This document shows, piece after piece, positions 1 to 64,000 of a stretch of DNA of 64,000 nucleotides (positions within the stretch are counted from its first letter, which is position 1; every line of letters starts with the position of its first letter). The position numbers and the translations under genes were made by a program. Source of the stretch: Staphylococcus phage BSwM-KMM1; sequence record OP902294.1; one strand, 5' to 3'. The notes below the pieces were generated by a model. That model saw only the letters and a program-made list of their open reading frames with translations, searched no databases and was not told the DNA's origin.

Positions 1-279
1 TGCAATGGAAACAAAAGATAAAATCACAGGCAATCAGTTAAAAGGTATGTCATTTATTGGGCTTAGAGAGCTACAATTAAAACAGACAGCTCAAGACACA
101 GCTATGAGTGAGGTATTATTGGAATTTATACCTGAAGAGAAACATGAAGAAGTATTACAACGATTAGAAGATTTACAAAATGAATTCTACAAAAATCTAG
201 ATTTAGATGAAGAAAGTAGAAAATTAAAAGAAGCTCTTGACAGAGTAGGCTATACAATTTAGATAGTGAGGTTAGAGTA

Positions 280-737
280 ATGGCAGAAGAGATTAGTTTA
301 AATCCAATACAAGATGCTAAGCCAATTGAAGATATAGTAGATATCATGACATACTTAAAAACGGAGAAGTGCTGAGAGTTAAACAAGACAACCAAGGAGA
401 TATCCTTATTAGAATGAGCCCAGGAAAACACAAGTTTACCGAAGTATCCAGGGATTTAAACAAAGAATCATTCTATTATAAAAGACATTGGGTACTGTAT
501 AATGTATCTATTAACTCTCTTATGACATTTGATGTGTATTTAGATGAAGAATACTCAGAAACAAATAAAGTTAAATATCCGAAAGATACAATTGTAGAGT
601 ATACAAGAGAAGACCAGGAAAAAGATGTTGCTATTATTAAAGAAGTACTTACAGATGATAAAGGTAATTACTTTTATGCTCTTACTGGGGAAACAATGCT
701 CTTTGATGAAAATAAACTAAATAAAGTTAAAGATTAG
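280..737 (+). CDS. hypothetical protein (two ORFs joined; frameshift at A-run ~343-348)
   Basis: MAEEISLNPIQDAKPIEDIVDIMTYLK... runs into 369..737 once one A is restored in ttaaaaacgg. Confidence 0.35.
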
Positions 738-801
738 TCTTGACAGTCCTGTAATTGTATGATATAGTATATGTATACTAAAAATAAAGGAGCTAACAAT
801 T

Positions 802-1245
802 ATGTTTATTTCATTAAATCAGGAAGAGAAAGCACTATTAACTAAAGAGGAAAATACGTACACACCATTAGAAACATCAAGAGAGTTTAATACACCAAAA
901 GAGGAATTTATTGTAACAAGTTATAATGACGGAAAATCATTAGACTATATTGCTACTGAAGCTAAAGTAAGCATGGGATTAATCTATACGGTTTTAAACT
1001 ATTATAAAGTAGGTAAACGTAACAAGAAATCACCTGTAGAAGAAAGAATTGCACATATCTTAAAGGATAAAGAACTAGTTAAGGAAATCATTAAGGATTA
1101 CCAATACATGAATTTACAAGACATTTACAGTAAATATAATTTACACAAAAATGGCTTATACTATATCTTAGATTTATATCATGTAGAAAGAAAATCTGAA
1201 CTTAAGGACAAAGCACTAGAGGAAGATAGTATTGTCGTTGAGTAG
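802..1245 (+). CDS. hypothetical protein
   Basis: 147-aa ORF with upstream promoter-like ttgacag...tatact and RBS aaggag. Confidence 0.5.
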   Translation: MFISLNQEEKALLTKEENTYTPLETSREFNTPKEEFIVTSYNDGKSLDYIATEAKVSMGLIYTVLNYYKVGKRNKKSPVEERIAHILKDKELVKEIIKDYQYMNLQDIYSKYNLHKNGLYYILDLYHVERKSELKDKALEEDSIVVE

Positions 1246-1261
1246 ATAAGGGGTTATAACT

Positions 1262-1972
1262 ATGAGAGATAGAAAATCATTCCAAGAGCAGTTAAATGAT
1301 ATGCGTAATAAAGAGAAATGGTTATCTGATGAGGAGTTCACTGAAGATGTGACTCCTTCAGAGGAACCTGAAGAAACAGAAGAAACAGAAGAGAAGTTAT
1401 ATACACTAGATGAACTAAAAGAAAATTTATTAGATGCTCAAGGATTAAAAGATGTTGTCGAAAATTTTCCGGCATCTAAACCACTATACGAACCTAATAA
1501 ATTATATATGTGTACAATCCCTAAGGGCTATTCTAGTGAAGTACAAGCAGGACAATATATTGGAGTTAGTATTGGTCTTCTATCAGAAGAAGAAGGATTT
1601 GACCATTTAAGAGGTAAAATGCCAAGAAAATTATATGAGCGTTCTCATGTACTAAAACCTTTAGTGAAAATTAGTAATACAAATGTTGATTATCAACAAC
1701 ACGAGCTACTCGAAGACATTAAAGAAGACAAAAATATACAAGATGTAGAATTAGAAGACTTAAGATTGGTAACAGGGGAAGAAGTTTCCTATTTAGAAAT
1801 TGTAGATAGTAAGTTTTTTGAGACTCGTATTAACGAAGTCCTTGATTTTTACCAAGAACTAACGGATTCCGATGATTTACTTAAATATTATAGCAAATTA
1901 CGAGAGTTAACAGGTAATGGTAGAATGATTTATTGCCCGCTCTTAAATAAATGTGTTAGAATTGTAGAATAA
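1262..1972 (+). CDS. hypothetical protein (acidic N-terminus)
   Basis: 236-aa ORF; RBS aggggtt 8 nt upstream; hairpin terminator follows at ~1978-2012. Confidence 0.5.
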   Translation: MRDRKSFQEQLNDMRNKEKWLSDEEFTEDVTPSEEPEETEETEEKLYTLDELKENLLDAQGLKDVVENFPASKPLYEPNKLYMCTIPKGYSSEVQAGQYIGVSIGLLSEEEGFDHLRGKMPRKLYERSHVLKPLVKISNTNVDYQQHELLEDIKEDKNIQDVELEDLRLVTGEEVSYLEIVDSKFFETRINEVLDFYQELTDSDDLLKYYSKLRELTGNGRMIYCPLLNKCVRIVE

Positions 1973-4135
1973 TAACTAGTCTCCTCTTATATTATAACTG
2001 TAAGAGGAGACATTTTTGTAGAGGTGTTAGTTATGTCAAAAAAGCAAGTGTATTTTATGTAATAGTTGTTATTGTTTTGGCTTTTTCTATCTCATCTTAT
2101 TATATATCTTCTTTCATGTATCACGACAAAGCAAAAGTCAAGTTGCTACTGAATTAACAAATACAGGAGAAATTAAAGAAGAAAAGAACGTTGAGTTTGT
2201 CGGGGACTATACATTAAAAGAGGTTAAGGATAATAAAGCTTACTTTATGGAAACACTACCCACTTATCTACCAGGTAGAACAGGGGATAATAGTATAGAT
2301 ATGAGATACTATAAGACAAGTAGATTTAAAGAGGGAGTAAGTTTTAAGCTTATTAGGGTATATACTGAAGATGGAGACGATAACCCAATTCATAAGTATA
2401 GGTTTGAAGCAGTACCAACCGAAAAGTAGTGGGAGGTGACTGAAAATGACAGTACTTATTATTGTCATCTTTATTGCTATCATTTATTACTTATGGAATA
2501 GTGATTGAGTCAAGTTAATGCTTGACTCTATTTTTATATTATGGTATATTAGTAAATAGGAAGGAGAGATTATATATGGAACTAGCAGATTTAGAAAGAT
2601 TTGATGCATTTGTAAAACTAATTTCAGATGATGAGCTATCAGAGGAAAGAATACTAGAGTTAAGCGTAGATTTATTAAACCCTATATTAGAGGGTGGGAC
2701 AGCTTATAGTGCTAGAAAAAGAATTAAACGTAAATTTGGTAAGCTAGAAGCAAGAAACTTTAAGGGTAACTATAAGTTCTTACTTAAGACGATAGCTCAA
2801 ATAGACCAAAGGAGATAGAAAGATGACAGAGAGAGAAAAGTTAGTTAAAGATATTGATGAGGCTAACACACGTATTCAAGTTCGGTTAAAAGAAGTAGAC
2901 GATTACAAAGATATTATACGTTCTAAAGGGACACGTAATTATGTATCTACTAAGGTATTAGATTCGGTTATGAAAGGGTTAGCTATAAGTTTTTAATTCT
3001 TATAGTGTTACGTATCTTGGAATATATTATATCAGGTACTACTACCTACTCAACTTTAGCCCCTGCAATTATTATTATGTTTGTACTATCACTGGGAGCT
3101 TGGAAAGTAAGTAAGATGAATAAGATAGTATCTTATAGAGGAAGTATAAAGATGTATTGGGAACTGAGTAATGCTGAGCACGCTCATGTGGAAATTTTTA
3201 AGTACCCTAATGATGAAATAGATATCGTAGCTAAGCATAAGTTAAGACAAATTACTTTTACAGAGATAAATATATTACACTTTAAATATAGAAAGTATAA
3301 TAAGGCAGTAAGGCATCACACACAGTTAACTGAGGAACTTCTAAAAAGATAAAGAAACTGTTGACAAGAACAGTTAAATGTAGTATAGTATTACTAAAGG
3401 AGGAGAGATATTATGGTTATACCTAGTGTTAAAGCACAAGACAAATTTAAAAATGAGTTAGAGTATTACAAGCAAGGACATGTAGACAAAAGTAAAATGT
3501 TAGAATTAGCATTTGATTACATCGAAGAGTTGGAACAGAATAATGAATACGTTACTAATTTACTAGAAGAGGAGAGATATGGTGAGTAGATTTATAGGAG
3601 TGTACTTATTTAATTTATTAGTTGTAGCACTTATTTATACATTAGGATTTTTATTCTTTTATGGGGTAGCTAGCTTAGTTATATTGTTAACTCATGCTAC
3701 TATCGAACCATTTGTATTAGCTACATTTTTAGGAATGGGATTCTTAGTTATCAAAACCGCACACAGAATAATAACTAGAATGGTTAATAACGCAGTAGCA
3801 CAAGCCATTAAGGATAAAGAAAATGAATAAAGGGAATTTATTATGGATAAAACATTACCTAGATTTAGTGTATATGAAGTTATTGTAAAAACTGTAATTA
3901 AAACACCAACAGAAGGAAGTTCTAGTAGAGAGTCATTATTCTTTTCAACCAAAGAGTTAGCAAATAGATTTGTAGAAGAAAATAAAGAAGAGACAAAAGA
4001 CGGTAAACGTGTAGCTTTTACTATTAAAGAGCATAAAGTAAACCAACTAAGCTAACATTAAATTGTTAGCTTTTTTTGTTGACAAAATAGAAATTATAGT
4101 GTATAGTAATATTATACAGAAAAGGAGGAATTATT

Positions 4136-4780
4136 ATGAAGGTTTCAGAAGAAGTAAAGCAAGAATACCTAGAGAATAAAGGTAATACTAAAATGGATAA
4201 AATTAGTTGGTCTGAGCTAAAGTCTAGACCCTTAGAGATGACCTCAGGTGATATTATATTTTATAGTGTAGTTATTATAGGTAATATTATAGCTATTGTA
4301 CTAACCTTAACTCTAGGAGGTACTATTGTTGATTCAATTGAAAGTACCCTAGCACGAGTAGTTGTAGGGTTGGCTATAATTACTATTGTATACGGAGTAT
4401 TTTCAGCTTTAATACCTATATTAGTTCACAAAACAGTATCCCCTGAATGGCGTTATACTGAATGGAATGAATCTTACTACATCAGATTACCAAGGGACGA
4501 CAAGTATAAGTACTATAGTAAATGGTATTTAGATTTATCAGGAGTTAAAGAATTTTACTATAGACGAGATAATGGTCAGGAAATGAAAGAGAAAGATATA
4601 TCGTGGGCTTATTTTGCTGAGGTAGATAGACCTAAAGATATGAATCACTGGAAGAATAAATTAATAACTAATAGACCTTTAACTATAGCAGAGTATAGGA
4701 AGTTAAAGAAATTAGATAAAGAAAGTGAAATTAGAAAAGAAGAAGATTTAAAAGAATACAAAGAATATAATGATTTATAG
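4136..4780 (+). CDS. membrane protein
   Basis: 214-aa ORF with hydrophobic segments (IIFYSVVIIGNIIAIVLTLTLGG...); RBS aaaggagg. Confidence 0.5.
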   Translation: MKVSEEVKQEYLENKGNTKMDKISWSELKSRPLEMTSGDIIFYSVVIIGNIIAIVLTLTLGGTIVDSIESTLARVVVGLAIITIVYGVFSALIPILVHKTVSPEWRYTEWNESYYIRLPRDDKYKYYSKWYLDLSGVKEFYYRRDNGQEMKEKDISWAYFAEVDRPKDMNHWKNKLITNRPLTIAEYRKLKKLDKESEIRKEEDLKEYKEYNDL

Positions 4781-7499
4781 GGAGGTGAGAACCAATGATA
4801 AGTTCATTTGATAGTATACTACTCGTAATATACCTTATTGTAATACTTGCAGGAGCTATGGCAGTTATTTACTTATTGTTTAAGGTGCTATCTTTTTACT
4901 AGATAAGTTAATGGAATTACTACTAAGTAAAACTACTTTAGATGTAGAAGTATGTGCAATGATAGTGGCTGTTATTAGTACAATAGCATTTGTAATTGCG
5001 TTACTTTTAATATGGGTATATGCAAATAATATTTCAGTGTAAGGAGTTTTAGAATGGATTTTAACGATTTTATAAACAATGAAGCAGATAGAGTCGGAAA
5101 ACCTAAACCTAAGAAGAAGGTAGATAAAGAGTTACCTTCTTCTACTCCTATTGAGGAGAGAGAACAAAGGTTAAAAAGATACGAGAGAAATCACTATATA
5201 TTGATTTAAGGAGAAAAAGAAATGAGTAAAGTACTTTACAAAGACACGTATAGAGATTATACTATAGTTGTAAGATTAGCAGGAACAATTATTGTTACAG
5301 AGATTAACAAAAAGCATCGAACAGAATTCACACCTATTATCTATGATAATGGTAAGGAAGGTGTAAGACTTACATTGAAGGTAGGTACAGAGGAACTAGG
5401 TATGAAAGATTTACGAGCATTCACCAAAGAGTTAGCAACAGCACAATCAGCAATAGAATATTTTAATAAAAAACTTTATCTAAAAGGGTTGACAGATGAA
5501 ACATTGTAGTGTATAGTAAAGGTATAAATAAAATAAAGAAAAGAGGAATGGTTATTATGTTATTAGGAATTTTATGGTTTATATGGGGATTTGTATCTTA
5601 CTTTGTAGTAATGCTTGGAGTGGAGTTTTATAAAGACAAATGGATGCCAGGAGTTATTGGAGCAGGAGCAGTATTACTATTCTTGTTTTGGGTTATGAAA
5701 TCTATCCATAACGCTATGACAGTAGTATACTTATACTAGGAGGGGAACAGATGATTGATATACTAGTTGTACATTATGAAGACACAGTTAGCAGAGTATT
5801 AAAAGAAACAATTGAAACTATAAAGCAACGATTAGTTGATGAGCACGGTCTTGTTAAAATGACAGTAACGGAGCTTACTGGAGAGAATATAGAAAGTAAG
5901 TTTAATGACTATAATATCGTTATTGCTAAGGTTGAGGAAGATAACCATTATACTGTTCACCATTTTAAAGAAAATGCAAAATTGATTATAGATATTCCAG
6001 TATCATATTTAGATATTTATGAGGGGACTGGTTGGGATATTGACACTCCAGTAGACATGTTATATAAACACCCTGATTTTGTAGATACTATAGATGAATT
6101 AAATGAAGATTTAATGTTATAAGGAGGAAATAAAATGTTAAATGAAAAGCTAAAAAACTTAGAAGATACGAAAGTATATTTGATTAATGGTATTGCTAGT
6201 CTCTTAAACTCAAGTACAGATAACTTGAGTAAGGTATTCTTTGATGAAGGTGATATTAGAATTGTAAGTGGTGATACAAAGGCAGTAGAGGTTATTGATA
6301 ATCTAGTTCATCCACATTCAGGACGTTTACCTATTAAAACAACAGAACGTATTGCACTCGGCAGATTAACAGATGCTTTGCAGTTTGTTATTTCAGAAAT
6401 AGAAGTTACTAAGGATAAAATTATAGATGAAGAAAATGAATCTTACATTGATTTTATGATGGAAGATTGGGATTGGGATTAGTACCTATGGACTTACTAA
6501 CAATTGCTTCTGTTGCTTTTATAGCTGTAGTCGTTATTGATTTACTTAATGCCGATATGAGCTATACGTTAACTGGTACTGCAATATTAATAAATATTTG
6601 GGCAGGTTTTTATGGGTGGTTCTTTTTACTACAGGCAGGTATGTTACTTTTCCTACTCTTAGCTAGAAAAGTTAAAGATGATAGAGAGTCAATACTATAC
6701 TCCAGTGCTTCATTAATATGCGCATTAGGAATGATAATAAATCTTTTTACAATATCTTAAAAATAAGTGTTGACATCTTCATAGTTATATATTATACTAA
6801 GTATATAACAAGTACAGGAGATGATTAATATGAGTAAAGAAACAATCAGAAGACAATTTTCAAATGCAATAGAGATTTTAGCAACAACTAAAGAGTGGTG
6901 GAACTTCCCTAAGAACTTCAGTACAAACAAAGAATTCAAAATTAAAAGTTTTAAAAATGACACACTTGTATTTGAAGTTAGGGAAGGTAGTATGAATCTA
7001 GGAAGTTTTGTAGTATTTACAAATATTGACTTTGATTATGGTAAGCTAGAAGGAACTTCAACACAATATATGATTAACTACTTTGCTAAGAAAGTAGTCC
7101 GTGATATGTATAGCTATCATAAGATACAATTAAAATAGGAGGTGAAATTATGAGAGATGAACTAAAACCCTTTAATAGAAAGCAGGTGAATGTTAAAGGG
7201 TACTTAGATGATGTTAAGTATTCAAAACGTAGAAGACATAAAGGTAATCAACATGGTTGTGTGAGAATAACAGTTACAGATGTAAGTATTAATGGAATAT
7301 CAATTGACCACGTTAATATTGAAGTAGGTATTTCATTCTATGAAAAGTTAAGAGAACTTAAAGGAGAAAGAATTCAATTTGTAGGTACAGTTTACAAGTA
7401 TGTTAAACATGCTAGAGGGTATAAAGGTAAAATTAAAGGATTTTATAAAGAGGATTATAGCGTAACTTTAGATAAGAAGTTACAGAAGGAGGAAAAATA

Positions 7500-8101
7500 A
7501 TGATTAAGAGAAGAAAACATTTAGACCATACAGTACAACCTGAGACAGGGTGGAGAACAGTACCTTTTAATGGATACTATGAAGCTCATCCTACCGGATT
7601 AATTAGAAATAAAGTAACGCAAAAGCTAATAAAGGGTACTCAAACAAGAAAAAACATCATAAATGGACTGCACATGAGATTGTATATTTAATTAACCCTA
7701 AGAAAACAACATATTCACGGGGTGTTGTTATTGCACATACATTCCCTGAATTGATTAGTCAATCACGAGGAGACCTTAAGAACGGTCATGTTTGCTTTAA
7801 AGATGGTGACCGAAGTAATTGTCATGTAGATAATATGTTTATTGGTAAAGGTAATGTTAACAAAAATATCTATAAATTAAATGATTCTTACTTGACTAGA
7901 AAAGATATTGAAGAAGACATTAATAATTTAGTTAACGAAAGATTATTCTCTCAACTAGAGTTACTAATCAAGAAGAATGAACCTGAGAGACTTACACCTA
8001 GCAATCACTTCATTAAAAGAAATAATAATGTATTCAGTATCACAGATTTATCTAAAAACTCACTAGTAGAGTTTGAGTTAGAAATAAAGAATATTAAATA
8101 G
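7500..8101 (+). CDS. free-standing HNH homing endonuclease (frameshifted at A-run ~7645-7652)
   Basis: N-terminus has the W..VPFNGYYEAHPTG..R NUMOD4-like pattern; C-terminus has LKNGHVCFKDGDRSNCHVDN (HNH motif); the two ORFs join when one A is restored. Confidence 0.5.
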
Positions 8102-8938
8102 TGAAAGTTGGGAAAGTAGATGACCGAATGGTATGCTTTATGCTATTATGATAAAGTAGGAAGGAAGAAAGTACCTAAGCAAGTAAGGGCACATAGAGAT
8201 ATCTCAGTACTAGAAGAACTAAAAGAAAGATTAGAAGAAAGAAACCCTGATACTGAGTACGTTATAAAAACAACAAAACAATTTGATAAGGAGAGATAGG
8301 TATGTTAACACCGGAACAGTGGTCTACTTTAAAAGAGCAACAAAAGAAATTTAATAAAAAGAAGAAATAAGTATTGACAAACAAGTAGACATAGGGTATA
8401 CTTAAGTTAACAAATAAAGAGGAGGTGCATTTTATGTTACTCATAATATTTATTCTAGCAGTATTGTTTGTACTTGGATTTATGAATGGATGGAACTCAG
8501 AAGACTAAATAGAAGGAGTGGTTACAGTGAAACTAGAAGATAAAGTATTAGAAAGAATTGATTCTCTTGGAGGTAAGTTAGGTGACATTAGCCAACATGC
8601 TTGGGAAGCTTTAGTAAAGTACCAAATTATATATGGCATTATAGACCTTATCGTAGGTATTGTAGTTATAGCATTAACTATACTTTTATGGAAGATATTC
8701 ATTAACCAACATAAAAAGGTAAATGATATGGATAGAGATGATGATTATAGTTTATTATTCGATGATTATGAAGATTTATCAGGTATAGGTCTGACCTATG
8801 TAATAGCTACATCAATCATATCACTTTTTGCTTTTGTATATTTAATATATGGAATACCTATGGATATTATAAAAATACTGAACCCTGAAGTATTTGCAGT
8901 TAAAGATTTAATCGAACAAGCTAAAGGAGGAAATTAAA

Positions 8939-9232
8939 ATGAAACAAAGAGATTTTGAATTTGAAGAGGATTTTGTACTAACATATGAGTGTGAGGATTG
9001 TAAGCATTTTGAAGATTGGGGTCATGATGAAGAGCCTGAAGAATGTAGTGAATGTGGAAGTAGTGACTTAATTAACAATACAAGTCATGAAAACACTGAG
9101 TGCGATATGTGTAAGGGATACATTGACATGTGGCAAGATGGATATAGATATATGGGAGATAATAAAGAGTACCTTGAAAAAGAAGATTCAGGTTTAATTT
9201 GTGAAGATTGTTATGAGAAATTAGATATTTAA
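8939..9232 (+). CDS. Cys-rich zinc-ribbon protein
   Basis: CEDCKH...CSECG...CDMCKG...CEDCY; four CxxC pairs in 97 aa. Confidence 0.45.
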   Translation: MKQRDFEFEEDFVLTYECEDCKHFEDWGHDEEPEECSECGSSDLINNTSHENTECDMCKGYIDMWQDGYRYMGDNKEYLEKEDSGLICEDCYEKLDI

Positions 9233-9792
9233 TAAGGAGGAATTTAGATGCCAGTAACAATACCTCATGTTCCTGTCGTGAGTAACCCAACGACTACTAA
9301 TCCTACCACTACAAGTGGTAATACAGAAACTAGGGAAGAAACTATAGCTCACGGTTGGGAACCTGATTTAATATCAGATACTGAAGCTATGTATATTACT
9401 ATAACTGTTGTTTTAATGGCTATTATAGCTTGTATTGGTTTATGGATTTACGCTAAAAAATACTTAAATAAATAAAATAATTTAAAAATAAAGGAGAAAA
9501 CGTATGAACAATAGACAAAAGAAAATTTTAACATTAACAGTAAATAACTTTTTAATTCTAGGATTAGACATTGTAGCTTTAATTAGATATAAGAAAGGTA
9601 AAGTCAAACAAGAAAACTACAATGTAGGGCAGATTACTAGGGTAATATCTACAACAGCTAACTCATTAGGTATTCTTTATTTAGAAGAACAGGAACGTCA
9701 AGAAAAACGACAGAAGTATAATGAAAGTAAATCTTTAAGCATAGTTAAAGATTTTAAACATACCCTAAATAAAACAAAAGGAGCTAAGTAAA

Positions 9793-10467
9793 ATGGATAT
9801 TAATTTAAAAGAATGGGAAACTATTATTAATAAACAAGAAGAGATTGGTGGATGTAAGATTGTAGCTAAGGCATCATTTAGCAAGAATACGGATTGTCAT
9901 TCATTTATTGACCCTGAAACAGAAGAAGAGGGTATTACATTTTATGTAGAGAATGAAAAACTTGAAGCGGTAAGTTCTCTATTTGTTATGGGTTATGGTA
10001 AATTGGTTATTGTAACAGGGACTAAAATAATTAATTATAACATCCCTGAAGCACTAGAGGCTACTGAAGAAGCTATCGTACACTTCTTAGACCATTCATA
10101 CCTTAAAGCTACAGAGGCTTACTACGAGTGGTTACAAGAGCAACTAATAGGTAATCATAAAGTTAATAAATTACCAGGTATTATGGGAGAGATATCAAAA
10201 GGTTTGAAAATAGGTAGTTTTACGATTTCAGATAAGGAAACTATTTCAAGCACGGGTAAAGATAACCAATTAAATATTTATTTACCTCTTGGTTATGTAA
10301 TAAGTATTGTCTATACTATATCAGAAGGACAACATCTAATAGATACAGTACTTAAAGATAGTGACCAAACTATTGTAAATCGTATTATGAAAACAGATAT
10401 TACTGAAGAAGGTAGAGAGAAGTTACGCTATACCTTAGACAAGATTGTTGAACCTATTTCATTATAA
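9793..10467 (+). CDS. hypothetical protein
   Basis: 224-aa ORF translationally coupled to the upstream ORF (taaaATG). Confidence 0.45.
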   Translation: MDINLKEWETIINKQEEIGGCKIVAKASFSKNTDCHSFIDPETEEEGITFYVENEKLEAVSSLFVMGYGKLVIVTGTKIINYNIPEALEATEEAIVHFLDHSYLKATEAYYEWLQEQLIGNHKVNKLPGIMGEISKGLKIGSFTISDKETISSTGKDNQLNIYLPLGYVISIVYTISEGQHLIDTVLKDSDQTIVNRIMKTDITEEGREKLRYTLDKIVEPISL

Positions 10468-10793
10468 TAAAAAACTTTAAGAAACCTATTGACATTAGGT
10501 TTCTTTTATTATATAATAGTACTATAAGAAATGTAGAAGGATATTTAGAGGAGTGATATAATGGAATTTATAGATAAAAATAATGTGATTAAATCTTACG
10601 ATATACCAAATGTTTATTTAAGAGGTTATGTATTACAGGCTTGTGATAAAAATGGAGATACAACTGCTTATGACGGTTACGACCAGCTACACTATAAAGG
10701 TGGTAGGATATTAACATTTCCTTTCGATAAACCAATAAGAAAAGCAAATGTATTATCAGGATACTATAAAGTATCTAAAAAGGAGGATATATT

Positions 10794-11300
10794 ATGATTT
10801 ACTTTGTTAGTGATTTACATTTTGGTCACGATAACATTAGAGAATTTGAAGCACCTACAAGAAGTCACTGGAACTCAGTAGAAGAAATGAATGAAGGTTT
10901 AATTGAGATGTGGAATAATACAATTACAAATAACGATATTGTTTATAATATTGGAGACTTCTTTTTCAATATGAAACCTTCTAAAGTAGAAGATATACTT
11001 AATAGACTAAATTACAAAGAGATGATATTGATTGCAGGTAACCATGACCATAAGAAACTTATAAGGATATATGAACGTAATGGTATTACAGTAAAGTACG
11101 CAGAGATGATTAAAAAGGATGGAAAGAGATTTTATCTAAGCCATTACCCTACACTAATAGGTAGAAAAAACATGTTTAATATTCACGGTCATATACATTC
11201 ACAATTAATGGATACAGATTATCACATTAATGTAGGCTATGATGTAGAGGGTAAGATTGCATATAGCTTTGATGATATTATAGATATTACGAAAAAATAA
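10794..11300 (+). CDS. metallophosphoesterase (calcineurin-like)
   Basis: DLHFGHDN, GDFFFN, GNHDHK and HGHIH motifs in canonical order. Confidence 0.75.
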   Translation: MIYFVSDLHFGHDNIREFEAPTRSHWNSVEEMNEGLIEMWNNTITNNDIVYNIGDFFFNMKPSKVEDILNRLNYKEMILIAGNHDHKKLIRIYERNGITVKYAEMIKKDGKRFYLSHYPTLIGRKNMFNIHGHIHSQLMDTDYHINVGYDVEGKIAYSFDDIIDITKK

Positions 11301-11993
11301 ATAAATACCTATTGACAGCAGGTATTTTTTATAGTATACTTTAGGTATAAAGAAAAAAGGAGAGGTTAATATGAATAACAAAACAATTGAAAGACTACAC
11401 AAGAAAGCAAATGGGGTAGTAAGTAATTCAGAAGGTCTTGAAGATGTAGGTTATGTACAGGCACATAAAATTATCAAGGAGTACCTTGATTTACCAGTAT
11501 CTGACTTTGAAAAGAGAGATGTAATGATTGAGTTACTACTAGCATTAGATAAAGCTAATAAATGCTCAGAATGATAAGGAGGTAGTAATATGATAAGTAT
11601 TATAATTTTAGTTGTGGGGTTACTATTGTTTCTAGCTAGTGGATACAAATTAATTTTAGGTAACTATTATAATGAAAAAGATTTAAAAATACTATTTACA
11701 TTTTTTGGTATTGGTGTTATACTATTGCTTGTAGGATTTATATTATAAAGGAGGAAATTATACATGAACTATAAAGAAGTATTAGAAACTATTAAAGAGA
11801 ATAAACCTTGTAAGGTGAGATTTACAGGAAGTATTATAGCAATTGTAAATGAGGAGTTTAATGGAGAAGGTGTACTACAGATTGATGCATCAAACATTAA
11901 TAAGGATGATTACATCAAGTTACAGCAGTATTGTTTAGAAAGAGATGACTATACTGTAGCAGGAGCTATTTTATTTTAAAAGGAGGTAACACA

Positions 11994-12901
11994 ATGATTA
12001 AAGTATCTTCAGAAATGGATTCAGAATATAAAACGATTGTACCGGAGAAATTCCCTAATGGTGAGATTAATTTTAAATATGATGACTTAGAATATTTAGT
12101 AGAAGGAGACCTACAGTTTGAGGTTTTCTTTAAATGGGAAAGTGATGCAGATTTAATGCATTTGTATATGTTTACTAAGTATCTAGAACAATTAGGTATC
12201 AAAGATAAAGCCGGGTTTTTAGACATTGCATACTTACCTTATAGTAGAATGGATAGAGTAGAAGAGGGTCATAGTAATATGTTTAGTCTTAAGTATATTG
12301 CAGAGTTTATTAATAGTCTTAATTACAAAACTATATGGTTAGCGGAACCTCATAGCCCTGTAACACAAAAGTTAATTAAAAATTCTTTTGCTATAAATGT
12401 TACAATTAAGCTATTAAACCAATATATTGAAATGTCTGAAAAACCTGTAACAGTTGTACTACCTGATAAAGGAGCATATGATAGATACCTATCAGATGTA
12501 GAGCGTGTATTATTAATCTCTGACGTTGAGAATTACTCAATTGTATATGGGGAAAAGGAACGTGATTTTGCTACAGGTAAGATTAAGGGAATTAAAATAA
12601 TTACAGATGAAAATACTATATACGATAACTGCATCATCCTAGATGATTTAACAAGTTATGGCGGGACTTTTGTAGGTTGTAAAAAGCTCTTGACAAACTA
12701 GGTGTTAATAGTGTATCATTAATATTGACCCATGCAGAGAAAGTATTTACAAATGGTAAACTATTTGAGTCAGGATTTAAAGATATTGTTGTAACAGACT
12801 CAATGTTACCTGATAGTCAGTGGGAGAAAGCTATTGCTAAACATAGAGCACAAGAAAACGGAACAAATTTACAAATAAAGGATATCGAAAGATATCTATA
12901 A
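11994..12901 (+). CDS. ribose-phosphate pyrophosphokinase (Prs)-like protein; possible ADPR-PP synthetase of an NAD+ reconstitution pathway (frameshifted at A-run ~12688-12693)
   Basis: The Prs-like N-terminal domain continues in the +1 frame as ...GGTFVGCKKALDKLGVNSVSLILTHAEKVF..VVTDSMLP (PRPP-binding-type C-terminus). Confidence 0.65.
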
Positions 12902-12918
12902 AAGGAGAAGAATAAATT

Positions 12919-14387
12919 ATGCTAAACCCAACATTAATGTGTGATTTCTATAAATTAAGTCACAGAGAACAATATCCGGAAGGTACAGAATTTGTATACA
13001 GTACACTAGTACCTAGAAGTAACAAGTATTATGAGCACAGTGATAATATTGTAGTATTTGGAATTCAATCGTTAGTTAAGAAGTACCTTATTGATATGTT
13101 TAATAAAGAATTCTTTAATAGACCTAAAGAGGAAGTTATTAATGAATACAAACGTACAGTTAAATTTACATTAGGGCATGAGAATCCTGAAGCTAAACAT
13201 TTAGAACAATTACATGACCTAGGTTACTTACCTATTGATGTAAGAGCCTTAAAGGAAGGTACAGTAGTTCATCCGAATACACCGGTTATGACAATTGAAA
13301 ATACACATGCAGATTTCTTTTGGTTAACTAATTACCTAGAAACAATTATTAGTACTCAAACATGGCAAGCAATGACAAGTGCTACACTAGCATATGATAT
13401 GCGTAAGATGTTAGATAAGTATGCATTAGAGACAGTAGGTAATACTGAAGCAGTAGATTTCAAGGTCATGACTTCAGTATGCGTGGTATGAGTTCCTTAG
13501 AAACAACTCAATTAAGTTCAGCAGGTCATGCTATTAGCTTTAAGGGTAGTGACACTGTACCTGTAGTGGACTTCCTAGAATCTTATTACAATGCAGATGT
13601 AGAAAAGGAAATAGTTGTTGCTTCTATACCTGCTACTGAGCATTCAGTTATGTGTGCAAACGGTGATTATGAAACAATGGATGAATACAAGACATACAAA
13701 CGTATGCTAACAGAAGTTTATCCAACAGGAATATTTTCTATTGTATCTGATACTTGGGACTTTTGGGGTAATATGACTAAAACTTTACCTAGACTAAAAG
13801 ATATTATTATGGAACGTGATGGGAAAGTAGTAATCAGACCTGATAGTGGAGACCCTGTTAAGATTATTTGTGGTGACCCCGATGCAGATACTGAGTATGA
13901 ACGTAAAGGTGCTGTAGAGGTACTTTGGGATACTTTTGGAGGTACTGAAACTGAAAAAGGGTATAAAGTACTAGATGAGCATGTAGGATTAATTTATGGG
14001 GATTCTATTAACTACGAGCGTGCACAACAAATTTGTGAGGGATTAAAAGCAAAAGGTTTTGCAAGTATTAACGTTGTATTAGGTGTAGGTAGTTTCTCTT
14101 ACCAGTTTAATACTCGTGATACTCATGGTTTTGCAATCAAAGCAACCTATGCTAAGATTAAAAATGAAGAGAAACTTATCTATAAGAACCCTAAAACAGA
14201 TAGTGGCAAACGTTCACACAAAGGTAGAGTGGCTGTTTATGAAGATGGTTCATGGGAAGATAACCTGAATCTTCACCAATGGTTAAATAAACAAAATGTT
14301 ACTCAGTTAGAAAAAGTATTTGAAGATGGTAAGTTATATAGAGACCAGTCACTAAGTGAAATTAGAGAAATAATTAAAAATAATTAA
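12919..14387 (+). CDS. nadV: nicotinamide phosphoribosyltransferase (NAMPT/NadV)-like protein; frameshifted at ~13463-13466 (aagGtcat)
   Basis: N-terminus MLNPTLMCDFYKLSHREQYPEGTEFVYS.. is NAMPT-like; the downstream frame reads QGHDFSMRGMSSLETTQLSSAGHAISFKGSDTV (the conserved HDF.MRG...F.GTDT region); restoring one G gives a ~490-aa protein. Confidence 0.8.
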
Positions 14388-15536
14388 TAAATATTTAAAC
14401 TCCCTATTGACAAAGGGAGTTTTTTATTGTATAGTATAAGTATAGTAAATAAAGAAGTGAAAGACAGGAGGAATAAATATGAATGCATTTCAAGCTAGGA
14501 CATTATCTATTATAACTAAACTAGAATCAAAGAAAGAATACGAAGAAATGGTTCCTGTGTACACGAGAAGTGCCTTAGAAGATATTAATAAAAGAATTGA
14601 GTACTCAGCTAGTATAGGTCAATCAGAACTAAAAGTAGAAACAATAGATTACCCTAATCTTAATAAAGGAGCATTTAAGTGTATTAAAGCAGAGCTAAAG
14701 AAAGAAGGATTTAAAGTATCGTTTAAAACTTTTAAAGAGAATTATGGTACTTCTATCCTTGTTTCTAAGGGGATAATTATTAAATGGTAAAGTAGGAGGA
14801 ATTATAATGAATTGTGAGAGAATAATTAAAGAGATGATGGAATATGCTATTAACAGTATGACTTTAGAAGAACAGAAACATTTCAGGAACGCAATGTTTG
14901 ATGCAGTTGGAGATTTAGATGAGGTAATACTTTTAGATGATAAGGATTGGCGTTAAAAGAATCATTTTATAGGAGGAATTGTAATGGATTATAATATTTA
15001 CGATAAGGAATACACAGAAAAAGAGAATGTGCTAGGTATTATATATGAAGCTTATAGTGATAATACTGATAGAGAGGTAGAAACTATATATAATAAAGCA
15101 GAAGCATGGGACAGAATGTGTGAAATGTTAAAAGATAAAGAGATGGATGATGAAGATTTTAGAAGAGAAATGATGGAACTATTCATTAGAACTGGTAAAC
15201 CTTTTAAAGAAAAAAGAATAGGTTTTGAGGAGGAATAGTTATGTATAGATTTTTATTATTTAGTTATCCTGAGTATTACCCTTGTGGTGGATTGGACGAT
15301 TTGATATTACAGTTTAATACAATAGAAGAACTTAAAGAAGTAGACACTTCTGATATATCTGATTATGTTGAAGTTTATGATTTTAAAGCAGGAAAAGAAA
15401 TATTTGGAGACTATTCACCATATAACAGGGAAGATAAAGTAGCTAAGTTAGTTTCTCATATGGAAGAGTATTTAAAATAACAATTTAAGCTGTAGCTCAT
15501 ATAAACAAATAAAAAACTAGCAAAGGAAGAGTTATA

Positions 15537-16060
15537 ATGGAAGTACGATTGATTAATTGGAAAAATGAAGATGCACAAGATATGATATTGAATAAACACT
15601 ATGCTCAACGCAGACCTAGTATAAGCTACTTATTCGGACTATATGCTGAAGATGTATTGTTAGGTGTATGTGTGTTTGGTAAGCCTGCAAGCAACTCTCT
15701 GTGTGTTGGGATATGTGGCAAGGAACATTCAACACGAGTATACGAGCTAAATAGACTATATATAGAACCAAACCAACCTAAAAATACTGCTAGTTGGTTT
15801 ATAAGTCAGTGCTTAAAACGACTTAAAAAGATAAGCTTATTATTGTTTCCTACAGTGATACTGGGATGAATCATCACGGTTATATCTATCAAGCTACTAA
15901 CTTTATATACACAGGAAGCACAAAGGAAAGAACGGATATGTATACAGAAGGCAATAAACATAGTAGACATTACAATGAAGATAATAAACATTTAAGAAAA
16001 GTTAGAACTTCAAAACACAGGTATGTTTATTTTACAGATAAAAAGATATTAAATTATTAA
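15537..16060 (+). CDS. conserved hypothetical protein (frameshifted at A-run ~15823-15828)
   Basis: The two ORFs join to give ...LKRLKKDKLIIVSYSDTGMNHHGYIYQATNFIYTG; no function assigned. Confidence 0.4.
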
Positions 16061-16206
16061 AATATGATATCTTAGACTACCCTAAAGGGGAAAATAAACA
16101 ATACAGGATAGGAGAAAGAATGAAAACAAAAGTATTGAATAGGAAAGATAATACAGAGTTTTATATTTAAGATGTTTCTATAGGAGGAGATAAATTATGG
16201 AAATAA

Positions 16207-16519
16207 AGTATATAGCTAAATATTTTAGCTCAGGAACAAATAGAGGGAAGTTAAGCACAAATGGTTTTAATTTTATAGGTGTTGATATGGATGATGATGA
16301 AACATACTTAACCTTTAATTTTAGACAAGATTTTCATGTTACAGTAGATGATGCACATAATGGAAGTAAAAAGTAAATGGTGTTATATGTAAAGATTCAG
16401 AAGTGTTTAAGCAAGTGGTACATGAATTAGAAAAAGAAGCATTAAGAAGAAAAGAAAAGAAAGAAAGAGAAGAAAAAGAGTTTGGTGAGATAAGTAGTTA
16501 TCTACAAGAACTTTATTAA
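16207..16519 (+). CDS. hypothetical protein (frameshifted at A-run ~16370)
   Basis: MEIKYIAKYF.. joins the K/E-rich C-terminus after restoring one A. Confidence 0.35.
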
Positions 16520-16532
16520 GGGGAGTTAGAAT

Positions 16533-16970
16533 ATGATTAAGATTATAGATAAACTAAATGGAGTTAAATTAGAAATAGGTGGTCATGTCATATCATTTAG
16601 TGTAAGAAAGTTTGATACAATTAATGGTGAGAAACAATTAATAGATTACCACCATATTAAAAGACGTAGACAAAAATACTTTAGAACTACTGAGGAATTT
16701 TATAATGAATACAAAGAAATTAAGTCTGATAAAAATGAAATAGATGAAATGTTTGAATCTCTTGGTTACACAGATACTGAGTTAGATGATGTAGTAAGAA
16801 ACCGAGAAAAGGTTACTGAAATACTAGGAGTTAGTGAGGTCTACTTAAATCAATTAGCTTATAAGGCTATAGAGGAGTATGTAAGTAAAGTAGTTACGCT
16901 TGAAATTGAAGAGTTAAAAGGGAGTGAAGTACAATGTATATACTTGAAAGAACAGTCAAAGGTTTTATAG
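16533..16970 (+). CDS. hypothetical protein
   Basis: 145-aa ORF with RBS aaggggag. Confidence 0.45.
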   Translation: MIKIIDKLNGVKLEIGGHVISFSVRKFDTINGEKQLIDYHHIKRRRQKYFRTTEEFYNEYKEIKSDKNEIDEMFESLGYTDTELDDVVRNREKVTEILGVSEVYLNQLAYKAIEEYVSKVVTLEIEELKGSEVQCIYLKEQSKVL

Positions 16971-17188
16971 GACAGAGAAATGATGTCCTACCTTACCACT
17001 TCAAAACTGAAAAAGGTGTTACTAGATACTTAAAAGCAAACAAATTTCACAAAAAAGAAACAAACTGTTGGGTCAAAAAGTAGATGAATTTACCATTATA
17101 CTAAGAGCTAGAAAAATGGTGCATAAGGGTTGACATCATTAAAGAGTTATGTTACAATAAATATAAGTTAATTAAAGGAGAGACAATT

Positions 17189-17587
17189 ATGAATAAAATA
17201 TTAAAGCAATTGGTACAGGTATTAGATGAAGAAGGGATTCAGCTTGATAAGATAGAGTTACAAGAGAATAGTATTGTTATTAATGGTTATTTACATCTAA
17301 GTAAAACAGATAACTACTACGTTCTTAAAAATAGTGATTCTTTCATGGGAGTAATGTATAGTTCTCTAACTCATGCGTTAGATGATGTAGCTGACGAGCT
17401 TAGTAAAGTACAAGAAGGAGATACTTTAGTATCAGGTAATGGTATGTATACTTATAAAGTAATTAAACATCGTATATATGATAAGTATAACTTACTTAAT
17501 GTAGAGACTAATAAATTAGAGTATATTGAAAATGTAGAACTAGGATTAATTCAGAAGCAAATTAATGCAGGAGTATATGTTAAATAA
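17189..17587 (+). CDS. hypothetical protein
   Basis: 132-aa ORF; RBS aaaggagag; promoter ttgacatc...ttacaat upstream. Confidence 0.45.
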   Translation: MNKILKQLVQVLDEEGIQLDKIELQENSIVINGYLHLSKTDNYYVLKNSDSFMGVMYSSLTHALDDVADELSKVQEGDTLVSGNGMYTYKVIKHRIYDKYNLLNVETNKLEYIENVELGLIQKQINAGVYVK

Positions 17588-17988
17588 AAAAGGGAAATGT
17601 AAAATGGCAATCGAAGCTAAACAAACAGTAAATACACTATTACAGAGATACAGAACAGCATTAAGAAGTAAACAAACTATTTTTAACTTAACAAATGACC
17701 AAATTGAAGCAATGGATTTAGAGGTGGTGCTTAATACAAAATATGGTAAGAGTGAAACACAACAAGTAATTAAAGGTACAGAACATGATGTTTCAATGCT
17801 TATTATGATTTTAAGTAAGGAAGATTACTACGATGAGTCTGTTAATATTGAAATTGAAGATGTAAGTATTACGTTATAAAATTTAGAAAAGAATTAAATA
17901 AAAAACTTTAACTCTATCTATTGACAATATTAAAGTAATAGGTTATAATTAGTATATAAAATAAAAAACAATTAAAGGAGAATTTATT

Positions 17989-18459
17989 ATGAAAACAGTA
18001 TTTAAAATTATTTTAGGGATTATCGGTGCATTTATTATTATGGGGATGTTATTTGTAGGTTGTACAGCATTAGTAGTTAATGAAGCAGACAAAGAAATGA
18101 ATAGTTCAGAGTCAAGTAGTTCTGACTCTAAAGACTCAAAAGAAGATAGTGATGTACCTCGTGAACATAAAAACGCTTTAGCAAGTGCAGAAAGCTACCA
18201 AAGTACAATGCCGATGTCTAAAGAGGGATTACGTGAGCAATTATCTTCGGAAGCAGGGAACGCATATCCTGAGGATGCTGTAAATTACGCACTAGAGAAT
18301 ATTGATACTGATTATAAAGAAAGTGCTCTGAAGAGTGCAAAGTCTTATCAGGACTCAATGCCTATGTCAGATGATGAATTATTTGAGCAATTAACTTCTC
18401 AATCCGGTGATAAGTATACACAAGAAGAAGCACAATACGCAATTGATAATTTAAACTAA
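17989..18459 (+). CDS. Ltp-like surface lipoprotein (candidate superinfection-exclusion protein)
   Basis: Signal/TM segment with a lipobox-like FVGC; two tandem repeats A.ASAESYQSTMPMSKEGLREQLSSEAG..Y....YALEN and ALKSAKSYQDSMPMSDDELFEQLTSQSGDKY....YAIDN. Confidence 0.5.
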   Translation: MKTVFKIILGIIGAFIIMGMLFVGCTALVVNEADKEMNSSESSSSDSKDSKEDSDVPREHKNALASAESYQSTMPMSKEGLREQLSSEAGNAYPEDAVNYALENIDTDYKESALKSAKSYQDSMPMSDDELFEQLTSQSGDKYTQEEAQYAIDNLN

Positions 18460-18537
18460 AAACTTTAACTCTATCTATTGACATAGGTAGAGTTTTATTG
18501 TATACTAAGAGTATATCAAATAAGGAGATGATTTGTA

Positions 18538-19257
18538 ATGGAAAATAATATAGAAATACCTAGCGTTGTGGATGTAGAGTGGGCTAAACAAGAAATGGAA
18601 AGAACAGGTAAGAATAAATGTAATAAGGATTTTGTATGGTATATACAAAGGAATAATGAAGATATTGATTGGGTAGATTTAAGCACATTACCTAGAGGAG
18701 AAAGAAATGCTAAGCCTTGTGTAGAATGGAAAGAGGTAAGAAGTAATAATATTTATATAAGTTATTCAAATATAGTACTAGAAGTAGAACTTAATTACAG
18801 TCATATGAATAAGAATTATAAAAGATATGTAGATATTAGATTTAAGGATAATGTAGACTGTATAGCTACATCCGGAATACAGAAATTATCTTTTGGTAAT
18901 CTATTAGGGTATAAGTCTAAGTACCACCAATATAGCGTAGGGGAAGTAACTCCTAATAATCATAGAATCATAGAACAGAAAAGAGTGCAAGGTAGAAAAG
19001 GTTATAAGGTTCAATGTCTCCTAACTAAAGTTATTTATGATATTAATGAGTATGACCTATTGAAAATTACCTCAAGTAAGTATGCATGTAACCAAGAAGT
19101 CTATGAAGGTAATAGTTTCAATACAGTATACCCTGACATGACTAAATACCTCATTAACCCTAAAGAAGGGGATTTAAATACTTATGGTTCAGGTAATAGA
19201 GTTAAGGTAAAATGCCCTCACTGCGGTTATAAAAAGAAACATACTTCTATGTATTAG
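18538..19257 (+). CDS. hypothetical protein with C-terminal zinc ribbon (CPHCGYKK)
   Basis: 239-aa ORF. Confidence 0.4.
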   Translation: MENNIEIPSVVDVEWAKQEMERTGKNKCNKDFVWYIQRNNEDIDWVDLSTLPRGERNAKPCVEWKEVRSNNIYISYSNIVLEVELNYSHMNKNYKRYVDIRFKDNVDCIATSGIQKLSFGNLLGYKSKYHQYSVGEVTPNNHRIIEQKRVQGRKGYKVQCLLTKVIYDINEYDLLKITSSKYACNQEVYEGNSFNTVYPDMTKYLINPKEGDLNTYGSGNRVKVKCPHCGYKKKHTSMY

Positions 19258-19267
19258 GGAAAGTGGA

Positions 19268-19992
19268 ATGGGCTGTCCTTTATGTAAAGACTATATGTCA
19301 TTCCCTGAAAGGCTAGCTTACGAATACTTTAAATTGAAAGGTATAGAATTTATACATCAATACCCTTTACAAGGTAAGAGAGTAGATTTTGTTATGGAGT
19401 ACAAAGATAAACAAACTTTTGTAGAGATAAATGGACGACAACATTATGAGAACCACGGATGGCATGATTCACATATCCACACTAAGGCATCAGATGTATT
19501 TAAAAGAGAATACTGTAAGAAAAATAATATTAACTTAGTGGAGATAGATGCGTCTAAGAGTAATTTTAATTTTATTTATGACAACTTAAGTAATGTATTT
19601 GGATACTTACCTAAAGAGAAAGAAAATGAATTAAAAGTAAAATTAAGGCAGAGAGAAGATAAGTTAGCTTCAGTAGTTATCTCTATGTATAAGGAAGGAT
19701 ATACTTGGGGGCAATAGAAAGAGAAACAGGTAAGAACCATGGTTACTTAACTAGAGTTTTAACCAACCAAGGTTTAATAGGTACAAGAGAAAAACTTAAT
19801 AAAAAGAAAGTCAAGTGTGTAACTACTGGTAAGGAATTTAATAGTATTAAAGAGGCAGTATCTTATTATAATCTACCTAAGGCATGTAAGATAGGTATGG
19901 TATGTAAAGGACAACGTGAGTATGCAGGTAATATAGATGGGGTTAAGTTACAGTGGAGATATACTGAAGAAGAATCTAAAAGAGTAAATTAA
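19268..19992 (+). CDS. DUF559/Vsr-like PD-(D/E)xK nuclease fused to a NUMOD-like DNA-binding tail (homing-endonuclease-like); frameshifted at G-run ~19706-19712
   Basis: RVDFVMEYKDKQTFVEINGRQH (DUF559-type core); C-terminus ...VKCVTTGKEFNSIKEAVSYYNL (NUMOD-like); tgggggc to tggggggc fuses the two ORFs. Confidence 0.4.
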
Positions 19993-20669
19993 TAGATGGG
20001 AGGAAAGAAAGAAAAGAGAAAAGATAGAAAAGAAAAGAGAACCTGGGAAAACTTTTACCTCCCTCACTCAGCCTATTACTCACTACCGACTTCCCTAACT
20101 ATATATTCTATAGTTATAATATTCATTTATTATACAATAGCTAAACTATAGTAATCTTCTGTTAATCTATGCTAATGTACCTTTAATCTATTGTTATTAT
20201 ATAATAAACTTATCTAATGGTATGTTAATCTAGGTTATTACATTAGAATCATTCTAATCTAGAGTTTTATTCTTTAGACCCTAGGAAAGGGGTACTAAAA
20301 TGTAGAACCCTTTAGGTATGGGATTCTTAATTTTAAAATTGTTAAAAAGTATTAGGTTTTACCTAGGGTAAAGTTTTAATGTACCTAAAATTGTAAGTAG
20401 GGCACTGAGAATAGAAGAAGTTTAATTGATAATATTGAAATATACCCGCTTCAATTACAAATAAGTGTTGACAGATATGAAGCGGTATGTTATACTTAGT
20501 ATACAAAGTTAAGAGGAGGAGTTAATTATGACTAGAGAAGAAATGGAAATGGAACAAGCTAGACAAGACTACGTAACTGCAAAAACAATCAGAAACTTTT
20601 AATCAAAAGTATTGACATTCAATAAGTAGTATGGTAAGATTAGTATATAATCAATTAGGGGAATTAATA

Positions 20670-21326
20670 ATGAAATTTCATTTAGATAATAATATTGTAG
20701 AAGGTACACCTGAGGAGTTAGTAAAGTATCAGGAGCTATTAGAGGAGAAAGAAGAGGACTTACTTAAATCAGGACATATGCACCGACCAACTGAAGAAGA
20801 ATTTCAAGATACCTTTAAAGGTATCTTCGGTTCAATGAAGATAGATAACTCATATGTAGGTTCAACAGAAATCTCTACAGATGAAGCGGAGACCGCTTCT
20901 ACAGAACTTCAAGTAGGAGATAGAGTAAAAGTATTAAAAAGTGAACTTGGGGCTGAAGGAGAGGCTACTGTAACTGCTGTACTAGAAGATGGTGAGGTAG
21001 AGTTAGCAGGAACAAATAAAGAGGGAAGATACTTAACTAACTGGAGTAATCATGTATCTAACCTAGAGAAAACAGAAGATGCACCTAAGGGATATACTTT
21101 TTGGTATCTAGATGGTAGCACGTTTAATAATCGTACTGTACTTAAAGCAACTTTAGGAGGTCACTTCGAGGATTCTAAAGGACGTAGATACACTTATCAG
21201 TCTGTACATGGTTTAGTAAAACCTATTAACAGGGAAAATGTTCGTGAAGAGTTTGAAGAAGCTAAGCATAGTGGCGGAATATTAAAGTATTACCCTGCAT
21301 TAGATGTGTTTTCTTGGGAGAAATAA
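20670..21326 (+). CDS. hypothetical protein
   Basis: ORF starts MKFHLDNNIVEG at an ATG with RBS aggggaa; promoter ttgacattcaataagtagtatggtaagat upstream. Confidence 0.45.
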   Translation: MKFHLDNNIVEGTPEELVKYQELLEEKEEDLLKSGHMHRPTEEEFQDTFKGIFGSMKIDNSYVGSTEISTDEAETASTELQVGDRVKVLKSELGAEGEATVTAVLEDGEVELAGTNKEGRYLTNWSNHVSNLEKTEDAPKGYTFWYLDGSTFNNRTVLKATLGGHFEDSKGRRYTYQSVHGLVKPINRENVREEFEEAKHSGGILKYYPALDVFSWEK

Positions 21327-21668
21327 CTGAAGCGGGTTATCCGCTTCTCTTACTTAGAGTATATAAGCAATTGTATATTGTAAGTAGGAGTGATTAACCT
21401 ACAGACCTTTTAGACTGAGGTCATGTCATTCGGTTTGTTCCGACAAGCTACCCCCTTATCTTGGACAATAGGGGTTCTTACTTAGAGTATATAAGTAATT
21501 GTATATTGTAAGTAGGACTGGCATCCTACAAACCATAATCGGTATTCAGTATAGAGCCTCTATTCTATACAAACCCTCTATGCCCTTAGAGGGTTTTTTA
21601 TTTATCTATTGACAATCTTTAAGTAGTATGGTATGATTAGTATATAAATTAATAGGAGATGAATAAAT

Positions 21669-21971
21669 ATGATAATATTATACAGAGAGAACTTCAAAAG
21701 AAATACAATGTCAGAACTGCTTACACTAATACAGGATATTAAGCCTAATTGGACTTACTCTTTTAATGATGGTAGTGAAGCGGATGTAAAGGTTATAAAG
21801 CATACTGGGATTAATTTACCGGATACCGCAGAGGGATTAGTTAGAAGTACTGGAGAGTTAGTTATATCTATAGTTGGTAATGGTTGTGTATCAGAATGCC
21901 CTAGAGACTTTCATGCAGGTATGACTGATGTTAAAGAACATATTAGAACATACACATATGGAAGAGCATAA
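21669..21971 (+). CDS. small protein, TY-motif paralog family (member 1)
   Basis: SELLTLIQDIKPNWTYSF; shares a [L]xxLLxxIxx....TY[SA] motif with 22462, 22778 and 23087. Confidence 0.45.
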   Translation: MIILYRENFKRNTMSELLTLIQDIKPNWTYSFNDGSEADVKVIKHTGINLPDTAEGLVRSTGELVISIVGNGCVSECPRDFHAGMTDVKEHIRTYTYGRA

Positions 21972-22461
21972 GGAGGAATGGGTATGATTATACCTCTTAT
22001 TATACTCATGATGAGCTTTGGTACATTTGCATTCGGTTATGTTGCACATGATGCATATAAGGTAGATGAAAAAGGTATCGTGTATGCTATGGTAGTTAGT
22101 ATTGTAGTTATAAATGGGATTGGTTTAGAAATGATAATTGTAGAATGTTTATAGAAGGAGGTAGTAATATGATAGGATTAACAATATTAGTTACAATAAT
22201 AGTTATCATGATTATAGCTATGTACACTCATGTATTAGTAGATATGATTCAGTCAATCAGGTATGATAGATTTGATAAGGTACTTAGCATAGTAACGTTT
22301 ATTCTTATGACAGTTGTACTAGTATCAGGTATACTAATTATGTTTGGTGTTTAGAGCTTATTTAAGAAGCGGTTAAGTAGTTAAGGATAAATTGGTCTAG
22401 AAATATACTACCGCTTCTGTATGGAAGGCTGAGGTACCTTAGAATTGAAAGGAGAGATATA

Positions 22462-22671
22462 ATGATAGAAATTAGATTGGTTGAAGACTATGATAAAAGT
22501 CAGTTGAAGTTTATGTTAAAGAAGATTAAGAGAGTAGCACCTAGGGAATTAACTTATGCTATGGAAGCGGAGATGAATACGGTAGATGTTAATATTGAAG
22601 ATGTACTCCCCGTGTATCACCTCATGAGTATGAAAGATATTCAAGGTTACTTGAAGAAGATTTATGGATAG
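22462..22671 (+). CDS. small protein, TY-motif paralog family (member 2)
   Basis: KSQLKFMLKKIKRVAPRELTYAMEAEMNTVDVNI. Confidence 0.4.
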   Translation: MIEIRLVEDYDKSQLKFMLKKIKRVAPRELTYAMEAEMNTVDVNIEDVLPVYHLMSMKDIQGYLKKIYG

Positions 22672-22777
22672 TTATGCTTAAGTCAGGTTATATAGCTTAC
22701 TGGGGAGGAAAGAAGTATGGCGGAGAAGCCTTAGATGATATTATATATAATATGTTTAAAGGGAGAGGGAGACTATA

Positions 22778-23083
22778 ATGATTATAGTATATGTTCAGGA
22801 AAGAAGTAAAGATAGTTTATCAACTTTATTAAGATATATTAATAATAAATCAAGTAGAGACTTTACTTACTCTTATGGTACTGATAAATATGTCAATGAG
22901 AAAGTAGATGTAAATATAGTTATGGATAGAGGTTTTGATAGTGATGATGTTCAGGAATTATCGTCACTAGTTTCAAACAATAATGTTATTCATGTTAGTA
23001 TAGAACCAAATAGAATAGTGCCATATAGAAAAGGTGAGCATACTTCTGTATTAGAATTTGAAGAGTTTATAAAGGAGATGTAA
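22778..23083 (+). CDS. small protein, TY-motif paralog family (member 3)
   Basis: DSLSTLLRYINNKSSRDFTYSYGTD...VDVNIV; ends ..EEFIKEM. Confidence 0.45.
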   Translation: MIIVYVQERSKDSLSTLLRYINNKSSRDFTYSYGTDKYVNEKVDVNIVMDRGFDSDDVQELSSLVSNNNVIHVSIEPNRIVPYRKGEHTSVLEFEEFIKEM

Positions 23084-23086
23084 CTA

Positions 23087-23389
23087 ATGCTTAAAATATT
23101 CTTAAATAACCCTGATAAAAAGGGATTATCTAACTTATTACATTTTATTAATAGAAGGTCTGAAAGAGAATTAACCTACGCTATTAACCCTTCTAATGAG
23201 AGTAACGTAAATGTAGGGATAATAGATAACCTAATATGTACTGAGGAGGAAGTAAGACGTATCTCAGATAGTCTACACTTCGGTATACTAGATATATATG
23301 TATATGTAGAAGGTCTGTCAGCAAGGGTATATGTTAAAGGTGGGGATATTTCACTAGGAGAACTAGGAGATTATATAAAGGAGATGTAA
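23087..23389 (+). CDS. small protein, TY-motif paralog family (member 4; tandem duplicate of 22778)
   Basis: KGLSNLLHFINRRSERELTYAINPS; ends ..GDYIKEM. Confidence 0.45.
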   Translation: MLKIFLNNPDKKGLSNLLHFINRRSERELTYAINPSNESNVNVGIIDNLICTEEEVRRISDSLHFGILDIYVYVEGLSARVYVKGGDISLGELGDYIKEM

Positions 23390-23392
23390 TGG

Positions 23393-23641
23393 ATGATTAA
23401 AGTATATTATACAGTTTATCATAAACAGAGTATGAAGACTATTAAGGGCAAGTTAGATAGAAGCGGTTTAATCTATTTCTTATATGAAACTTGGTATAAG
23501 GATATAAGTAATGTATTTCCTTCTCACTATAACCCGGAATTTGGTAGTCTTAATAAAGATATAGACATAGATAGATTAATTGAAGCGGTTAATGAAGAAG
23601 GGATACTACTTATTAAAGAAGGTAAGATTATAGAAGGATAG
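23393..23641 (+). CDS. small protein, YTVYH paralog A
   Basis: MIKVYYTVYHKQS...; paralogous to 23697..23936. Confidence 0.4.
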   Translation: MIKVYYTVYHKQSMKTIKGKLDRSGLIYFLYETWYKDISNVFPSHYNPEFGSLNKDIDIDRLIEAVNEEGILLIKEGKIIEG

Positions 23642-23696
23642 GATAAGATAGGATAGGATAGGATAGGATAGGATAATAGGATAGGAGGGGATAAAT

Positions 23697-23936
23697 ATGA
23701 ATCAGTTTTTCACTTATACTGTGTATCATCAAGAATCAGGTAAAGTAGTAGCTAAGGATTTGTTTGATGCATCATTGGTGCACCTTATTAACAAGATGAT
23801 AGAGGAAGATATAGTTAAGGATATTAAGATGACAGATTATATGGATAATCCATTTGTAGTTTTAGATATGAGTAGACTACTGGATGATATAGAATCACAG
23901 GGTGTATTTTTATTTAAACGTAAGCTACATGGATAG
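23697..23936 (+). CDS. small protein, YTVYH paralog B
   Basis: MNQFFTYTVYHQESGK... Confidence 0.4.
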   Translation: MNQFFTYTVYHQESGKVVAKDLFDASLVHLINKMIEEDIVKDIKMTDYMDNPFVVLDMSRLLDDIESQGVFLFKRKLHG

Positions 23937-24504
23937 GAGGGGTAGGATGATAGTTATATATTCAGATGAAACAAAGGAATACTTAGTAAAGGAGTTCTTA
24001 CCTTGGCTTAATGAAAGGGATAGTAATATAGACTATTATGAAGTAAGTAATGAAGCGGTTGTAAATACTATCCATAGCGTACTCATGTATTACCAAACGC
24101 CAGACACTGTATTTATTAGTGCTAAATCGTTAAGGGATATGAGTCAAAATACTCCTGTAGTAGTACTTAATAATTCTATGTATATACTCTATAAGGATAG
24201 GACTTTAAGTAAGAATGATTTAGGGAGATAGTTAAGTTAAATGCTTGGGTGCATAATGCTAAGTAGCTCCCTTTGTTTTTAGGTTAGAATAATTAGTAAG
24301 TAGTTCCCCGGTAATTGACTAAGTAGCTCTCGATTTTTTGATATAGTTGTAAGTAGCTCTCGATTTTTTGATATAGTTGTAAGTAGCTCCCTAGTAATTC
24401 ACTAAGTAGCTCCCTAGGAATCCCCCTAGTCCCAACCGCTTCAAGCAGACTGCAAAAAGAATCCCCAGGAATTATATTCCCAGGGATTTCTATAATTTTT
24501 TTAT

Positions 24505-24758
24505 TTAATTAAGATATGTTTCAATATATTCTTCATAAATTGCACTTGCTAAATCATTGTACCCGTCTTTATTCTTTTCTTCTATTAACCAATTATAATC
24601 AACTGTTAAACTGAATAAATAATCTTTTTCATGAACATCAATTAAATTTCTTAATTCATTCTCAAAGATATTAACTTGATACACATAGTTTACTTTTTTA
24701 ATAGGTTGTGTACCTCTTTATTCAATTCTTCTTTAGTTCCCTCAAATTTAAATTCCAT
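24505..24758 (-). CDS. hypothetical protein (frameshifted at A-run ~24690)
   Basis: MEFKFEGTKEELNKEVHNLLKK / VNYVYQVNIFENELRNLIDVHEKDY...; divergent from the 25097 gene. Confidence 0.35.
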
Positions 24759-25096
24759 TGTTATCAATCCTTTTCATTTAGTTGTTAAGGTGTTTGATTA
24801 CCTTACAAATACTATTATATCAGATTGAGGATAAATTGCAATAGGTTTTTAAAACTTTTTAAATTCTTTTTCGTGTTGACTTGATCGACCTACAACAACT
24901 ATTTAATAGGCTTTTTGAATATGTTTTTTCTGTTTCTTCCATTATAAACAAAAAATAGGCTCATAAAACTTTTTAAAAGAATTTGTAAATATGTATTGAC
25001 TTATTAATCATATGGTAGTAATATAAAGGTACAGCAAGGGAACAGCAACAAGATATTAGAATTATATAAAAAATTATTTAATTGGAGTTGGTTTAA

Positions 25097-25405
25097 ATGG
25101 AAATAAAACAGATTGCAGATACTATCCAGGAACTATGGCAGATGGACGGATACAGATGTTCAGAACCTCCACTATATGAAAGCACAGTGAACCACACACG
25201 CACATACACGTCTCTAATCGTGAGCATTAAGGGAAACTATGAAACTGTTCAGATGTTCCGTAAAACGCCTATAATGAGCATGAGAAGGCAAGCACAACCG
25301 GCTACCATGTTAGTCAATGTAATTGACGATATTATTATTATCATTTATGAAAACACGGTTTATGGAGTGAAAGATAAAGAAATAAAATTTATTGAAGAAA
25401 TTTGA
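25097..25405 (+). CDS. hypothetical protein
   Basis: 102-aa ORF; promoter ttgacttattaatcatatggtagtaatat; RBS ggagttgg. Confidence 0.45.
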   Translation: MEIKQIADTIQELWQMDGYRCSEPPLYESTVNHTRTYTSLIVSIKGNYETVQMFRKTPIMSMRRQAQPATMLVNVIDDIIIIIYENTVYGVKDKEIKFIEEI

Positions 25406-25514
25406 AATTAGGGCTTGCAAAAGCCCTTAAGATGTAGTAATATAATAGATGTAAGGAACACAAGCACACGGAACAGAAATACTATAAAAAATTATAAGAT
25501 GGGAATTGATTAAT

Positions 25515-25802
25515 ATGACAAACAAAAATTATTTATACACAGAAACGCACACAGTACAAGGAAAAGAAATTGAAGCGTTCAGAATCCCGAACGATGTAAA
25601 CGGAAACCCACGTTACGTGGTGGACTTCTACGACCTCGGTATTGGTTTATGGGACTATGACAAAATCAATATGATGTACGGTTTTTGTAAATATCGTGCA
25701 AAATGGTTTGGCGGTGGTGTAGTATTCCAAAGCTATAATATTGAAGATACATTAAATTTTGCACTAGATAAAGTTAAAGAAATTGAAGCGGTTAAGAATT
25801 AA
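25515..25802 (+). CDS. hypothetical protein
   Basis: Start chosen by the conserved gggaattgattaatATG module; its stop lies inside terminator hairpin 25785-25811. Confidence 0.45.
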   Translation: MTNKNYLYTETHTVQGKEIEAFRIPNDVNGNPRYVVDFYDLGIGLWDYDKINMMYGFCKYRAKWFGGGVVFQSYNIEDTLNFALDKVKEIEAVKN

Positions 25803-25850
25803 AACCGCTTCAGATTTAAATAAAAAATTATATAAAAAGGATATGATATT

Positions 25851-26123
25851 ATGATACTAGAAATAGAAACTAAACCAGTTAAAACATTAAAAGCAATTAA
25901 AGACGATACTAGAAATATTAAAAATAGTATTGCAAGTCATTTAGGATTAGATAGGGAACAATTTAAATTATCCAATGGTTTAATAACTTTAAAAGGTTAT
26001 TCAGAAGAATTTAAATGTTGGTATAATTTAACTAGTACAATAGGTAATTTTCCTAAATATTTAAAATCAGAATCATACAATGAATATAAATTATATTGTA
26101 ATGTAGAATTAAAAACTAAATAA
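25851..26123 (+). CDS. hypothetical protein
   Basis: 90-aa ORF. Confidence 0.4.
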   Translation: MILEIETKPVKTLKAIKDDTRNIKNSIASHLGLDREQFKLSNGLITLKGYSEEFKCWYNLTSTIGNFPKYLKSESYNEYKLYCNVELKTK

Positions 26124-26231
26124 TTAAATAAAAAATTATAGAATTCCCTGGGATTAAATTCCTAGGGATTTTTATTTGTTTTAATTTATATAAAAAATTA
26201 TTTAATAAATAAATTAGTGTAAAATTGACTG

Positions 26232-26261
26232 TTGACAAGATGTAGTAAAAAATGGTATAAT
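26232..26261 (+). promoter_or_regulatory. consensus sigma-A-type promoter (TTGACA-18-TATAAT, TGn-extended) facing a convergent twin
   Basis: ttgacaagatgtagtaaaaaatggtataat; no ORF downstream. Confidence 0.6.
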
Positions 26262-26331
26262 GAAGTGAACGATAATTTTAGTATAAAAAATTATTATATA
26301 AAAAATTATATAAAAGATACCCATCACTTCA

Positions 26332-26360
26332 ATTATATCAAAATTGCCCCCACTTGTCAA
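26332..26360 (-). promoter_or_regulatory. perfect consensus promoter on the minus strand (TTGACA-17-TATAAT), convergent with 26232
   Basis: minus strand reads ttgacaagtgggggcaattttgatataat. Confidence 0.6.
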
Positions 26361-26394
26361 TACATAAATTAAAAATATTTTTAAAAATAATGCT

Positions 26395-26423
26395 TGACAA
26401 ACATTGAAAAATAGCGTATAATT
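26395..26423 (+). promoter_or_regulatory. consensus promoter (TTGACA-17-TATAAT)
   Basis: ttgacaaacattgaaaaatagcgtataat. Confidence 0.6.
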
Positions 26424-26564
26424 AAAGTGAGACGACTTTTTTATATATAAAAAGTTTTTGTATTCTTAAATTATTATATAAAAAATTTATATTAAATGAT
26501 TTTAGGTGGCTCTTTCCCGTTACCCCTCTTGGGCAACCCTGGTAGTTATCTTTACTACACTTAT

Positions 26565-26593
26565 AGTATATCAATAAATAGCAATAATGTCAA
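26565..26593 (-). promoter_or_regulatory. promoter on the minus strand (TTGACA-17-TATACT), convergent with 26395
   Basis: minus strand reads ttgacattattgctatttattgatatact. Confidence 0.5.
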
Positions 26594-26918
26594 TACTTTT
26601 ATTCAAAAAAGTTTTTTAAATTAATTTCAATAAACCTATTGACTTATGTTTCTTTCTATAGTAATATATAGGTATACCAACAAGGGAGGCAATACAAATG
26701 TTAAAATTTAAATGGAAAAACAAAACAATCAAATCAACTCAAAAAACGGATAACATTCTTTTACTTATTATAGGTGGTTTAGTTGCATCAATCACGCCTA
26801 AACTTGTAAATTGGTTTTTACTACTACAAGATAACATAAATATTTTTTAAGATAACTATTGACAACTTAGAAACAACGTGTTAATATTAATATATACCAA
26901 ATGAGAGGAATTGATGAA

Positions 26919-27131
26919 AATGAAAAAATTACATTTAACACACATAATGAGGAATTAAAACAATTGCTAGTGAAAGATAGTGACTTTCAAATATGGTTAG
27001 GCACTTCAGAAGATTTTGAAGACGTGAAAGACTTTGAGAGTAACTATAATAGTGAAGATGTTTATAGTTTAATAGACCATTTAGACTTAAGGGAGCTTAA
27101 GGAGGGTAAAAGTTTTTATGAAATTGTTTAA
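26919..27131 (+). CDS. small LTR protein (probable A-run indel at the start)
   Basis: The conserved gaggaattgatgaaaATG module places the start at 26919; the frame joins ORF 26901..27131 if one A is restored. Confidence 0.4.
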   Translation, partial: NEKITFNTHNEELKQLLVKDSDFQIWLGTSEDFEDVKDFESNYNSEDVYSLIDHLDLRELKEGKSFYEIV

Positions 27132-27203
27132 ATAACTATTGACAACTTAAGCACTACATGTTATTATTAAGATAACAAATAAAACAAAAAGGAATTGATA
27201 CAA

Positions 27204-27512
27204 ATGAAAAACTTACAAAATTTAAAATTTTACTCTTACAGTGGATTTGAAAGTCCGGAATTATTAGCAATCGGATTTGATAACTTGGTTAAAGATTTAT
27301 CAGTTGAAAGCAATTATCTAGGTGATGTTACAAATGACACTATAGATGACTTGACGGATTGGTTAGATATCTTTGATACTATTGAAGAAATGCAAGAACA
27401 TCATGAAAATGTAGTAAATGGAATTTGGATTAATCCAACATATGAAAATTTAAAAGATTTTAATTTATCGGTTGGACTTGATGAAAATGCTTATATAGAA
27501 AGTTTTAAATAA
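27204..27512 (+). CDS. small acidic LTR protein
   Basis: promoter ttgacaacttaagcactacatgttattat plus aaaaggaattgatacaaATG. Confidence 0.5.
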   Translation: MKNLQNLKFYSYSGFESPELLAIGFDNLVKDLSVESNYLGDVTNDTIDDLTDWLDIFDTIEEMQEHHENVVNGIWINPTYENLKDFNLSVGLDENAYIESFK

Positions 27513-27675
27513 CTGTTGACAACTTAAGCACTACATGGTATTATTAAGGTACAAGGTAAGGGAAGCGGTTGACCGCTTCCAACCTAAATAAAAAAGTTTT
27601 AAAAAAACTATTGACAATAACTTAGCCACATGATATAATGAACTTAACAAATTAAAAGAAAAGGAATTGATAATT

Positions 27676-27929
27676 ATGATTAACGCATACAATTTAGAAA
27701 GCATTTATAGTAACCAAAAAGTTTTTACGGTAAAGCTAGAGTAATAGAAATGGAAAACGGTTATAAAATTCTGACAAGCTATAACACTATTGTGAGTGAG
27801 ATTGATGAAAACAATAATATCGTATTTGTAAACTATCATTCACAAACTACTGCAAAGCACATAAACGAATTTTTAATGCAAAACGGTCATAATAAAATGA
27901 CTAAAAAGAAATTGAAAACTTTTAAATAA
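27676..27929 (+). CDS. small LTR protein (frameshifted at A-run ~27733)
   Basis: MINAYNLESIYSNQKVFTVKARVIEMENGYKIL... after restoring one A; aaaaggaattgataattATG start module. Confidence 0.4.
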
Positions 27930-28092
27930 GTGTTGACAACTTAAACAATACATGTTATTATTAAGATACAAGGTAAGGGAAGCGGTTGACCGCTTCCAAC
28001 CTAGTAAAAAAGTTTTAAAAAACTATTGACAAGTCACTTAGCCACATGATATACTTAGTATAACAAATCAAACAGAAAAGGAATTGATACAA

Positions 28093-28418
28093 ATGAAATT
28101 TATCAAAACTATTGAAAACTTATTGGAAAAAGCTGAAAACAAAGGGAAGCAATTTTAAATGGTCGTATGAATTTAGGTTGGGGAATGGTTGGAAGCCTAG
28201 AAGAAAAATATGCAATCGAGATTCAAGATAATAAATTGGTTATGCGTCATTGGGGAACAGAAACAATTGAGGTTGACTTGACAAGAAGTGAGATTGTTTC
28301 ATACTATGGAGAAAGCAATTCAGACCGTGATAGCTTAAACACGCTTGTATATTGCTTAGGGATTGCTCCAAACTTCCGTTACTTACCAAGCAAAAACTTA
28401 TTTATTTATGAAGATTAA
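28093..28418 (+). CDS. small LTR protein (frameshifted at G-run ~28152)
   Basis: The two ORFs join at aaaggg(g)aagc. Confidence 0.4.
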
Positions 28419-28515
28419 TTTTAAAATAGGGCTTGACTTCCAAGCCCTACCATGTTATTATTAAATTGTAAGGTAATCAAGCACAACGACAAAAAACGAA
28501 AAGGAATTGATGAAA

Positions 28516-28833
28516 ATGACAAAATTTAATGTAAATGTAATTGACGTAATGGTAACAGAATGGAACGAAGATTATCAAGATTGGTCGGGAGATAATTTTT
28601 CAAAACATGGTTTTGACTTAGGTGTAGCTAAATCTAATAAGCTTGACGATGTAATAACTACTATCAATACAATGTTTGACGTTAAAAAGGAACATGTAGA
28701 AATTAATGATAATGGTCATTTAATGTTTGCTATCCAAGAAGATGAAGAAGCTATGCAAGACGACAACGGTCATTACCTAGTCGATTATATTGTAGAAGTT
28801 GAAAAAGTTGAAAATGTAATGATTGAAGAATAA
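28516..28833 (+). CDS. small acidic LTR protein
   Basis: Hairpin-embedded promoter 28430-28462; aaaaggaattgatgaaaATG. Confidence 0.5.
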   Translation: MTKFNVNVIDVMVTEWNEDYQDWSGDNFSKHGFDLGVAKSNKLDDVITTINTMFDVKKEHVEINDNGHLMFAIQEDEEAMQDDNGHYLVDYIVEVEKVENVMIEE

Positions 28834-28919
28834 TTTTAAAATAGGGCTTGACTTCCAAGCCCTAGCATGTTATTATTAAGATAGTTAAAAAATACAAATC
28901 AGAAAAGGAATTGATGAAA

Positions 28920-29321
28920 ATGTTCAAATTAGAAAATAAAGTAGAAATTATCGTACCTAAGGAAGATAACAACGGTGTTGAGATTGACAACTTAGTAATT
29001 CGTGAATCATTAGAAAATATCACTAAAATATGTGGAGGTTGTACCACTACAGACGTTAAAGGTCAATGGTGGTCAGACAATGAACAACGTATAATGCAAG
29101 ACAATAACACTAACTTTGAATGGTACTATGACAAGGATATGGAGGACGTGAACGACCAACAAGGGCTATTGAAAGGCTTATCTACTATTACTAGAATTCT
29201 AATCACTGAGTACGGTCAAGAGGGTATCAGTATTAAAATTAATGGTACACTATATATCATTGATGAAAGTGATTTAAATTTCTTATCTTATGAATTATAT
29301 GACTTAATGTTTAAGAATTAA
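28920..29321 (+). CDS. small LTR protein
   Basis: Hairpin-embedded promoter 28845-28878; aaaaggaattgatgaaaATG; terminator at 29339-29381 follows. Confidence 0.5.
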   Translation: MFKLENKVEIIVPKEDNNGVEIDNLVIRESLENITKICGGCTTTDVKGQWWSDNEQRIMQDNNTNFEWYYDKDMEDVNDQQGLLKGLSTITRILITEYGQEGISIKINGTLYIIDESDLNFLSYELYDLMFKN

Positions 29322-29338
29322 ATAAAAAATTTATATAA

Positions 29339-29381
29339 ACCGCTTCTTATTTAATAATTTGAAGCGGTTATTTTCTTTTAA
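29339..29381 (+). terminator. rho-independent terminator
   Basis: aaccgcttcttatttaataatttgaagcggtt followed by attttctttt. Confidence 0.6.
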
Positions 29382-29391
29382 ATTAGGGCTT

Positions 29392-29420
29392 GACAAATGT
29401 ACGAAAAAATGAGATAATGA
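29392..29420 (+). promoter_or_regulatory. promoter (TTGACA-17-GATAAT) facing a convergent consensus promoter
   Basis: ttgacaaatgtacgaaaaaatgagataat; transcript would begin gaagtga... Confidence 0.55.
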
Positions 29421-29491
29421 AGTGATGACTTTTTTCGTATAAAAATAATATTATATAAAAAATTATAGAGTTTTTAGGGCTCCACCTCCAT

Positions 29492-29520
29492 TATACCAAT
29501 TTTGCTCCCACTTGTCAATA
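29492..29520 (-). promoter_or_regulatory. perfect consensus promoter on the minus strand (TTGACA-17-TATAAT)
   Basis: minus strand reads ttgacaagtgggagcaaaattggtataat, then ggaggtgga. Confidence 0.6.
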
Positions 29521-29553
29521 CTTAAATTAATTAAAAAGTTTATAAAAAGTGTT

Positions 29554-29582
29554 GACATTTCTTACAATCCATAGTATAATAT
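29554..29582 (+). promoter_or_regulatory. perfect consensus promoter (TTGACA-17-TATAAT); drives ~85 nt of G-rich noncoding RNA
   Basis: ttgacatttcttacaatccatagtataat. Confidence 0.6.
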
Positions 29583-29667
29583 AGATATAAGGTTAAGGAG
29601 CCCAAGACCAAAGAAGGGGTTTCGGGGGAGTACGTCCTTTTTTAAAAAAATAACCGTCCACCTCCAT

Positions 29668-29696
29668 TATATAATAATTCCTACATATTGTCAATA
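29668..29696 (-). promoter_or_regulatory. perfect consensus promoter on the minus strand, convergent with 29554
   Basis: minus strand reads ttgacaatatgtaggaattattatataat, then ggaggtggacgg. Confidence 0.6.
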
Positions 29697-29889
29697 ACTT
29701 TCTTCAAAATAATTTATTTAAAAAGTTTCATAAATCTATTGACTTTTATATCATTATACTGTAATATATAGAGTGTAGTAAGGAAGCGGTCAAAACATCA
29801 AATAAAAAAACTTTTAAAAAGGTGTTGACAACCTTCCAAATACATGTTATTATTAAGATAACAAATAAAACAAAAAGGAATTGATAATT

Positions 29890-30111
29890 ATGAACAGATT
29901 AGAAATAGTAAAAGACACGGCAATGGAATACATCATTATGATGGACAACGGAGTTATGGACGGACAATTGACACAAGAGGAATACAACGAAGCGGTTAGC
30001 TTTGAGAAGGTTTACGATTACACTTTATCAGAAGCAAATCAAGAATGTAAATTCTTAGGCGGTAAAATTTTAAATTTCTTAGTACATGAAGCAATTGAAG
30101 AATACGCATAA
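29890..30111 (+). CDS. small LTR protein
   Basis: promoter ttgacaaccttccaaatacatgttattat; aaaaggaattgataattATG. Confidence 0.5.
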   Translation: MNRLEIVKDTAMEYIIMMDNGVMDGQLTQEEYNEAVSFEKVYDYTLSEANQECKFLGGKILNFLVHEAIEEYA

Positions 30112-30356
30112 AAACTTAATCAAAGGGGTTGACATCCAACCCCTACCATGTTATTATTAAGATAGTTAGAAAAGGGAGGAAATAAAAAATGGCAAATTCA
30201 AACTTAGGCAACATTCAAAAAATGGCGGACAAATTCATGCCCCTGCAGGTTGGAAACCAGGCAAGAAAACAAGCAAAAAGAAATAAAAAACTTAACAGAG
30301 GCGGTTGACAAACTAACCGCTCCATGGTAATATTAAACTATACTAAAGAAAAGGAA

Positions 30357-30530
30357 ATGATGACAATGACAAAAACAATCAAACAATTAGAAAGCCAACT
30401 TGAAAGACTAGAAAGAAAATCAGATGAGGAATTAGCAAACGGATACTATGAAGCCTTTGAAAGAACATGTGCTCAGATTAGAGAAATAGACCTACAAATC
30501 GAATTAAAAAAGAATTCAGAAACTGTTTAA
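30357..30530 (+). CDS. small coiled-coil LTR protein
   Basis: Hairpin-embedded promoter 30301-30335; TKTIKQLESQLERLERKSDEEL. Confidence 0.45.
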   Translation: MMTMTKTIKQLESQLERLERKSDEELANGYYEAFERTCAQIREIDLQIELKKNSETV

Positions 30531-30609
30531 AAAAATCTAAATAAGGGGTTGACACTTAACCCCTTAGATGTTATTATTAATATATACTAAAGAAAAGGAA
30601 TTGATAAAA

Positions 30610-30846
30610 ATGAAATTATTAAACCAAGAAAACCAAATCGTAATTAGCATAGCAACATTAGAGAGCGTAAAGCACGCCCTAATTTGGGAGTATATCGACC
30701 ACATAGACTATAACATTTGGGACAATCAACTTGATGACACAGAAGCGGTTGTATCGATTTCAGAGACCCTGCAATCAATCAAATTTGCGGAGACTATGGA
30801 AGACCTGCAGGAATACATTGCAGACATCAACTGGAAATTAGTTTAA
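30610..30846 (+). CDS. small LTR protein
   Basis: Hairpin-embedded promoter 30548-30580; aaaaggaattgataaaaATG. Confidence 0.5.
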   Translation: MKLLNQENQIVISIATLESVKHALIWEYIDHIDYNIWDNQLDDTEAVVSISETLQSIKFAETMEDLQEYIADINWKLV

Positions 30847-30928
30847 TCATTGTTAGAACTACCAGGGCTCACCTGGTGGCTCTATAGAGTGATTAACTCA
30901 CTACTAAACTGAAAAGGAATTGATTATA

Positions 30929-31417
30929 ATGACAAACACAATAAAAGGATTTTTACAAACAGAGGAAGCAAGCACAGTTAAGGACGTAGCAACTCACGGA
31001 GTACAAAGCGGAGCAATCGGCAGATTAATATATACATCAGACGTTGTTAACTTCTATGATAGATACTACTTAGACATTGAAGAAACTATTTTAAACATGA
31101 TTGAATCACAAACAGGAGAGGAATATTATTCAATCGAGAATGTGGAAGCTATGGCACAGTTAAATGAAATTGTTAATACTGAAGTTATCCAATTTACAAC
31201 TTATGAAGAAATGGATGAACTTTTAGATGAAAAAGCAAAAGATAATGTGATTGCAGAAATTGGGAAATTATCATTTGATAATCTTGACGATGAAGAACAA
31301 GAGGAACTTATTTGGGAAGCTAAAGACTTAGTTGATGTACTACCAACTACTCAAGACGTAACAAACTTTGTTAACTTAGCAGTTGAGATTGTAGCACAGG
31401 AATTAGCAAACATTTAA
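30929..31417 (+). CDS. acidic LTR protein (163 aa)
   Basis: aaaaggaattgattataATG start module. Confidence 0.5.
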   Translation: MTNTIKGFLQTEEASTVKDVATHGVQSGAIGRLIYTSDVVNFYDRYYLDIEETILNMIESQTGEEYYSIENVEAMAQLNEIVNTEVIQFTTYEEMDELLDEKAKDNVIAEIGKLSFDNLDDEEQEELIWEAKDLVDVLPTTQDVTNFVNLAVEIVAQELANI

Positions 31418-31486
31418 GACCCTGCAGGAAGCACACAGAGACACACAGAGAAGCTTATCCGCTTCTCTAATACAATTAATCAGGAG

Positions 31487-31938
31487 ATGTCGAAGATGAA
31501 CACAAGAAGGGTAAACAAAGCGTTAAATGAAGCAGTTAGATTATTAGACAAGCAAATAGCAGACACACAGAAGACAATGCAGGAGCTAAACAAACAACTG
31601 GAACAACAAATAAAGGCTAAGCAGGAGCTAATGACATTAGTGGATGCTATGACTGGTGATGATGAGTAATGAACATTAAAGAGGCTCATAATGTCGTTAG
31701 GAGTGCAAAGACCAAACTCCTGCAGGAGCAGGAGAACATATCAAATCATGTTATTGAAGACTACATCACAGAGGAGCTACACAGACGCACGCAGGGAAGC
31801 GGAACAATACAGATGAACAATAATACTCCTGCATATACCAATGACTCATATGGTAGCTTAAAAGAGCTTAGAGAAGCTTATGACCTATCTTCATTGTCTA
31901 CTGGTGAGATTAAAGAACTGCTTGAAACATTTGTTTAA
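31487..31938 (+). CDS. two coupled small LTR ORFs (31487..31669 and 31669..31938)
   Basis: ATGA overlap at 31666-31669; coiled-coil composition. Confidence 0.4.
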
Positions 31939-32022
31939 ATTTATTTATCAAAACACTTTACAACTATTTAATTTGTATGTTATAATGAACTTAACAAATT
32001 AAAAGAAAAGGAAATGATAAAC

Positions 32023-32274
32023 ATGAAAGAACAAATCAAACAATTTGAAAGAGAACTTGAAAGAGCAGTAAACAACTTATTCGTATTACATGATTGCGGA
32101 GTATCACAACTAGAGATTGAAGAACAGAATCAAAAAGTTGTATACCTCAAAGCTATTGTAGAGAACATGAAAGCTTATGCAGAAGTTAGAGTTGAGCCAA
32201 AGAGTGAAGAACAATTTTTCAAAGAGCTTGAAGAAGAACTTGAAGAAGAAGAAAAAATATTAAAAGGAATTTAA
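32023..32274 (+). CDS. small acidic coiled-coil LTR protein
   Basis: promoter tttacaactatttaatttgtatgttataat; aaaaggaaatgataaacATG. Confidence 0.45.
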   Translation: MKEQIKQFERELERAVNNLFVLHDCGVSQLEIEEQNQKVVYLKAIVENMKAYAEVRVEPKSEEQFFKELEEELEEEEKILKGI

Positions 32275-32277
32275 GAG

Positions 32278-32305
32278 GAGGGCAAACGCCCTTCTTTATT
32301 TTTAT
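32278..32305 (+). terminator. rho-independent terminator
   Basis: gagggcaaacgccct followed by tctttatttttatt. Confidence 0.6.
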
Positions 32306-32545
32306 TCTATTATATAATTTTTTATATTATACGGGGGCAGGGGTAAAATGCCACTCAATGGGGGTGGGTCTACACAGCTACCCCTCTACCCAGGTACTTA
32401 TTTTTGGGGAAAATTATGAAAATAAATATTCTAAAAGTCAACACCTCCTATAGTAAGTCAACATTACAACCCTACCCTATAAGTCAACAATTTATAATAT
32501 AAATAGATAGCCCTTAAATATAAAGTCAACATATCTAAAATAAAA

Positions 32546-32566
32546 AAGTAGAGGGTATCCTCTACT
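32546..32566 (-). terminator. rho-independent terminator for the minus-strand left-arm operon
   Basis: minus strand: gagtagaggataccctctac followed by tttttt. Confidence 0.5.
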
Positions 32567-32601
32567 CTTCTTTACTCCTCGTTACTCTTCATTACTCTAC
32601 T

Positions 32602-32886
32602 CTACCCTACTCTATCGTTTAAGTCTTGTTCTATAGTATTCATATGCTCCCATACCTCAATCCAGTCTACTCTTGAGTCATCATAGTAAAGGTGGTAGTC
32701 CTGAGGGTTTTCTAAGTACTCTTCTAGTTCATCAAAGTATAATACTTCGAAAGCTGTATCGTCAAGTCCCATTTGAATCTTTAGTATATCCTTATACCCT
32801 AATTGTTTATTACCGCAATAAGCTGTGTCCTCTAATCTCTTCTCTAGTTTATTAAATAGTGTTTGTACGCCTTGTAATTCATTCAT
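32602..32886 (-). CDS. hypothetical protein
   Basis: 94-aa ORF with RBS ggaggtaat. Confidence 0.45.
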   Translation of the reverse strand: MNELQGVQTLFNKLEKRLEDTAYCGNKQLGYKDILKIQMGLDDTAFEVLYFDELEEYLENPQDYHLYYDDSRVDWIEVWEHMNTIEQDLNDRVG

Positions 32887-33229
32887 AATGTATTACCTCC
32901 TAATTGATTATATACTTAGTATAAAGGATAATAATTAGAATATCAATAGTTTTATGTAAAAAAGAGAAAGAATATTATTCTTCCTCTATTCTCTATAGTC
33001 ATCATATATTTCTAGGTAAGGTGAAAATGGTGAGTCACCTCTAGTATTGATAATAACTTCACCTTCATGTTTACTTATCTCTGTAAGCTCTTCTAGGCTA
33101 TTAATTTCTACACACCATCGTTCTAGTGTAAAGGGATTACCTTTTTGGTCTACAAGTTCTAGTTTCTTTATATAGGCACCCTCTATAGGCTTTTTATTAA
33201 TGGTGCTTGTTCTGTCTATAAAAATTCCA

Positions 33230-33712
33230 TTAGTTTTCCTCCTTATATTCTTTATAACTTTTAATAACAATCTTACAGATACCTCTATTAACAGCTAAAA
33301 ACAATAAAAATGATAACAGAGTTATAACTGCTCTAGTATCTCCTGTGAAAGGTAATACTTTAAATAGTAAAACACTTTCTAAAACACTTGTAGCTGTGAT
33401 AATTGTGAGATATAAGATAGATAATAAGTAATCCTTTAATTTTAGTTTAACAAAAGGTTTTTTATTATCTTGTGTTCTTGTTATACCGTATAGAATTATA
33501 AACCATTCTACAGTTACGAGCATAGTTATAAAGTAATTATTTATGTCTAATGCATATAAACCATAAATGATACCCGCAGGAATACCTATAATGAATGCTA
33601 AAAATACAGAGAATATAATTAGCATTATAGGAAGAGCTACAAGGAATCCTAAGCCTTGTTTTGAGTACTCTAATGTATTCTTTCCTAAGGATTTAAAGAA
33701 TGTTTTATTCAT
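33230..33712 (-). CDS. membrane protein
   Basis: 160 aa with multiple hydrophobic helices. Confidence 0.45.
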   Translation of the reverse strand: MNKTFFKSLGKNTLEYSKQGLGFLVALPIMLIIFSVFLAFIIGIPAGIIYGLYALDINNYFITMLVTVEWFIILYGITRTQDNKKPFVKLKLKDYLLSILYLTIITATSVLESVLLFKVLPFTGDTRAVITLLSFLLFLAVNRGICKIVIKSYKEYKEEN

Positions 33713-34002
33713 CTGCTACCTCCTTATTTAGTATGCTATCCTTTCCTGTAAATCATCTAAAACTTCATAATATAGTATCTCCCCAAAACTTAAGTTTTCA
33801 TTCTTATACTTTTCTTTTATATACTCATAGTATTCTTTAGAACTATTCATAAATAATTCTCCTTTTTAAAATTTAATAACTACTTCTATTTTTACTTTAG
33901 GCTCTTTCTTTTCTGATAGTTGTTTTGCAATTAAATCTTTATTTTTTAATTCTTCTTGTATTTGATATAAAGACTTCATTCCTATTCCCCTCTATATTCT
34001 CT

Positions 34003-34497
34003 TTATTTAAACCTATTATATACGCAATGGACTCGAACATCTTCCATTACTTTTCCTAACAAATTCTGACCTTTCCAGTTAATTTCATCTAATATCTCAG
34101 GGTCATTTGCTTTAAGCCCTACTCCCCATATTTTATCATAAGGTGATGCTTCTACGAAATCTTTACGTAAATCTGTATCTAGTATTTTTTGTTTTAAGTG
34201 TGTAGTCATAAATTTATCTTTAACCACTTCTACCATAATGTCATATCTCACCTTATTCCATTGCTCTTCATTAAAATTACGAACTTTACGACCTAGACTT
34301 TTAGCATGGTTCGGATTCTTAGCATTTAATATTTCTCCTGCTATTTGCCAGTCTTTAAAATATTGAGCTTTACGCCACATAAAGGCTTGTTCTGAGTTAT
34401 TAAATGTTCTTCCTTTGTGTTTAAACTTTATTGGGTAAAAGTTAGAATAGATATCTTCCTTACCCCAAAACATAATGTATTCTTTAGTCTCTCTCAT
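34003..34497 (-). CDS. NADAR-family (DUF1768/YbiA-like) protein
   Basis: FWGKEDIYSNFYP..F...G..F.NSEQAFMWRKAQYF.D..........P..AK.LGRKV.NF....W...R...M......KF pattern typical of NADAR. Confidence 0.65.
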   Translation of the reverse strand: MRETKEYIMFWGKEDIYSNFYPIKFKHKGRTFNNSEQAFMWRKAQYFKDWQIAGEILNAKNPNHAKSLGRKVRNFNEEQWNKVRYDIMVEVVKDKFMTTHLKQKILDTDLRKDFVEASPYDKIWGVGLKANDPEILDEINWKGQNLLGKVMEDVRVHCVYNRFK

Positions 34498-34965
34498 TTA
34501 TTCTTACCTCCTTATACATATTTATCTAAAGTACTAACCATTTTATTAAGTTGTTTTTGCTTCTCTATCTTTAATTGGTTTGATTTATCACATTCTTCTT
34601 TGTTTGATTCTCTGAACTCTCCTTTATACTCGATGTACTCATCTCTTAATTGAATAAGGGTTTTAAAAAATCATCATAAGTATTTGGTATACGTTTACTT
34701 ACATATCCCCTTAAATAACCTGCTAATAGACAAAGTTCAATATCATCATTACCATAACCTTCAAAAGAGTTGAGTTTAACAATAATTGTGAAAAAGTTTT
34801 CAAATTTAGGTGTTTTAAAATCAAAGTGTATAGTATGACCTTTACTATCCTTATCCTGACGATATGCAGGCTCTAAAGCTATAAAATTATCTTTATTAAG
34901 TTTATTTAATGTTTTTGTATCTTTGAATAATTCTAGTAATCTCCCTAAAGTTACTGTTTCCATAC

Positions 34966-35676
34966 TTAATCCTCCTCCAATTTAATAAGTGGTAAATCTA
35001 TATCTCTAAATACAGCACCTACATCACATAGCAACATATCATTATGTTCTTCTACTTCTCCACTAATTGTAGGTGTGTGCCCGCATACGTGAATAAAACC
35101 ATCATTACGTGGTTGGAAATCTCTTGACCATATTAATTGGTCTTTGGTTTGGTTTTTAGCTTGTTTCCAACTAACCCCTCCTGAATGCGTAAACTCATAC
35201 TTACCTTGCTTATATATAGTAGCACAGTTATGCATTAGTATCTTAAACTTTCTATAGTCTTCAGACTCTTTGAATTCCTTAATTTCTGCAACGAATTTAT
35301 CGAAGTATTCTCTATAAAACTCATTTTGATTTAACTCAAAGCTCTTTAATGGTGTTGTGTCAATACCATATGACTCTAGTGTTTCTATACAGTATCTTGC
35401 AAACCATTCAACATTATATATGTCCAGTTTATCAATATTTTCTATACTATGCCAAAATGCATCATCATGGTTACCTAGTAATGGTATAATGTCATCATCG
35501 TTTGAGACTCTTTCAAAAACGTAATTAACTACCTCTCTAGATTTTTCACCTCTATCAATATAATCCCCTAAAAATACTATAACATCTCCAGGTTGTCTTT
35601 CCTTATCTATCTTATTCATAATTGTTATTAGTTTTTCATATTCTCCATGAATATCAGGTACTACATATATAGCCAT
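34966..35676 (-). CDS. PPP-family Ser/Thr protein phosphatase (lambda-PPase/ApaH-like)
   Basis: VVPDIHGEY, GDYIDRG, GNHDD and HSGG motifs. Confidence 0.8.
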   Translation of the reverse strand: MAIYVVPDIHGEYEKLITIMNKIDKERQPGDVIVFLGDYIDRGEKSREVVNYVFERVSNDDDIIPLLGNHDDAFWHSIENIDKLDIYNVEWFARYCIETLESYGIDTTPLKSFELNQNEFYREYFDKFVAEIKEFKESEDYRKFKILMHNCATIYKQGKYEFTHSGGVSWKQAKNQTKDQLIWSRDFQPRNDGFIHVCGHTPTISGEVEEHNDMLLCDVGAVFRDIDLPLIKLEED

Positions 35677-35739
35677 TTAATCTCCTCCTTATTGTATATA
35701 ACTATCTTACCATACTTATTTATAAATGTCAACAAAAAA

Positions 35740-35761
35740 CACCTATTAATTAAAATAGGTG
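35740..35761 (-). terminator. rho-independent terminator downstream of the tRNA-like cluster
   Basis: cacctatt/aataggtg hairpin followed on the minus strand by ttttttg; promoter ttgacattt... immediately after. Confidence 0.5.
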
Positions 35762-36023
35762 TAGAAAGAACTCCTATATACATTAGAGTTCTCTAAATAA
35801 TCATTATGTAACGTGTGCCTTGAACTCATAAACTCCGGCACTCCCTAAGTTTTGGGAATAGTTTTGTTTACTTGAGGACATAATATAGCATCTGTAGCCT
35901 TATGTATAACATACCGACTAACCTGTTACTGTGGCATGTGTAGGCTCTAGAAACCCTAGTTTTTATATCTTAACCTTTCATTAGATATATCAGGTACTTT
36001 TAATATGTAATTATAGATAATAC

Positions 36024-36097
36024 TGGAAGGATTTGAACCTACGCCACAAAGACCACTGTCTCCTGCTCTACCAAACTGAGCTACATGTATTATCTAT
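36024..36097 (-). tRNA. tRNA-like gene (non-canonical; anticodon not resolvable by eye)
   Basis: minus strand reads GTAGCTCAGTTTGGTAGAGC (textbook D-arm) ... GGTTCAAATCC (T-loop) ... CCA; I could not fold a canonical anticodon arm. Confidence 0.35.
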
Positions 36098-36106
36098 TAA
36101 TTTCAG

Positions 36107-36196
36107 TGGGAAAGTTGGTATCGAACCAACATTTTATCTCGGTGCATACCCAAGACGTGTAGAGTATACCTCTCTACTGCCTACCTAAGGTTCCCC
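36107..36196 (-). tRNA. tRNA-like gene, ~90 nt (type-II-like or degenerate)
   Basis: minus strand ...GTTGGTTCGATACCAAC (T-arm) with TGGGGAA/TTTCCCA acceptor pairing. Confidence 0.3.
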
Positions 36197-36621
36197 ACTA
36201 TGTATTAGCTCACACCTACGTAAGGCAATGAGCTTAGTTATTTAGATACTGGAGTTGGAAGGGTATTACCACTCAGAATTAGCAGTCAGATACAAAGCCT
36301 CTGCCGGGCAACATACGGTATCTCTCGTACATCACTATTACAGTATACCACAAAGTATATTCCGTGTCAAGTTAATTTATCAATTTAATATATAAATTCT
36401 CCCTATATATTACTCCTGAACACCGATAAGATTTTTAAGTTTGGCTATAACTTCCTCTTCTGTTTGGTAAGAAAAGACTCCTGTAATGTGTTCATAGTTA
36501 CCTACAATCTCATAATAACCTTCATAATAATCTACTAAATACGAGTTATTAAGTAAATTTAATCCTCCATCTCTATAACTAAAGTTAATGTTATAGTCCA
36601 TTAAAAACGCTACAATATTCT

Positions 36622-37370
36622 TCATTTATTTAACCCTCTTCCATTGTATTCTTTTGTCAGAAATTCTACTGTTCTATCTTTTAAAGATTCTTCAACTAAG
36701 TCCATAGCAATTTTGTAGTGTCTCATACTAGACTCATTTTCTTTTAATTTTTCTTTAACTTCACTAATAACTGGTTCAACTTTATTAACTAGGTCGTCTC
36801 TTTTTCTATACTTACATTACTTCTCTTATTAGTTAAAACATCTACTGGCATATATTTTACTTTTGCAAAGTCTTTATAGCTGACCTGTAGATTATCTAAA
36901 TCATCTAATAATTCATTATAATAGTTTAAATGGTTATAGAACGTATAGAATTTAACTAAGTCTTTCCCTGTTAATTCTTGCTTTTTAAGAATACTATTTA
37001 TATTTCCCATTACTGAGTAAGCTAAAGTTTTAAAATTAGCTCTTACATAAGTCAGAAATATAAAATCATCATAAAATAAATCTAAAACTTCTTTATTGAA
37101 TCTAGTATTTTCAGCCTGCTCTAATTGAGCACACAAGTTTAGAACATTATCAAAACCACTTTTCAGTATTAGATTTATAAACCTCTCTACAGAATAGTAC
37201 CTTGACTCTTCTGTATGCTTACTAGACTTCTCACTATTACGGAAAATTGTGTCAGATAGGGGTTGAACTACTAAGCTCATATAATCCCTATCTGAGTGTT
37301 CATCTGCAGTACCTTGATAAGTACTGCCAAATTCTATTTTAGATAATAAAACACATTTTTCTAAATTCAT
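36622..37370 (-). CDS. minimal nucleotidyltransferase (Pol-beta superfamily) protein; frameshifted at A-run ~36788
   Basis: LSKIEFGSTYQGTADEHSDRDY = GS-x10-DxD NTase signature; the C-terminus joins via gaaaaa(a)gag. Confidence 0.5.
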
Positions 37371-37747
37371 TAATGTAACCTCCTTTATTGTTAACTTAAT
37401 TATACCATATCAATATCGTCTTGTCTATACTTAATACACTCATATACTCTAAATAAAATAATTCCTAATACTACTAGTCCTAAAATATATTTCATATTAA
37501 CCCTCCTTAATATCCATGTTTAGTTACCCATCCTGCTAAACCATCCATAGCCATATCATATTCTTCTTCATTTATTATATTTATGATACTCTCAATCTCT
37601 TCTTTTGCCTGGGAAGATGATAGGAATGCAACATCTACATCATCTAAATCAGTATACTGTATATGTTCCTTGATAAATTCTCGTTGGTTAGGTGTTATAC
37701 TATTCACTCTAGAGTTTTCTTGGTTCAAAAATTGGTAAAAATCCATA

Positions 37748-38134
37748 TTATTCACCTTCTTTTAAACAGTCTGCCATGTCTTTTAATACGTTAAGTACAT
37801 ATTTTAAATCTCTGTAGTGGTCGTCAGAAGAATAAATAGTATAGTAAGGTACCATATCACTATAATGGGCACAATCAAAACCTAATACCCTGTAATCACC
37901 TTTATGTTCATCATACGTAATACCTCCATGGGAATGGTCTTCTATCTCATTAAACTGCTCCTCAGTTATATTAGTAGGTACATTAATATACCCATTCAAA
38001 TGTCCCATTTCAGGGTGACGTTTAACAGTTAATTTTATACCTTTATAATCTATATTTAAAGTTAAGCTCTCTCCTAATATATTATTCTCTTTCTCAATAG
38101 TTTTCATAACATGTTCCAGTGCTTTTTCAAACAT
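37748..38134 (-). CDS. hypothetical protein
   Basis: 128-aa ORF. Confidence 0.4.
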   Translation of the reverse strand: MFEKALEHVMKTIEKENNILGESLTLNIDYKGIKLTVKRHPEMGHLNGYINVPTNITEEQFNEIEDHSHGGITYDEHKGDYRVLGFDCAHYSDMVPYYTIYSSDDHYRDLKYVLNVLKDMADCLKEGE

Positions 38135-38443
38135 AACAATTCCTCCTTTTTACTTATACCCTTACTATACACTACTTTTTCTATTTTGTCAACAAAAAAG
38201 ACTACTAATTAAAGTAGTCTTAAAATTAATTACTTGGCTTTATATTTCCATTGCCAGTAACCATTTTTCTGTGAGAATTCGAAGTGGAAACCATCATAGT
38301 CAAACTCAATGTCATAATCTCCGTCTTGAAGCGGTTTTGAATTTAGTACCGGACTATTACTTTTTGCTAACTCTGCTAGAAACTCATGATTTACCTTTTC
38401 CATATGGTTAATTCCTCCTAATTATTCTTACAGTATTAATATA

Positions 38444-38926
38444 TCACAGGTCTTTTTCTAGGTCAGTTTTAAAATTTTCTTCATAGGAACTTGCATAGGT
38501 AACCTCATATCCTACTATTTTATTACTTGTTATGTGTAATGTTTTGTATTCGTCTTTTACTTTTATATCCTCTGATTGTTCTAAGTTATTTAAAACTTCA
38601 TCTAGTATATCTGAAGAATAGTGTACATTAGTTACCTTTATTGTTTCTCCGTACGTGTATATATCAATTTCTTGTATCATCATTTCATCCTTTTGATTAT
38701 TCATTATTTGATTATAAGTTTCTAAATCATCAATGTTATCTGTATCTGAGCCTTTCACTAACCACTCTCCTCTCTTCTTAAGGAGGTCATCAAACTTCTC
38801 ATGCTCTTTAATTATCTTCTCTACTTCACTTGGTATTAAGACAGCCCTAGCATAGTTTATATGCCACATAGACATATTATCAATAAGATAATTAACCATT
38901 CTTATAAGTTCCTTTTCGTTTGCCAT
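38444..38926 (-). CDS. hypothetical protein
   Basis: 160-aa ORF. Confidence 0.4.
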   Translation of the reverse strand: MANEKELIRMVNYLIDNMSMWHINYARAVLIPSEVEKIIKEHEKFDDLLKKRGEWLVKGSDTDNIDDLETYNQIMNNQKDEMMIQEIDIYTYGETIKVTNVHYSSDILDEVLNNLEQSEDIKVKDEYKTLHITSNKIVGYEVTYASSYEENFKTDLEKDL

Positions 38927-38950
38927 ATACCAACCTCCTTATATATACTA

Positions 38951-39510
38951 CTAATATAAGAGAAAAGCAGACCTATTAAAGGTCTGCTTCTTCTTTAATC
39001 CTATTCTTCTATCTTTAGTGAAAGGTATAGATAATCTATCACCTGTTAATAGGGATAACTCTCTAGCCTTTTCTTTAGATAAAGTTACTAACCCATTATA
39101 ATTATCTACTTTAGCATTATATTGCTTTACTAAAAGTTCTATTTCATCTGCTATACATTCTAATTCTCCTGATTTACCTGCAAGTAATTTTCTGTACATT
39201 TCATAATCTTTAGAGAGGGTTTCTACTTTATCCTTCGATAAAGAATCATAAACAGCTTGTAAATTACCCTCTTCAATAAGTTTAAAGTTATGCTCACCTA
39301 CAATTAATTCTTCCTCCGAAGAATCTAATGTTACTAAACCACTAGTTGTATAATCTTCTGTAACGTTTATAACAACACCCTCAGTAACTTTCTCCCTAAT
39401 TCAATAGTTCCGTCTTCATTTTCTTTAAACTTACGAGCATCGTATACTTCTACTTTATCTCCTAGTCTTAAATCTTGAGTTAAATTGTGTTTACCGGTAA
39501 TTCTACCCAT
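38951..39510 (-). CDS. hypothetical protein (frameshifted at G-run ~39400)
   Basis: MGRITGKHNLTQDLRLGDKVEVYD... joins ...YEMYRKLLAGKSGELE via ttaggg(g)ag. Confidence 0.35.
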
Positions 39511-40043
39511 TAGGCATTCTCTCCTTTATTAATAGGGTCTTGTGTTAAAAACATTTCTAAATTATCTTTTGTAATAGGGAACCAAAAATACTGACTGTCC
39601 GGAGTTGAAACTGTGTAAAAGTCCTCTCCCTCATTTACTACAATATTTACTGGAATGAATTCATCTTGCATTAACCAATGAGTAACAACTATATCATAAG
39701 AACCATCCCCACTATAACTTAAGTCTAGTCCATGTTTATACGCTAAATCTTCTAAATATTCTAATAAATCGTTTTTCGTATCAAATTTCTCTACTACAGT
39801 ATTATCTTTAATAGGATTAATTAGCTCTGTACAAACGATACCATATAATTCTCCTTCTGTAACTTCATAATTATTTTCGATTAGTACATCTTGTAGCTTA
39901 TTAATAGAGTTTGTAACTACTTTTCCATATTCCTCTTCTGTAAATTTACATTTATCTAAATCAGCCTCTGTAATTAGTTCTGAAGTCCATTTATTTAAAA
40001 TTGATACCGCCATTGTTCTAGAAATAATATTATCATATAACAT
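39510..40043 (-). CDS. hypothetical protein
   Basis: 177-aa ORF. Confidence 0.4.
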   Translation of the reverse strand: MLYDNIISRTMAVSILNKWTSELITEADLDKCKFTEEEYGKVVTNSINKLQDVLIENNYEVTEGELYGIVCTELINPIKDNTVVEKFDTKNDLLEYLEDLAYKHGLDLSYSGDGSYDIVVTHWLMQDEFIPVNIVVNEGEDFYTVSTPDSQYFWFPITKDNLEMFLTQDPINKGENA

Positions 40044-40484
40044 ATTTATTTAATCTCCTTGTTTAGGTGAATATGGTCTTCTAATGAGAAATCAAAAGGT
40101 GCTTCACCATTTCTTTTATTATTTTTTCTTTTTAAGTATAACACATGCTAGTGGAAAAGTCAAGACAGTTGTTATTAATATTATTGAAATTTTATTTAAC
40201 TTCTTCATAACTATTCTAACTCCTTAAGTTTATTCCTTACTTTATCTTTATCATACTTATAATCTTTTTCAGGTGTGTTTTTTCTTCTTCCTCATTAATC
40301 TCTCTATACTGAGCTTCTTCTACTTGTTGTTCTTCTTTACTATCTTCCTTATATTCCTTTACCTCTTGAACTTCCCCTTCGTTACTGGAACCTCCAACTT
40401 TTTTCCTAAAAAGAAACCAAAGTATCAATAGAATAACTAATAAAATGATGATACTTAGTACTACCGCCCAAATATTGTTAATCA

Positions 40485-41329
40485 TTATAGTCTACCCCCA
40501 AATAATTTTTTTACTTCTCTTAAGTTTTCTGATGAATCATTGTTTATGTTAATTCCTGTACTTGAATCAAAGATTACAGCATTATCAAGTAAATGTTCTT
40601 TAAGTTTATTTTCATAACTATCTTTTCCGGTTACACTACCATAACCACCCTGTGTTAAATCAGTCATATCAGGTTCAACTTCTAATACTCTAAACGAAAT
40701 TCTACGTAAAAATGAAGGGTTTACTAAGTAAAACGATGATTTAAAAACATTTAATCTTTGATAAGAGTGTTTTATATTGACAACAAATCCAGTAAGTTTA
40801 TTACTACGACCTGAATTTGATAGTTTACCTAAGTACAAATTAATACTATAACCTTTTGTTTCCAACGTTTGTATGGCACTTAGAAGTATAGCACCTCTAT
40901 ACGCAAGATTCTCAGGGTCTTCCATCCAACTTATACTAGAATTATAGAATACATCAATAACTTTCTTCTCTGCTTTGACTCTCTGTTGAGACATCATAGA
41001 ATTAGGTAAACCTTTTATAGCATTAGGTACATGAGGTTGGTAGCCTTCAGGAGCTATAACTGGTTTTCTTTTACAGATGTATCCATTCTGAATAAGGCAT
41101 CTGTCATCTTTTTAAGTTTAACAACCATATCATATGACTCTCTATCTCCTTTAACCATTAAGTTATATGCTTCATTAAAGCTATGAGTACCTGTGAAGTC
41201 ATAGTTACCTGTATCTGATGAATTGTCTCTACCTGAAACTCTATTCTTTTTTAAAGCAGAAAAGAAATCAGGTAGACCATCATATTTAATTACATTTAAT
41301 TCTGAGTTATCTATTAATCGTCTACCCAT
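40485..41329 (-). CDS. partner protein of the AAA+ ATPase (possible vWA/MIDAS-like; frameshifted at A-run ~41075)
   Basis: 41054..41329 and 40485..40997 join through ...MDTSVKRKPVIAPEGYQPHVPNAIKGLPNSMMSQQRVKAEKK. Confidence 0.35.
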
Positions 41330-41341
41330 TGTTTTTTCCTC

Positions 41342-42460
41342 CTATTCTAATCCTAGTTTATCCATAATAGTGTTGAAGTCCATTGAATCACTAGATGAAC
41401 TTTGAGTTTTTCTTGGCTCTTGCTTAGGTTCTTGTGTGATTCCTAAAAGATTTCTTGTTGCTTCTGTATATCTATTATCTTCAGGTAAAGAACTAATAAA
41501 TTGGTTAATCTCATCTTTTGGTACTGATTTGAAGATGATACTTTCTACAACAAACTCATCGTCCATTACTCCATCTAATTTACTTCCGTTAATAATTGCA
41601 CGCATTGAGAAAACATAAGGTAATCCTTTTTCTTCGTTTTCATATCTTAATTTCTGTACAAAGTTTACTAAGTCTTCATTACTTGATAATTGGTGTTCTA
41701 CTTTATTATCGTAATCAAATTCCACCTGAGCAAAACGGTCTAATGTAGCTCCATCAAGTTGCTGTCTACCTACATAAATGTGGTCTGCTCCTGTTCCCAT
41801 AGTATTACCTGCTGATACTACTCTAAAGTCTTCATGTGCTGATACACGACCAGTAGGGAAGTCGAAGTATTTATTTGCAATAGCTGAGTTAAGAATTAAT
41901 AATACTTCAGGAATAGAAGCATCCATTTCATCTAAGAAGAATAATCCTCCGTTTGTAAATGCTTTATAGAACTGAGTTTCATGAAACTTACCGTTTGCAT
42001 CAATAAATCCTGTTAATTTAAATTCTTGAGTGATTGCATTACTGAAATAGAAGTCTAGGTCTAATGCTTCTGCTACTTGTTCCAATACATGGTTCTTACC
42101 TGAACCTGCTCCACCTTTTAAAAATACTGGAATGTTTTGATTAACTAATTTTAGTATATCTTGATATCTGTAATGGAAGATTCCTGAGATGTCCTTAATT
42201 GTTTTTCCTTCTTGTTGTAATTCAATTTTAACTGGTAAATTATTAAGTTGCTCTTCTACATATGATTCAATTTGTTTTTTAACATCTGTAATAATGATTT
42301 CTCTACTTTCAGTTCCTGCTTTCTCAACAATTGCATCTACAATTGCTTGTTCATAAGGATTAGAGTTCTTCTCTCCTAGTTTTTCTGCTAAGTCTTTTGT
42401 TGTTTCCATTTGTTGTTCTACCAATTTCTCTAATCTTTCAATAGTATCTTGCTTTGCCAT
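41342..42460 (-). CDS. AAA+ ATPase (MoxR/AAA_5-like)
   Basis: Walker A FLKGGAGSGKNHV; Walker B GGLFFLDEMD. Confidence 0.65.
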   Translation of the reverse strand: MAKQDTIERLEKLVEQQMETTKDLAEKLGEKNSNPYEQAIVDAIVEKAGTESREIIITDVKKQIESYVEEQLNNLPVKIELQQEGKTIKDISGIFHYRYQDILKLVNQNIPVFLKGGAGSGKNHVLEQVAEALDLDFYFSNAITQEFKLTGFIDANGKFHETQFYKAFTNGGLFFLDEMDASIPEVLLILNSAIANKYFDFPTGRVSAHEDFRVVSAGNTMGTGADHIYVGRQQLDGATLDRFAQVEFDYDNKVEHQLSSNEDLVNFVQKLRYENEEKGLPYVFSMRAIINGSKLDGVMDDEFVVESIIFKSVPKDEINQFISSLPEDNRYTEATRNLLGITQEPKQEPRKTQSSSSDSMDFNTIMDKLGLE

Positions 42461-43471
42461 AATTATCATTCTCCTTTAATTTGTTATACATTTATTATAA
42501 TACAAGTATTTATATTTGTCAACAACTTTCTAAAACTTTTTTTAGTTGTTAATAAAAAAATACCTTACACCTATAACTTAACATAGGGTAAGGTAATTGT
42601 CAACAATTTTTTAAGAATATCTTGAATTAAAAAAGTCATCTATATATTTAGTATCGTGTGTATCTATATCATACATAAACATACAATTATATGTATGATT
42701 ATTCAATATTTCTAGCATGTTATGCATAGAAGTTGCATTATCTAATTCTTCTAAATCAATAGTTATCGTAAGTTCTTGTCCTTCATAAAGTATGTTTGCT
42801 ATATAATATGTTTTAACACCTTCCATTGTCCCATGCAAGGTTTCATTATGATTAAGAACTTCTATATCTAATGAAGGTAAATACTCTGAAAAATAATATC
42901 TACAGAAATATATAAAATTGTCTGTTCTTTTAGACACGAGTACTATCACCATATTTTATATTTCTTTCTAATCTTACATAATAGGTTTTAATCTTTTCTA
43001 CTTCTTTTTCAACCGCATCTTTTCTGCCTAAACGAGTAGTGTATTTTACAATGTTGAAAATCATCGAGTCTACAAAACCATCATATGAGAAGTGTTCTTC
43101 TAAGAAGGATATAACGTCCTTGCTACCTTTATAATGCTCAGGTAAATGTGCATCAACAGTTATATCGTAATAATCTTCTAGTAGGCTTATACTCTCTCCT
43201 AAGCTAGATAAAGCATACTCTAAGTCATTTGAGTCATTAGACCATTCTTTAGATACAGATAATGCATCTTCTATAATTGTTATCTTTAATTTATCTAAGT
43301 AATCATCAACCTGTTTTTGTGTTTTCATAAATTCTTTTGCGTTCATTTAATACCCTCCTAAATTATATATAAAAAAACACCCTGCTTGAGTACAAGCAAG
43401 GTGAAAAGGAAAGATATTATGGAAGTGTACTATCTAAGTACACCTCATAATATAACAGTTTTCCTTGCCAG

Positions 43472-43780
43472 TTATTCCTTATTTTTAAGGTCTTCTTCCT
43501 TAACAAATACACCATTTACAAGTTTACCTTTGCGGTCTTTTATTTCATCATATGCCATGTCAATACACTCTTCGATATCAATATCTAATTGTAAGCACAG
43601 TACTGTCAGTACTACAAAAATATCTCCTACGCTATCTCGTGTTACATGGTCATTACTCTTAGCAATACCTGAAGCTAACTCTCCTGCTTCCTCTAGTAAT
43701 TTTAGCATCTGACCTGCAGGTTCTCCTGTTTGTAAATTTCTGTCTTGTGCCCACTGTTTAATAAGTTCTACTTTTTCCAT
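43472..43780 (-). CDS. MazG-like nucleotide pyrophosphohydrolase
   Basis: Short all-alpha NTP-PPase pattern E..EL.......D...EIGD; 102 aa. Confidence 0.55.
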   Translation of the reverse strand: MEKVELIKQWAQDRNLQTGEPAGQMLKLLEEAGELASGIAKSNDHVTRDSVGDIFVVLTVLCLQLDIDIEECIDMAYDEIKDRKGKLVNGVFVKEEDLKNKE

Positions 43781-44173
43781 TATTCAATATCTCCTTTAAT
43801 TTCTGTATCTTTAATAATTAAGTTATCAGAGTCACTAGTTATATTTATATTATCTTCAACTAGTTCATGCAGGTTATTAGTTATGTCTTCTTCAAACCTA
43901 TAACCTACACGTACGTATGCCTTTACTCTAATATCTATACTTACATAATCTTCCTGGAATTTTTCCATTTCTAACTTCCTTTATTATATCATATTATTGA
44001 CGTATTGTCAATTATTCTGCGTAATTTCCCTTAGCAAGCTGATACTTTTTGTGTAATTCTTCATATAATTTTGACATGTCTTTATAATTCTTGATATCTT
44101 GTTCATGATGACTTAGATATTCTATTAATATCTTAGCTTCTTCCGGTTCTAAAGTTATAACTGGTTTAACCAT

Positions 44174-46225
44174 TTAGGCAACCTCCTTAAATTCTTCTTT
44201 ATTTATTTTCTTAATATCTTTTTCTAATGCTTCTTTTAATTCATTAGGTAATTTATAAGCACCAATTGATTGTTGTTGACCTAATACATAACCATTATCT
44301 GTAATACGTATTTCCACTGTAAACCATGAATTCTCTAAATCTTCTTCTAATCTTGCTAATAATATTAAACAGCTATTCTTCAGAATTCTATTAGCATATC
44401 CTCCAACACAATGAGATAACATTCTACCTTCATCTTTTAATTTACTTACAGTATCTGCAGGAAGGAATTTTACTTTCCTACCGTCCTTTAATTTATAAGT
44501 TTTATCAATTATTTTTTCTAACTTATTATCATACTTAGCTTTAAGTTCTGCATCATCTAATTGTTGTTGTATAGATTGCTTCTCATCAGTAACAATATCA
44601 TGCTCTAGCTTCAGTGAAAAAGGCGTTAAGTTAACACTATCTAATGTTCTATACCCTTCTCTGATTAGTATTGATAAATCCTGTAAATAGTCAAGGTAAT
44701 AACTATCTAATACGTGTCCTGTTATACGTTGTCTATCCTGGGCATCTACATCTAAATAGTGAGTCATCTTTTTGTAGTTAGCAAAAGATATAGATAATAT
44801 TTCATTTACAATAGGTTTTACTTTTAAAGCATCTGTAACATTTCTTACATCCTGAACCATTAAAAATGTATCATCAAATAGTTGATGTAAATTAACCTCA
44901 TTGTGTAAATGATTATAGTAATTGTATAAGGTATATGAAAATCTTAAGTAATTACCTTGTTCAAATTTATTTAAAGTTAATAATTTTTTATAAGTCTGTT
45001 TTGTAAGATTGAAAGCTTCATGAACTTTCCATTTAGGATTTTTAGGTATATTAAATAGTAATGAATTTCTTTCAAATAATCCAAATTCCTCTAAGTTATT
45101 TATTTTATCAATATTTTTAACAACCTCTGCTAAGGTAGTTAAGTAGTTAGAAGTTGCTTTTTCCCCTTCGAGTGTTCTATATTTATTTCCTCCATAATTT
45201 ACACTACTATATACATCAAAATCATCAGGGCACCAACTAGAAAATCTAAAATCATTATTTCTTAGTGTTTCATCAATTATTTTAACAATAACATATTTAC
45301 TTAAATTAGGTGTTGAGTAATTTTTTAAAATAACATTTAATAAAACATCTAAACTTAATTCATTTTTATACTCACTTTTACTAATATCGTCTTTGTATAG
45401 ATTTAAAGTTAGTTCTTTATTAACAAGGCTATCTGTTAAGAAAACTTTAACTTCCCCTGTTTTAACATCGAATGAACTTTTATTTTCTAAAACCCATTTA
45501 TTACCCATATTATATTTATTTCTGATATGTTTAACTTTAAGACCAAAGGATGAATTATTCTCAGTACCTGGATGCATGTACCAAGCACTGCTATACAATG
45601 ATTCTGACATTTCCTTATAATACTTACTAGAGCCTTTTTCTGTATCTTCATTCATATAAGAAGTAATAGATGATTTTATTAAACCGTACTTACCTTGGTC
45701 TAGAATATCCATGATATCATCATTTAAATTATCCGCTACTTCTCTATACTCATCTAATTGTCTAGACTCATACCCCCATAATCGGTTTTCATTTTCTAAT
45801 TCTTTAATTTTTTCTTCTACATAACCTTTAGATTTTATTTGTCTTCTTCTCTTACTACCATATAAAGGAAATTCTTTTCTTTCTTCTCTACTGGATTCAA
45901 TATATTCTTTGTAACCTCTTTCTTTATTTTCTTCAATTACACCTTCAACTAATTTCTCAACTGTTTCATAAGGATTACCTGAAAAGTTTGTTACTTCTTT
46001 ATTACCGCATAATGCTAAGAATAAATGTATTTCTGTGGCAGTATCAAAATTAAATATATTATGAATATCTCTGAATAATTCTTTAGAGCCTAAATTAATT
46101 ATATTATTTTTCTTCTTCTTAAGAAATACGTCTTCATCTCCAATGTAGATACAGCCTTTATTGACTTTAGGTAAATTAATAATTTCTTGTTCTGTTAATC
46201 CTTTTTGTTTATATGTTATTGCCAT
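44174..46225 (-). CDS. large hypothetical protein (683 aa) with a PcfJ-like C-terminal motif
   Basis: C-terminus ...GRMLSHCVGGYANRILKNSCLILLAR. Confidence 0.4.
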   Translation of the reverse strand: MAITYKQKGLTEQEIINLPKVNKGCIYIGDEDVFLKKKKNNIINLGSKELFRDIHNIFNFDTATEIHLFLALCGNKEVTNFSGNPYETVEKLVEGVIEENKERGYKEYIESSREERKEFPLYGSKRRRQIKSKGYVEEKIKELENENRLWGYESRQLDEYREVADNLNDDIMDILDQGKYGLIKSSITSYMNEDTEKGSSKYYKEMSESLYSSAWYMHPGTENNSSFGLKVKHIRNKYNMGNKWVLENKSSFDVKTGEVKVFLTDSLVNKELTLNLYKDDISKSEYKNELSLDVLLNVILKNYSTPNLSKYVIVKIIDETLRNNDFRFSSWCPDDFDVYSSVNYGGNKYRTLEGEKATSNYLTTLAEVVKNIDKINNLEEFGLFERNSLLFNIPKNPKWKVHEAFNLTKQTYKKLLTLNKFEQGNYLRFSYTLYNYYNHLHNEVNLHQLFDDTFLMVQDVRNVTDALKVKPIVNEILSISFANYKKMTHYLDVDAQDRQRITGHVLDSYYLDYLQDLSILIREGYRTLDSVNLTPFSLKLEHDIVTDEKQSIQQQLDDAELKAKYDNKLEKIIDKTYKLKDGRKVKFLPADTVSKLKDEGRMLSHCVGGYANRILKNSCLILLARLEEDLENSWFTVEIRITDNGYVLGQQQSIGAYKLPNELKEALEKDIKKINKEEFKEVA

Positions 46226-46584
46226 TTAAAATCACTCCTCATTTGTTATGTACTAATCATATCATAGTAATTAATACTTGTCAACAAAAAAGAAGAACTT
46301 TTTAAAGTCCTTCTAGATGAGTTTCGTATATAACCTTTTGAATTTTATTTAACGGTTCTAAATCTAAATTCCTAATAAGTTTTTCATACTTCCTTGAATT
46401 CTTGAAGTTAATGGTATTAGGCATAGCAAGAGCCTCATCAACGTCTTTAGTATAGCTTACAACATCTGAATAGATGTCTACTTCCTTTACATACAGACCT
46501 TGTGTTAAACTCCTGAATACTACCTCATTATGTGCTATAACTTCTTCTTTCTTTTCTATGCTCATTTGCAAACCTCCTGGTCTA

Positions 46585-46757
46585 TTCTACACAAACAAGT
46601 ACGTAATCTAAATTAGTCAGAGAAACTGATTTAATATTGTTTAATTCTTGCAATTTCTTAATATCTACATCATAGTTCTTACTTATAGTCCATAATGTCT
46701 CCCCTGCTCTTACTTTGTGATAATATTTATTCCCCTCTTTTATAAGGTCATTCAATA
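46585..46757 (-). CDS. small LysM-domain protein
   Basis: YHKVRAGETLWTISKNYDVDIKKLQELNNI matches the LysM consensus. Confidence 0.45.
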
Positions 46758-46761
46758 TTAC

Positions 46762-47339
46762 CTACCTCCTTGAGTAATAATTAGCTTGTAGATAACATAT
46801 AAGTATAAGAACAAAGTTTACAAATTCAGTAGCTATAATATGAACATAGGTATGTGTTAAAACCATACTTGCAATTAGTGAAGCTAATCCTAATCCAATA
46901 ATAAGGAATAGAAATCTGTTTGTCCCTTCTGCACTTTTAGTTTTATAGAATGTTGTTATCTGAGTTACATACGCAAGGATAATAGTAATAGTTGCTACAG
47001 TTTGTGTCAAGGCTGTAAAGTCACCTAATAAAAATAGTAACAATGAGAACACAATAATAAAAGGGATAGAGAAATAATCCTTTTTCTATATGAAGCTACT
47101 AATAAGCAAACAATACCTAGAGTTAAATTAAGACCAACTGAAACTACTTGAAACATTGAAGCCTCAGTTAGTAATAAATTGTAAAAACTAATACCTACAG
47201 TAGCTACAATTAAATACCAAAAATAACTACTAACACCTTTAACACTGTCTGATTTAACTAAAGCTATTAGACCTGGTATATAACCTACTGTAACTAATAT
47301 AGCATACACTATGCTTAAATAATGTGATAAATTATCCAT
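46762..47339 (-). CDS. polytopic membrane protein (two overlapping ORFs; probable frameshift ~47030-47050)
   Basis: Both ORFs are hydrophobic and overlap by 28 nt. Confidence 0.35.
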
Positions 47340-47955
47340 TTTTCTCTCCTAATTTCTCTAATCTGTTAAGGACTTCTTCCCAAGAAATAAATCCTTCTCC
47401 ATTTGTTAATTCCAAAACCATACCATATACAAATTGGTTTGTACTAAACTCTGCTCTATCCGGGTCACTGTAACCTTTACCATGCCCTTGACGAATGTCT
47501 GAACAGTAAATTAAAACAGGTTTGTCTAATATTTTTTCTAATTCTTCAATTTCATCTTGTAGTGTATCATATTCATCTGTCTCATTACCATCAAAATCGA
47601 ACCTTACAATATCTGCTGTCTCGTCTAGTTTATTAATTGTTTCTTGTGCTTGGTGTTTAATACCTAATAATATGCCTAACTCTGCAATTGTCCCTAATCC
47701 TTCATTAAGGATATCAAACACAAAAATATCTGATTCTTGCATAGCTTTAAAGTCATTGTTTAATATACGCTCTGCTAGTTTAGTTTGTTCTGCGTTAGCT
47801 TTGTCATTAATTGACTTATCTTTGTGTGGGCTATAAGGAGTGACTCCTACAATACCTTCTACTTGTTTATGTTGCTTGTCTCTGTAATCTACCATTGCAT
47901 CATTTAAAATATGACCACCCATATATATTACTTTATCGTTAATTTTATTTACCAT
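47332..47955 (-). CDS. nucleoside 2-deoxyribosyltransferase-like protein
   Basis: Position and size match the Ndt gene between the PhoH and membrane-protein genes of K-like phages; Rossmann-like N-terminus. Confidence 0.45.
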   Translation of the reverse strand: MVNKINDKVIYMGGHILNDAMVDYRDKQHKQVEGIVGVTPYSPHKDKSINDKANAEQTKLAERILNNDFKAMQESDIFVFDILNEGLGTIAELGILLGIKHQAQETINKLDETADIVRFDFDGNETDEYDTLQDEIEELEKILDKPVLIYCSDIRQGHGKGYSDPDRAEFSTNQFVYGMVLELTNGEGFISWEEVLNRLEKLGEKNG

Positions 47956-48248
47956 TATTATTTTTCCTCCTTATAATTATGTACAATTGAAAATAAAATA
48001 AGACTTACGCTTGCTAAAAATGCTAATATTACTAAACCAGGTAAATTAAGTACTGTTGATAAAAATAATGATACCGCACTTATAACATAAACTAAACCAC
48101 TCAAAATTAGAGTCAGTAGCACAATAGTTATAAGTTTTACCAACCAATTATTATTAATAAATACCTTAGCTAAATAATTCATAAAAATCCTCCTTAGTTA
48201 TTATAAAGTAAGTATACCATAACTAAAGAGGTTTGTCAACATATTATT

Positions 48249-48988
48249 TTACCATTTAAAATTGTCTGCGTACTGAGCTAATTTAGAACGGAAATTAACT
48301 GTAAAACTATGGAATACTGCACCTTCGTATTTTTTAAAGTACTCCATATAATCCCCAAAACCTGATTTACTTTCATTTTTTAAATCTATTTGTTTAAAGT
48401 TTCCTTCTACTATTACTGTTGAATTATTTGTATGAACCCTTGTAAGAACTTTTTAAGTTCACTTCGTTTAAAGTTTTGGGCTTCGTTTATAATTATAGTA
48501 GCATCCCTTAGGTTACCGCCTCGTAAAAACAGATGAGATATCTGAGACACCCAACAATTACCTTCTTTATCTTCTTTAACATTGTCTTCCATCATTAACA
48601 TTTCAGTAATTACTTGTTCAGGTCTCATATTAAGTTCAATAATAGCATCATGTAACCCCATAAAATAAGCCATTTCTTTTTCTGTCTGATTACCTGGTCT
48701 TGAACCTAAATCTTCTGATACTGGTGAAATTATAAATACTAGCTTTCTATTTTTGTTAAGGTAATCTGCATAGGCACAAGCCACTGAACACATTGTTTTT
48801 CCTGTACCTGCTTGACTCTCGTTCCAAAGTATTTCAACATTATCATTGAAGAAATCTTCACAAAAATCTAATTGTTCTGTTGTAGCCATTTCTAAAAAGT
48901 CATTAAATACTAAATGTTCTCCCATGTTATATCTTACTTTAGGATAATCTTTTAACTTAAAGTCTAATTCTTTTAGTTGTATTGCCAT
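48249..48988 (-). CDS. phoH: PhoH-like ATPase (frameshifted at ~48414, ttcttaCaagg)
   Basis: Walker A SQAGTGKTMCSVA; the C-terminus continues in another frame as RVHTNNSTVIVEGNFKQIDL. Confidence 0.7.
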
Positions 48989-49640
48989 ATTTTAAAGTTC
49001 TCCTATCTATAAATAGTTTTACTCTCTTTTAATATAGTACTCTAAACAAGTTCTCCTGTTTCCGCACAGAATCCGAAGCAATCACAATCTACGCCACATT
49101 CTGCTTCCTCAGGTTCCTCATCATCCGATGCAAGCTCAACAATTGCATTCTCTGTGTTACCTTTAGATAAACCTGTATAAATAATATCATTTACAGAATC
49201 CCAATCATTATCTGCTAAATAATTTACACTATCTGATACTGATTCATTTTCAGGTAAATAAACAGAATCATCTGTAAACTTAATTAAAATATCTCCTTGA
49301 GGTAATACATCATTAAGTAAATCAATTTCTGTTTCCTCCTCAATCGTAAATACAGTTCCTTCTAATTTTTCCGGAGTAGTATGTGTTAAATGTTTAACAT
49401 CTTCTCCTGATTCTTCATAGAAACCTACTGCGTTCAATTCTTTGTTATATTTTGCAATAAATTTACCATTATCACTGACTAAGTATTGACTACTTGCATT
49501 ATAATCTTCTGCATCTTCTAAAGTCATAGGTGGATTATGGTCTCTGACATAATAACTAACCTTCCTAACATCCGTTGTTTGTACTTTTTACCTTCACCTT
49601 TGATTACTGAATTAATTTTCTTCATAATATTTTCTCCTTT

Positions 49641-50066
49641 TTATATTCCTATAGATTTCTTTGCAAGCACATCAGCGTGTTCATTCCATTTATTACCAGT
49701 ATGAGCTTTTACTTTTACAAAATTAATATCTATTGACTTTTGATACTCTCTTACCATCTTAATATATGTCTGACTTAAAATATTTCTTGCTGACCAGGTA
49801 CCTTCATACCAATGAATGAGCCCTATATAGTCTATATAAACAATTGCTTGTTTATAACCTAACTTAATAGCCTCCTCAATACCGTAACAACAAGCTAATA
49901 TTTCACCTGCAACATTATTATACTTTATTAATCCTGGTTTGTCAACACTTTTACTAATTTCCGATATAATATTTTCATCTGTACTTACTAATACAGCTCC
50001 TGAACCTACCTTGCCTTTATTATAGGAAGAACTACCATCAGTGTATATATTTACTCTATCCTGCAT
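49641..50066 (-). CDS. rnhA: ribonuclease H
   Basis: MQDRVNIYTDGSS..GSGAVL (RNase HI catalytic Asp motif); RBS ggagga. Confidence 0.6.
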   Translation of the reverse strand: MQDRVNIYTDGSSSYNKGKVGSGAVLVSTDENIISEISKSVDKPGLIKYNNVAGEILACCYGIEEAIKLGYKQAIVYIDYIGLIHWYEGTWSARNILSQTYIKMVREYQKSIDINFVKVKAHTGNKWNEHADVLAKKSIGI

Positions 50067-50898
50067 ATTTATAATCCTCCATGAAGTGAGGGAAATCACA
50101 GTCAGAATAAATATCTCTACAAAATGATATAGAAATAGAATCAAAATCAAAACATTTAAAACAATGTTCTTTTACCTCTACCTTATTTCTAGCAACTACA
50201 CTAAATTTAAATCCATCTGCCACTACAGTAAATAATCCTCTTTTCATAAAACAAATACCTCCACTAAGTTTATTTTAAATTAATAACTAACTCAATAAAT
50301 GATTTAATCGTTTTGTTTTTACCTTCATCAATATCTGAGAAGAAGTTACTTATACTAGTGTCTTCATCAAATAAATCTTCCACATCATCAAATTTATTTA
50401 GAATATCAATAACACCATAACCTTTTTCTGTTATATATTCATATAGGTCTTCACCGTCTTCTGACAGAGTAGCTTCCATTTTACCATTTTTACTTTCAAT
50501 TAGATATAAAGTATTAAGTACTTTAACTGAGTCTACAACTACACTATAATTGCTTAGTGTCGGGTACTCAGTATATAGAATTTCAATATTAGTATTCATA
50601 TAACTATCAATTACAGAGTTTACTGTATCTCTTTTAACTCTGACACGTTGTTCTTTCTTATAGTAGGGAATGCGTCATCGTACTCTACTAATGAGTTTCT
50701 ATCTGTATTTAATAATTTATCTAATGAAGATAATAAAACTATCTTGTATTGATTATCGGGTAAACTATCTGTAATTTCCATAATAGTTAAAAAGTATCTT
50801 CACCTAAAACATTATTTACGTCTTGTAACTCGAAAGAATCTACCATTTCAATAGTGTCGTCTATATCTTCTGTAGTCATCAAGAAGTTAACTAAATTA

Positions 50899-51129
50899 TT
50901 ATTTTCCATTGTCTTCCTCCAATTCTTTAAACAGGTCTTTTCCTGGGGTATCTAATGCTTTTTCTAATCTTATTAAATTAGCACTTCTAGGTTTCTTTTT
51001 ACCATACTCCCAATAAGATATAAGAGAGTAGTGTACTCCTATTTCAGAAGCTAAACTTCTTAATGTATGTCCTTTATCTACCCTGACCTTTTGAAGATTT
51101 AGAGGTTTATTTTCTTTATTTTCACCCAT
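50899..51129 (-). CDS. XRE-family helix-turn-helix transcriptional regulator
   Basis: LRSLASEIGVHYSLISYWEYGKKKPRSANLIRLEKAL. Confidence 0.65.
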   Translation of the reverse strand: MGENKENKPLNLQKVRVDKGHTLRSLASEIGVHYSLISYWEYGKKKPRSANLIRLEKALDTPGKDLFKELEEDNGK

Positions 51130-51466
51130 AATTTATTTCTCCTCTACTTTTAAAAATTTAAAATCCTCAGATGCTTTTGCATTTTTGAGTATATACTCAT
51201 GTGATTTATCCCTTGCCTCTGCTTTACTTTTAGCATGAACCTCTATATGAAATACATGAGATTTTTTAAATTAGGTGTCTCATATCTCCAATAAACTTTA
51301 AAAAGTAGTGTTTCCTTTTTAATACATTAATTCTAATCCACCGTTTAAGTCTATTCATTTTTTATCCTCCCTTATTAATTGTTAAATACAGTATATCACA
51401 CTTATATAGATAAGTCAACTATAATATACAAAAAGACTAAGAAATTAATCTTAGTCTCATTTTAAC

Positions 51467-52158
51467 TTAATAGTAATTATTAGCATCGTGGAAGCTTAAA
51501 GCTCCTGATGTTGAACCATAACGGTCAATCATATATTGTTTAGCACCTTTAGTTTGTTCTGCTATAGAACCTCCACTCCATGATTTACCTAATCCTTGGA
51601 ATAGTCCTTGAGCTCCTGAAGATGCATTAACTGCATTAGGATTCATTGTAGATTCACGCATAGCAATTTCAATCATTGCTTCGTCTCCGCCTGCTTGTCT
51701 AATTTGTTCTGCTACAGAACCACCTGATTTACTTGTAGATTGTGTTGGTTGTTTAGTTTCTTTTTGAACAGGTGCTGATGTTGGTTGTACTTCTTTTTAG
51801 TATCTTGTTCATTTTGAACATCAAATTGAGCTTGTTGTTGGTCTACTTTTTGTTCAGGTGTTTGTTCTTCACCTGCTAATCTAGATACTGTATTATCTAC
51901 TTGAGTTGAGCCTGAGTGGTACTCGTAACCAAAGTTACCATTATAATTATAGAAATGGTAAGTAAACTCTTCATCACTAAATGAGAAGTCGTAGTTACCT
52001 TCTTGAATTGGTTTTGTATTTACTTCTACTGAATTTGATTTAGCTTGTTCAGCTAATTTATTATAGTCAATTTCATCTGCACTAGCTTCGTTTGTAGTAA
52101 TACCTCCAAAAGTAATAACTGTCCCTAATGCTAATGTCGCAAAAATTGTTTTCTTCAT
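51467..52158 (-). CDS. secreted SLT-domain transglycosylase (IsaA/SceD-like); frameshifted at A-run ~51797
   Basis: Signal peptide MKKTIFATLALGTVI; restoring one A gives ...AEQIRQAGGDEAMIEIAMRESTMNPNAVNASSGAQGLFQ. Confidence 0.7.
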
Positions 52159-52354
52159 AAATTTAAAACTCCTTAAATAATTTTTTAGATTTGTGTTTTC
52201 TTAAAACAACATAAGTAATCATAACATATATCTTTTAATAACGCAAGTATAATATAGCACTATTTAGTGTAATAATATTAAGGTTATGTTACAATTGTTA
52301 CTGTTGTCAGATAATTAAAACATAAAAAAAGAGAGGTATTAACCTCTCTCTCTA

Positions 52355-53148
52355 TTATTTACCTGTTACATCTACGATAGTTCCGTCCCCACCAATTTGA
52401 ATAGGTTGTTTACCATTCCATTTTTCAATTAGTTGTTGTTGTAAAACTTCATCTGTTAATGATTCACTTCTGATATCATTAGCTTTCTTCTCACCTTTTG
52501 CTTCCACTTCTTTTTCTTAGCATTTTGTTCTGCAATTTGTTTATCAACTTTAGTACGTTCTAATTCCTGATTAGCTTTGACTCTCTCATCAATTGCTTTT
52601 TGTGTATTTTTGTCAGCTTTAGGACTAGATAGAGCTATATCATCAATAATAAAACCTTGTTTCTGTAAGTTTTTATTTAACTTATCTAGGGTATCTTGTT
52701 TAATTTCACCAGTTTTAACACCGAATGCATCAATTACTGAGTATTTAGATATAGCTTGTCGTACATTGTCTTGTACTCGTGAACGTAAGTATCCTTTTTC
52801 TAACTCTTCAATATCTGCACTACCAAAACGGTTAAATAAATCTACAGCTTTAGTTGCGTCTACTTTATAAGAAACGTCAATATCCATTGCTAAATTTTTA
52901 CCATCACTCGTTGCTACATTTAAATCCTTATATTTATGTGTTTGCGTTTTAGTTGGGTATTTATTTACTTTATCGAACGGAGCTGTTAAATGCCACCCTG
53001 GTGATTTAGTATCTTCCTTGACTCCGTTTACTGAGTATACAACTCCTACATGTCCTTGTGGAATCTTTGTGATACACATTAATAAAATAATAAATCCTAT
53101 AATTGCTAAAAATCCTATTACTCCTGAAATTACGACTGACTTTCTCAT
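52355..53148 (-). CDS. SPFH/band-7 (prohibitin-like) membrane protein; frameshifted at A-run ~52507
   Basis: N-terminal TM, then a PHB-domain-like sequence; the C-terminus is restored by aaaaag to aaaaaag. Confidence 0.55.
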
Positions 53149-53456
53149 TACATTTCTCCTTTTTCTATTTCTTTTATTAAGCTATTTAAAGCTTTTTCCT
53201 CTTTGTCTATTTCTAGTTTATCTGCTTTGGTAACAAGAGATTGTCTACGGTCATTCAAAAACTGTTTTTTGTTTTTGATATACTGCTCTAACTCATAGTC
53301 ATTTAATCTACCTTGTCTAACCATTTCCCTGTACTGTCTTCGTATATTACTCTTATGTTCTTTCATAGCTAGAAAGTCAAATAGATAACTTATACCAAAA
53401 CCTACAAGGACTAAGAAAACAATAAAAATAGATAATATTGTTAAAAATAATGCCAT
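53148..53456 (-). CDS. small membrane protein
   Basis: N-terminal TM MALFLTILSIFIVFLVLVGFGISYLF. Confidence 0.45.
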   Translation of the reverse strand: MALFLTILSIFIVFLVLVGFGISYLFDFLAMKEHKSNIRRQYREMVRQGRLNDYELEQYIKNKKQFLNDRRQSLVTKADKLEIDKEEKALNSLIKEIEKGEM

Positions 53457-53530
53457 GCAATTCCTCCTTTATTTGATTACATATATAACTATACACTATG
53501 TATTATGATTTGTCAACAATTTTTTGCAAA

Positions 53531-53560
53531 AAATAGACGGATTTTAAATCCGTCTAAATT
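53531..53560. terminator. bidirectional hairpin terminator after the endolysin gene
   Basis: agacggattttaaatccgtct flanked by A/T runs. Confidence 0.6.
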
Positions 53561-53567
53561 ATAATGT

Positions 53568-55051
53568 TACTTGAATGTACCCCAGGCAACACCAGGTATA
53601 TGGTTTGGTGGAACACCTTGACATGTTCTAACAGGGCAATATACTCTGTTACCATTATAAGCGTTATAACCAATCCAAATATGACCTGCTTGAATACAAA
53701 CTTCGTCATATACAATTGTAGCTCCTGCCGGTAAGTTACCTCCTACTGGAGCGTTTAAGAATGGGGAACCTATTCTAGTTACTATAGGTTGGTTACCATT
53801 AACAAACGTTGCCGATTCCGGTTTGTACCAAGTTCCGAACTGGTTCTTTTTCCAAGAACCTGTAACTGGTCTAGTTGCCGGTGTACTTGCACTACTTGTT
53901 TTACCTTTTTAACTACAGTAGAACTTGAAGTTCCGTTACTCATGTAGTTTTTAATTTGTTTAATGAAATAATCTTTTAATTTATTCATTATTGCTTGAGA
54001 TGGTCTACCTTGAGTTACTGGATTGAATCCTGTATGAAGAACCATTGAACGGTGGGGACAAGCTGTAGGAACGAACTCCATGTGTAATCTTACAGTCTTA
54101 CGGTTAGGAGTAAGACCCCATTCTTTAAATTTCTCCGCAGTAAATTGGAATACTGCTTGTTCGTTTTTAAGGAATTGAGCATCACTAGCACTCATTGATT
54201 GACAGACTTCAATACCTGCAAATCTAAAGTTACCTGAGTTAGCTCCTGTTCCATCACCTGTATGCCAAGCAATTTGATTCTTAGCATCTATTGCTTCCCA
54301 TACATAACCTTCTGAACCATAGTAGTGAGCAATACCATTAGCGTATCTAGCATAACCGGCTTTAGCTAAAGAGTTTTCATATTGTTGTCCTGAAGAACGA
54401 CCCGCATCGTTGTGTATTACCATTCCTTCAGGTTTCTTACCACGTTTATCCATTGTATAGTTAATATGGTTCTTAGAAACTTTTAGTGTTGCTTTCTTTT
54501 TAGGTGCAGGAGTTTTACTTGCACTTTTCTTAGCTGTTTCTTTTTAATAGTAGTTCCTGCTTTTACAGGTATCTCTATAAAGTGAGTTAATCCATAATAA
54601 TTATCTACACGTTTTGTAGGCTTTTTGTTAGCATAACCATTCCAGTTTTGCTCCAAAATAGTAAATGTAGAAGTATTACCTCCATCATATACAATACCTA
54701 TATGACCCCACTGTTGATAACTACCTTCTGTATAAACAGCAATCCAACCTTTTTAGGTACTGTAGAAGGTTTATTTTCATGTATTTTAAACCCTGTACCA
54801 TAGTTCTGTTTAATTTGGTCTTTAGCGTTACCCCAAGTTCTTACTTTATTATCTGTTAACCATAACACATAATCAGTAATTAAGTCTTGACATTGTGCGT
54901 GATAATATTTATCTACATCAATTGCCCCTGCTTCCATTACACCAAATGAAGGGTCATAACTCGTTGCTTTCTTAACTCTATAGGGACTATCTACTGTTCC
55001 TTTTGCGTAAGCGTCTAGGCGTTTATTTATTTCTGCTTGAGTCTTAGCCAT
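53568..55051 (-). CDS. lysK: endolysin LysK-like (CHAP + amidase_2 + SH3b), intronless; broken by three homopolymer frameshifts (~53905, ~54537, ~54741)
   Basis: [42 protein letters not shown]...[12 protein letters not shown] (CHAP); [21 protein letters not shown]...[21 protein letters not shown] (amidase); the C-terminus in a shifted frame ends ...GVAWGTFK. Confidence 0.85.
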
Positions 55052-55554
55052 TACTTAACTTCCTCCTCCGCAAATACTTTACCATGTTCTTCAGTATCTT
55101 CTTCATCTTGAGAAGGTGCTGAGCCACCATCAATCTCATCTTCGATAGCAAGTACTTCATCACTATCATCAGAATCAGGCTCTGCATTGTTTTCGTAGTT
55201 GTCTAATTCAAAAGTACTAGCTGTATTTGCATTTGCTTGCCACTGAACAAATTCATTAGGGTCTTTACTATCACGAGGTTTAACGTAGTCTGTTTGAACG
55301 ATTTCACTGTCTTTAAGACCTTTAGTATTATTATCAACAATAATACCTAAACCTGCTAATAATGTTAGTATAGAACCTATGATATTTACACCTTGCTCAA
55401 TTTGAGCTGAGTAATCTAAACCAAAAGCACCTGTAATTTGATTAGCAAATAATGCTACTGCTGATATAATTGCTACCCAAAAAGTCTTACTCTTAGTTCT
55501 TGTGCTAAGGTTTATTCCTCCAACAACTTTAGGTTGTTTAGTTTCATTAGCCAT
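55051..55554 (-). CDS. holin
   Basis: [46 protein letters not shown]...; two TMs and an acidic C-terminus; immediately upstream of the endolysin. Confidence 0.75.
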
Positions 55555-55867
55555 TAAAAAACCGACCTTTCTGTTTATTATTTATTTCTAACAATAATAT
55601 AACAGTAGGTCGGTCATGTTTAACTATATTAATTTAACACTTACTCATTAATTTGATTTAATTTTTTGATAACTTCAGACATTTGTTTATTATCTAAATC
55701 TTCTAGTTTAGTATCAGGAAGTAGCTCTAACTTATCCCAAACTTCTTCTTTGTTAGAAACCTTATTGTTAATAACAGCTTTTCCAACTAAACTCTCTGTA
55801 TAGTATATTTGTTTTGCTGATGCCATTTATATCTCTCCTTTTGAATTCTAAGATTGCATTTATGTAA

Positions 55868-55937
55868 CACACCCTCTAAGAATCGAACTTAGACTAACAG
55901 GTAAAAGACCTGACGTGCTAACATTACACTAAGGGTG
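55868..55937 (-). tRNA. tRNA (anticodon ambiguous; UUU-type loop, possibly distorted by a homopolymer error)
   Basis: minus strand: ACACCCT acceptor, TA, GTGT/GCAC D-stem, anticodon-arm-like CAGG-TCTTTTA-CCTG, CTAAG-TTCGATT-CTTAG T-arm, AGGGTGT acceptor. Confidence 0.5.
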
Positions 55938-55944
55938 TTAATTT

Positions 55945-56018
55945 ACGACTCATACGAGATTCGAACTCGTACTCTCTGCCGTGACAGGGCAGTATGTTAA
56001 CCAGTTACATCAATGAGC
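55945..56018 (-). tRNA. tRNA-Asp (GTC)
   Basis: minus strand: GGCTCAT / TG / ATGT-AACTGGTTA-ACAT / CTGCC-CTGTCAC-GGCAG / ACGAG-TTCGAAT-CTCGT / ATGAGTC-G; full canonical cloverleaf. Confidence 0.75.
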
Positions 56019-56904
56019 CAAGAAAATACTATACCCTAACCCTTACCTTGGTGTATAGTAGGTTTTTATATAGGTTCAAAGCAACGTCTTTTATTACCAC
56101 TTACAAATAAAATATAACGAGGAGAAAGGGAAATGAACAAATAGTGGTAATTGGTACCTATATAGGAAATATGTATAATCTACAGGGAGGGAGATATTCG
56201 TTTTTAAAGGAGTGTGAATAATCTATAACATGAAAGAATGAAATTAAACTCCCTGTAGATTCTTTTAATTATCAATAAAAGGAGGAAACTGATAATTGTT
56301 AATAATAAACTATAAAGAGGAAAATATTTATAGTCACATTCTGATATAATGCAACTAAACATCCAAGCATAGCCCTTCTCACAGGGAACGTATGTATAAG
56401 ACCTGTTATTAAGTGAATCACTACGATTGACTCTATTAAGGAGCTACCTTAAGTCCATCTCACGCAATCCAAAAGGATAATGTGATACTAACATATTAGT
56501 TAATAACTTTCACACGGTACGAAGAATTAAATTATGTGGATATCATTATTTTTTCCAACATACCAAATATCTTTTAGTTCTGTAGATTTGTGCTACTTAT
56601 ACTGAGAACCTCTATTATCAAACACATTTCTGTGCTCCAACTACAGTTAGTCTTTACAGCGTATCTTTATAGGATTCCGCTAAGACCCTATAAAGAAGTT
56701 AAACCCTAGCTGTTCTCATACTCTACAGACCTTATACATAAGTACCAAGTATACCAATCATATCTAACGATACTAATGACGACCTATCCTACCGATTGAC
56801 TAACCCGATAAGTTTTAGTTCGTTTGATTATCTTGTACCTTATAGCTACCAAACTATTGTTCAGTCACTATGCTCAGATGTTTAGTTGTATTATTTATAT
56901 ATTA

Positions 56905-56933
56905 AGTATAACATAATATATATTATTTGTCAA
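56905..56933 (-). promoter_or_regulatory. promoter (TTGACA-17-TATACT) driving the ~1 kb leader toward the tRNAs
   Basis: minus strand reads ttgacaaataatatattatgttatact. Confidence 0.5.
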
Positions 56934-57038
56934 GTTAATTTAATAAAAAATTTTAAAAAACATTGTTATTATTTGAACTGGAAAACAATGTAATGAAAAA
57001 ACAGTGATGTGTAAGGTATTTGTTTTATTGTTAAATAC

Positions 57039-57067
57039 AGTATACCATAAACTGATACCTTTGTCAA
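57039..57067 (-). promoter_or_regulatory. promoter (TTGACA-17-TGgTATACT, extended -10)
   Basis: minus strand reads ttgacaaaggtatcagtttatggtatact. Confidence 0.5.
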
Positions 57068-57092
57068 GTTAATTTTATACTTTTTTATATTA

Positions 57093-57311
57093 TTATTTAT
57101 CTTTTGTTAATTCTTCTTGAATAGCATCCCATCTTCTTTCTGCTTCACTACGATTATCTTCTATATGTTTTGTAGTTTCACAACATTTAATACAGTATAT
57201 ATCTTTGATGTGTCCTTCTTCTCTTTTATTTGCTCTTTTTCTTGGTACTTTAAATACATTACCACATTCTTTACATACTAAACTTGAGTAAAACATTTTT
57301 TGTCTTTTCAT
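57093..57311 (-). CDS. small basic zinc-ribbon protein
   Basis: CKECG...CIKCC; preceded by the LTR-type module aaaaggaattgataattATG and promoter ttgact...tatagt. Confidence 0.5.
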   Translation of the reverse strand: MKRQKMFYSSLVCKECGNVFKVPRKRANKREEGHIKDIYCIKCCETTKHIEDNRSEAERRWDAIQEELTKDK

Positions 57312-57991
57312 AATTATCAATTCCTTTTCTTGTTTTATTTGATAGTTTAACTATATACTATATTGATAAATAAGTCAACAGTTTTATATAAAAAAGTTTA
57401 ATATTTTTGAAGAATCCTTTCATATCAGTACTTACAGAGAAAAAGTACGTATTTAGAAAATAAGGAGTACTCCTATTAAATATATTTATATTCTGATATT
57501 AGTAATTAATAATATTAAATATATAATTATAATTAACAAGAACAGAAAAACTATTATTCTGAATAAGTATCAAATATATTTAAAGTAAAATCCTTTCATA
57601 TCAGTACTTACAGAGAAAAAGTACGTATTTAGAAAATAAGGAAGTCCCTTATATCTATATATATATATATTACTATTAATAATTATTATCTATATTATAT
57701 ATATATATATTTAACGTTGGAGTCAACAATGATATAAATAAAAAGTGACTACTTAAAGTCACTCAATAATTAAAATACTAATTTAAAAGACTCAATTCTT
57801 TTCGGATTAATATAAACCTGAGGTGAAGTATTACTACTTTCAGTAAATACTTTAATTGATATAGAATCAGCACCACTAATCATATAATCTATATCTTGTC
57901 TACTAAATTTCTTTTCATCAGTAGATACTAAATAATACTTAGCTCCACTTGACATTGTTATTTCTACATGTTTTGACATCTACAATCTCTC

Positions 57992-58324
57992 CTATGCAAA
58001 TTTGTTAAAGACAAAGGATAATATAGCTCCTAGCACAAGCAAAAGAACTTTTTCCGTAGTATCCTTTTTCTTGGTATCTTTAGTTTTTGTACTCTCAGCA
58101 AGTTCTGAAATCTTCTCATCAAGTCTTTCTAACTGGACGTAAATTGCTGATTGTTTTTCACTATTGACAGCTACATCTTTATCTATACTGACTATCATTT
58201 TCCTTAGTTCAGCTACATCAACTTCTAAATCTTTGAAAGTCCCTCTATCTATATAATTACCTTCTTGTATCTTAGACTTAATTGTTTCTACTTGAGAAAC
58301 CAGGTTATTTATTTCCTTATCCAA
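57992..58324 (-). CDS. coiled-coil protein with C-terminal TM anchor
   Basis: ...KVLLLVLGAILSFVFNKFA at the C-terminus. Confidence 0.4.
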   Translation of the reverse strand: MDKEINNLVSQVETIKSKIQEGNYIDRGTFKDLEVDVAELRKMIVSIDKDVAVNSEKQSAIYVQLERLDEKISELAESTKTKDTKKKDTTEKVLLLVLGAILSFVFNKFA

Positions 58325-58336
58325 CTAGAATCACCT

Positions 58337-58792
58337 CTAAGGTTTAATCGTTTCAGACTCAGAATGAACATCATAATTTTCTAAGAAATCATTGATAATA
58401 TTCATATAATCATCTGTAACAATTTTTCCATAGGATGTTTTAACATCTATCTCAAATCTAAGTTTACCAAATTGTTGTAAATCAAGTTCTTTTATAACAA
58501 TATTAGGGTCTTCGGAAGGTAAGTAGTAGTAATCAAAGTATATGATGGAACCATTAATAAGGAGTCTATTTATTCTATACATATGGAAAAATTTTCTATC
58601 TCTTTTAAAATGGGATAGTGAATCTTTAAACTCTAACTTAAGGATATCTTTATATTTAGTCAAAGTGGTAACCTCCTTACTATTAATTTTTAAATTTACT
58701 TCTTTTGTGGTATAATAGTTATGATAAAGGCAGTTATTATAATTATGTTTAGGATAATGATAATAATTATTTTTTCTGTAAAAATAAGCCAA
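58337..58792 (-). CDS. hypothetical protein
   Basis: 151-aa ORF. Confidence 0.4.
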   Translation of the reverse strand: MAYFYRKNNYYHYPKHNYNNCLYHNYYTTKEVNLKINSKEVTTLTKYKDILKLEFKDSLSHFKRDRKFFHMYRINRLLINGSIIYFDYYYLPSEDPNIVIKELDLQQFGKLRFEIDVKTSYGKIVTDDYMNIINDFLENYDVHSESETIKP

Positions 58793-59099
58793 ATACTAAA
58801 AACAGATAAAGCATAGATAGCTGATAGATATACTATATTAATAGTTACCTTACTTTTATCTTTTTATAGATAGAATAACCTAAAGATGTTGTAACACCAC
58901 TAAGTATAAAATAATAGAAACAAAAAAGAGGTATAGACAGAAAAAAGATACGATAATCATCATTAAAACACCTATTTCTTTTGACCTATTATTTATAGAA
59001 CTTTTAGATTACACCACTAATATAACATTAAAAGACAGTCATAAAAGTCAATTGTTAGATTAATAATATAATAAAAAAGACAATAGGAGGTTAGAGTGG

Positions 59100-59555
59100 T
59101 TGAATAATAACATAGCTAAATTCATATTTAAAACACTAGTTATCATTATATTCTTACTACTAATTTTGTCTGTTATTAATTCCTTATCCCTTATTTATTC
59201 AATAAGACCAGGTGTAGTTATGACATACTTTATCTTTGGTGGTATTGTTTCATATGTTGCACTTACTATCATAGATAAGTTCTTACTGAAGAAAGAAGAC
59301 CCCTTACCTGAGTATATTCTTAAAGAAGTAGAGTTAACTAATAAAGAGGTAAAAATAATGAAGAAAATAATAGAAAGTAGTTATGGTATAACTTCAGAAG
59401 AGATAAAAGTAAGAGCAAAAGCACAAAGAAGAGTAGATGAAGATACTCAAAAGGAAGAGACGGATGAAGACAAAAAGCAAATTAAAGAACAAAGAAAAGA
59501 ACTAAAGGATGGTGCTAACTCTATTTCCTTAGTAAAAAAGGAGATAAAAGAATAG
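59100..59555 (+). CDS. membrane protein with K/E-rich tail (TTG start)
   Basis: RBS aggagg; two TM segments. Confidence 0.4.
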   Translation: MNNNIAKFIFKTLVIIIFLLLILSVINSLSLIYSIRPGVVMTYFIFGGIVSYVALTIIDKFLLKKEDPLPEYILKEVELTNKEVKIMKKIIESSYGITSEEIKVRAKAQRRVDEDTQKEETDEDKKQIKEQRKELKDGANSISLVKKEIKE

Positions 59556-60160
59556 TTAGTGCTAGTCGTATTTGTAGTCTTTGCGGTCAGCAATTATCAG
59601 GATTAAATTACACTAAAGGTAAAGCACTATCAAAAGTTAACCATTTTCATTTACAGTACTCTAAGTATATTTATTTTGATATTTGTGCAGATATTAATAA
59701 TTGTTATAAAAATTTAAGAAAAAGAGGTGAAATGGATTGAGTGCAGATAATATTAGAGATATAATTAACAAGAAAAAGTTAGAAGAAGAAGATACAAGAA
59801 AGTATATAGCTGATGGATTTATGAATGGTATCGGTAAATTAATGTATGAGTTTAATAAAAAGTAGATAATAAAGAAATAGAAGTTAAAGACCCTAACGAC
59901 TTATATAAACTATTCGTTATATTCTCTCAAATGCAAAATATGGTTAATGAGACTTCTGAGGGAGGAGCAATACCTCAATTGTCTAGACCACAACAAGAAT
60001 TATTTGAAGAGATTACAACAGAAGATAGTAATGGGGAATCTACAGTTGATTTACAAAAGATATCAGAAATGACAGCGGAAGATATTACAGCAATGATTTC
60101 TGAAAAAGAGAAAGTAATGAATGAGGAAAATTCCGAAACATTCTAAGGAGAGATAGATGT

Positions 60161-61976
60161 ATGGATGGAAAAGAACTAATTAAGATAGCACAAGAAACAT
60201 TTCAAACAGAAAAAATAACAAGGGAGCAGGTAGACCATATAATTAATATGTTAAACCCTTCTACCTATATGCTTAAGTACCATACTTTGAGGGGCACCCT
60301 ATTACTTTTAGTATTCCTAATAGGGATAGAAGTAAAGCACAAGCACATAGACCGTGGCAAACTAGGATTGTAAATGATACTCATCCTAATAAGGCTGTAA
60401 TAAAATCACGTCAGTTAGGTCTTAGTGAAATGGGTGTAATGGAAATGGTTCATTTTGCAGATATGCATAGCTATGCTAACGCAAAGTGTCTATATACATT
60501 CCCTACTAACGAACAAATGAAAAAATTTGTTCAGTCACGTTTGAACCCTGTTTTAGAAAAAGAATATTTTAGAGATATCGTTGATTGGGATAAAGACTCA
60601 TTAGGTTTTAAAAGATAAGAAACTCTAGCCTATTCTTTAGAACAAGTTCTAAAGCAAGTACTGTAGAGGGTGTAGATATTGACTATTTATCCTTAGATGA
60701 GTATGATAGGGTAAATTTATTAGCAGAGTCATCTGCATTAGAGTCAATGTCTTCATCACCTTTTAAGATTGTTAGAAGATGGAGCACACCTTCAGTACCT
60801 GGAATGGGTATTCATAAACTATACCAACAATCAGACCAATGGTATTATGGTCACAGATGTCAACATTGTGATTACTTAAATGAAATGAGTTATAATGATT
60901 ACAACCCTAATAACCTTGAAGAAAGTGGAAATATGTTATGTGTTAATCCGGATGGAGTAGATGAACAAGCTAAAACAGTTCAAAACGGTAGTTATCAATT
61001 TGTATGTCAGAGCTGTGGTAAACCATTAGATAGATGGTATAATGGTGAGTGGCATTGTAAGTACCCTGAACGTACGAAAGGTAATAAAGGGGTACGAGGA
61101 TATCTAATAACACAAATGAACGCTGTATGGATATCTGCGGATGAATTGAAAGAAAAAGAAATGAATACAGAATCTAAACAAGCATTCTATAATTATATTT
61201 TAGGTTATCCCTTTGAAGATGTTAAACTTAGAGTTAATGAAGAAGATGTTTATGGTAATAAATCTCCAATTGCAGAAACACAATTAATGAAACGAGGTAG
61301 ATATTCTCATATAGCTATCGGTATAGATTGGGGAAATACTCATTGGATAACTGTTCATGGTATGCTTCCTAATGGTAAAGTAGATTTAATAAGACTATTT
61401 TCTGTTAAGAAAATGACTAGACCTGATATGGTAGAGGCAGATTTAGAAAAAATAATTTGGGAAATTTCTAAGTATGACCCTGACATTATAATTGCAGATA
61501 ATGGAGATTCAGGTAATAATGTTCTAAAACTTATTAATCATTTTGGTAAAGATAAAGTATTTGGATGTACCTATAAATCGTCTCCTAAATCTACAGGACA
61601 GCTAAGACCTGAATTCAATGAAAATAATAATAGGGTTACAGTAGATAAGTTAATGCAAAACAAAAGATATGTCCAAGCACTTAAGACAAAAGATATTAGT
61701 GTTTATAGCACAGTAGATGATAGTTTAAGAACTTTCTTAAAACATTGGCAAAATGTTGTTATTATGGATGAAGAAGATGAGAAAACAGGAGAAATGTACC
61801 AAGTAATTAAACGTAAAGGTGACGACCACTATGCACAAGCAAGTGTCTACGCTTATATAGGATTAACGAGAATAAAAGAATTATTAAAAGAAGGAAATGG
61901 TACAAGCTTCGGTTCTACCTTTGTTTCTACTGATTACAACCAAGAAGGAAATAAACAATTCTACTTTGATGAATAG
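60161..61976 (+). CDS. terL: terminase large subunit (frameshifted at ~60296 G-run and ~60616 A-run)
   Basis: Three ORFs join to give ...VIKSRQLGLSEMG (Walker A-like) ... VDIDYLSLDEYDRV (Walker B) ... nuclease domain GDDHYAQASVYAYIG. Confidence 0.8.
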
Positions 61977-62753
61977 AGGTGAAATAGACTTGACAGATAA
62001 ATTATTTTATGATACAATTAATAATGAAGAAATTAATAAAAGTGTATTGAATTTGTTGTTAGGTGAGGAACTATCCTTAGATTATGTTTCTAAAAATAGT
62101 GATGAGTTAGATACTAAGTATAGTCATATTTATAAATCTTTAGGATTTGAAAACTTCTTTGATTGTTTCTTGTATGCTACTAGAGAGCCTGAGGTAGTTC
62201 ATAAAGGTGGAGATAAAAACCTAGGAGGACTAAATAAGGTTAAAAGAACTGTTGTTAGAAATGGCAAAGAAATGCAAATGACCGTTTACGAAGATGGTAA
62301 TGGAGATAACGACAGTAAAGAGAAACAAGAAGGCAAAGAAGAAGTTAGTAGAAGTGCGGTAGGAGCAAGAGCTATTTCTAACGGTGAAGAAGGAAAGGTA
62401 AACCCTAAAAAGTAGCAAACTCATTATCTAGTTTAAGTAGTAAAGGTGCTGATGTATCTCACGTTAGTACGAACTCATCTTTGTACAAAGAGTTTGTTGA
62501 TGAGAACGGTGATACACTAGGCATTACATCTTTTAAAAGAACTGAAAATGATATAATATTAGATTCTTATGCAAGTTCACCTGATTCAGATGGTGTAGGA
62601 GCTAGAGCTATTATGGAATTACTCCGTTTAAGTATTAAAGAAAATAAAAATGCAGTTGTATATAATATAGAGTTACCTGAAGCTATAGAGTATTTAAAAA
62701 CTTTAGGATTTAAACCTAATAAAGATGGATACATCTTAAGAAAAAAGATGTAA
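61967..62753 (+). CDS. hypothetical protein (frameshifted at A-run ~62410); internal VGARAI repeat
   Basis: 61967..62415 joins 62481..62753 through ...KVNPKKVANSLSSLSSKGADV... Confidence 0.4.
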
Positions 62754-62944
62754 AACAATTCTTAGGTGATTATAGTGATTTTATTTAGCACTATAATCAT
62801 CTATTCTATTGTTTTCATACTATATATTATAATAAAATTAGTTTGTATTAACACAAATATGAACAGAGTAGATAATACAACTGAATTACTACAGATATTA
62901 CAGGAAGATATTGAAAGTAAGATAAAAAAGGAAGGAAGAAATAA

Positions 62945-63424
62945 ATGACTTTAGAAGAAAATAAATTAACATTAGAAGAATCAATTACCCCGCTTAGCAA
63001 AGAGGAAAAGGAAGAAAGTATTAAAGAATTCAGTATCTTATTATGTGAAATGGTTAATAGATTATATAAATCTTATAACGTATTTAGACAAGACCCGATG
63101 GACGAAACACAGCGTTTAGACGGTTCACTTATGGTTTTTCAAAGTAGATTAAATGACCCATTAACTGGGGATTTACATGATAAGATGTATAAGCTTGCAT
63201 TCTCTAAACGTATTGACATTTTTGAAGCTAATAAGCAGTTTAGAAAAGATGTTGAAGCAGGAAAAGCAATTGAGTTAGGTGATGTTGCTATTACTGATAC
63301 AGCACTAAGTAATATACTTTCAGGTAATGAGTTCCAAGGAAGTATTTCATTTATGCTTAGAAAAGATTTTGAAGAAAAAGAAAGAATTAGAAAAGAAGAG
63401 GAAGAAAAACTTAATAATTTATAA
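62945..63424 (+). CDS. hypothetical protein
   Basis: 159-aa ORF overlapping the upstream ORF (ATGA). Confidence 0.4.
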   Translation: MTLEENKLTLEESITPLSKEEKEESIKEFSILLCEMVNRLYKSYNVFRQDPMDETQRLDGSLMVFQSRLNDPLTGDLHDKMYKLAFSKRIDIFEANKQFRKDVEAGKAIELGDVAITDTALSNILSGNEFQGSISFMLRKDFEEKERIRKEEEEKLNNL

Positions 63425-63464
63425 AGGGAAAGAATTATGAGACTATAAAAATGAGGTATCGTAA

Positions 63465-64000
63465 TTGAAAAAGAAATCAAAAGGTAATGAGGTAATAATA
63501 ACCATAATTACGGTTATGATAGCAATATTCATAGTTATTATGACCGTATTTTTTGATAAATATCAAGATGTTAAAGAAGATAGTGATAGATATCAAAGAA
63601 TAATAGAGATATATAAGAAATCAGATGATAATAATGGTGATACTAAAAAGGACTATGTAAAACGATTAAATAAAGCTGAAGAAGAACTTAAGAAGGTTAA
63701 AAAGAAACAAATTATAAAGGTTATAATGATAAATCAAAAAAGAAAAACAAGAATCAGATAAAGAAACTAGAGAAAAATATATGATGCAGATAGTGATGAT
63801 GATTTAATAGTAGTAAAAAACAATATTGAGTTTAGTGATAGTGTAGATAAACCTGAAATATTAATTAATGAAGAGGGTGTCGGTACTATAACTGTACCTG
63901 TAGGCAGTGGATATGAAGAAAAAACAGTAGGCTCTATAATAACGAGTGTATTGGGTTCACCCTATTTATCTTCCGATTTACCAAGTATAAGTGATGGAGG
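63465..64000 (+). CDS. hypothetical membrane-anchored protein (partial; frameshifts ~63700 and ~63790)
   Basis: N-terminal TM; the reading frame continues past listed ORF 63465..63761 after A-run corrections. Confidence 0.3.

What the first reader, a model, noticed from the sequence alone, without database searches (positions are those of the whole stretch)
11994..14387. Adjacent Prs-like and NAMPT-like genes form a candidate anti-defense NAD+ reconstitution operon
A PRPP-synthetase homolog sits immediately upstream of a nicotinamide phosphoribosyltransferase homolog. This is the two-gene architecture described for NAD+ reconstitution pathway 1 (NARP1), in which an ADPR-pyrophosphate synthetase plus a nicotinamide-ADPR transferase rebuild NAD+ from the ADPR and nicotinamide left by NAD+-depleting defenses such as Thoeris, DSR, SIR2 systems and SEFIR. 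The same phage also encodes a NADAR protein (34003..34497) and a nucleoside 2-deoxyribosyltransferase. These genes have long been annotated as generic NAD salvage in K-like phages; the counter-defense reading is the newer one.
Basis: partly seen in the sequence, partly recalled or inferred. Interest (0 to 1): 0.6.

Follow-up and report, generated by a model that had tools for sequence, protein, structure and literature searches.

The report
Known NARP1 operon, frameshifted by sequencing errors
This is the already-catalogued two-gene phage pathway (NARP1: Adps + Namat) that rebuilds NAD+ after bacterial defences destroy it, here in a Staphylococcus Kayvirus-like phage; both genes look broken in this sequence, but almost certainly only because the assembly drops bases in homopolymer runs.

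Summary
The two adjacent genes exist at the stated coordinates. They belong to the NARP1 families Adps and Namat, not to canonical Prs and Nampt.

**Namat.** The repaired NAMPT-like protein is 61% identical to the crystallised SPβL1 Namat. It carries the published Namat-specific adenine-clamp motif exactly (GSFSYQFNTRD) and all catalytic residues.

**Adps.** The repaired Prs-like protein is 38% identical to the biochemically validated SPβL1 Adps. It fails every curated Prs cut-off. It keeps the catalytic Lys and the acceptor residues, and has the Firmicute-phage Adps PP loop.

**Not new.** The supplementary tables of the original NARP1 paper already list the orthologues of Staphylococcus phages K, G1 and MCE-2014.

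In this window each gene carries a 1-nt deletion that breaks its frame: A6→A5 at 12681-12685, and CC→C at 13461.

**Why this is probably an artefact.**
- The window as a whole shows length-dependent homopolymer compression. 39% of 6-mers, 83% of 7-mers and all runs of 8 or more are shortened, and none is lengthened.
- The same errors also break the endolysin three times, the terminase region and other conserved ORFs.
- namat downstream of its lesion still has dN/dS of 0.04-0.15 in the restored frame.

**Verdict.** A known system with ordinary context and low novelty. There is a modest residual chance that the namat lesion is real.

The parts
11309..11340 (+). Sigma-70-like promoter (CTATTGACA, 17 nt, TATACT) upstream of three small ORFs and the adps-namat pair
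   Evidence: The promoter scan gives 11 of 12 matches. It carries the extended -35 motif CTATTGACA, which occurs 11 times in the window against 0.8 expected, always on the + strand. Function is inferred.
11695..11723 (+). Second promoter-like site (TTTACA, 17 nt, TATACT, with an extended -10 TG)
   Evidence: One search gives 10 of 12 matches. No terminator-like hairpin on the + strand lies between this site and 14397.
11981..11986 (+). Shine-Dalgarno sequence AGGAGG, 7 nt before the adps ATG
   Evidence: Read directly from the sequence.
11994..12901 (+). adps (ADPR-pyrophosphate synthetase, PRPS-like). As written it is split into ORFs 11994-12701 (235 aa) and 12725-12901 (58 aa, other frame). 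Restoring one A gives a 302-aa protein.
   Evidence: Sequence and ORF evidence. It is 38% identical to the validated SPβL1 Adps at E=4e-45. TIGR01251 scores 80 bits against a cut-off of 113, and there is no Pfam hit. Conserved residues are F20, R85, H120, D158, K188, D217 and D218, with PP loop LTSYGGTF. The closest database relatives are all intact at 302 aa.
12681..12685 (+). A5 run where relatives have A6. This 1-nt deletion creates the adps frameshift and the premature stop at 12699-12701.
   Evidence: 39% of the A/T 6-mers of the comparator are shortened in this window.
12902..12907 (+). Shine-Dalgarno sequence AAGGAG for namat, inside the 17-nt intergenic gap
   Evidence: Read directly from the sequence.
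12919..14387 (+). namat (nicotinamide ADPR-transferase, Nampt-like). As written it is split into ORFs 12919-13491 (190 aa) and 13479-14387 (302 aa). Restoring one C gives a 489-aa protein.
   Evidence: Sequence and ORF evidence. It hits PDB 9W5X/9W5W (SPβL1 Namat) at E=6e-201 with 61% identity, against about 1e-64 for human Nampt. The clamp motif is G391-S-F-S-Y-Q-F-N-T-R-D401. The catalytic residues are F186, D212, H242 and R307. dN/dS is 0.01-0.15 on both sides of the lesion.
13458..13462 (+). TTTCA where relatives have TTTCCA. A 1-nt deletion (one C, at 13461) creates the namat frameshift and the stop at 13489-13491.
   Evidence: Deletions at runs of 1-2 bases are rarer in this window, about 0.07 per kb.
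14397..14422 (+). Terminator-like hairpin (9-bp stem) followed by a T-run, 10 nt after the namat stop. Its loop holds the -35 box of the next promoter.

Best explanation
The locus is a two-gene NARP1 operon of a Kayvirus-like (Twortvirinae) Staphylococcus phage.

**Mechanism (inferred from homology to characterised enzymes).** NAD+-depleting defences such as Thoeris, DSR, SIR2-HerA and SEFIR cleave NAD+ to ADPR and nicotinamide. [quoted passage not shown] Namat joins nicotinamide to ADPR-PP, giving NAD+ and PPi. This restores the NAD+ pool that the phage needs.

**The frameshifts.** The two frameshifts seen in this window are most likely assembly artefacts, of the homopolymer-compression and deletion-biased kind. 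They are probably not biology, so the real phage most probably encodes intact proteins of 302 aa and 489 aa.

**Shown here**
- Gene identity, adjacency and signals.
- Residue-level family signatures.
- The window-wide error profile.

**Inferred**
- Enzymatic activities.
- The counter-defence phenotype.
- Co-transcription.
For: **Namat**
- E=6e-201 and 61% identity to the crystallised SPβL1 Namat.
- Exact match to the Namat-only clamp motif. Xcc Nampt serves as a negative control and reads GGALLQKVDRD at the same position.
- K36-Y37 in the clamp loop fits the published Lys-type variant.
- Catalytic residues F186, D212, H242 and R307 are conserved.

**Adps**
- Identity is 37-38% to the validated SPβL1 and Fado Adps and 20% to E. 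coli Prs.
- TIGR01251 scores 80 bits. Validated Adps score 96-138 bits and canonical Prs 423 bits.
- K188 aligns with SPβL1 K162 and ICP1 K185.
- The PP loop is LTSYGGTF, against LSSFGGTF and LSSYGGTF in validated Adps and MIDTGGTL in Prs.
- The AF2 model of an 89%-identical homolog has a PRPS fold at pLDDT 93.

**Operon**
- The gap is 17 nt, each gene has its own RBS, and there is no internal terminator. A hairpin follows directly after namat.
- Kayvirus orthologues are listed in the NARP1 paper's tables.

**Artefact**
- Homopolymer indels of 1-2 nt are 87 deletions against 3 insertions versus PG-2021_19, and 49 against 4 versus RefSeq MCE-2014.
- The shortened fraction rises with run length: 0.1% of 3-mers, 39% of 6-mers, 83% of 7-mers and 100% of runs of 8 or more.
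- The endolysin is broken three times, and the terminase-region ORF and others are broken too.
- 2.9 clean single-base deletions are expected in 2.4 kb and 2 are observed.
- namat dN/dS downstream of the lesion is 0.04-0.15.
- All database relatives are intact.
Against: - No Kayvirus Adps or Namat has been assayed. Activity and phenotype are inferred from proteins that are 38% and 61% identical.
- The PP loop differs from the only structurally characterised Adps, ICP1 (D216→S221, G217→Y222). Donor-site details may therefore differ.
- The namat lesion (CC→C) is not a long-homopolymer error. That error class occurs at only about 0.07 per kb in this window, which gives P≈0.10 of at least one in the gene. 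A real mutation cannot be excluded without reads.
- As written, neither gene can make a full-length protein.
- In a related Listeria herellevirus the homologous genes peak at mid-infection (PMC12282133). That is later than the immediate-early timing one might expect.
Confidence: 0.8

Rival explanations
1. The frameshifts are real. This phage lineage carries a decayed NARP1 in which one or both genes are pseudogenes, for example after propagation on hosts that lack NAD+-depleting defences.
For: Both genes are interrupted in the sequence as given. The namat lesion is at a CC dinucleotide. That error class is rare in this window, with 3 clean cases in 40.7 kb. One GenBank relative, OR062950.1, is annotated with two NAMPT CDSs, so split genes do appear in records.
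Against: The window-wide compression of homopolymers depends on run length. It also breaks genes that must work, such as the endolysin (three times) and the terminase-region ORF. Two lesions in 2.4 kb is below the background expectation of 2.9. namat shows strong purifying selection downstream of the lesion, at dN/dS 0.04-0.15. There are no further stops or indels in either gene in the restored frame.
Confidence: 0.1
2. This is classical NAD salvage rather than NARP1. The Prs homolog makes PRPP from ribose-5-phosphate, the NAMPT homolog makes NMN, and a host adenylyltransferase finishes NAD+. This is the pre-2024 annotation.
For: GenBank annotations of all relatives read 'ribose-phosphate pyrophosphokinase' and 'nicotinamide phosphoribosyltransferase'. 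SPβL1 Namat retains about half of human Nampt's NMN-forming activity in vitro (PMC12774641), so some PRPP-dependent flux is possible. A 2025 Listeria-phage paper still reads the pair this way.
Against: The Prs-like protein fails all curated Prs models and matches no Pfam model. It groups with validated Adps. The NAMPT-like protein carries the adenine clamp that enforces preference for ADPR-PP. In the 30 neighbouring and minus-arm ORFs scanned, which is not an exhaustive set, no Nmnat was seen.
Confidence: 0.07
3. The interruptions are functional recoding or phase-variation sites. For example, -1 ribosomal slippage on A-AAA-AG at 12680-12686 would restore exactly the ancestral ...CKKALD... reading.
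For: A -1 slip of tRNA-Lys from AAG (12684-12686) to AAA (12683-12685) would put GCT (12686-12688) in the A site and reproduce the intact protein sequence. This is read from the sequence.
Against: All relatives encode the genes in a single frame. There is no slippery motif at the namat site. More than 80 equivalent deletions are scattered through unrelated genes and intergenic DNA. No stimulatory structure was sought or is evident.
Confidence: 0.01

Closest known systems
NARP1 of Bacillus phage SPβL1 (Adps WIT26982.1 + Namat, PDB 9W5X/9W5W; Osterman et al., bioRxiv 10.1101/2024.02.11.579819; PMC12774641)
   Same: - The architecture is the same two adjacent genes, adps then namat.
- Namat is 61% identical, with an identical type of clamp motif and the same catalytic residues.
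- Adps is 38% identical, with the same catalytic Lys and a near-identical PP loop (LTSYGGTF against LSSFGGTF).
   Different: - The host genus differs (Staphylococcus) and so does the phage family (Herelleviridae myovirus against an SPβ-like temperate siphovirus).
- The clamp loop uses K36-Y37 instead of R40.
- Namat has A362→S363 and Y396→F397.
- The Adps is 30 aa longer, with an insert at 166-182 and a longer C-terminal tail.
- It has not been tested experimentally.
Kayvirus orthologues already catalogued as NARP1 (Staphylococcus phages K, G1, ISP, A5W, MCE-2014; Supp. Tables 1-2 of Osterman et al.)
   Same: The genes are orthologous and sit at the same genomic position. The locus is 90-94.5% identical at the nucleotide level, and the protein lengths after repair are the same (302 and 489 aa).
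   Different: The window's Adps is at most 89% identical to any protein in a database of 5.8 billion sequences, so this is a distinct lineage. The window copy carries two frame-breaking 1-nt deletions, which are probably artefacts.
Vibrio phage ICP1 Adps (structures in PMC13586617)
   Same: The fold is PRPS-like. The acceptor and catalytic residues are conserved: F18/F20, R87/R85, H121/H120, D161/D158, K185/K188 and D212-D213/D217-D218 (ICP1/window).
   Different: Identity is only 25%. The PP loop is ICDGAASF in ICP1 and LTSYGGTF here. ICP1 F92 has no counterpart. The tail after the TDS motif is 35 aa here and 19 aa in ICP1.
NARP2 (Vibrio phage KVP40 Nampt + Nmnat) and canonical Nampt (human, Xanthomonas)
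   Same: They share the Nampt fold and the nicotinamide-ribosyl coupling chemistry. Pfam NAPRTase + NAMPT_N and NCBIfam NF006629 are matched.
   Different: The window protein has the adenine clamp that canonical Nampt lacks. It is paired with Adps rather than Nmnat.
NARP1-AP (Adps - Macro-domain phosphatase Adpp - Namat; bioRxiv 10.64898/2026.01.28.702374)
   Same: The Adps and Namat core is the same.
   Different: No gene, and no Macro domain, lies between or beside adps and namat here (17-nt gap). By the paper's logic this operon would not overcome aRES-type defence.

Membership tests
NARP1 - Namat | Selectivity-clamp helix motif GS-X-Φ1-X-Φ2-X-Φ3-TRD, with aromatic residues at the X positions (PMC12774641) | tested here: met
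   The window reads G391-S-F-S-Y-Q-F-N-T-R-D401. SPβL1 reads GSFTYQYNTRD. Xcc Nampt reads GGALLQKVDRD.
NARP1 - Namat | Selectivity-clamp loop (β1-β2) whose third residue is Arg, Lys or Tyr. With Lys or Tyr, the next residue does the stacking. | tested here: met
   SPβL1 R40 aligns with window K36, which is followed by an inserted Y37. That Y37 stacks on adenine is inferred, not modelled.
NARP1 - Namat | Nampt-like catalytic core: SPβL1 F189, D215, R306, D13', Y15' and the catalytic His | tested here: met
   The window has F186, D212, R307, D9, Y11 and H242.
NARP1 - Adps | PRPS-like protein that groups with validated Adps and not with canonical Prs | tested here: met
   Identity is 38% at E=4e-45 to SPβL1 Adps and 20% to E. 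coli Prs. TIGR01251 scores 80 bits here, 96-138 bits for validated Adps and 423 bits for E. coli Prs. There is no Pfam hit. No formal tree was built.
NARP1 - Adps | Catalytic Lys (SPβL1 K162, ICP1 K185) and acceptor residues R87, H121, D161, D212, D213 and F18 | tested here: met
   The window has K188, R85, H120, D158, D217, D218 and F20. These positions are invariant or nearly invariant in 45 homologs.
NARP1 - Adps | Remodelled PP loop (ATP-donor site) conserved among Adps homologs | tested here: met
   LTSYGGTF matches the validated Firmicute-phage Adps (SPβL1 LSSFGGTF, Fado LSSYGGTF). It differs from Prs (MIDTGGTL) and from the ICP1/Bas63 subtype (ICDG[AG][AR][ST]F).
NARP1 - Adps | Loss of the C-terminal α11-α12 filament and regulatory module of PRPS | tested here: inconclusive
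   The tail after the TDS motif is 35 aa here, 44 aa in E. coli Prs, 30 aa in SPβL1 and 19 aa in ICP1. The AF2 model of an 89%-identical homolog shows H276-288 and E292-296, then only a 4-residue helix stub at 298-301. The long terminal helix is therefore truncated, but one helix is retained. Adps structures were not in the fold library.
NARP1 - operon | adps and namat adjacent on one strand | tested here: met
   The gap is 17 nt, both genes are on the + strand, there is no terminator between them, and a hairpin follows namat.
NARP1 - operon | Both genes intact and translatable | tested here: not met
   Each gene has one 1-nt deletion. This is best explained by the assembly's homopolymer and deletion error profile. 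It is therefore a property of the sequence record rather than evidence against family membership.
NARP1 - function | ADPR + ATP → ADPR-PP, ADPR-PP + Nam → NAD+, and rescue from NAD+-depleting defence | not testable with these tools
   This needs biochemistry and phage genetics. No Kayvirus-specific study was found.
NARP1-AP | Macro-domain ADPR-1''-phosphate phosphatase (Adpp) within the operon | tested here: not met
   No ORF lies between the two genes. The flanking ORFs 11371-11574, 11764-11979 and 14479-14790 have no Pfam hit. ORF 10794-11300 is a calcineurin-like metallophosphatase, not a Macro domain.
NARP2 | PRPP-preferring Nampt without an adenine clamp, paired with an Nmnat | tested here: not met
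   The clamp is present and the partner is Adps. No Nmnat was found among the 30 neighbouring and minus-arm ORFs scanned, but that scan was not exhaustive.
Canonical class I PRPP synthetase (Prs) | Score above the curated NCBIfam or Pfam thresholds for ribose-phosphate diphosphokinase | tested here: not met
   The best score is TIGR01251 at 80.4 bits against a cut-off of 113. All equivalog models score far below their cut-offs, and there is no Pfam match.

The most novel reading that the evidence does not exclude
At least the namat CC→C lesion is real, and possibly both lesions are. This Kayvirus-like lineage would then be a natural NARP1-null or NARP1-decaying phage. Alternatively the adps lesion could be bypassed by -1 slippage on A-AAA-AG. 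Either way it would offer a natural experiment on the cost and benefit of NAD+ reconstitution in staphylococcal phages.
Probability: 0.08. Interest if true: 0.35.

Novelty: already known. Interest (0 to 1): 0.15.

Why it matters
Kayviruses are leading candidates for therapy against S. aureus. Knowing that they carry NARP1 helps predict which host defences they can overcome: Thoeris I, DSR, SIR2-HerA and SEFIR, but by published logic not aRES or Metis. That knowledge already exists in the supplementary tables of the NARP1 paper. This window therefore adds only one more, slightly divergent, member.

The practically useful result is a data-quality warning. This assembly is riddled with homopolymer deletions. 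Any 'pseudogene', 'split gene' or 'novel small ORF' call made from it, including in this locus, should be distrusted until the sequence is polished.

Tried and rejected
- **Exact look-up of the truncated ORF.** The 235-aa product is not on record in public assemblies, so the source and its sequencing technology could not be identified.
- **PDB sequence search for an Adps structure.** Only canonical PRPS entries came back. The ICP1 Adps coordinates are evidently not in the copy. The Foldseek PDB library (to April 2026) likewise returned only PRPS.
- **Pfam on the Adps.** No hit. This is informative only as a negative.
- **Accessory NARP1 genes.** I looked for a Macro-domain Adpp and for RyR-domain proteins next to the operon. 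None was found. The upstream metallophosphatase at 10794-11300 is of the calcineurin type. I found no evidence that ties it to NARP1.
- **NARP3 (PnuC + NadR).** Considered and rejected as unrelated in gene content.
- **Kayvirus-specific NARP1 literature.** Searches found none.
- **Identity of PDB 9KE8/9KEO.** This is the second-best Namat hit, with clamp GAQTYQRNTRD. I tried to identify it through the literature and found no paper.
- **Real pseudogenisation.** Considered and largely rejected on the window-wide error profile, on dN/dS and on the intactness of all relatives.
- **Formal Adps/Prs phylogeny.** Not built. I judged the HMM-score and identity contrasts to be sufficient.
Full report
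**What is at the coordinates**

The window is AT-rich phage DNA (about 30% GC). Its closest public relatives are Staphylococcus Twortvirinae/Kayvirus genomes. Over the locus the best match is MCE-2014 at 94.5% nucleotide identity, and 204 of the 206 matching records are Staphylococcus phages.

On the + strand an ATG at 11994 is preceded by AGGAGG and opens a Prs-like reading frame. Its last segment ends at 12899-12901. Seventeen bases later, an ATG at 12919 preceded by AAGGAG opens a NAMPT-like frame that ends at 14385-14387.

Neither gene is a single ORF in this sequence. The Prs-like gene reads 235 aa, then a stop, and its remaining 58 aa are in another frame. The NAMPT-like gene reads 190 aa, then a stop, and the remaining 302 aa are in another frame.

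I aligned the locus with the intact genes of phages JDYN and MCE-2014. Exactly two single-base gaps appear. An A6 run is A5 in the window (12681-12685), and TTTCCAAGG is TTTCAAGG (the C at 13461). Everything else is substitutions.

**Are the frameshifts real?**

I compared the whole window with two independent genomes.

Against PG-2021_19 there are 149 indels whose length is not a multiple of three. Of the 90 that are 1-2 nt long and lie in homopolymers, 87 are deletions in the window and 3 are insertions. Against the annotated RefSeq genome MCE-2014 the same class gives 49 deletions and 4 insertions.

The effect depends on run length, as shown in the table. No run is ever longer in the window.

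| Run length in comparator | Runs shortened in window |
|---|---|
| 3 | 0.1% |
| 4 | 0.9% |
| 5 | 5% |
| 6 | 39% |
| 7 | 83% |
| 8-9 | 100% |

The window contains no A/T run of 8 or more and only 11 of length 7. Its relatives have 45-58 runs of length 7.

The deletions also break conserved genes:
- The endolysin (496 aa in MCE-2014, annotated as lysin) is broken three times, at about 53.9, 54.55 and 54.75 kb.
- The large ORF in the terminase region is broken at 60.3 and 60.6 kb.
- A 300-aa ORF is broken twice.
- A 450-aa ORF is broken three times within 75 nt.
- The relative's ORF is at least 30 aa longer at 27 of 42 sites (PG-2021_19) and 34 of 77 sites (MCE-2014). The window's ORF is longer at only 4 and 9 sites.

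A phage with these lesions would not be viable. This is the signature of a deletion-biased, homopolymer-compressing assembly.

The background rate of clean single-base deletions is 1.23 per kb. That predicts 2.9 in the 2.4-kb locus, and two are seen.

The adps lesion (A6→A5) is the commonest error class. The namat lesion (CC→C) belongs to a rarer class. Only three other clean cases occur in 40.7 kb, which gives P≈0.10 for at least one in the gene. I therefore keep roughly a 10% chance that it is genuine.

Two further observations argue against old pseudogenes:
- Read in the restored frame, namat downstream of its lesion has dN/dS of 0.036 against MCE-2014 and 0.147 against JDYN. These values are similar to those for the upstream part.
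- All close homologs of the Prs-like protein in a 5.8-billion-protein collection (62% identity or more) are 302-304 aa and match over the full query length.

The exact truncated product is not on record anywhere, so the source could not be traced.

**What the genes are**

For the homology tests I restored one base at each lesion.

*Namat.* The 489-aa NAMPT-like protein matches PDB 9W5X/9W5W at E=6e-201. Human Nampt structures score about 1e-64. PMC12774641 identifies 9W5X and 9W5W as the Namat of Bacillus phage SPβL1. Identity is 61.3% over 478 aligned residues.

That paper defines what separates Namat from Nampt. It is an adenine 'selectivity clamp' made of two elements:
- A helix with the consensus GS-X-Φ1-X-Φ2-X-Φ3-TRD, with aromatic X.
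- A loop whose third residue is Arg, Lys or Tyr. When it is Lys or Tyr, the next residue does the stacking.

The window reads G391-S-F-S-Y-Q-F-N-T-R-D401, an exact fit. In the loop it has K36 followed by Y37, where SPβL1 has R40. As a negative control, Xanthomonas Nampt reads GGALLQKVDRD at the same place.

The catalytic residues are all present: F186, S187, R189, D212, H242, R307, D309 and D9/Y11.

*Adps.* The 302-aa Prs-like protein shows the following:
- It has no Pfam match and fails every curated NCBIfam Prs model. The best is TIGR01251 at 80 bits, against a cut-off of 113.
- Four validated or catalogued Adps proteins score 96-138 bits on that model. E. coli Prs, recalled from memory and validated by the same scan, scores 423 bits.
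- It is 38% identical to the biochemically characterised SPβL1 Adps (E=4e-45).
- It is 38% identical to the genetically validated Fado Adps, 25% to the structurally characterised ICP1 Adps and 20% to E. coli Prs.
- It conserves the catalytic lysine, which is K188 here, K162 in SPβL1 and K185 in ICP1.
- It conserves the acceptor residues R85, H120, D158 and D217/D218, and the adenine-stacking F20 (residue roles from PMC13586617).
- Its PP loop, LTSYGGTF, is that of the Firmicute-phage Adps (SPβL1 LSSFGGTF, Fado LSSYGGTF). It is not that of Prs (MIDTGGTL), and it also differs from the ICP1/Bas63 subtype.

An AlphaFold model of the closest intact homolog has pLDDT 93 and a PRPS fold, with TM 0.65-0.69 to human and E. 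coli PRPS at 18-20% identity. That homolog is 89% identical to the repaired protein with no gaps. The long C-terminal helix of PRPS is reduced to a four-residue stub, but one preceding helix remains. I therefore score the 'loss of α11-α12' criterion as inconclusive.

**Context and operon form**

- Sigma-70-like promoters lie at 11312-11340 and 11695-11723.
- No terminator-like hairpin on the + strand occurs before the one at 14397-14422, which directly follows namat.
- The pair is therefore probably co-transcribed with two or three small ORFs of unknown function.
- There is no gene between adps and namat, and no Macro-domain protein nearby. This is plain NARP1 and not the NARP1-AP variant that counters aRES.
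- NARP3 (PnuC + NadR) is unrelated.
- NADAR (34003-34497, - strand) and the nucleoside 2-deoxyribosyltransferase (47332-47955, - strand) are real. They lie 20-33 kb away on the opposite arm. Any functional link to NARP1 is speculation.

**How it most likely works**

By homology, Adps pyrophosphorylates the distal ribose of ADPR using ATP. Namat then ligates nicotinamide to ADPR-PP and regenerates NAD+ from the two products of NADase defence effectors (Osterman et al.; PMC13586617; PMC12774641). The individual steps are shown for the SPβL1, Fado, Bas63 and ICP1 proteins. They are only inferred here.

**Novelty**

Osterman et al. searched about 20,000 phage genomes and found NARP1 in 859. Their Supplementary Table 1 lists the Prs/Adps homologs of Staphylococcus phages K, G1, ISP, A5W, S25-3, phiSA12 and MCE-2014, marked 'Namat within 10 genes: Yes'. 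Their Table 2 lists the G1 and MCE-2014 NAMPT homologs as 'Adps-associated'.

The counter-defence reading of this Kayvirus gene pair is thus already published at the bioinformatic level. I found no Kayvirus-specific experimental test. A 2025 paper on a related Listeria phage still describes the pair as NAD scavenging, with peak expression at mid-infection.

**Verdict**

The system is already known. The apparent gene disruption is best explained by assembly error.

Noticed in passing
window 1-64000 (e.g. 361, 2990, 12681, 34669, 41073, 53911, 54546, 54755, 60614, 62407, 63699-63773): The assembly shows systematic, length-dependent homopolymer compression. Against PG-2021_19 there are 87 deletions and 3 insertions. 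39% of 6-mers, 83% of 7-mers and all runs of 8 or more are shortened. The window has no A/T run of 8 or more. Any frameshift, 'split gene' or small-ORF call from this window is suspect.
   Followed up: yes
window ~53400-54900 (- strand): The endolysin (496 aa, a single CDS annotated as lysin in MCE-2014) is broken into three or more pieces by 1-nt deletions at about 53908, 54546 and 54754. The terminase-region ORF (60295, 60614), a 300-aa ORF (62407, 62741) and a 450-aa ORF (63699, 63736, 63773) are broken in the same way.
   Followed up: yes
It is annotated only as 'COG3236' in MCE-2014. It lies on the opposite arm, about 20 kb from NARP1, and no link to the operon was shown.
   Followed up: partly
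window 47332-47955 (- strand): A nucleoside 2-deoxyribosyltransferase domain protein (PF05014, 32.6 bits against a cut-off of 28.8). Its neighbours include PhoH (48413-48988) and RNase H (49641-50150).
   Followed up: partly
window 10794-11300 (+) and 34966-35676 (-): Two calcineurin-like metallophosphoesterases. The first lies about 700 bp upstream of adps, behind its own promoter. It is not the Macro-domain Adpp of NARP1-AP. Whether it acts on any ADPR-derived molecule is unknown.
   Followed up: partly
window 10479-10505 and 14397-14422; motif also at 11309, 17918, 18475, 21606, 26856, 27136, 27608, 28023, 58161: The extended -35 motif CTATTGACA occurs 11 times against 0.8 expected, always on the + strand. 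At two sites it sits in the loop of a terminator-like hairpin, so the terminator and the next promoter overlap. This looks like a recurring compact terminator-promoter module.
   Followed up: partly
window 55868-56020 (- strand): Two adjacent tRNA genes, tRNA-Lys(TTT) and tRNA-Asp(GTC).
   Followed up: no
PDB 9KE8/9KEO (external): An unpublished or unlocated 495-aa 'nicotinamide phosphoribosyltransferase' structure is the second-best match to the window Namat (E=1e-157). Its clamp helix reads GAQTYQRNTRD, so the first aromatic is replaced by Gln. Its origin and substrate preference could not be determined from the literature held.
   Followed up: partly
L002 (MCE-2014) 1593-2470 vs window ~11980: MCE-2014 and several other Kayviruses carry three extra small ORFs (about 870 bp) inserted immediately upstream of adps. 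These are absent from the window and from JDYN. The region upstream of NARP1 is therefore a variable insertion spot.
   Followed up: no
window 40485-40997, 41342-42469, 44174-46225 (- strand): A DUF7192 protein (E=2e-47), an AAA_5 (dynein-related) ATPase and a 683-aa protein with a PcfJ-like C-terminal domain. All are unannotated ('hypothetical') in MCE-2014.
   Followed up: no

What the first reader, a model, noticed from the sequence alone, without database searches (positions are those of the whole stretch)
26225..26365. Face-to-face consensus promoters with no ORF between them (module A)
A plus-strand TTGACA-18-TATAAT promoter and a minus-strand TTGACA-17-TATAAT promoter point at each other about 60 bp apart. 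Both predicted transcripts start with tgaagtga, so the interval is a near-palindrome (gaagtgaacga...atcacttc). The TATAAAAAATTAT motif is repeated within the overlap. No protein can be encoded. The arrangement predicts fully complementary short RNAs, transcriptional collision, or both. It resembles the convergent-promoter switches of P2/186-type phages, which is unexpected in a virulent phage's early region.
Basis: seen in the sequence. Interest (0 to 1): 0.6.

Follow-up and report, generated by a model that had tools for sequence, protein, structure and literature searches.

The report
Head-on early promoter pair, Kayvirus repeat
Two perfect host-type promoters really do face each other with no gene between them in the early region of this Staphylococcus phage; the pair is one copy of a small conserved non-coding unit that also exists, in other copies, with a small RNA gene inside it, and what it does is untested.

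Summary
A plus-strand TTGACA-18-TATAAT (26232-26261) and a minus-strand TTGACA-17-TATAAT (26360-26332) face each other. The -10 hexamers are 70 bp apart, and the predicted start sites about 58 bp apart. Perfect 12/12 promoters number 12 in the window against 0.18 expected.

The window is a Kayvirus-like Staphylococcus myophage, and the site lies in the long terminal repeat between a TreK-like ORF and TreN.

The pair is one copy of a conserved, polar unit: P(+), GAAGTGA discriminator, a 38-nt all-AT element, then P(-). I found 18 copies, including a paralogue at 29390-29518. They come from Kayvirus, Baoshanvirus and Sepunavirus records, and the gap is always 70-75 bp. Hexamers and the AT element are 86-100% conserved; spacers are about 50%.

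The minus promoter belongs to a 180-bp bidirectional-promoter cassette (P2/P3). It is bounded by 23-nt direct repeats and is absent from phage K.

In K-type alleles the same skeleton encloses a structured minus-strand small RNA (published snc002). Module A therefore looks like an allele of that locus with no RNA body, making only short complementary RNAs.

A 186/P2-type switch is not supported, and the function is unproven. GAAGTGA is the discriminator, not the transcript start.

The parts
26145..26168 (+). Intrinsic terminator hairpin of the upstream TreK-like ORF (25851-26123). The stem is palindromic. It is the first GC hairpin that minus-strand transcripts from P2 or P4 would meet.
   Evidence: 9-pair stem, 5 GC pairs, T-run. 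Annotated as a terminator at the homologous place in phage K.
26232..26261 (+). P1(+): TTGACA-18-TATAAT with an extended -10 TG. Resident promoter of the locus, present in nearly all relatives including phage K.
   Evidence: The -35 is invariant and the -10 is 86% identical in 18 copies, while the spacer is 52%. It is not listed in any of the three published K-type promoter tables.
26262..26268 (+). Discriminator GAAGTGA of P1. Predicted +1 is at about 26267-26268.
   Evidence: 94% identity across copies. The +1 position relative to the -10 is taken from Kornienko 2020 (PMC7698491).
26276..26311 (+). Central all-AT element: T-run, AGTAT, A-run, then ATTATATAAAAAATTATAT. It contains two TATAAAAAATTAT copies (26282-26294, 26297-26309) and always has the same orientation relative to P(+).
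   Evidence: 92% identity over 38 alignment columns, against about 50% for both flanks. It is the fourth least stable 40-mer of the window. There is no significant RNA fold. On the minus strand it reads as an AU hairpin plus U-runs, and the 3' end of K snc002 (5022) falls there.
26289..26311 (+). Left copy of the 23-nt direct repeat AATTATTATATAAAAAATTATAT that bounds the 180-bp cassette indel.
   Evidence: alignment of window, EW36 and RODI against V1SA15 and K.
26322..26331 (-). Discriminator of P2(-), TGAAGTGATG on the minus strand. Predicted +1 is at about 26325.
26332..26360 (-). P2(-): TTGACA-17-TATAAT, the left arm of the bidirectional cassette. It belongs to the same promoter family as the active HNH-endonuclease promoter of phage K and 515A1 (TATAAT GGAAGTGATA).
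   Evidence: The -10 is 98% and the -35 is 93% identical across copies. The p13 promoter is RNA-seq supported in 515A1 and K.
26369..26384 (.). 16-bp perfect palindrome TTAAAAATATTTTTAA, centred between the two -35 hexamers of P2 and P3. Probably a shared upstream (UP-like) region.
   Evidence: Sequence, self-hit, invariant in 12 phages.
26394..26422 (+). P3(+): TTGACA-17-TATAAT, the right arm of the cassette. It points into the module B small RNA gene in antisense. An AU hairpin plus U-run follows at 26435-26462.
26469..26492 (+). Right copy of the direct repeat (AATTATTATATAAAAAATTTATAT). It is also the 3' stop region of the minus-strand small RNA.
26470..26593 (-). Module B: small RNA gene with promoter P4(-) TTGACA-17-TATACT (26593-26565) and body about 26558-26470. 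The window carries the short-form allele.
   Evidence: The phage K homologue is snc002.
29390..29518 (.). Paralogous face-to-face unit (A2): P(+) TTGACA-17-GATAAT and P(-) TTGACA-17-TATAAT, with a 71-bp gap and the same central AT element.
   Evidence: 77% identity over 161 nt to module A.
29552..29694 (.). Second convergent pair directly after A2: P(+) 29552-29580 and P(-) 29694-29666, with an 85-bp gap. This repeats the nested P> <P P> <P layout.

Best explanation
Module A is a genuine pair of host sigma-A (early) promoters. It is one copy of a conserved, polar, non-coding unit of Twortvirinae terminal repeats. The unit reads: an antisense promoter P(+); a G-rich discriminator; a 38-nt all-AT element; a variable body of 0-110 nt; and a minus-strand promoter P(-).

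In K-type alleles the body is a structured small RNA (snc002 and its relatives), and the AT element is where that RNA ends. In module A and its paralogue A2 the body is only 10-16 nt. The unit is then a small-RNA locus with no RNA body, consisting of promoter, stop zone and opposing promoter.

In this phage the head-on geometry exists because a 180-bp bidirectional-promoter cassette (P2 leftward, P3 rightward, sharing a palindromic upstream region) lies between two direct copies of the AT element, inside the older convergent pair P1/P4.

Expected behaviour (inferred, not shown):
- Both promoters fire as soon as the DNA enters the cell.
- Open complexes at both can coexist, because their footprints end about 16 bp apart.
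- An elongating polymerase meets the opposing one after about 20-25 nt.
- The output is therefore mainly very short, mutually complementary, AU-rich RNAs. Read-through is limited in both directions: towards TreN on the plus strand, and into the TreK-like ORF in antisense on the minus strand.
- The unit would act as an antisense and interference buffer around the small RNA locus.

Shown: the promoters, the conservation pattern, the cassette indel, the paralogy, and the absence of coding. Inferred: promoter activity, transcript lengths, interference, and any benefit to the phage.
For: Promoters are not chance: 12 perfect sites against 0.18 expected.

Selection pattern over 18 copies:
- -35(+) 1.00, -10(+) 0.86, discriminator(+) 0.94.
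- Central element 0.92.
- -10(-) 0.98, -35(-) 0.93.
- Spacers 0.52 and 0.71; flanks of the central element 0.51 and 0.53.

The gap between the -10 hexamers is 70-75 bp in every copy. The copies come from Kayvirus, Baoshanvirus (PSU4), Sepunavirus (phage 110) and unclassified records. A paralogue with the same nested layout lies in the same terminal repeat.

The cassette indel is bounded by 23-nt direct repeats. It is present or absent on both small-RNA backgrounds: window and EW36 against V1SA15, and RODI against K.

K-type loci have the same skeleton: P1(+), the AT element, a minus-strand RNA, then P(-). The RNA body shows two helices with compensatory changes, 100% paired, 0 of 500 shuffles as good, and an invariant G-U pair that fits only the minus strand.

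Stranded RNA-seq of phage K reported a minus-strand RNA, snc002, at 5022-5067, whose 3' end falls at the U-run of the AT element. The promoter family of P2 (TATAAT GGAAGTGATA, p13) is active early in 515A1 and K.

No conserved ORF and no Rfam family.
Against: - No transcript start or end data exist for any phage that carries module A.
- The three published K-type promoter lists do not include P1(+), and the stranded K study reports no plus-strand RNA there. P1 may be weak in vivo, or its product may be too short or unstable to be sequenced.
- The AT element does not fold into a canonical terminator. Minimum free energies are -4 to -6 kcal/mol with z-scores of -1.1 to -1.4, so its role as a stop signal is weakly grounded.
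- Published theory and experiments on convergent promoters say that interference by collision and by the sitting-duck mechanism is smallest for equal-strength promoters placed very close together (65 bp in PMC6593788). Mutual blocking may therefore be modest.
- Module A is missing from phage K and most sequenced kayviruses; only about 15 of 221 matching records carry it. It is dispensable.
- The near-invariance of the P2/P3 cassette could reflect recent spread rather than selection.
Confidence: 0.5

Rival explanations
1. The pair is a neutral by-product of promoter- and motif-mediated modular shuffling. The terminal repeat is a mosaic built by recombination at repeated regulatory sequences, namely promoter cores and the AT punctuation motif. 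The face-to-face pair is what is left when cassettes are inserted or gene bodies are deleted, and it has no function of its own.
For: - The 180-bp indel lies exactly between 23-nt direct repeats.
- Presence and absence are polymorphic among close relatives, and module A is missing from phage K.
- All four combinations of two P1 spacer types and two initial-transcribed-sequence types exist (window, 355Saur, Stab22, 357Saur). This shows crossovers inside the conserved promoter core.
- HNH endonuclease cassette junctions coincide with -35 regions.
- 'Solo' minus-strand promoters stand where K has the HNH gene (Stab21, YCP, PG-2021_19, 184DA).
- Composite hairpin/promoter motifs like T4 PeSLs occur in the same repeat.
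Against: - Two paralogues only 77% identical, and copies in three genera, keep both hexamer pairs, the discriminator, the 38-nt element and the 70-75 bp spacing, while spacers and flanks drift to about 50%.
- Useless consensus promoters facing productive early transcription units should decay or be selected against.
Confidence: 0.28
2. The unit is a transcription-activated replication origin or DNA unwinding element. Strong promoters on both sides of an extremely AT-rich segment make R-loop primers for bidirectional leading-strand synthesis, as at the T4 uvsY and gene 34 origins or the T7 primary origin.
For: - Promoter followed directly by a 98% AT segment, which is the fourth least stable 40-mer in 64 kb. 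The A2 and B elements are also in the top eight.
- The central element is conserved as DNA and has no RNA-fold signal.
- The convergent geometry fits two opposed primers.
- No origin has been defined for kayviruses. This last point, and the T4 and T7 comparison, rest on my own knowledge and were not checked here.
Against: - Module A is dispensable, though K keeps the P1/AT element/P4 version.
- The promoters are of the early host type, and terminal-repeat transcription peaks at 2-5 min and then falls, before bulk replication.
- More AT-rich segments exist elsewhere (57474-57720).
- No initiator-binding repeats were seen.
- The SPO1 terminal redundancy has no such pairs.
Confidence: 0.07
3. The unit is a polymerase sink or decoy. 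Clusters of consensus promoters that lead nowhere titrate host sigma-A holoenzyme, or generate local supercoiling domains, as part of host takeover.
For: - Eight consensus or near-consensus promoters without a ribosome-binding site or start codon are packed into two blocks of about 360 and 300 bp.
- They lie in the host-takeover region, which is present twice per genome.
Against: - A few extra sites per genome are negligible against hundreds of host promoters until the phage DNA is amplified. By then early promoters are reported to be shut down (discussion).
- This reading does not explain the polarity, the fixed spacing or the conserved central element.
Confidence: 0.06
4. The pair is a 186/P2-type developmental switch, in which convergent promoters set a bistable choice between two gene sets through asymmetric transcriptional interference and a repressor.
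For: Face-to-face geometry with about 58 bp between predicted starts, close to the spacing used or found in 186/P2 systems.
Against: - There is no gene downstream of P2(-) before the terminator hairpin. Beyond P1(+) lie only further promoters and TreN.
- Both promoters are consensus, so there is no strong/weak asymmetry.
- No repressor gene lies nearby.
- The phage is strictly virulent.
- The pair results from a cassette indel.
Confidence: 0.03
5. A hidden small protein is encoded by the 46-aa or 48-aa ORF that automated pipelines annotate in some relatives.
For: ORFs 26232-26372 (+) and 26214-26360 (-) exist. Homologous stretches are annotated as CDS in CUB-B (gp229) and 184DA (184DA_17).
Against: - Both ORFs start at the TTG of a -35 hexamer, upstream of the transcript starts, with no Shine-Dalgarno sequence.
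- In relatives the reading frames are broken by stops and 1-nt A-run indels.
Confidence: 0.02

Closest known systems
Phage K small non-coding RNA snc002 and its locus in the long terminal repeat (Finstrlova et al. 2022, PMC9241854)
   Same: Same genomic place, between the gp012/TreK-like terminator and TreN. Same P1(+) promoter and same AT element. The minus-strand RNA ends at the U-run of that element. The promoter skeleton is shared with module A.
   Different: Phage K has no module A. There P1(+) faces the small RNA promoter directly, about 140 bp away. The paper lists a 46-nt RNA with no promoter, no antisense promoter and no structure. Module A has the skeleton but almost no RNA body.
Convergent lytic/lysogenic promoters pR-pL of coliphage 186, and P2 Pe-Pc (transcriptional interference; Hao et al. 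2019, PMC6593788)
   Same: Face-to-face sigma-70-type promoters with start sites only tens of bp apart. The transcripts overlap and the polymerases must pass over the opposing promoter.
   Different: In 186 each promoter drives an operon with regulators. The promoter strengths are unequal, which gives 5.6-fold sitting-duck interference, and a repressor flips the state. Here there are no genes and no repressor, the consensus strength is equal on both sides, and the host is a virulent phage.
PeSL mobile regulatory cassettes of T4-type phages (Arbiol et al. 2010, PMC2839356; Comeau et al. 2014, PMC4122927)
   Same: Short repeated cassettes with strong early host-type promoters in a hyperplastic region of non-essential early genes. 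Indels and replacements between close relatives have their junctions in these repeats. True composite hairpin/promoter motifs occur elsewhere in this repeat (28427, 28842, 30542).
   Different: Module A has no GC stem-loop. The junction repeat is the AT motif rather than the promoter/terminator composite. The cassette carries two divergent promoters and no ORF. Mini-circles were not tested.
Cis-antisense promoter pairs around bacterial and phage small RNAs (general class)
   Same: A promoter opposite a small RNA gene whose transcript overlaps the 3' part of the RNA.
   Different: Here the arrangement persists even where the RNA body is reduced to 10-16 nt. It is nested (P> <P P> <P) and duplicated within one terminal repeat.

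Membership tests
186/P2-type convergent-promoter switch | Two face-to-face promoters with overlapping transcripts and start sites tens of bp apart | tested here: met
   Gap of 70 bp between -10 hexamers and a predicted start-to-start distance of 58 bp. For comparison, 65 bp was used for the 186 pR / P2 Pe pair in PMC6593788.
186/P2-type convergent-promoter switch | Each promoter expresses an operon that includes a regulator of the alternative state | tested here: not met
   No translatable ORF lies downstream of P2(-) before hairpin 26168-26145. Downstream of P1(+) come P2, P3, the antisense of the small RNA, and then TreN.
186/P2-type convergent-promoter switch | Unequal promoter strengths, giving directional interference | tested here: not met
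   Both promoters are 12/12 consensus with an extended -10 TG. This is judged by sequence only; strengths were not measured.
186/P2-type convergent-promoter switch | Operators for a repressor overlapping the promoters | tested here: inconclusive
   No repressor gene in the neighbourhood. The only conserved non-promoter sequence is the central AT element, and whether a protein binds it is unknown.
PeSL regulatory cassette (T4-type phages) | Strong sigma-70-like early promoter | tested here: met
PeSL regulatory cassette (T4-type phages) | Promoter fused to a stem-loop that terminates transcription | tested here: not met
   Module A has no GC hairpin. Folds reach -4.3 to -9.3 kcal/mol with z-scores of -1.1 to -2.2. 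Composites do exist elsewhere in the repeat (28427-28461, 28842-28876, 30542-30577).
PeSL regulatory cassette (T4-type phages) | Lies at the junctions of indels or replacements between closely related phages | tested here: met
   The 180-bp indel is bounded by direct repeats. Four-haplotype mosaic across the P1 core. HNH cassette junctions lie at -35 regions.
PeSL regulatory cassette (T4-type phages) | Recombination between copies releases mini-circles that carry ORFs | not testable with these tools
   This needs PCR or sequencing of infected-cell or virion DNA. The cassette carries no ORF.
Kayvirus terminal-repeat small RNA locus (snc002 type) | Same promoter / AT element / promoter skeleton at the same genomic place | tested here: met
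   Alignments.
Kayvirus terminal-repeat small RNA locus (snc002 type) | Structured RNA body supported by covariation | tested here: not met
   Module A has only 10-16 nt between the P2 start and the AT element, and no fold signal. The long-form module B alleles do show covariation.
Kayvirus terminal-repeat small RNA locus (snc002 type) | Transcript detected in infected cells | not testable with these tools
   Only phage K data exist, and K lacks module A.
Intrinsic bidirectional terminator | Stable GC-containing hairpin flanked by an A-tract and a T-tract | tested here: not met
   The central element offers only AU stems of 7-8 pairs. The terminator scan finds nothing between 26168 and 28427 on the plus strand. 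U-runs follow the AU hairpin on the minus strand only.
Transcription-primed origin (T4 uvsY / gene 34 origins, T7 primary origin) | Promoter immediately followed by an AT-rich unwinding element | tested here: met
   98% AT, and the fourth least stable 40-mer of 64 kb. The definition of the family is from my own knowledge.
Transcription-primed origin (T4 uvsY / gene 34 origins, T7 primary origin) | Transcript used as a primer, with replication starting there | not testable with these tools
   Requires replication-intermediate mapping.

The most novel reading that the evidence does not exclude
The 130-bp polar unit, made of a consensus promoter, a conserved 38-nt all-AT element and an opposing consensus promoter with a fixed 70-75 bp spacing, is a selected functional device of Twortvirinae terminal repeats. 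It would not be shuffling debris. Candidate roles are a transcription-primed bidirectional origin or unwinding site, or a dedicated polymerase-collision insulator that makes tiny complementary RNAs. The 180-bp P2/P3 bidirectional-promoter cassette would be a mobile copy of half of it.
Probability: 0.15. Interest if true: 0.7.

Novelty: new variant of a known kind. Interest (0 to 1): 0.45.

Why it matters
Kayviruses (phage K, ISP, 812, phiIPLA-RODI and others) are the main therapeutic phages against Staphylococcus aureus. Their terminal repeats hold the host-takeover programme, yet published promoter maps list only promoters that stand in front of genes.

This work shows that the repeat also holds conserved gene-less promoter units, small RNA genes with opposing antisense promoters, and a short AT 'punctuation' motif at which modules are exchanged.

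If the units are active, three consequences follow:
- They are a source of abundant very short complementary RNAs in the first minutes of infection.
- They are a built-in example of head-on transcription between equal consensus promoters, useful for studying interference in a Gram-positive host.
- They supply compact bidirectional promoter parts for phage engineering.

The result also flags spurious CDS calls in several deposited genomes. If the units are inert, they still mark the recombination joints that generate terminal-repeat diversity.

Tried and rejected
- Rfam, at gathering threshold on the whole window and at E<=1 on 26100-26700: only tRNAs and two chance-level hits.
- RNA folding of both strands of the interval and of longer versions: no significant structure, z from -1.1 to -2.2. 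A structured RNA in module A is rejected.
- Coding: the ORFs start in the -35 hexamers and are not conserved. Rejected.
- Late-promoter reading of the AT motif: the published late -10 motif is TGTTATATTA. By eye, the best match in the unit is TATTATATAA (8 of 10) and lacks the G. Rejected.
- Published promoter and RNA tables for K, 515A1 and SAM1: none mentions P1(+) or convergent pairs.
- Searches for TSS-level data on kayviruses or phiIPLA-RODI found nothing usable.
- The Listeria P100-like multi-omics paper gave no comparable feature.
- The SPO1 terminal redundancy was scanned for close face-to-face promoters and none was found. The unit is therefore not a family-wide Herelleviridae trait.
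- An IMG/VR pattern search with the P1 -10 plus discriminator returned mostly unrelated contigs and was not pursued.
- BLAST of two of the unrelated IMG/VR convergent-pair loci against known phages gave no identification.
- A first regular-expression attempt to extract the small RNAs returned nothing and was redone.
- Protein-homology, structure-prediction and defence-system tools were not used, because the feature is non-coding.
Full report
**1. Where we are**

The 1-kb region around the finding matches 138 Staphylococcus phage records and one Mammaliicoccus phage record at 85-97% identity. The annotated ones are Herelleviridae, subfamily Twortvirinae, mostly genus Kayvirus. In records with mapped ends (Stab21, phage K) the homologous stretch lies inside the long terminal repeat. 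It sits between a small TreK-like ORF with its terminator and the TreN gene. In the window the corresponding features are:
- ORF 25851-26123.
- Terminator hairpin 26145-26168.
- TreN starting at 26698.

**2. The observation**

Both promoters are present exactly as described:
- P1(+): TTGACA 26232-26237, an 18-nt spacer ending TGG, and TATAAT 26256-26261.
- P2(-): TTGACA 26360-26355, a 17-nt spacer, and TATAAT 26337-26332.

Perfect consensus promoters occur 12 times in the window. A first-order Markov model expects 0.18, and the maximum in 300 simulations was 2.

The -10 hexamers are 70 bp apart. Kornienko et al. place +1 six to seven nt after the -10 in kayvirus early promoters. That gives predicted starts at about 26268 and about 26325, 58 bp apart.

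The motif TATAAAAAATTAT occurs twice in the interval. Window-wide, with up to one mismatch, it occurs 12 times against 3.0 expected.

The shared GAAGTGA is real, but it lies between the -10 and +1. It is a discriminator common to one promoter family, not the 5' end of the RNAs.

The two mechanical ORFs across the interval start at the TTG of the -35 hexamers. In relatives they are interrupted by stops or shifted by 1-nt A-run indels. Some deposited genomes annotate them as CDS, which is almost certainly spurious.

**3. The pair is a repeated unit**

A BLAST of module A against the window finds a paralogue at 29390-29548, 77% identical over 161 nt. It has its own P(+) (TTGACA-17-GATAAT) and P(-) (TTGACA-17-TATAAT) and the same central motif.

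Each of the two copies is followed by a second convergent pair:
- 26394(+)/26593(-) after module A.
- 29552(+)/29694(-) after the paralogue.

The layout P> <P P> <P therefore occurs twice in one terminal repeat. None of these eight promoters is followed by a Shine-Dalgarno sequence and a start codon. The other early promoters of the window carry a stereotyped leader and an ATG.

I collected 18 copies of the face-to-face unit from the window and from the following records:
- phiIPLA-RODI, EW36, 355Saur083PP, 357Saur119PP, Stab22, Stab21, O1-102, HMGUsa2 and PG-2021_19.
- PSU4 (Baoshanvirus), JDYN and SAP23.
- Phage 110 (Sepunavirus), PG-2021_35 and S-CoN_Ph13.

The gap between the -10 hexamers is 70-75 bp in all of them. 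Mean pairwise identity by segment is as follows:

| Segment | Identity |
|---|---|
| -35(+) | 1.00 |
| Spacer(+) | 0.52 |
| -10(+) | 0.86 |
| Discriminator(+) | 0.94 |
| Next 7 nt | 0.51 |
| Central AT element (38 columns) | 0.92 |
| Following 10 nt | 0.53 |
| Discriminator(-) | 0.70 |
| -10(-) | 0.98 |
| Spacer(-) | 0.71 |
| -35(-) | 0.93 |

This is the signature of two working promoters plus a conserved central element. The unit is polar, because the AT element always has the same orientation relative to the GAAGTGA promoter.

**4. Why the promoters face each other here**

I aligned the window, EW36 and RODI with V1SA15 and phage K. Module-A phages carry 180 extra bp. The extra segment holds P2(-), a 33-bp spacer containing a perfect 16-bp palindrome (26369-26384), P3(+), and one extra copy of a 23-nt repeat:
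- Left copy: AATTATTATATAAAAAATTATAT, 26289-26311.
- Right copy: the same with one extra T, 26469-26492.

The indel is present or absent on both small-RNA backgrounds: window and EW36 against V1SA15, and RODI against K. It has therefore been gained or lost more than once, or exchanged by recombination. In K-type phages P1(+) directly faces the promoter of a minus-strand small RNA.

The P2/P3 segment is almost invariant in 12 phages whose flanks differ by 10-15%. Two P1 spacer haplotypes and two downstream haplotypes occur in all four combinations, so crossovers happen inside the conserved promoter core.

About 15 of 221 matching Staphylococcus phage records carry module A proper. Most carry only the P1 half.

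**5. Link to a known RNA**

Finstrlova et al. reported a minus-strand small RNA, snc002, at K 5022-5067 in the gp012-gp013 intergenic region. In the K sequence this interval covers the AT element and the start of a GC-rich segment. Its 3' end (5022) abuts the U-run that the AT element presents on the minus strand.

Upstream on that strand lies a TTGACC-17-TATACT promoter, so the full RNA is probably about 110 nt.

The long-form alleles of this RNA come from K, RODI, O1-102, 357Saur119PP, Stab22, PG-2021_19, Stab21 and YCP. They show two crossing helices (a pseudoknot topology) with the following support:
- 100% of 88 cells are paired.
- Six pairs carry compensatory double changes.
- The covariation score is 0.343 against 0.091 in shuffles (0 of 500 as high).
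- Sliding the partner columns drops pairing to 37-53%.
- One invariant G-U pair fits only the minus strand.

The window carries a different short-form allele. The skeleton 'P(+), AT element, body, P(-)' thus encloses a real RNA in module B and in K. In module A and A2 the body is reduced to 10-16 nt.

The promoter family of P2 includes the HNH-endonuclease promoter p13 (TATAAT GGAAGTGATA). RNA-seq supports p13 in 515A1 and K.

**6. How it most likely works**

Shown:
- The promoters, their conservation and the conserved AT element.
- The cassette indel and the paralogy.
- The lack of coding capacity.
- The lack of an RNA fold and of any Rfam match.

Inferred:
- Both promoters fire early.
- Polymerase footprints of -55 to +20 (my own knowledge) would end at about 26288 and 26305, so both promoters can be occupied at once.
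- An elongating enzyme would then meet the opposing complex after about 20-25 nt.
- On the minus strand the AT element reads as a 7-8 pair AU hairpin followed by U-runs, which agrees with the snc002 3' end.
- On the plus strand it is less terminator-like.

The expected products are very short complementary AU-rich RNAs, with limited read-through in both directions.

Three caveats apply:
- The AT element is not a canonical terminator.
- Published work indicates that interference between equal-strength, closely spaced convergent promoters is comparatively small.
- P1(+) appears in none of the published promoter lists, and no plus-strand RNA was reported there.

**7. Rivals**

The strongest rival is that the pair is a neutral scar of modular shuffling. 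It is supported by the indel polymorphism, the mosaic haplotypes, the solo promoters at HNH-less sites, and PeSL-like composite hairpin/promoter motifs nearby (PeSL definition). Against it stands the segment-wise conservation across paralogues and genera.

An origin or unwinding-element reading fits the promoter-plus-AT design and the low duplex stability, but it has no direct support.

A polymerase-sink reading does not explain the polarity or the fixed spacing.

The 186/P2 switch fails on gene content, promoter asymmetry and lifestyle.

**8. Wider distribution**

The SPO1 terminal redundancy has no close face-to-face pairs. Within Herelleviridae I found the unit only in staphylococcal Twortvirinae (Kayvirus, Baoshanvirus, Sepunavirus). 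SPO1 was the only phage from outside that subfamily that I scanned. The Silviavirus Remus gave only a 67-nt match and no such pair in the 5 kb examined.

An exact-pattern scan of IMG/VR for perfect face-to-face pairs with a 66-78 bp gap returned 23 loci, none of them kayvirus-like. Several unrelated families have a GC hairpin exactly in the middle and sit in an intergenic gap of a co-directional gene array. Closely spaced head-on consensus promoters are therefore a recurring, undescribed motif in virulent phage genomes.

**9. Verdict**

The feature is a new variant of known kinds, namely cis-antisense small-RNA loci and promoter-bearing regulatory cassettes. It is moderately interesting (0.45). 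I found no description of it in the literature I could search, and it is easily testable in therapeutic phages.

Noticed in passing
window 26470-26593 (minus strand); alignment A2: This is the module B small RNA gene: promoter TTGACA-17-TATACT at 26593-26565. It is the extended form of phage K snc002. Long-form alleles in eight other phages form two crossing helices (pseudoknot topology). All 88 cells are paired, six pairs carry compensatory changes, and one invariant G-U pair fits only the minus strand. The window carries a different short-form allele. No Rfam family matches.
   Followed up: partly
window 29390-29694: A second nested block of four promoters (29390+, 29518-, 29552+, 29694-) is paralogous to 26232-26593. 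The 85-bp interval 29581-29665 is GC-richer but shows no fold signal (z +0.4 to +0.6). In Stab21 the inner plus-strand promoter and this interval are missing.
   Followed up: partly
window 24505(-), 25065, 25483, 25819, 26127, 26189, 26477, 29321, 32326(-), 44992(-): The 13-nt motif (A/T)ATAAAAAAT(T)TAT acts as intergenic 'punctuation'. It is always co-oriented with the local genes. It sits either just upstream of a ribosome-binding site or between a stop codon and a terminator hairpin, where it supplies the A-tract. It is also the junction repeat of the 180-bp indel.
   Followed up: partly
window 28427-28461, 28842-28876, 30542-30577 (also 10489, 14407): These are composite terminator/promoter motifs. 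The -35 hexamer (TTGACT or TTGACA) lies in or next to the loop of a GC hairpin, and a -10 follows directly. The design matches the PeSL cassettes of T4-type phages.
   Followed up: no
L008 818-1000 (CUB-B gp229); L007 818-991 and 1006-1125 (184DA_17, 184DA_16); L002 1902-2099 (V1SA15): Deposited genomes annotate 'hypothetical protein' CDS across these promoter and small-RNA intervals. For CUB-B gp229 and 184DA_17 the start is the TTG of the -35 hexamer and the frame is not conserved, so these are probably spurious gene calls. I did not check the starts of 184DA_16 or the V1SA15 CDS.
   Followed up: partly
L030 145-274 and 745-875 (S-CoN_Ph13, OR354836.1, filed under Sextaecvirus): Two copies of the kayvirus face-to-face unit lie in inverted orientation about 600 bp apart, at the very end of a 104.6-kb record assigned to a different phage group. 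This is either a transfer between groups or a chimeric or misassigned assembly.
   Followed up: no
L033 3840-3964, L038 1434-1558, L041 81-215, L054 2769-2893; L037 5728-5854, L040, L043; L042, L045, L049: Unrelated uncultivated phage contigs (GC 43-46%) carry perfect face-to-face consensus promoters 66-77 bp apart, with a short GC hairpin exactly in the middle. In the five loci I inspected (L033, L037, L038, L041, L042) they lie in an intergenic gap of a co-directional gene array. BLAST of L033 and L037 found no cultured relative.
   Followed up: partly
L003 2151-2169 with 2133-2161 (phage K); L004 about 1470-1500 (RODI): In phages that carry the HNH endonuclease, the endonuclease terminator hairpin (AGAAAAGG-GTTGA-CCTTTTCT) contains the -35 (TTGACC) of the small RNA promoter. 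HNH-less phages (Stab21, YCP, PG-2021_19, 184DA) keep a 'solo' copy of the endonuclease-type promoter followed only by the AT motif.
   Followed up: partly
window 36019-36090 (minus strand): Rfam reports a tRNA just above threshold (33.9 bits against a 29-bit gathering score) that ARAGORN does not call. A near-consensus promoter lies 280 bp upstream at 36370(-). This may be the pseudo-tRNA and long non-coding RNA region described for kayviruses.
   Followed up: no
window 57474-57720: This is the least stable DNA of the whole window: 95-98% AT with TA-rich repeats. It lies next to two near-consensus minus-strand promoters at 56933 and 57067 that have no following ORF. It probably corresponds to the long non-coding RNA region upstream of the tRNA genes.
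   Followed up: no
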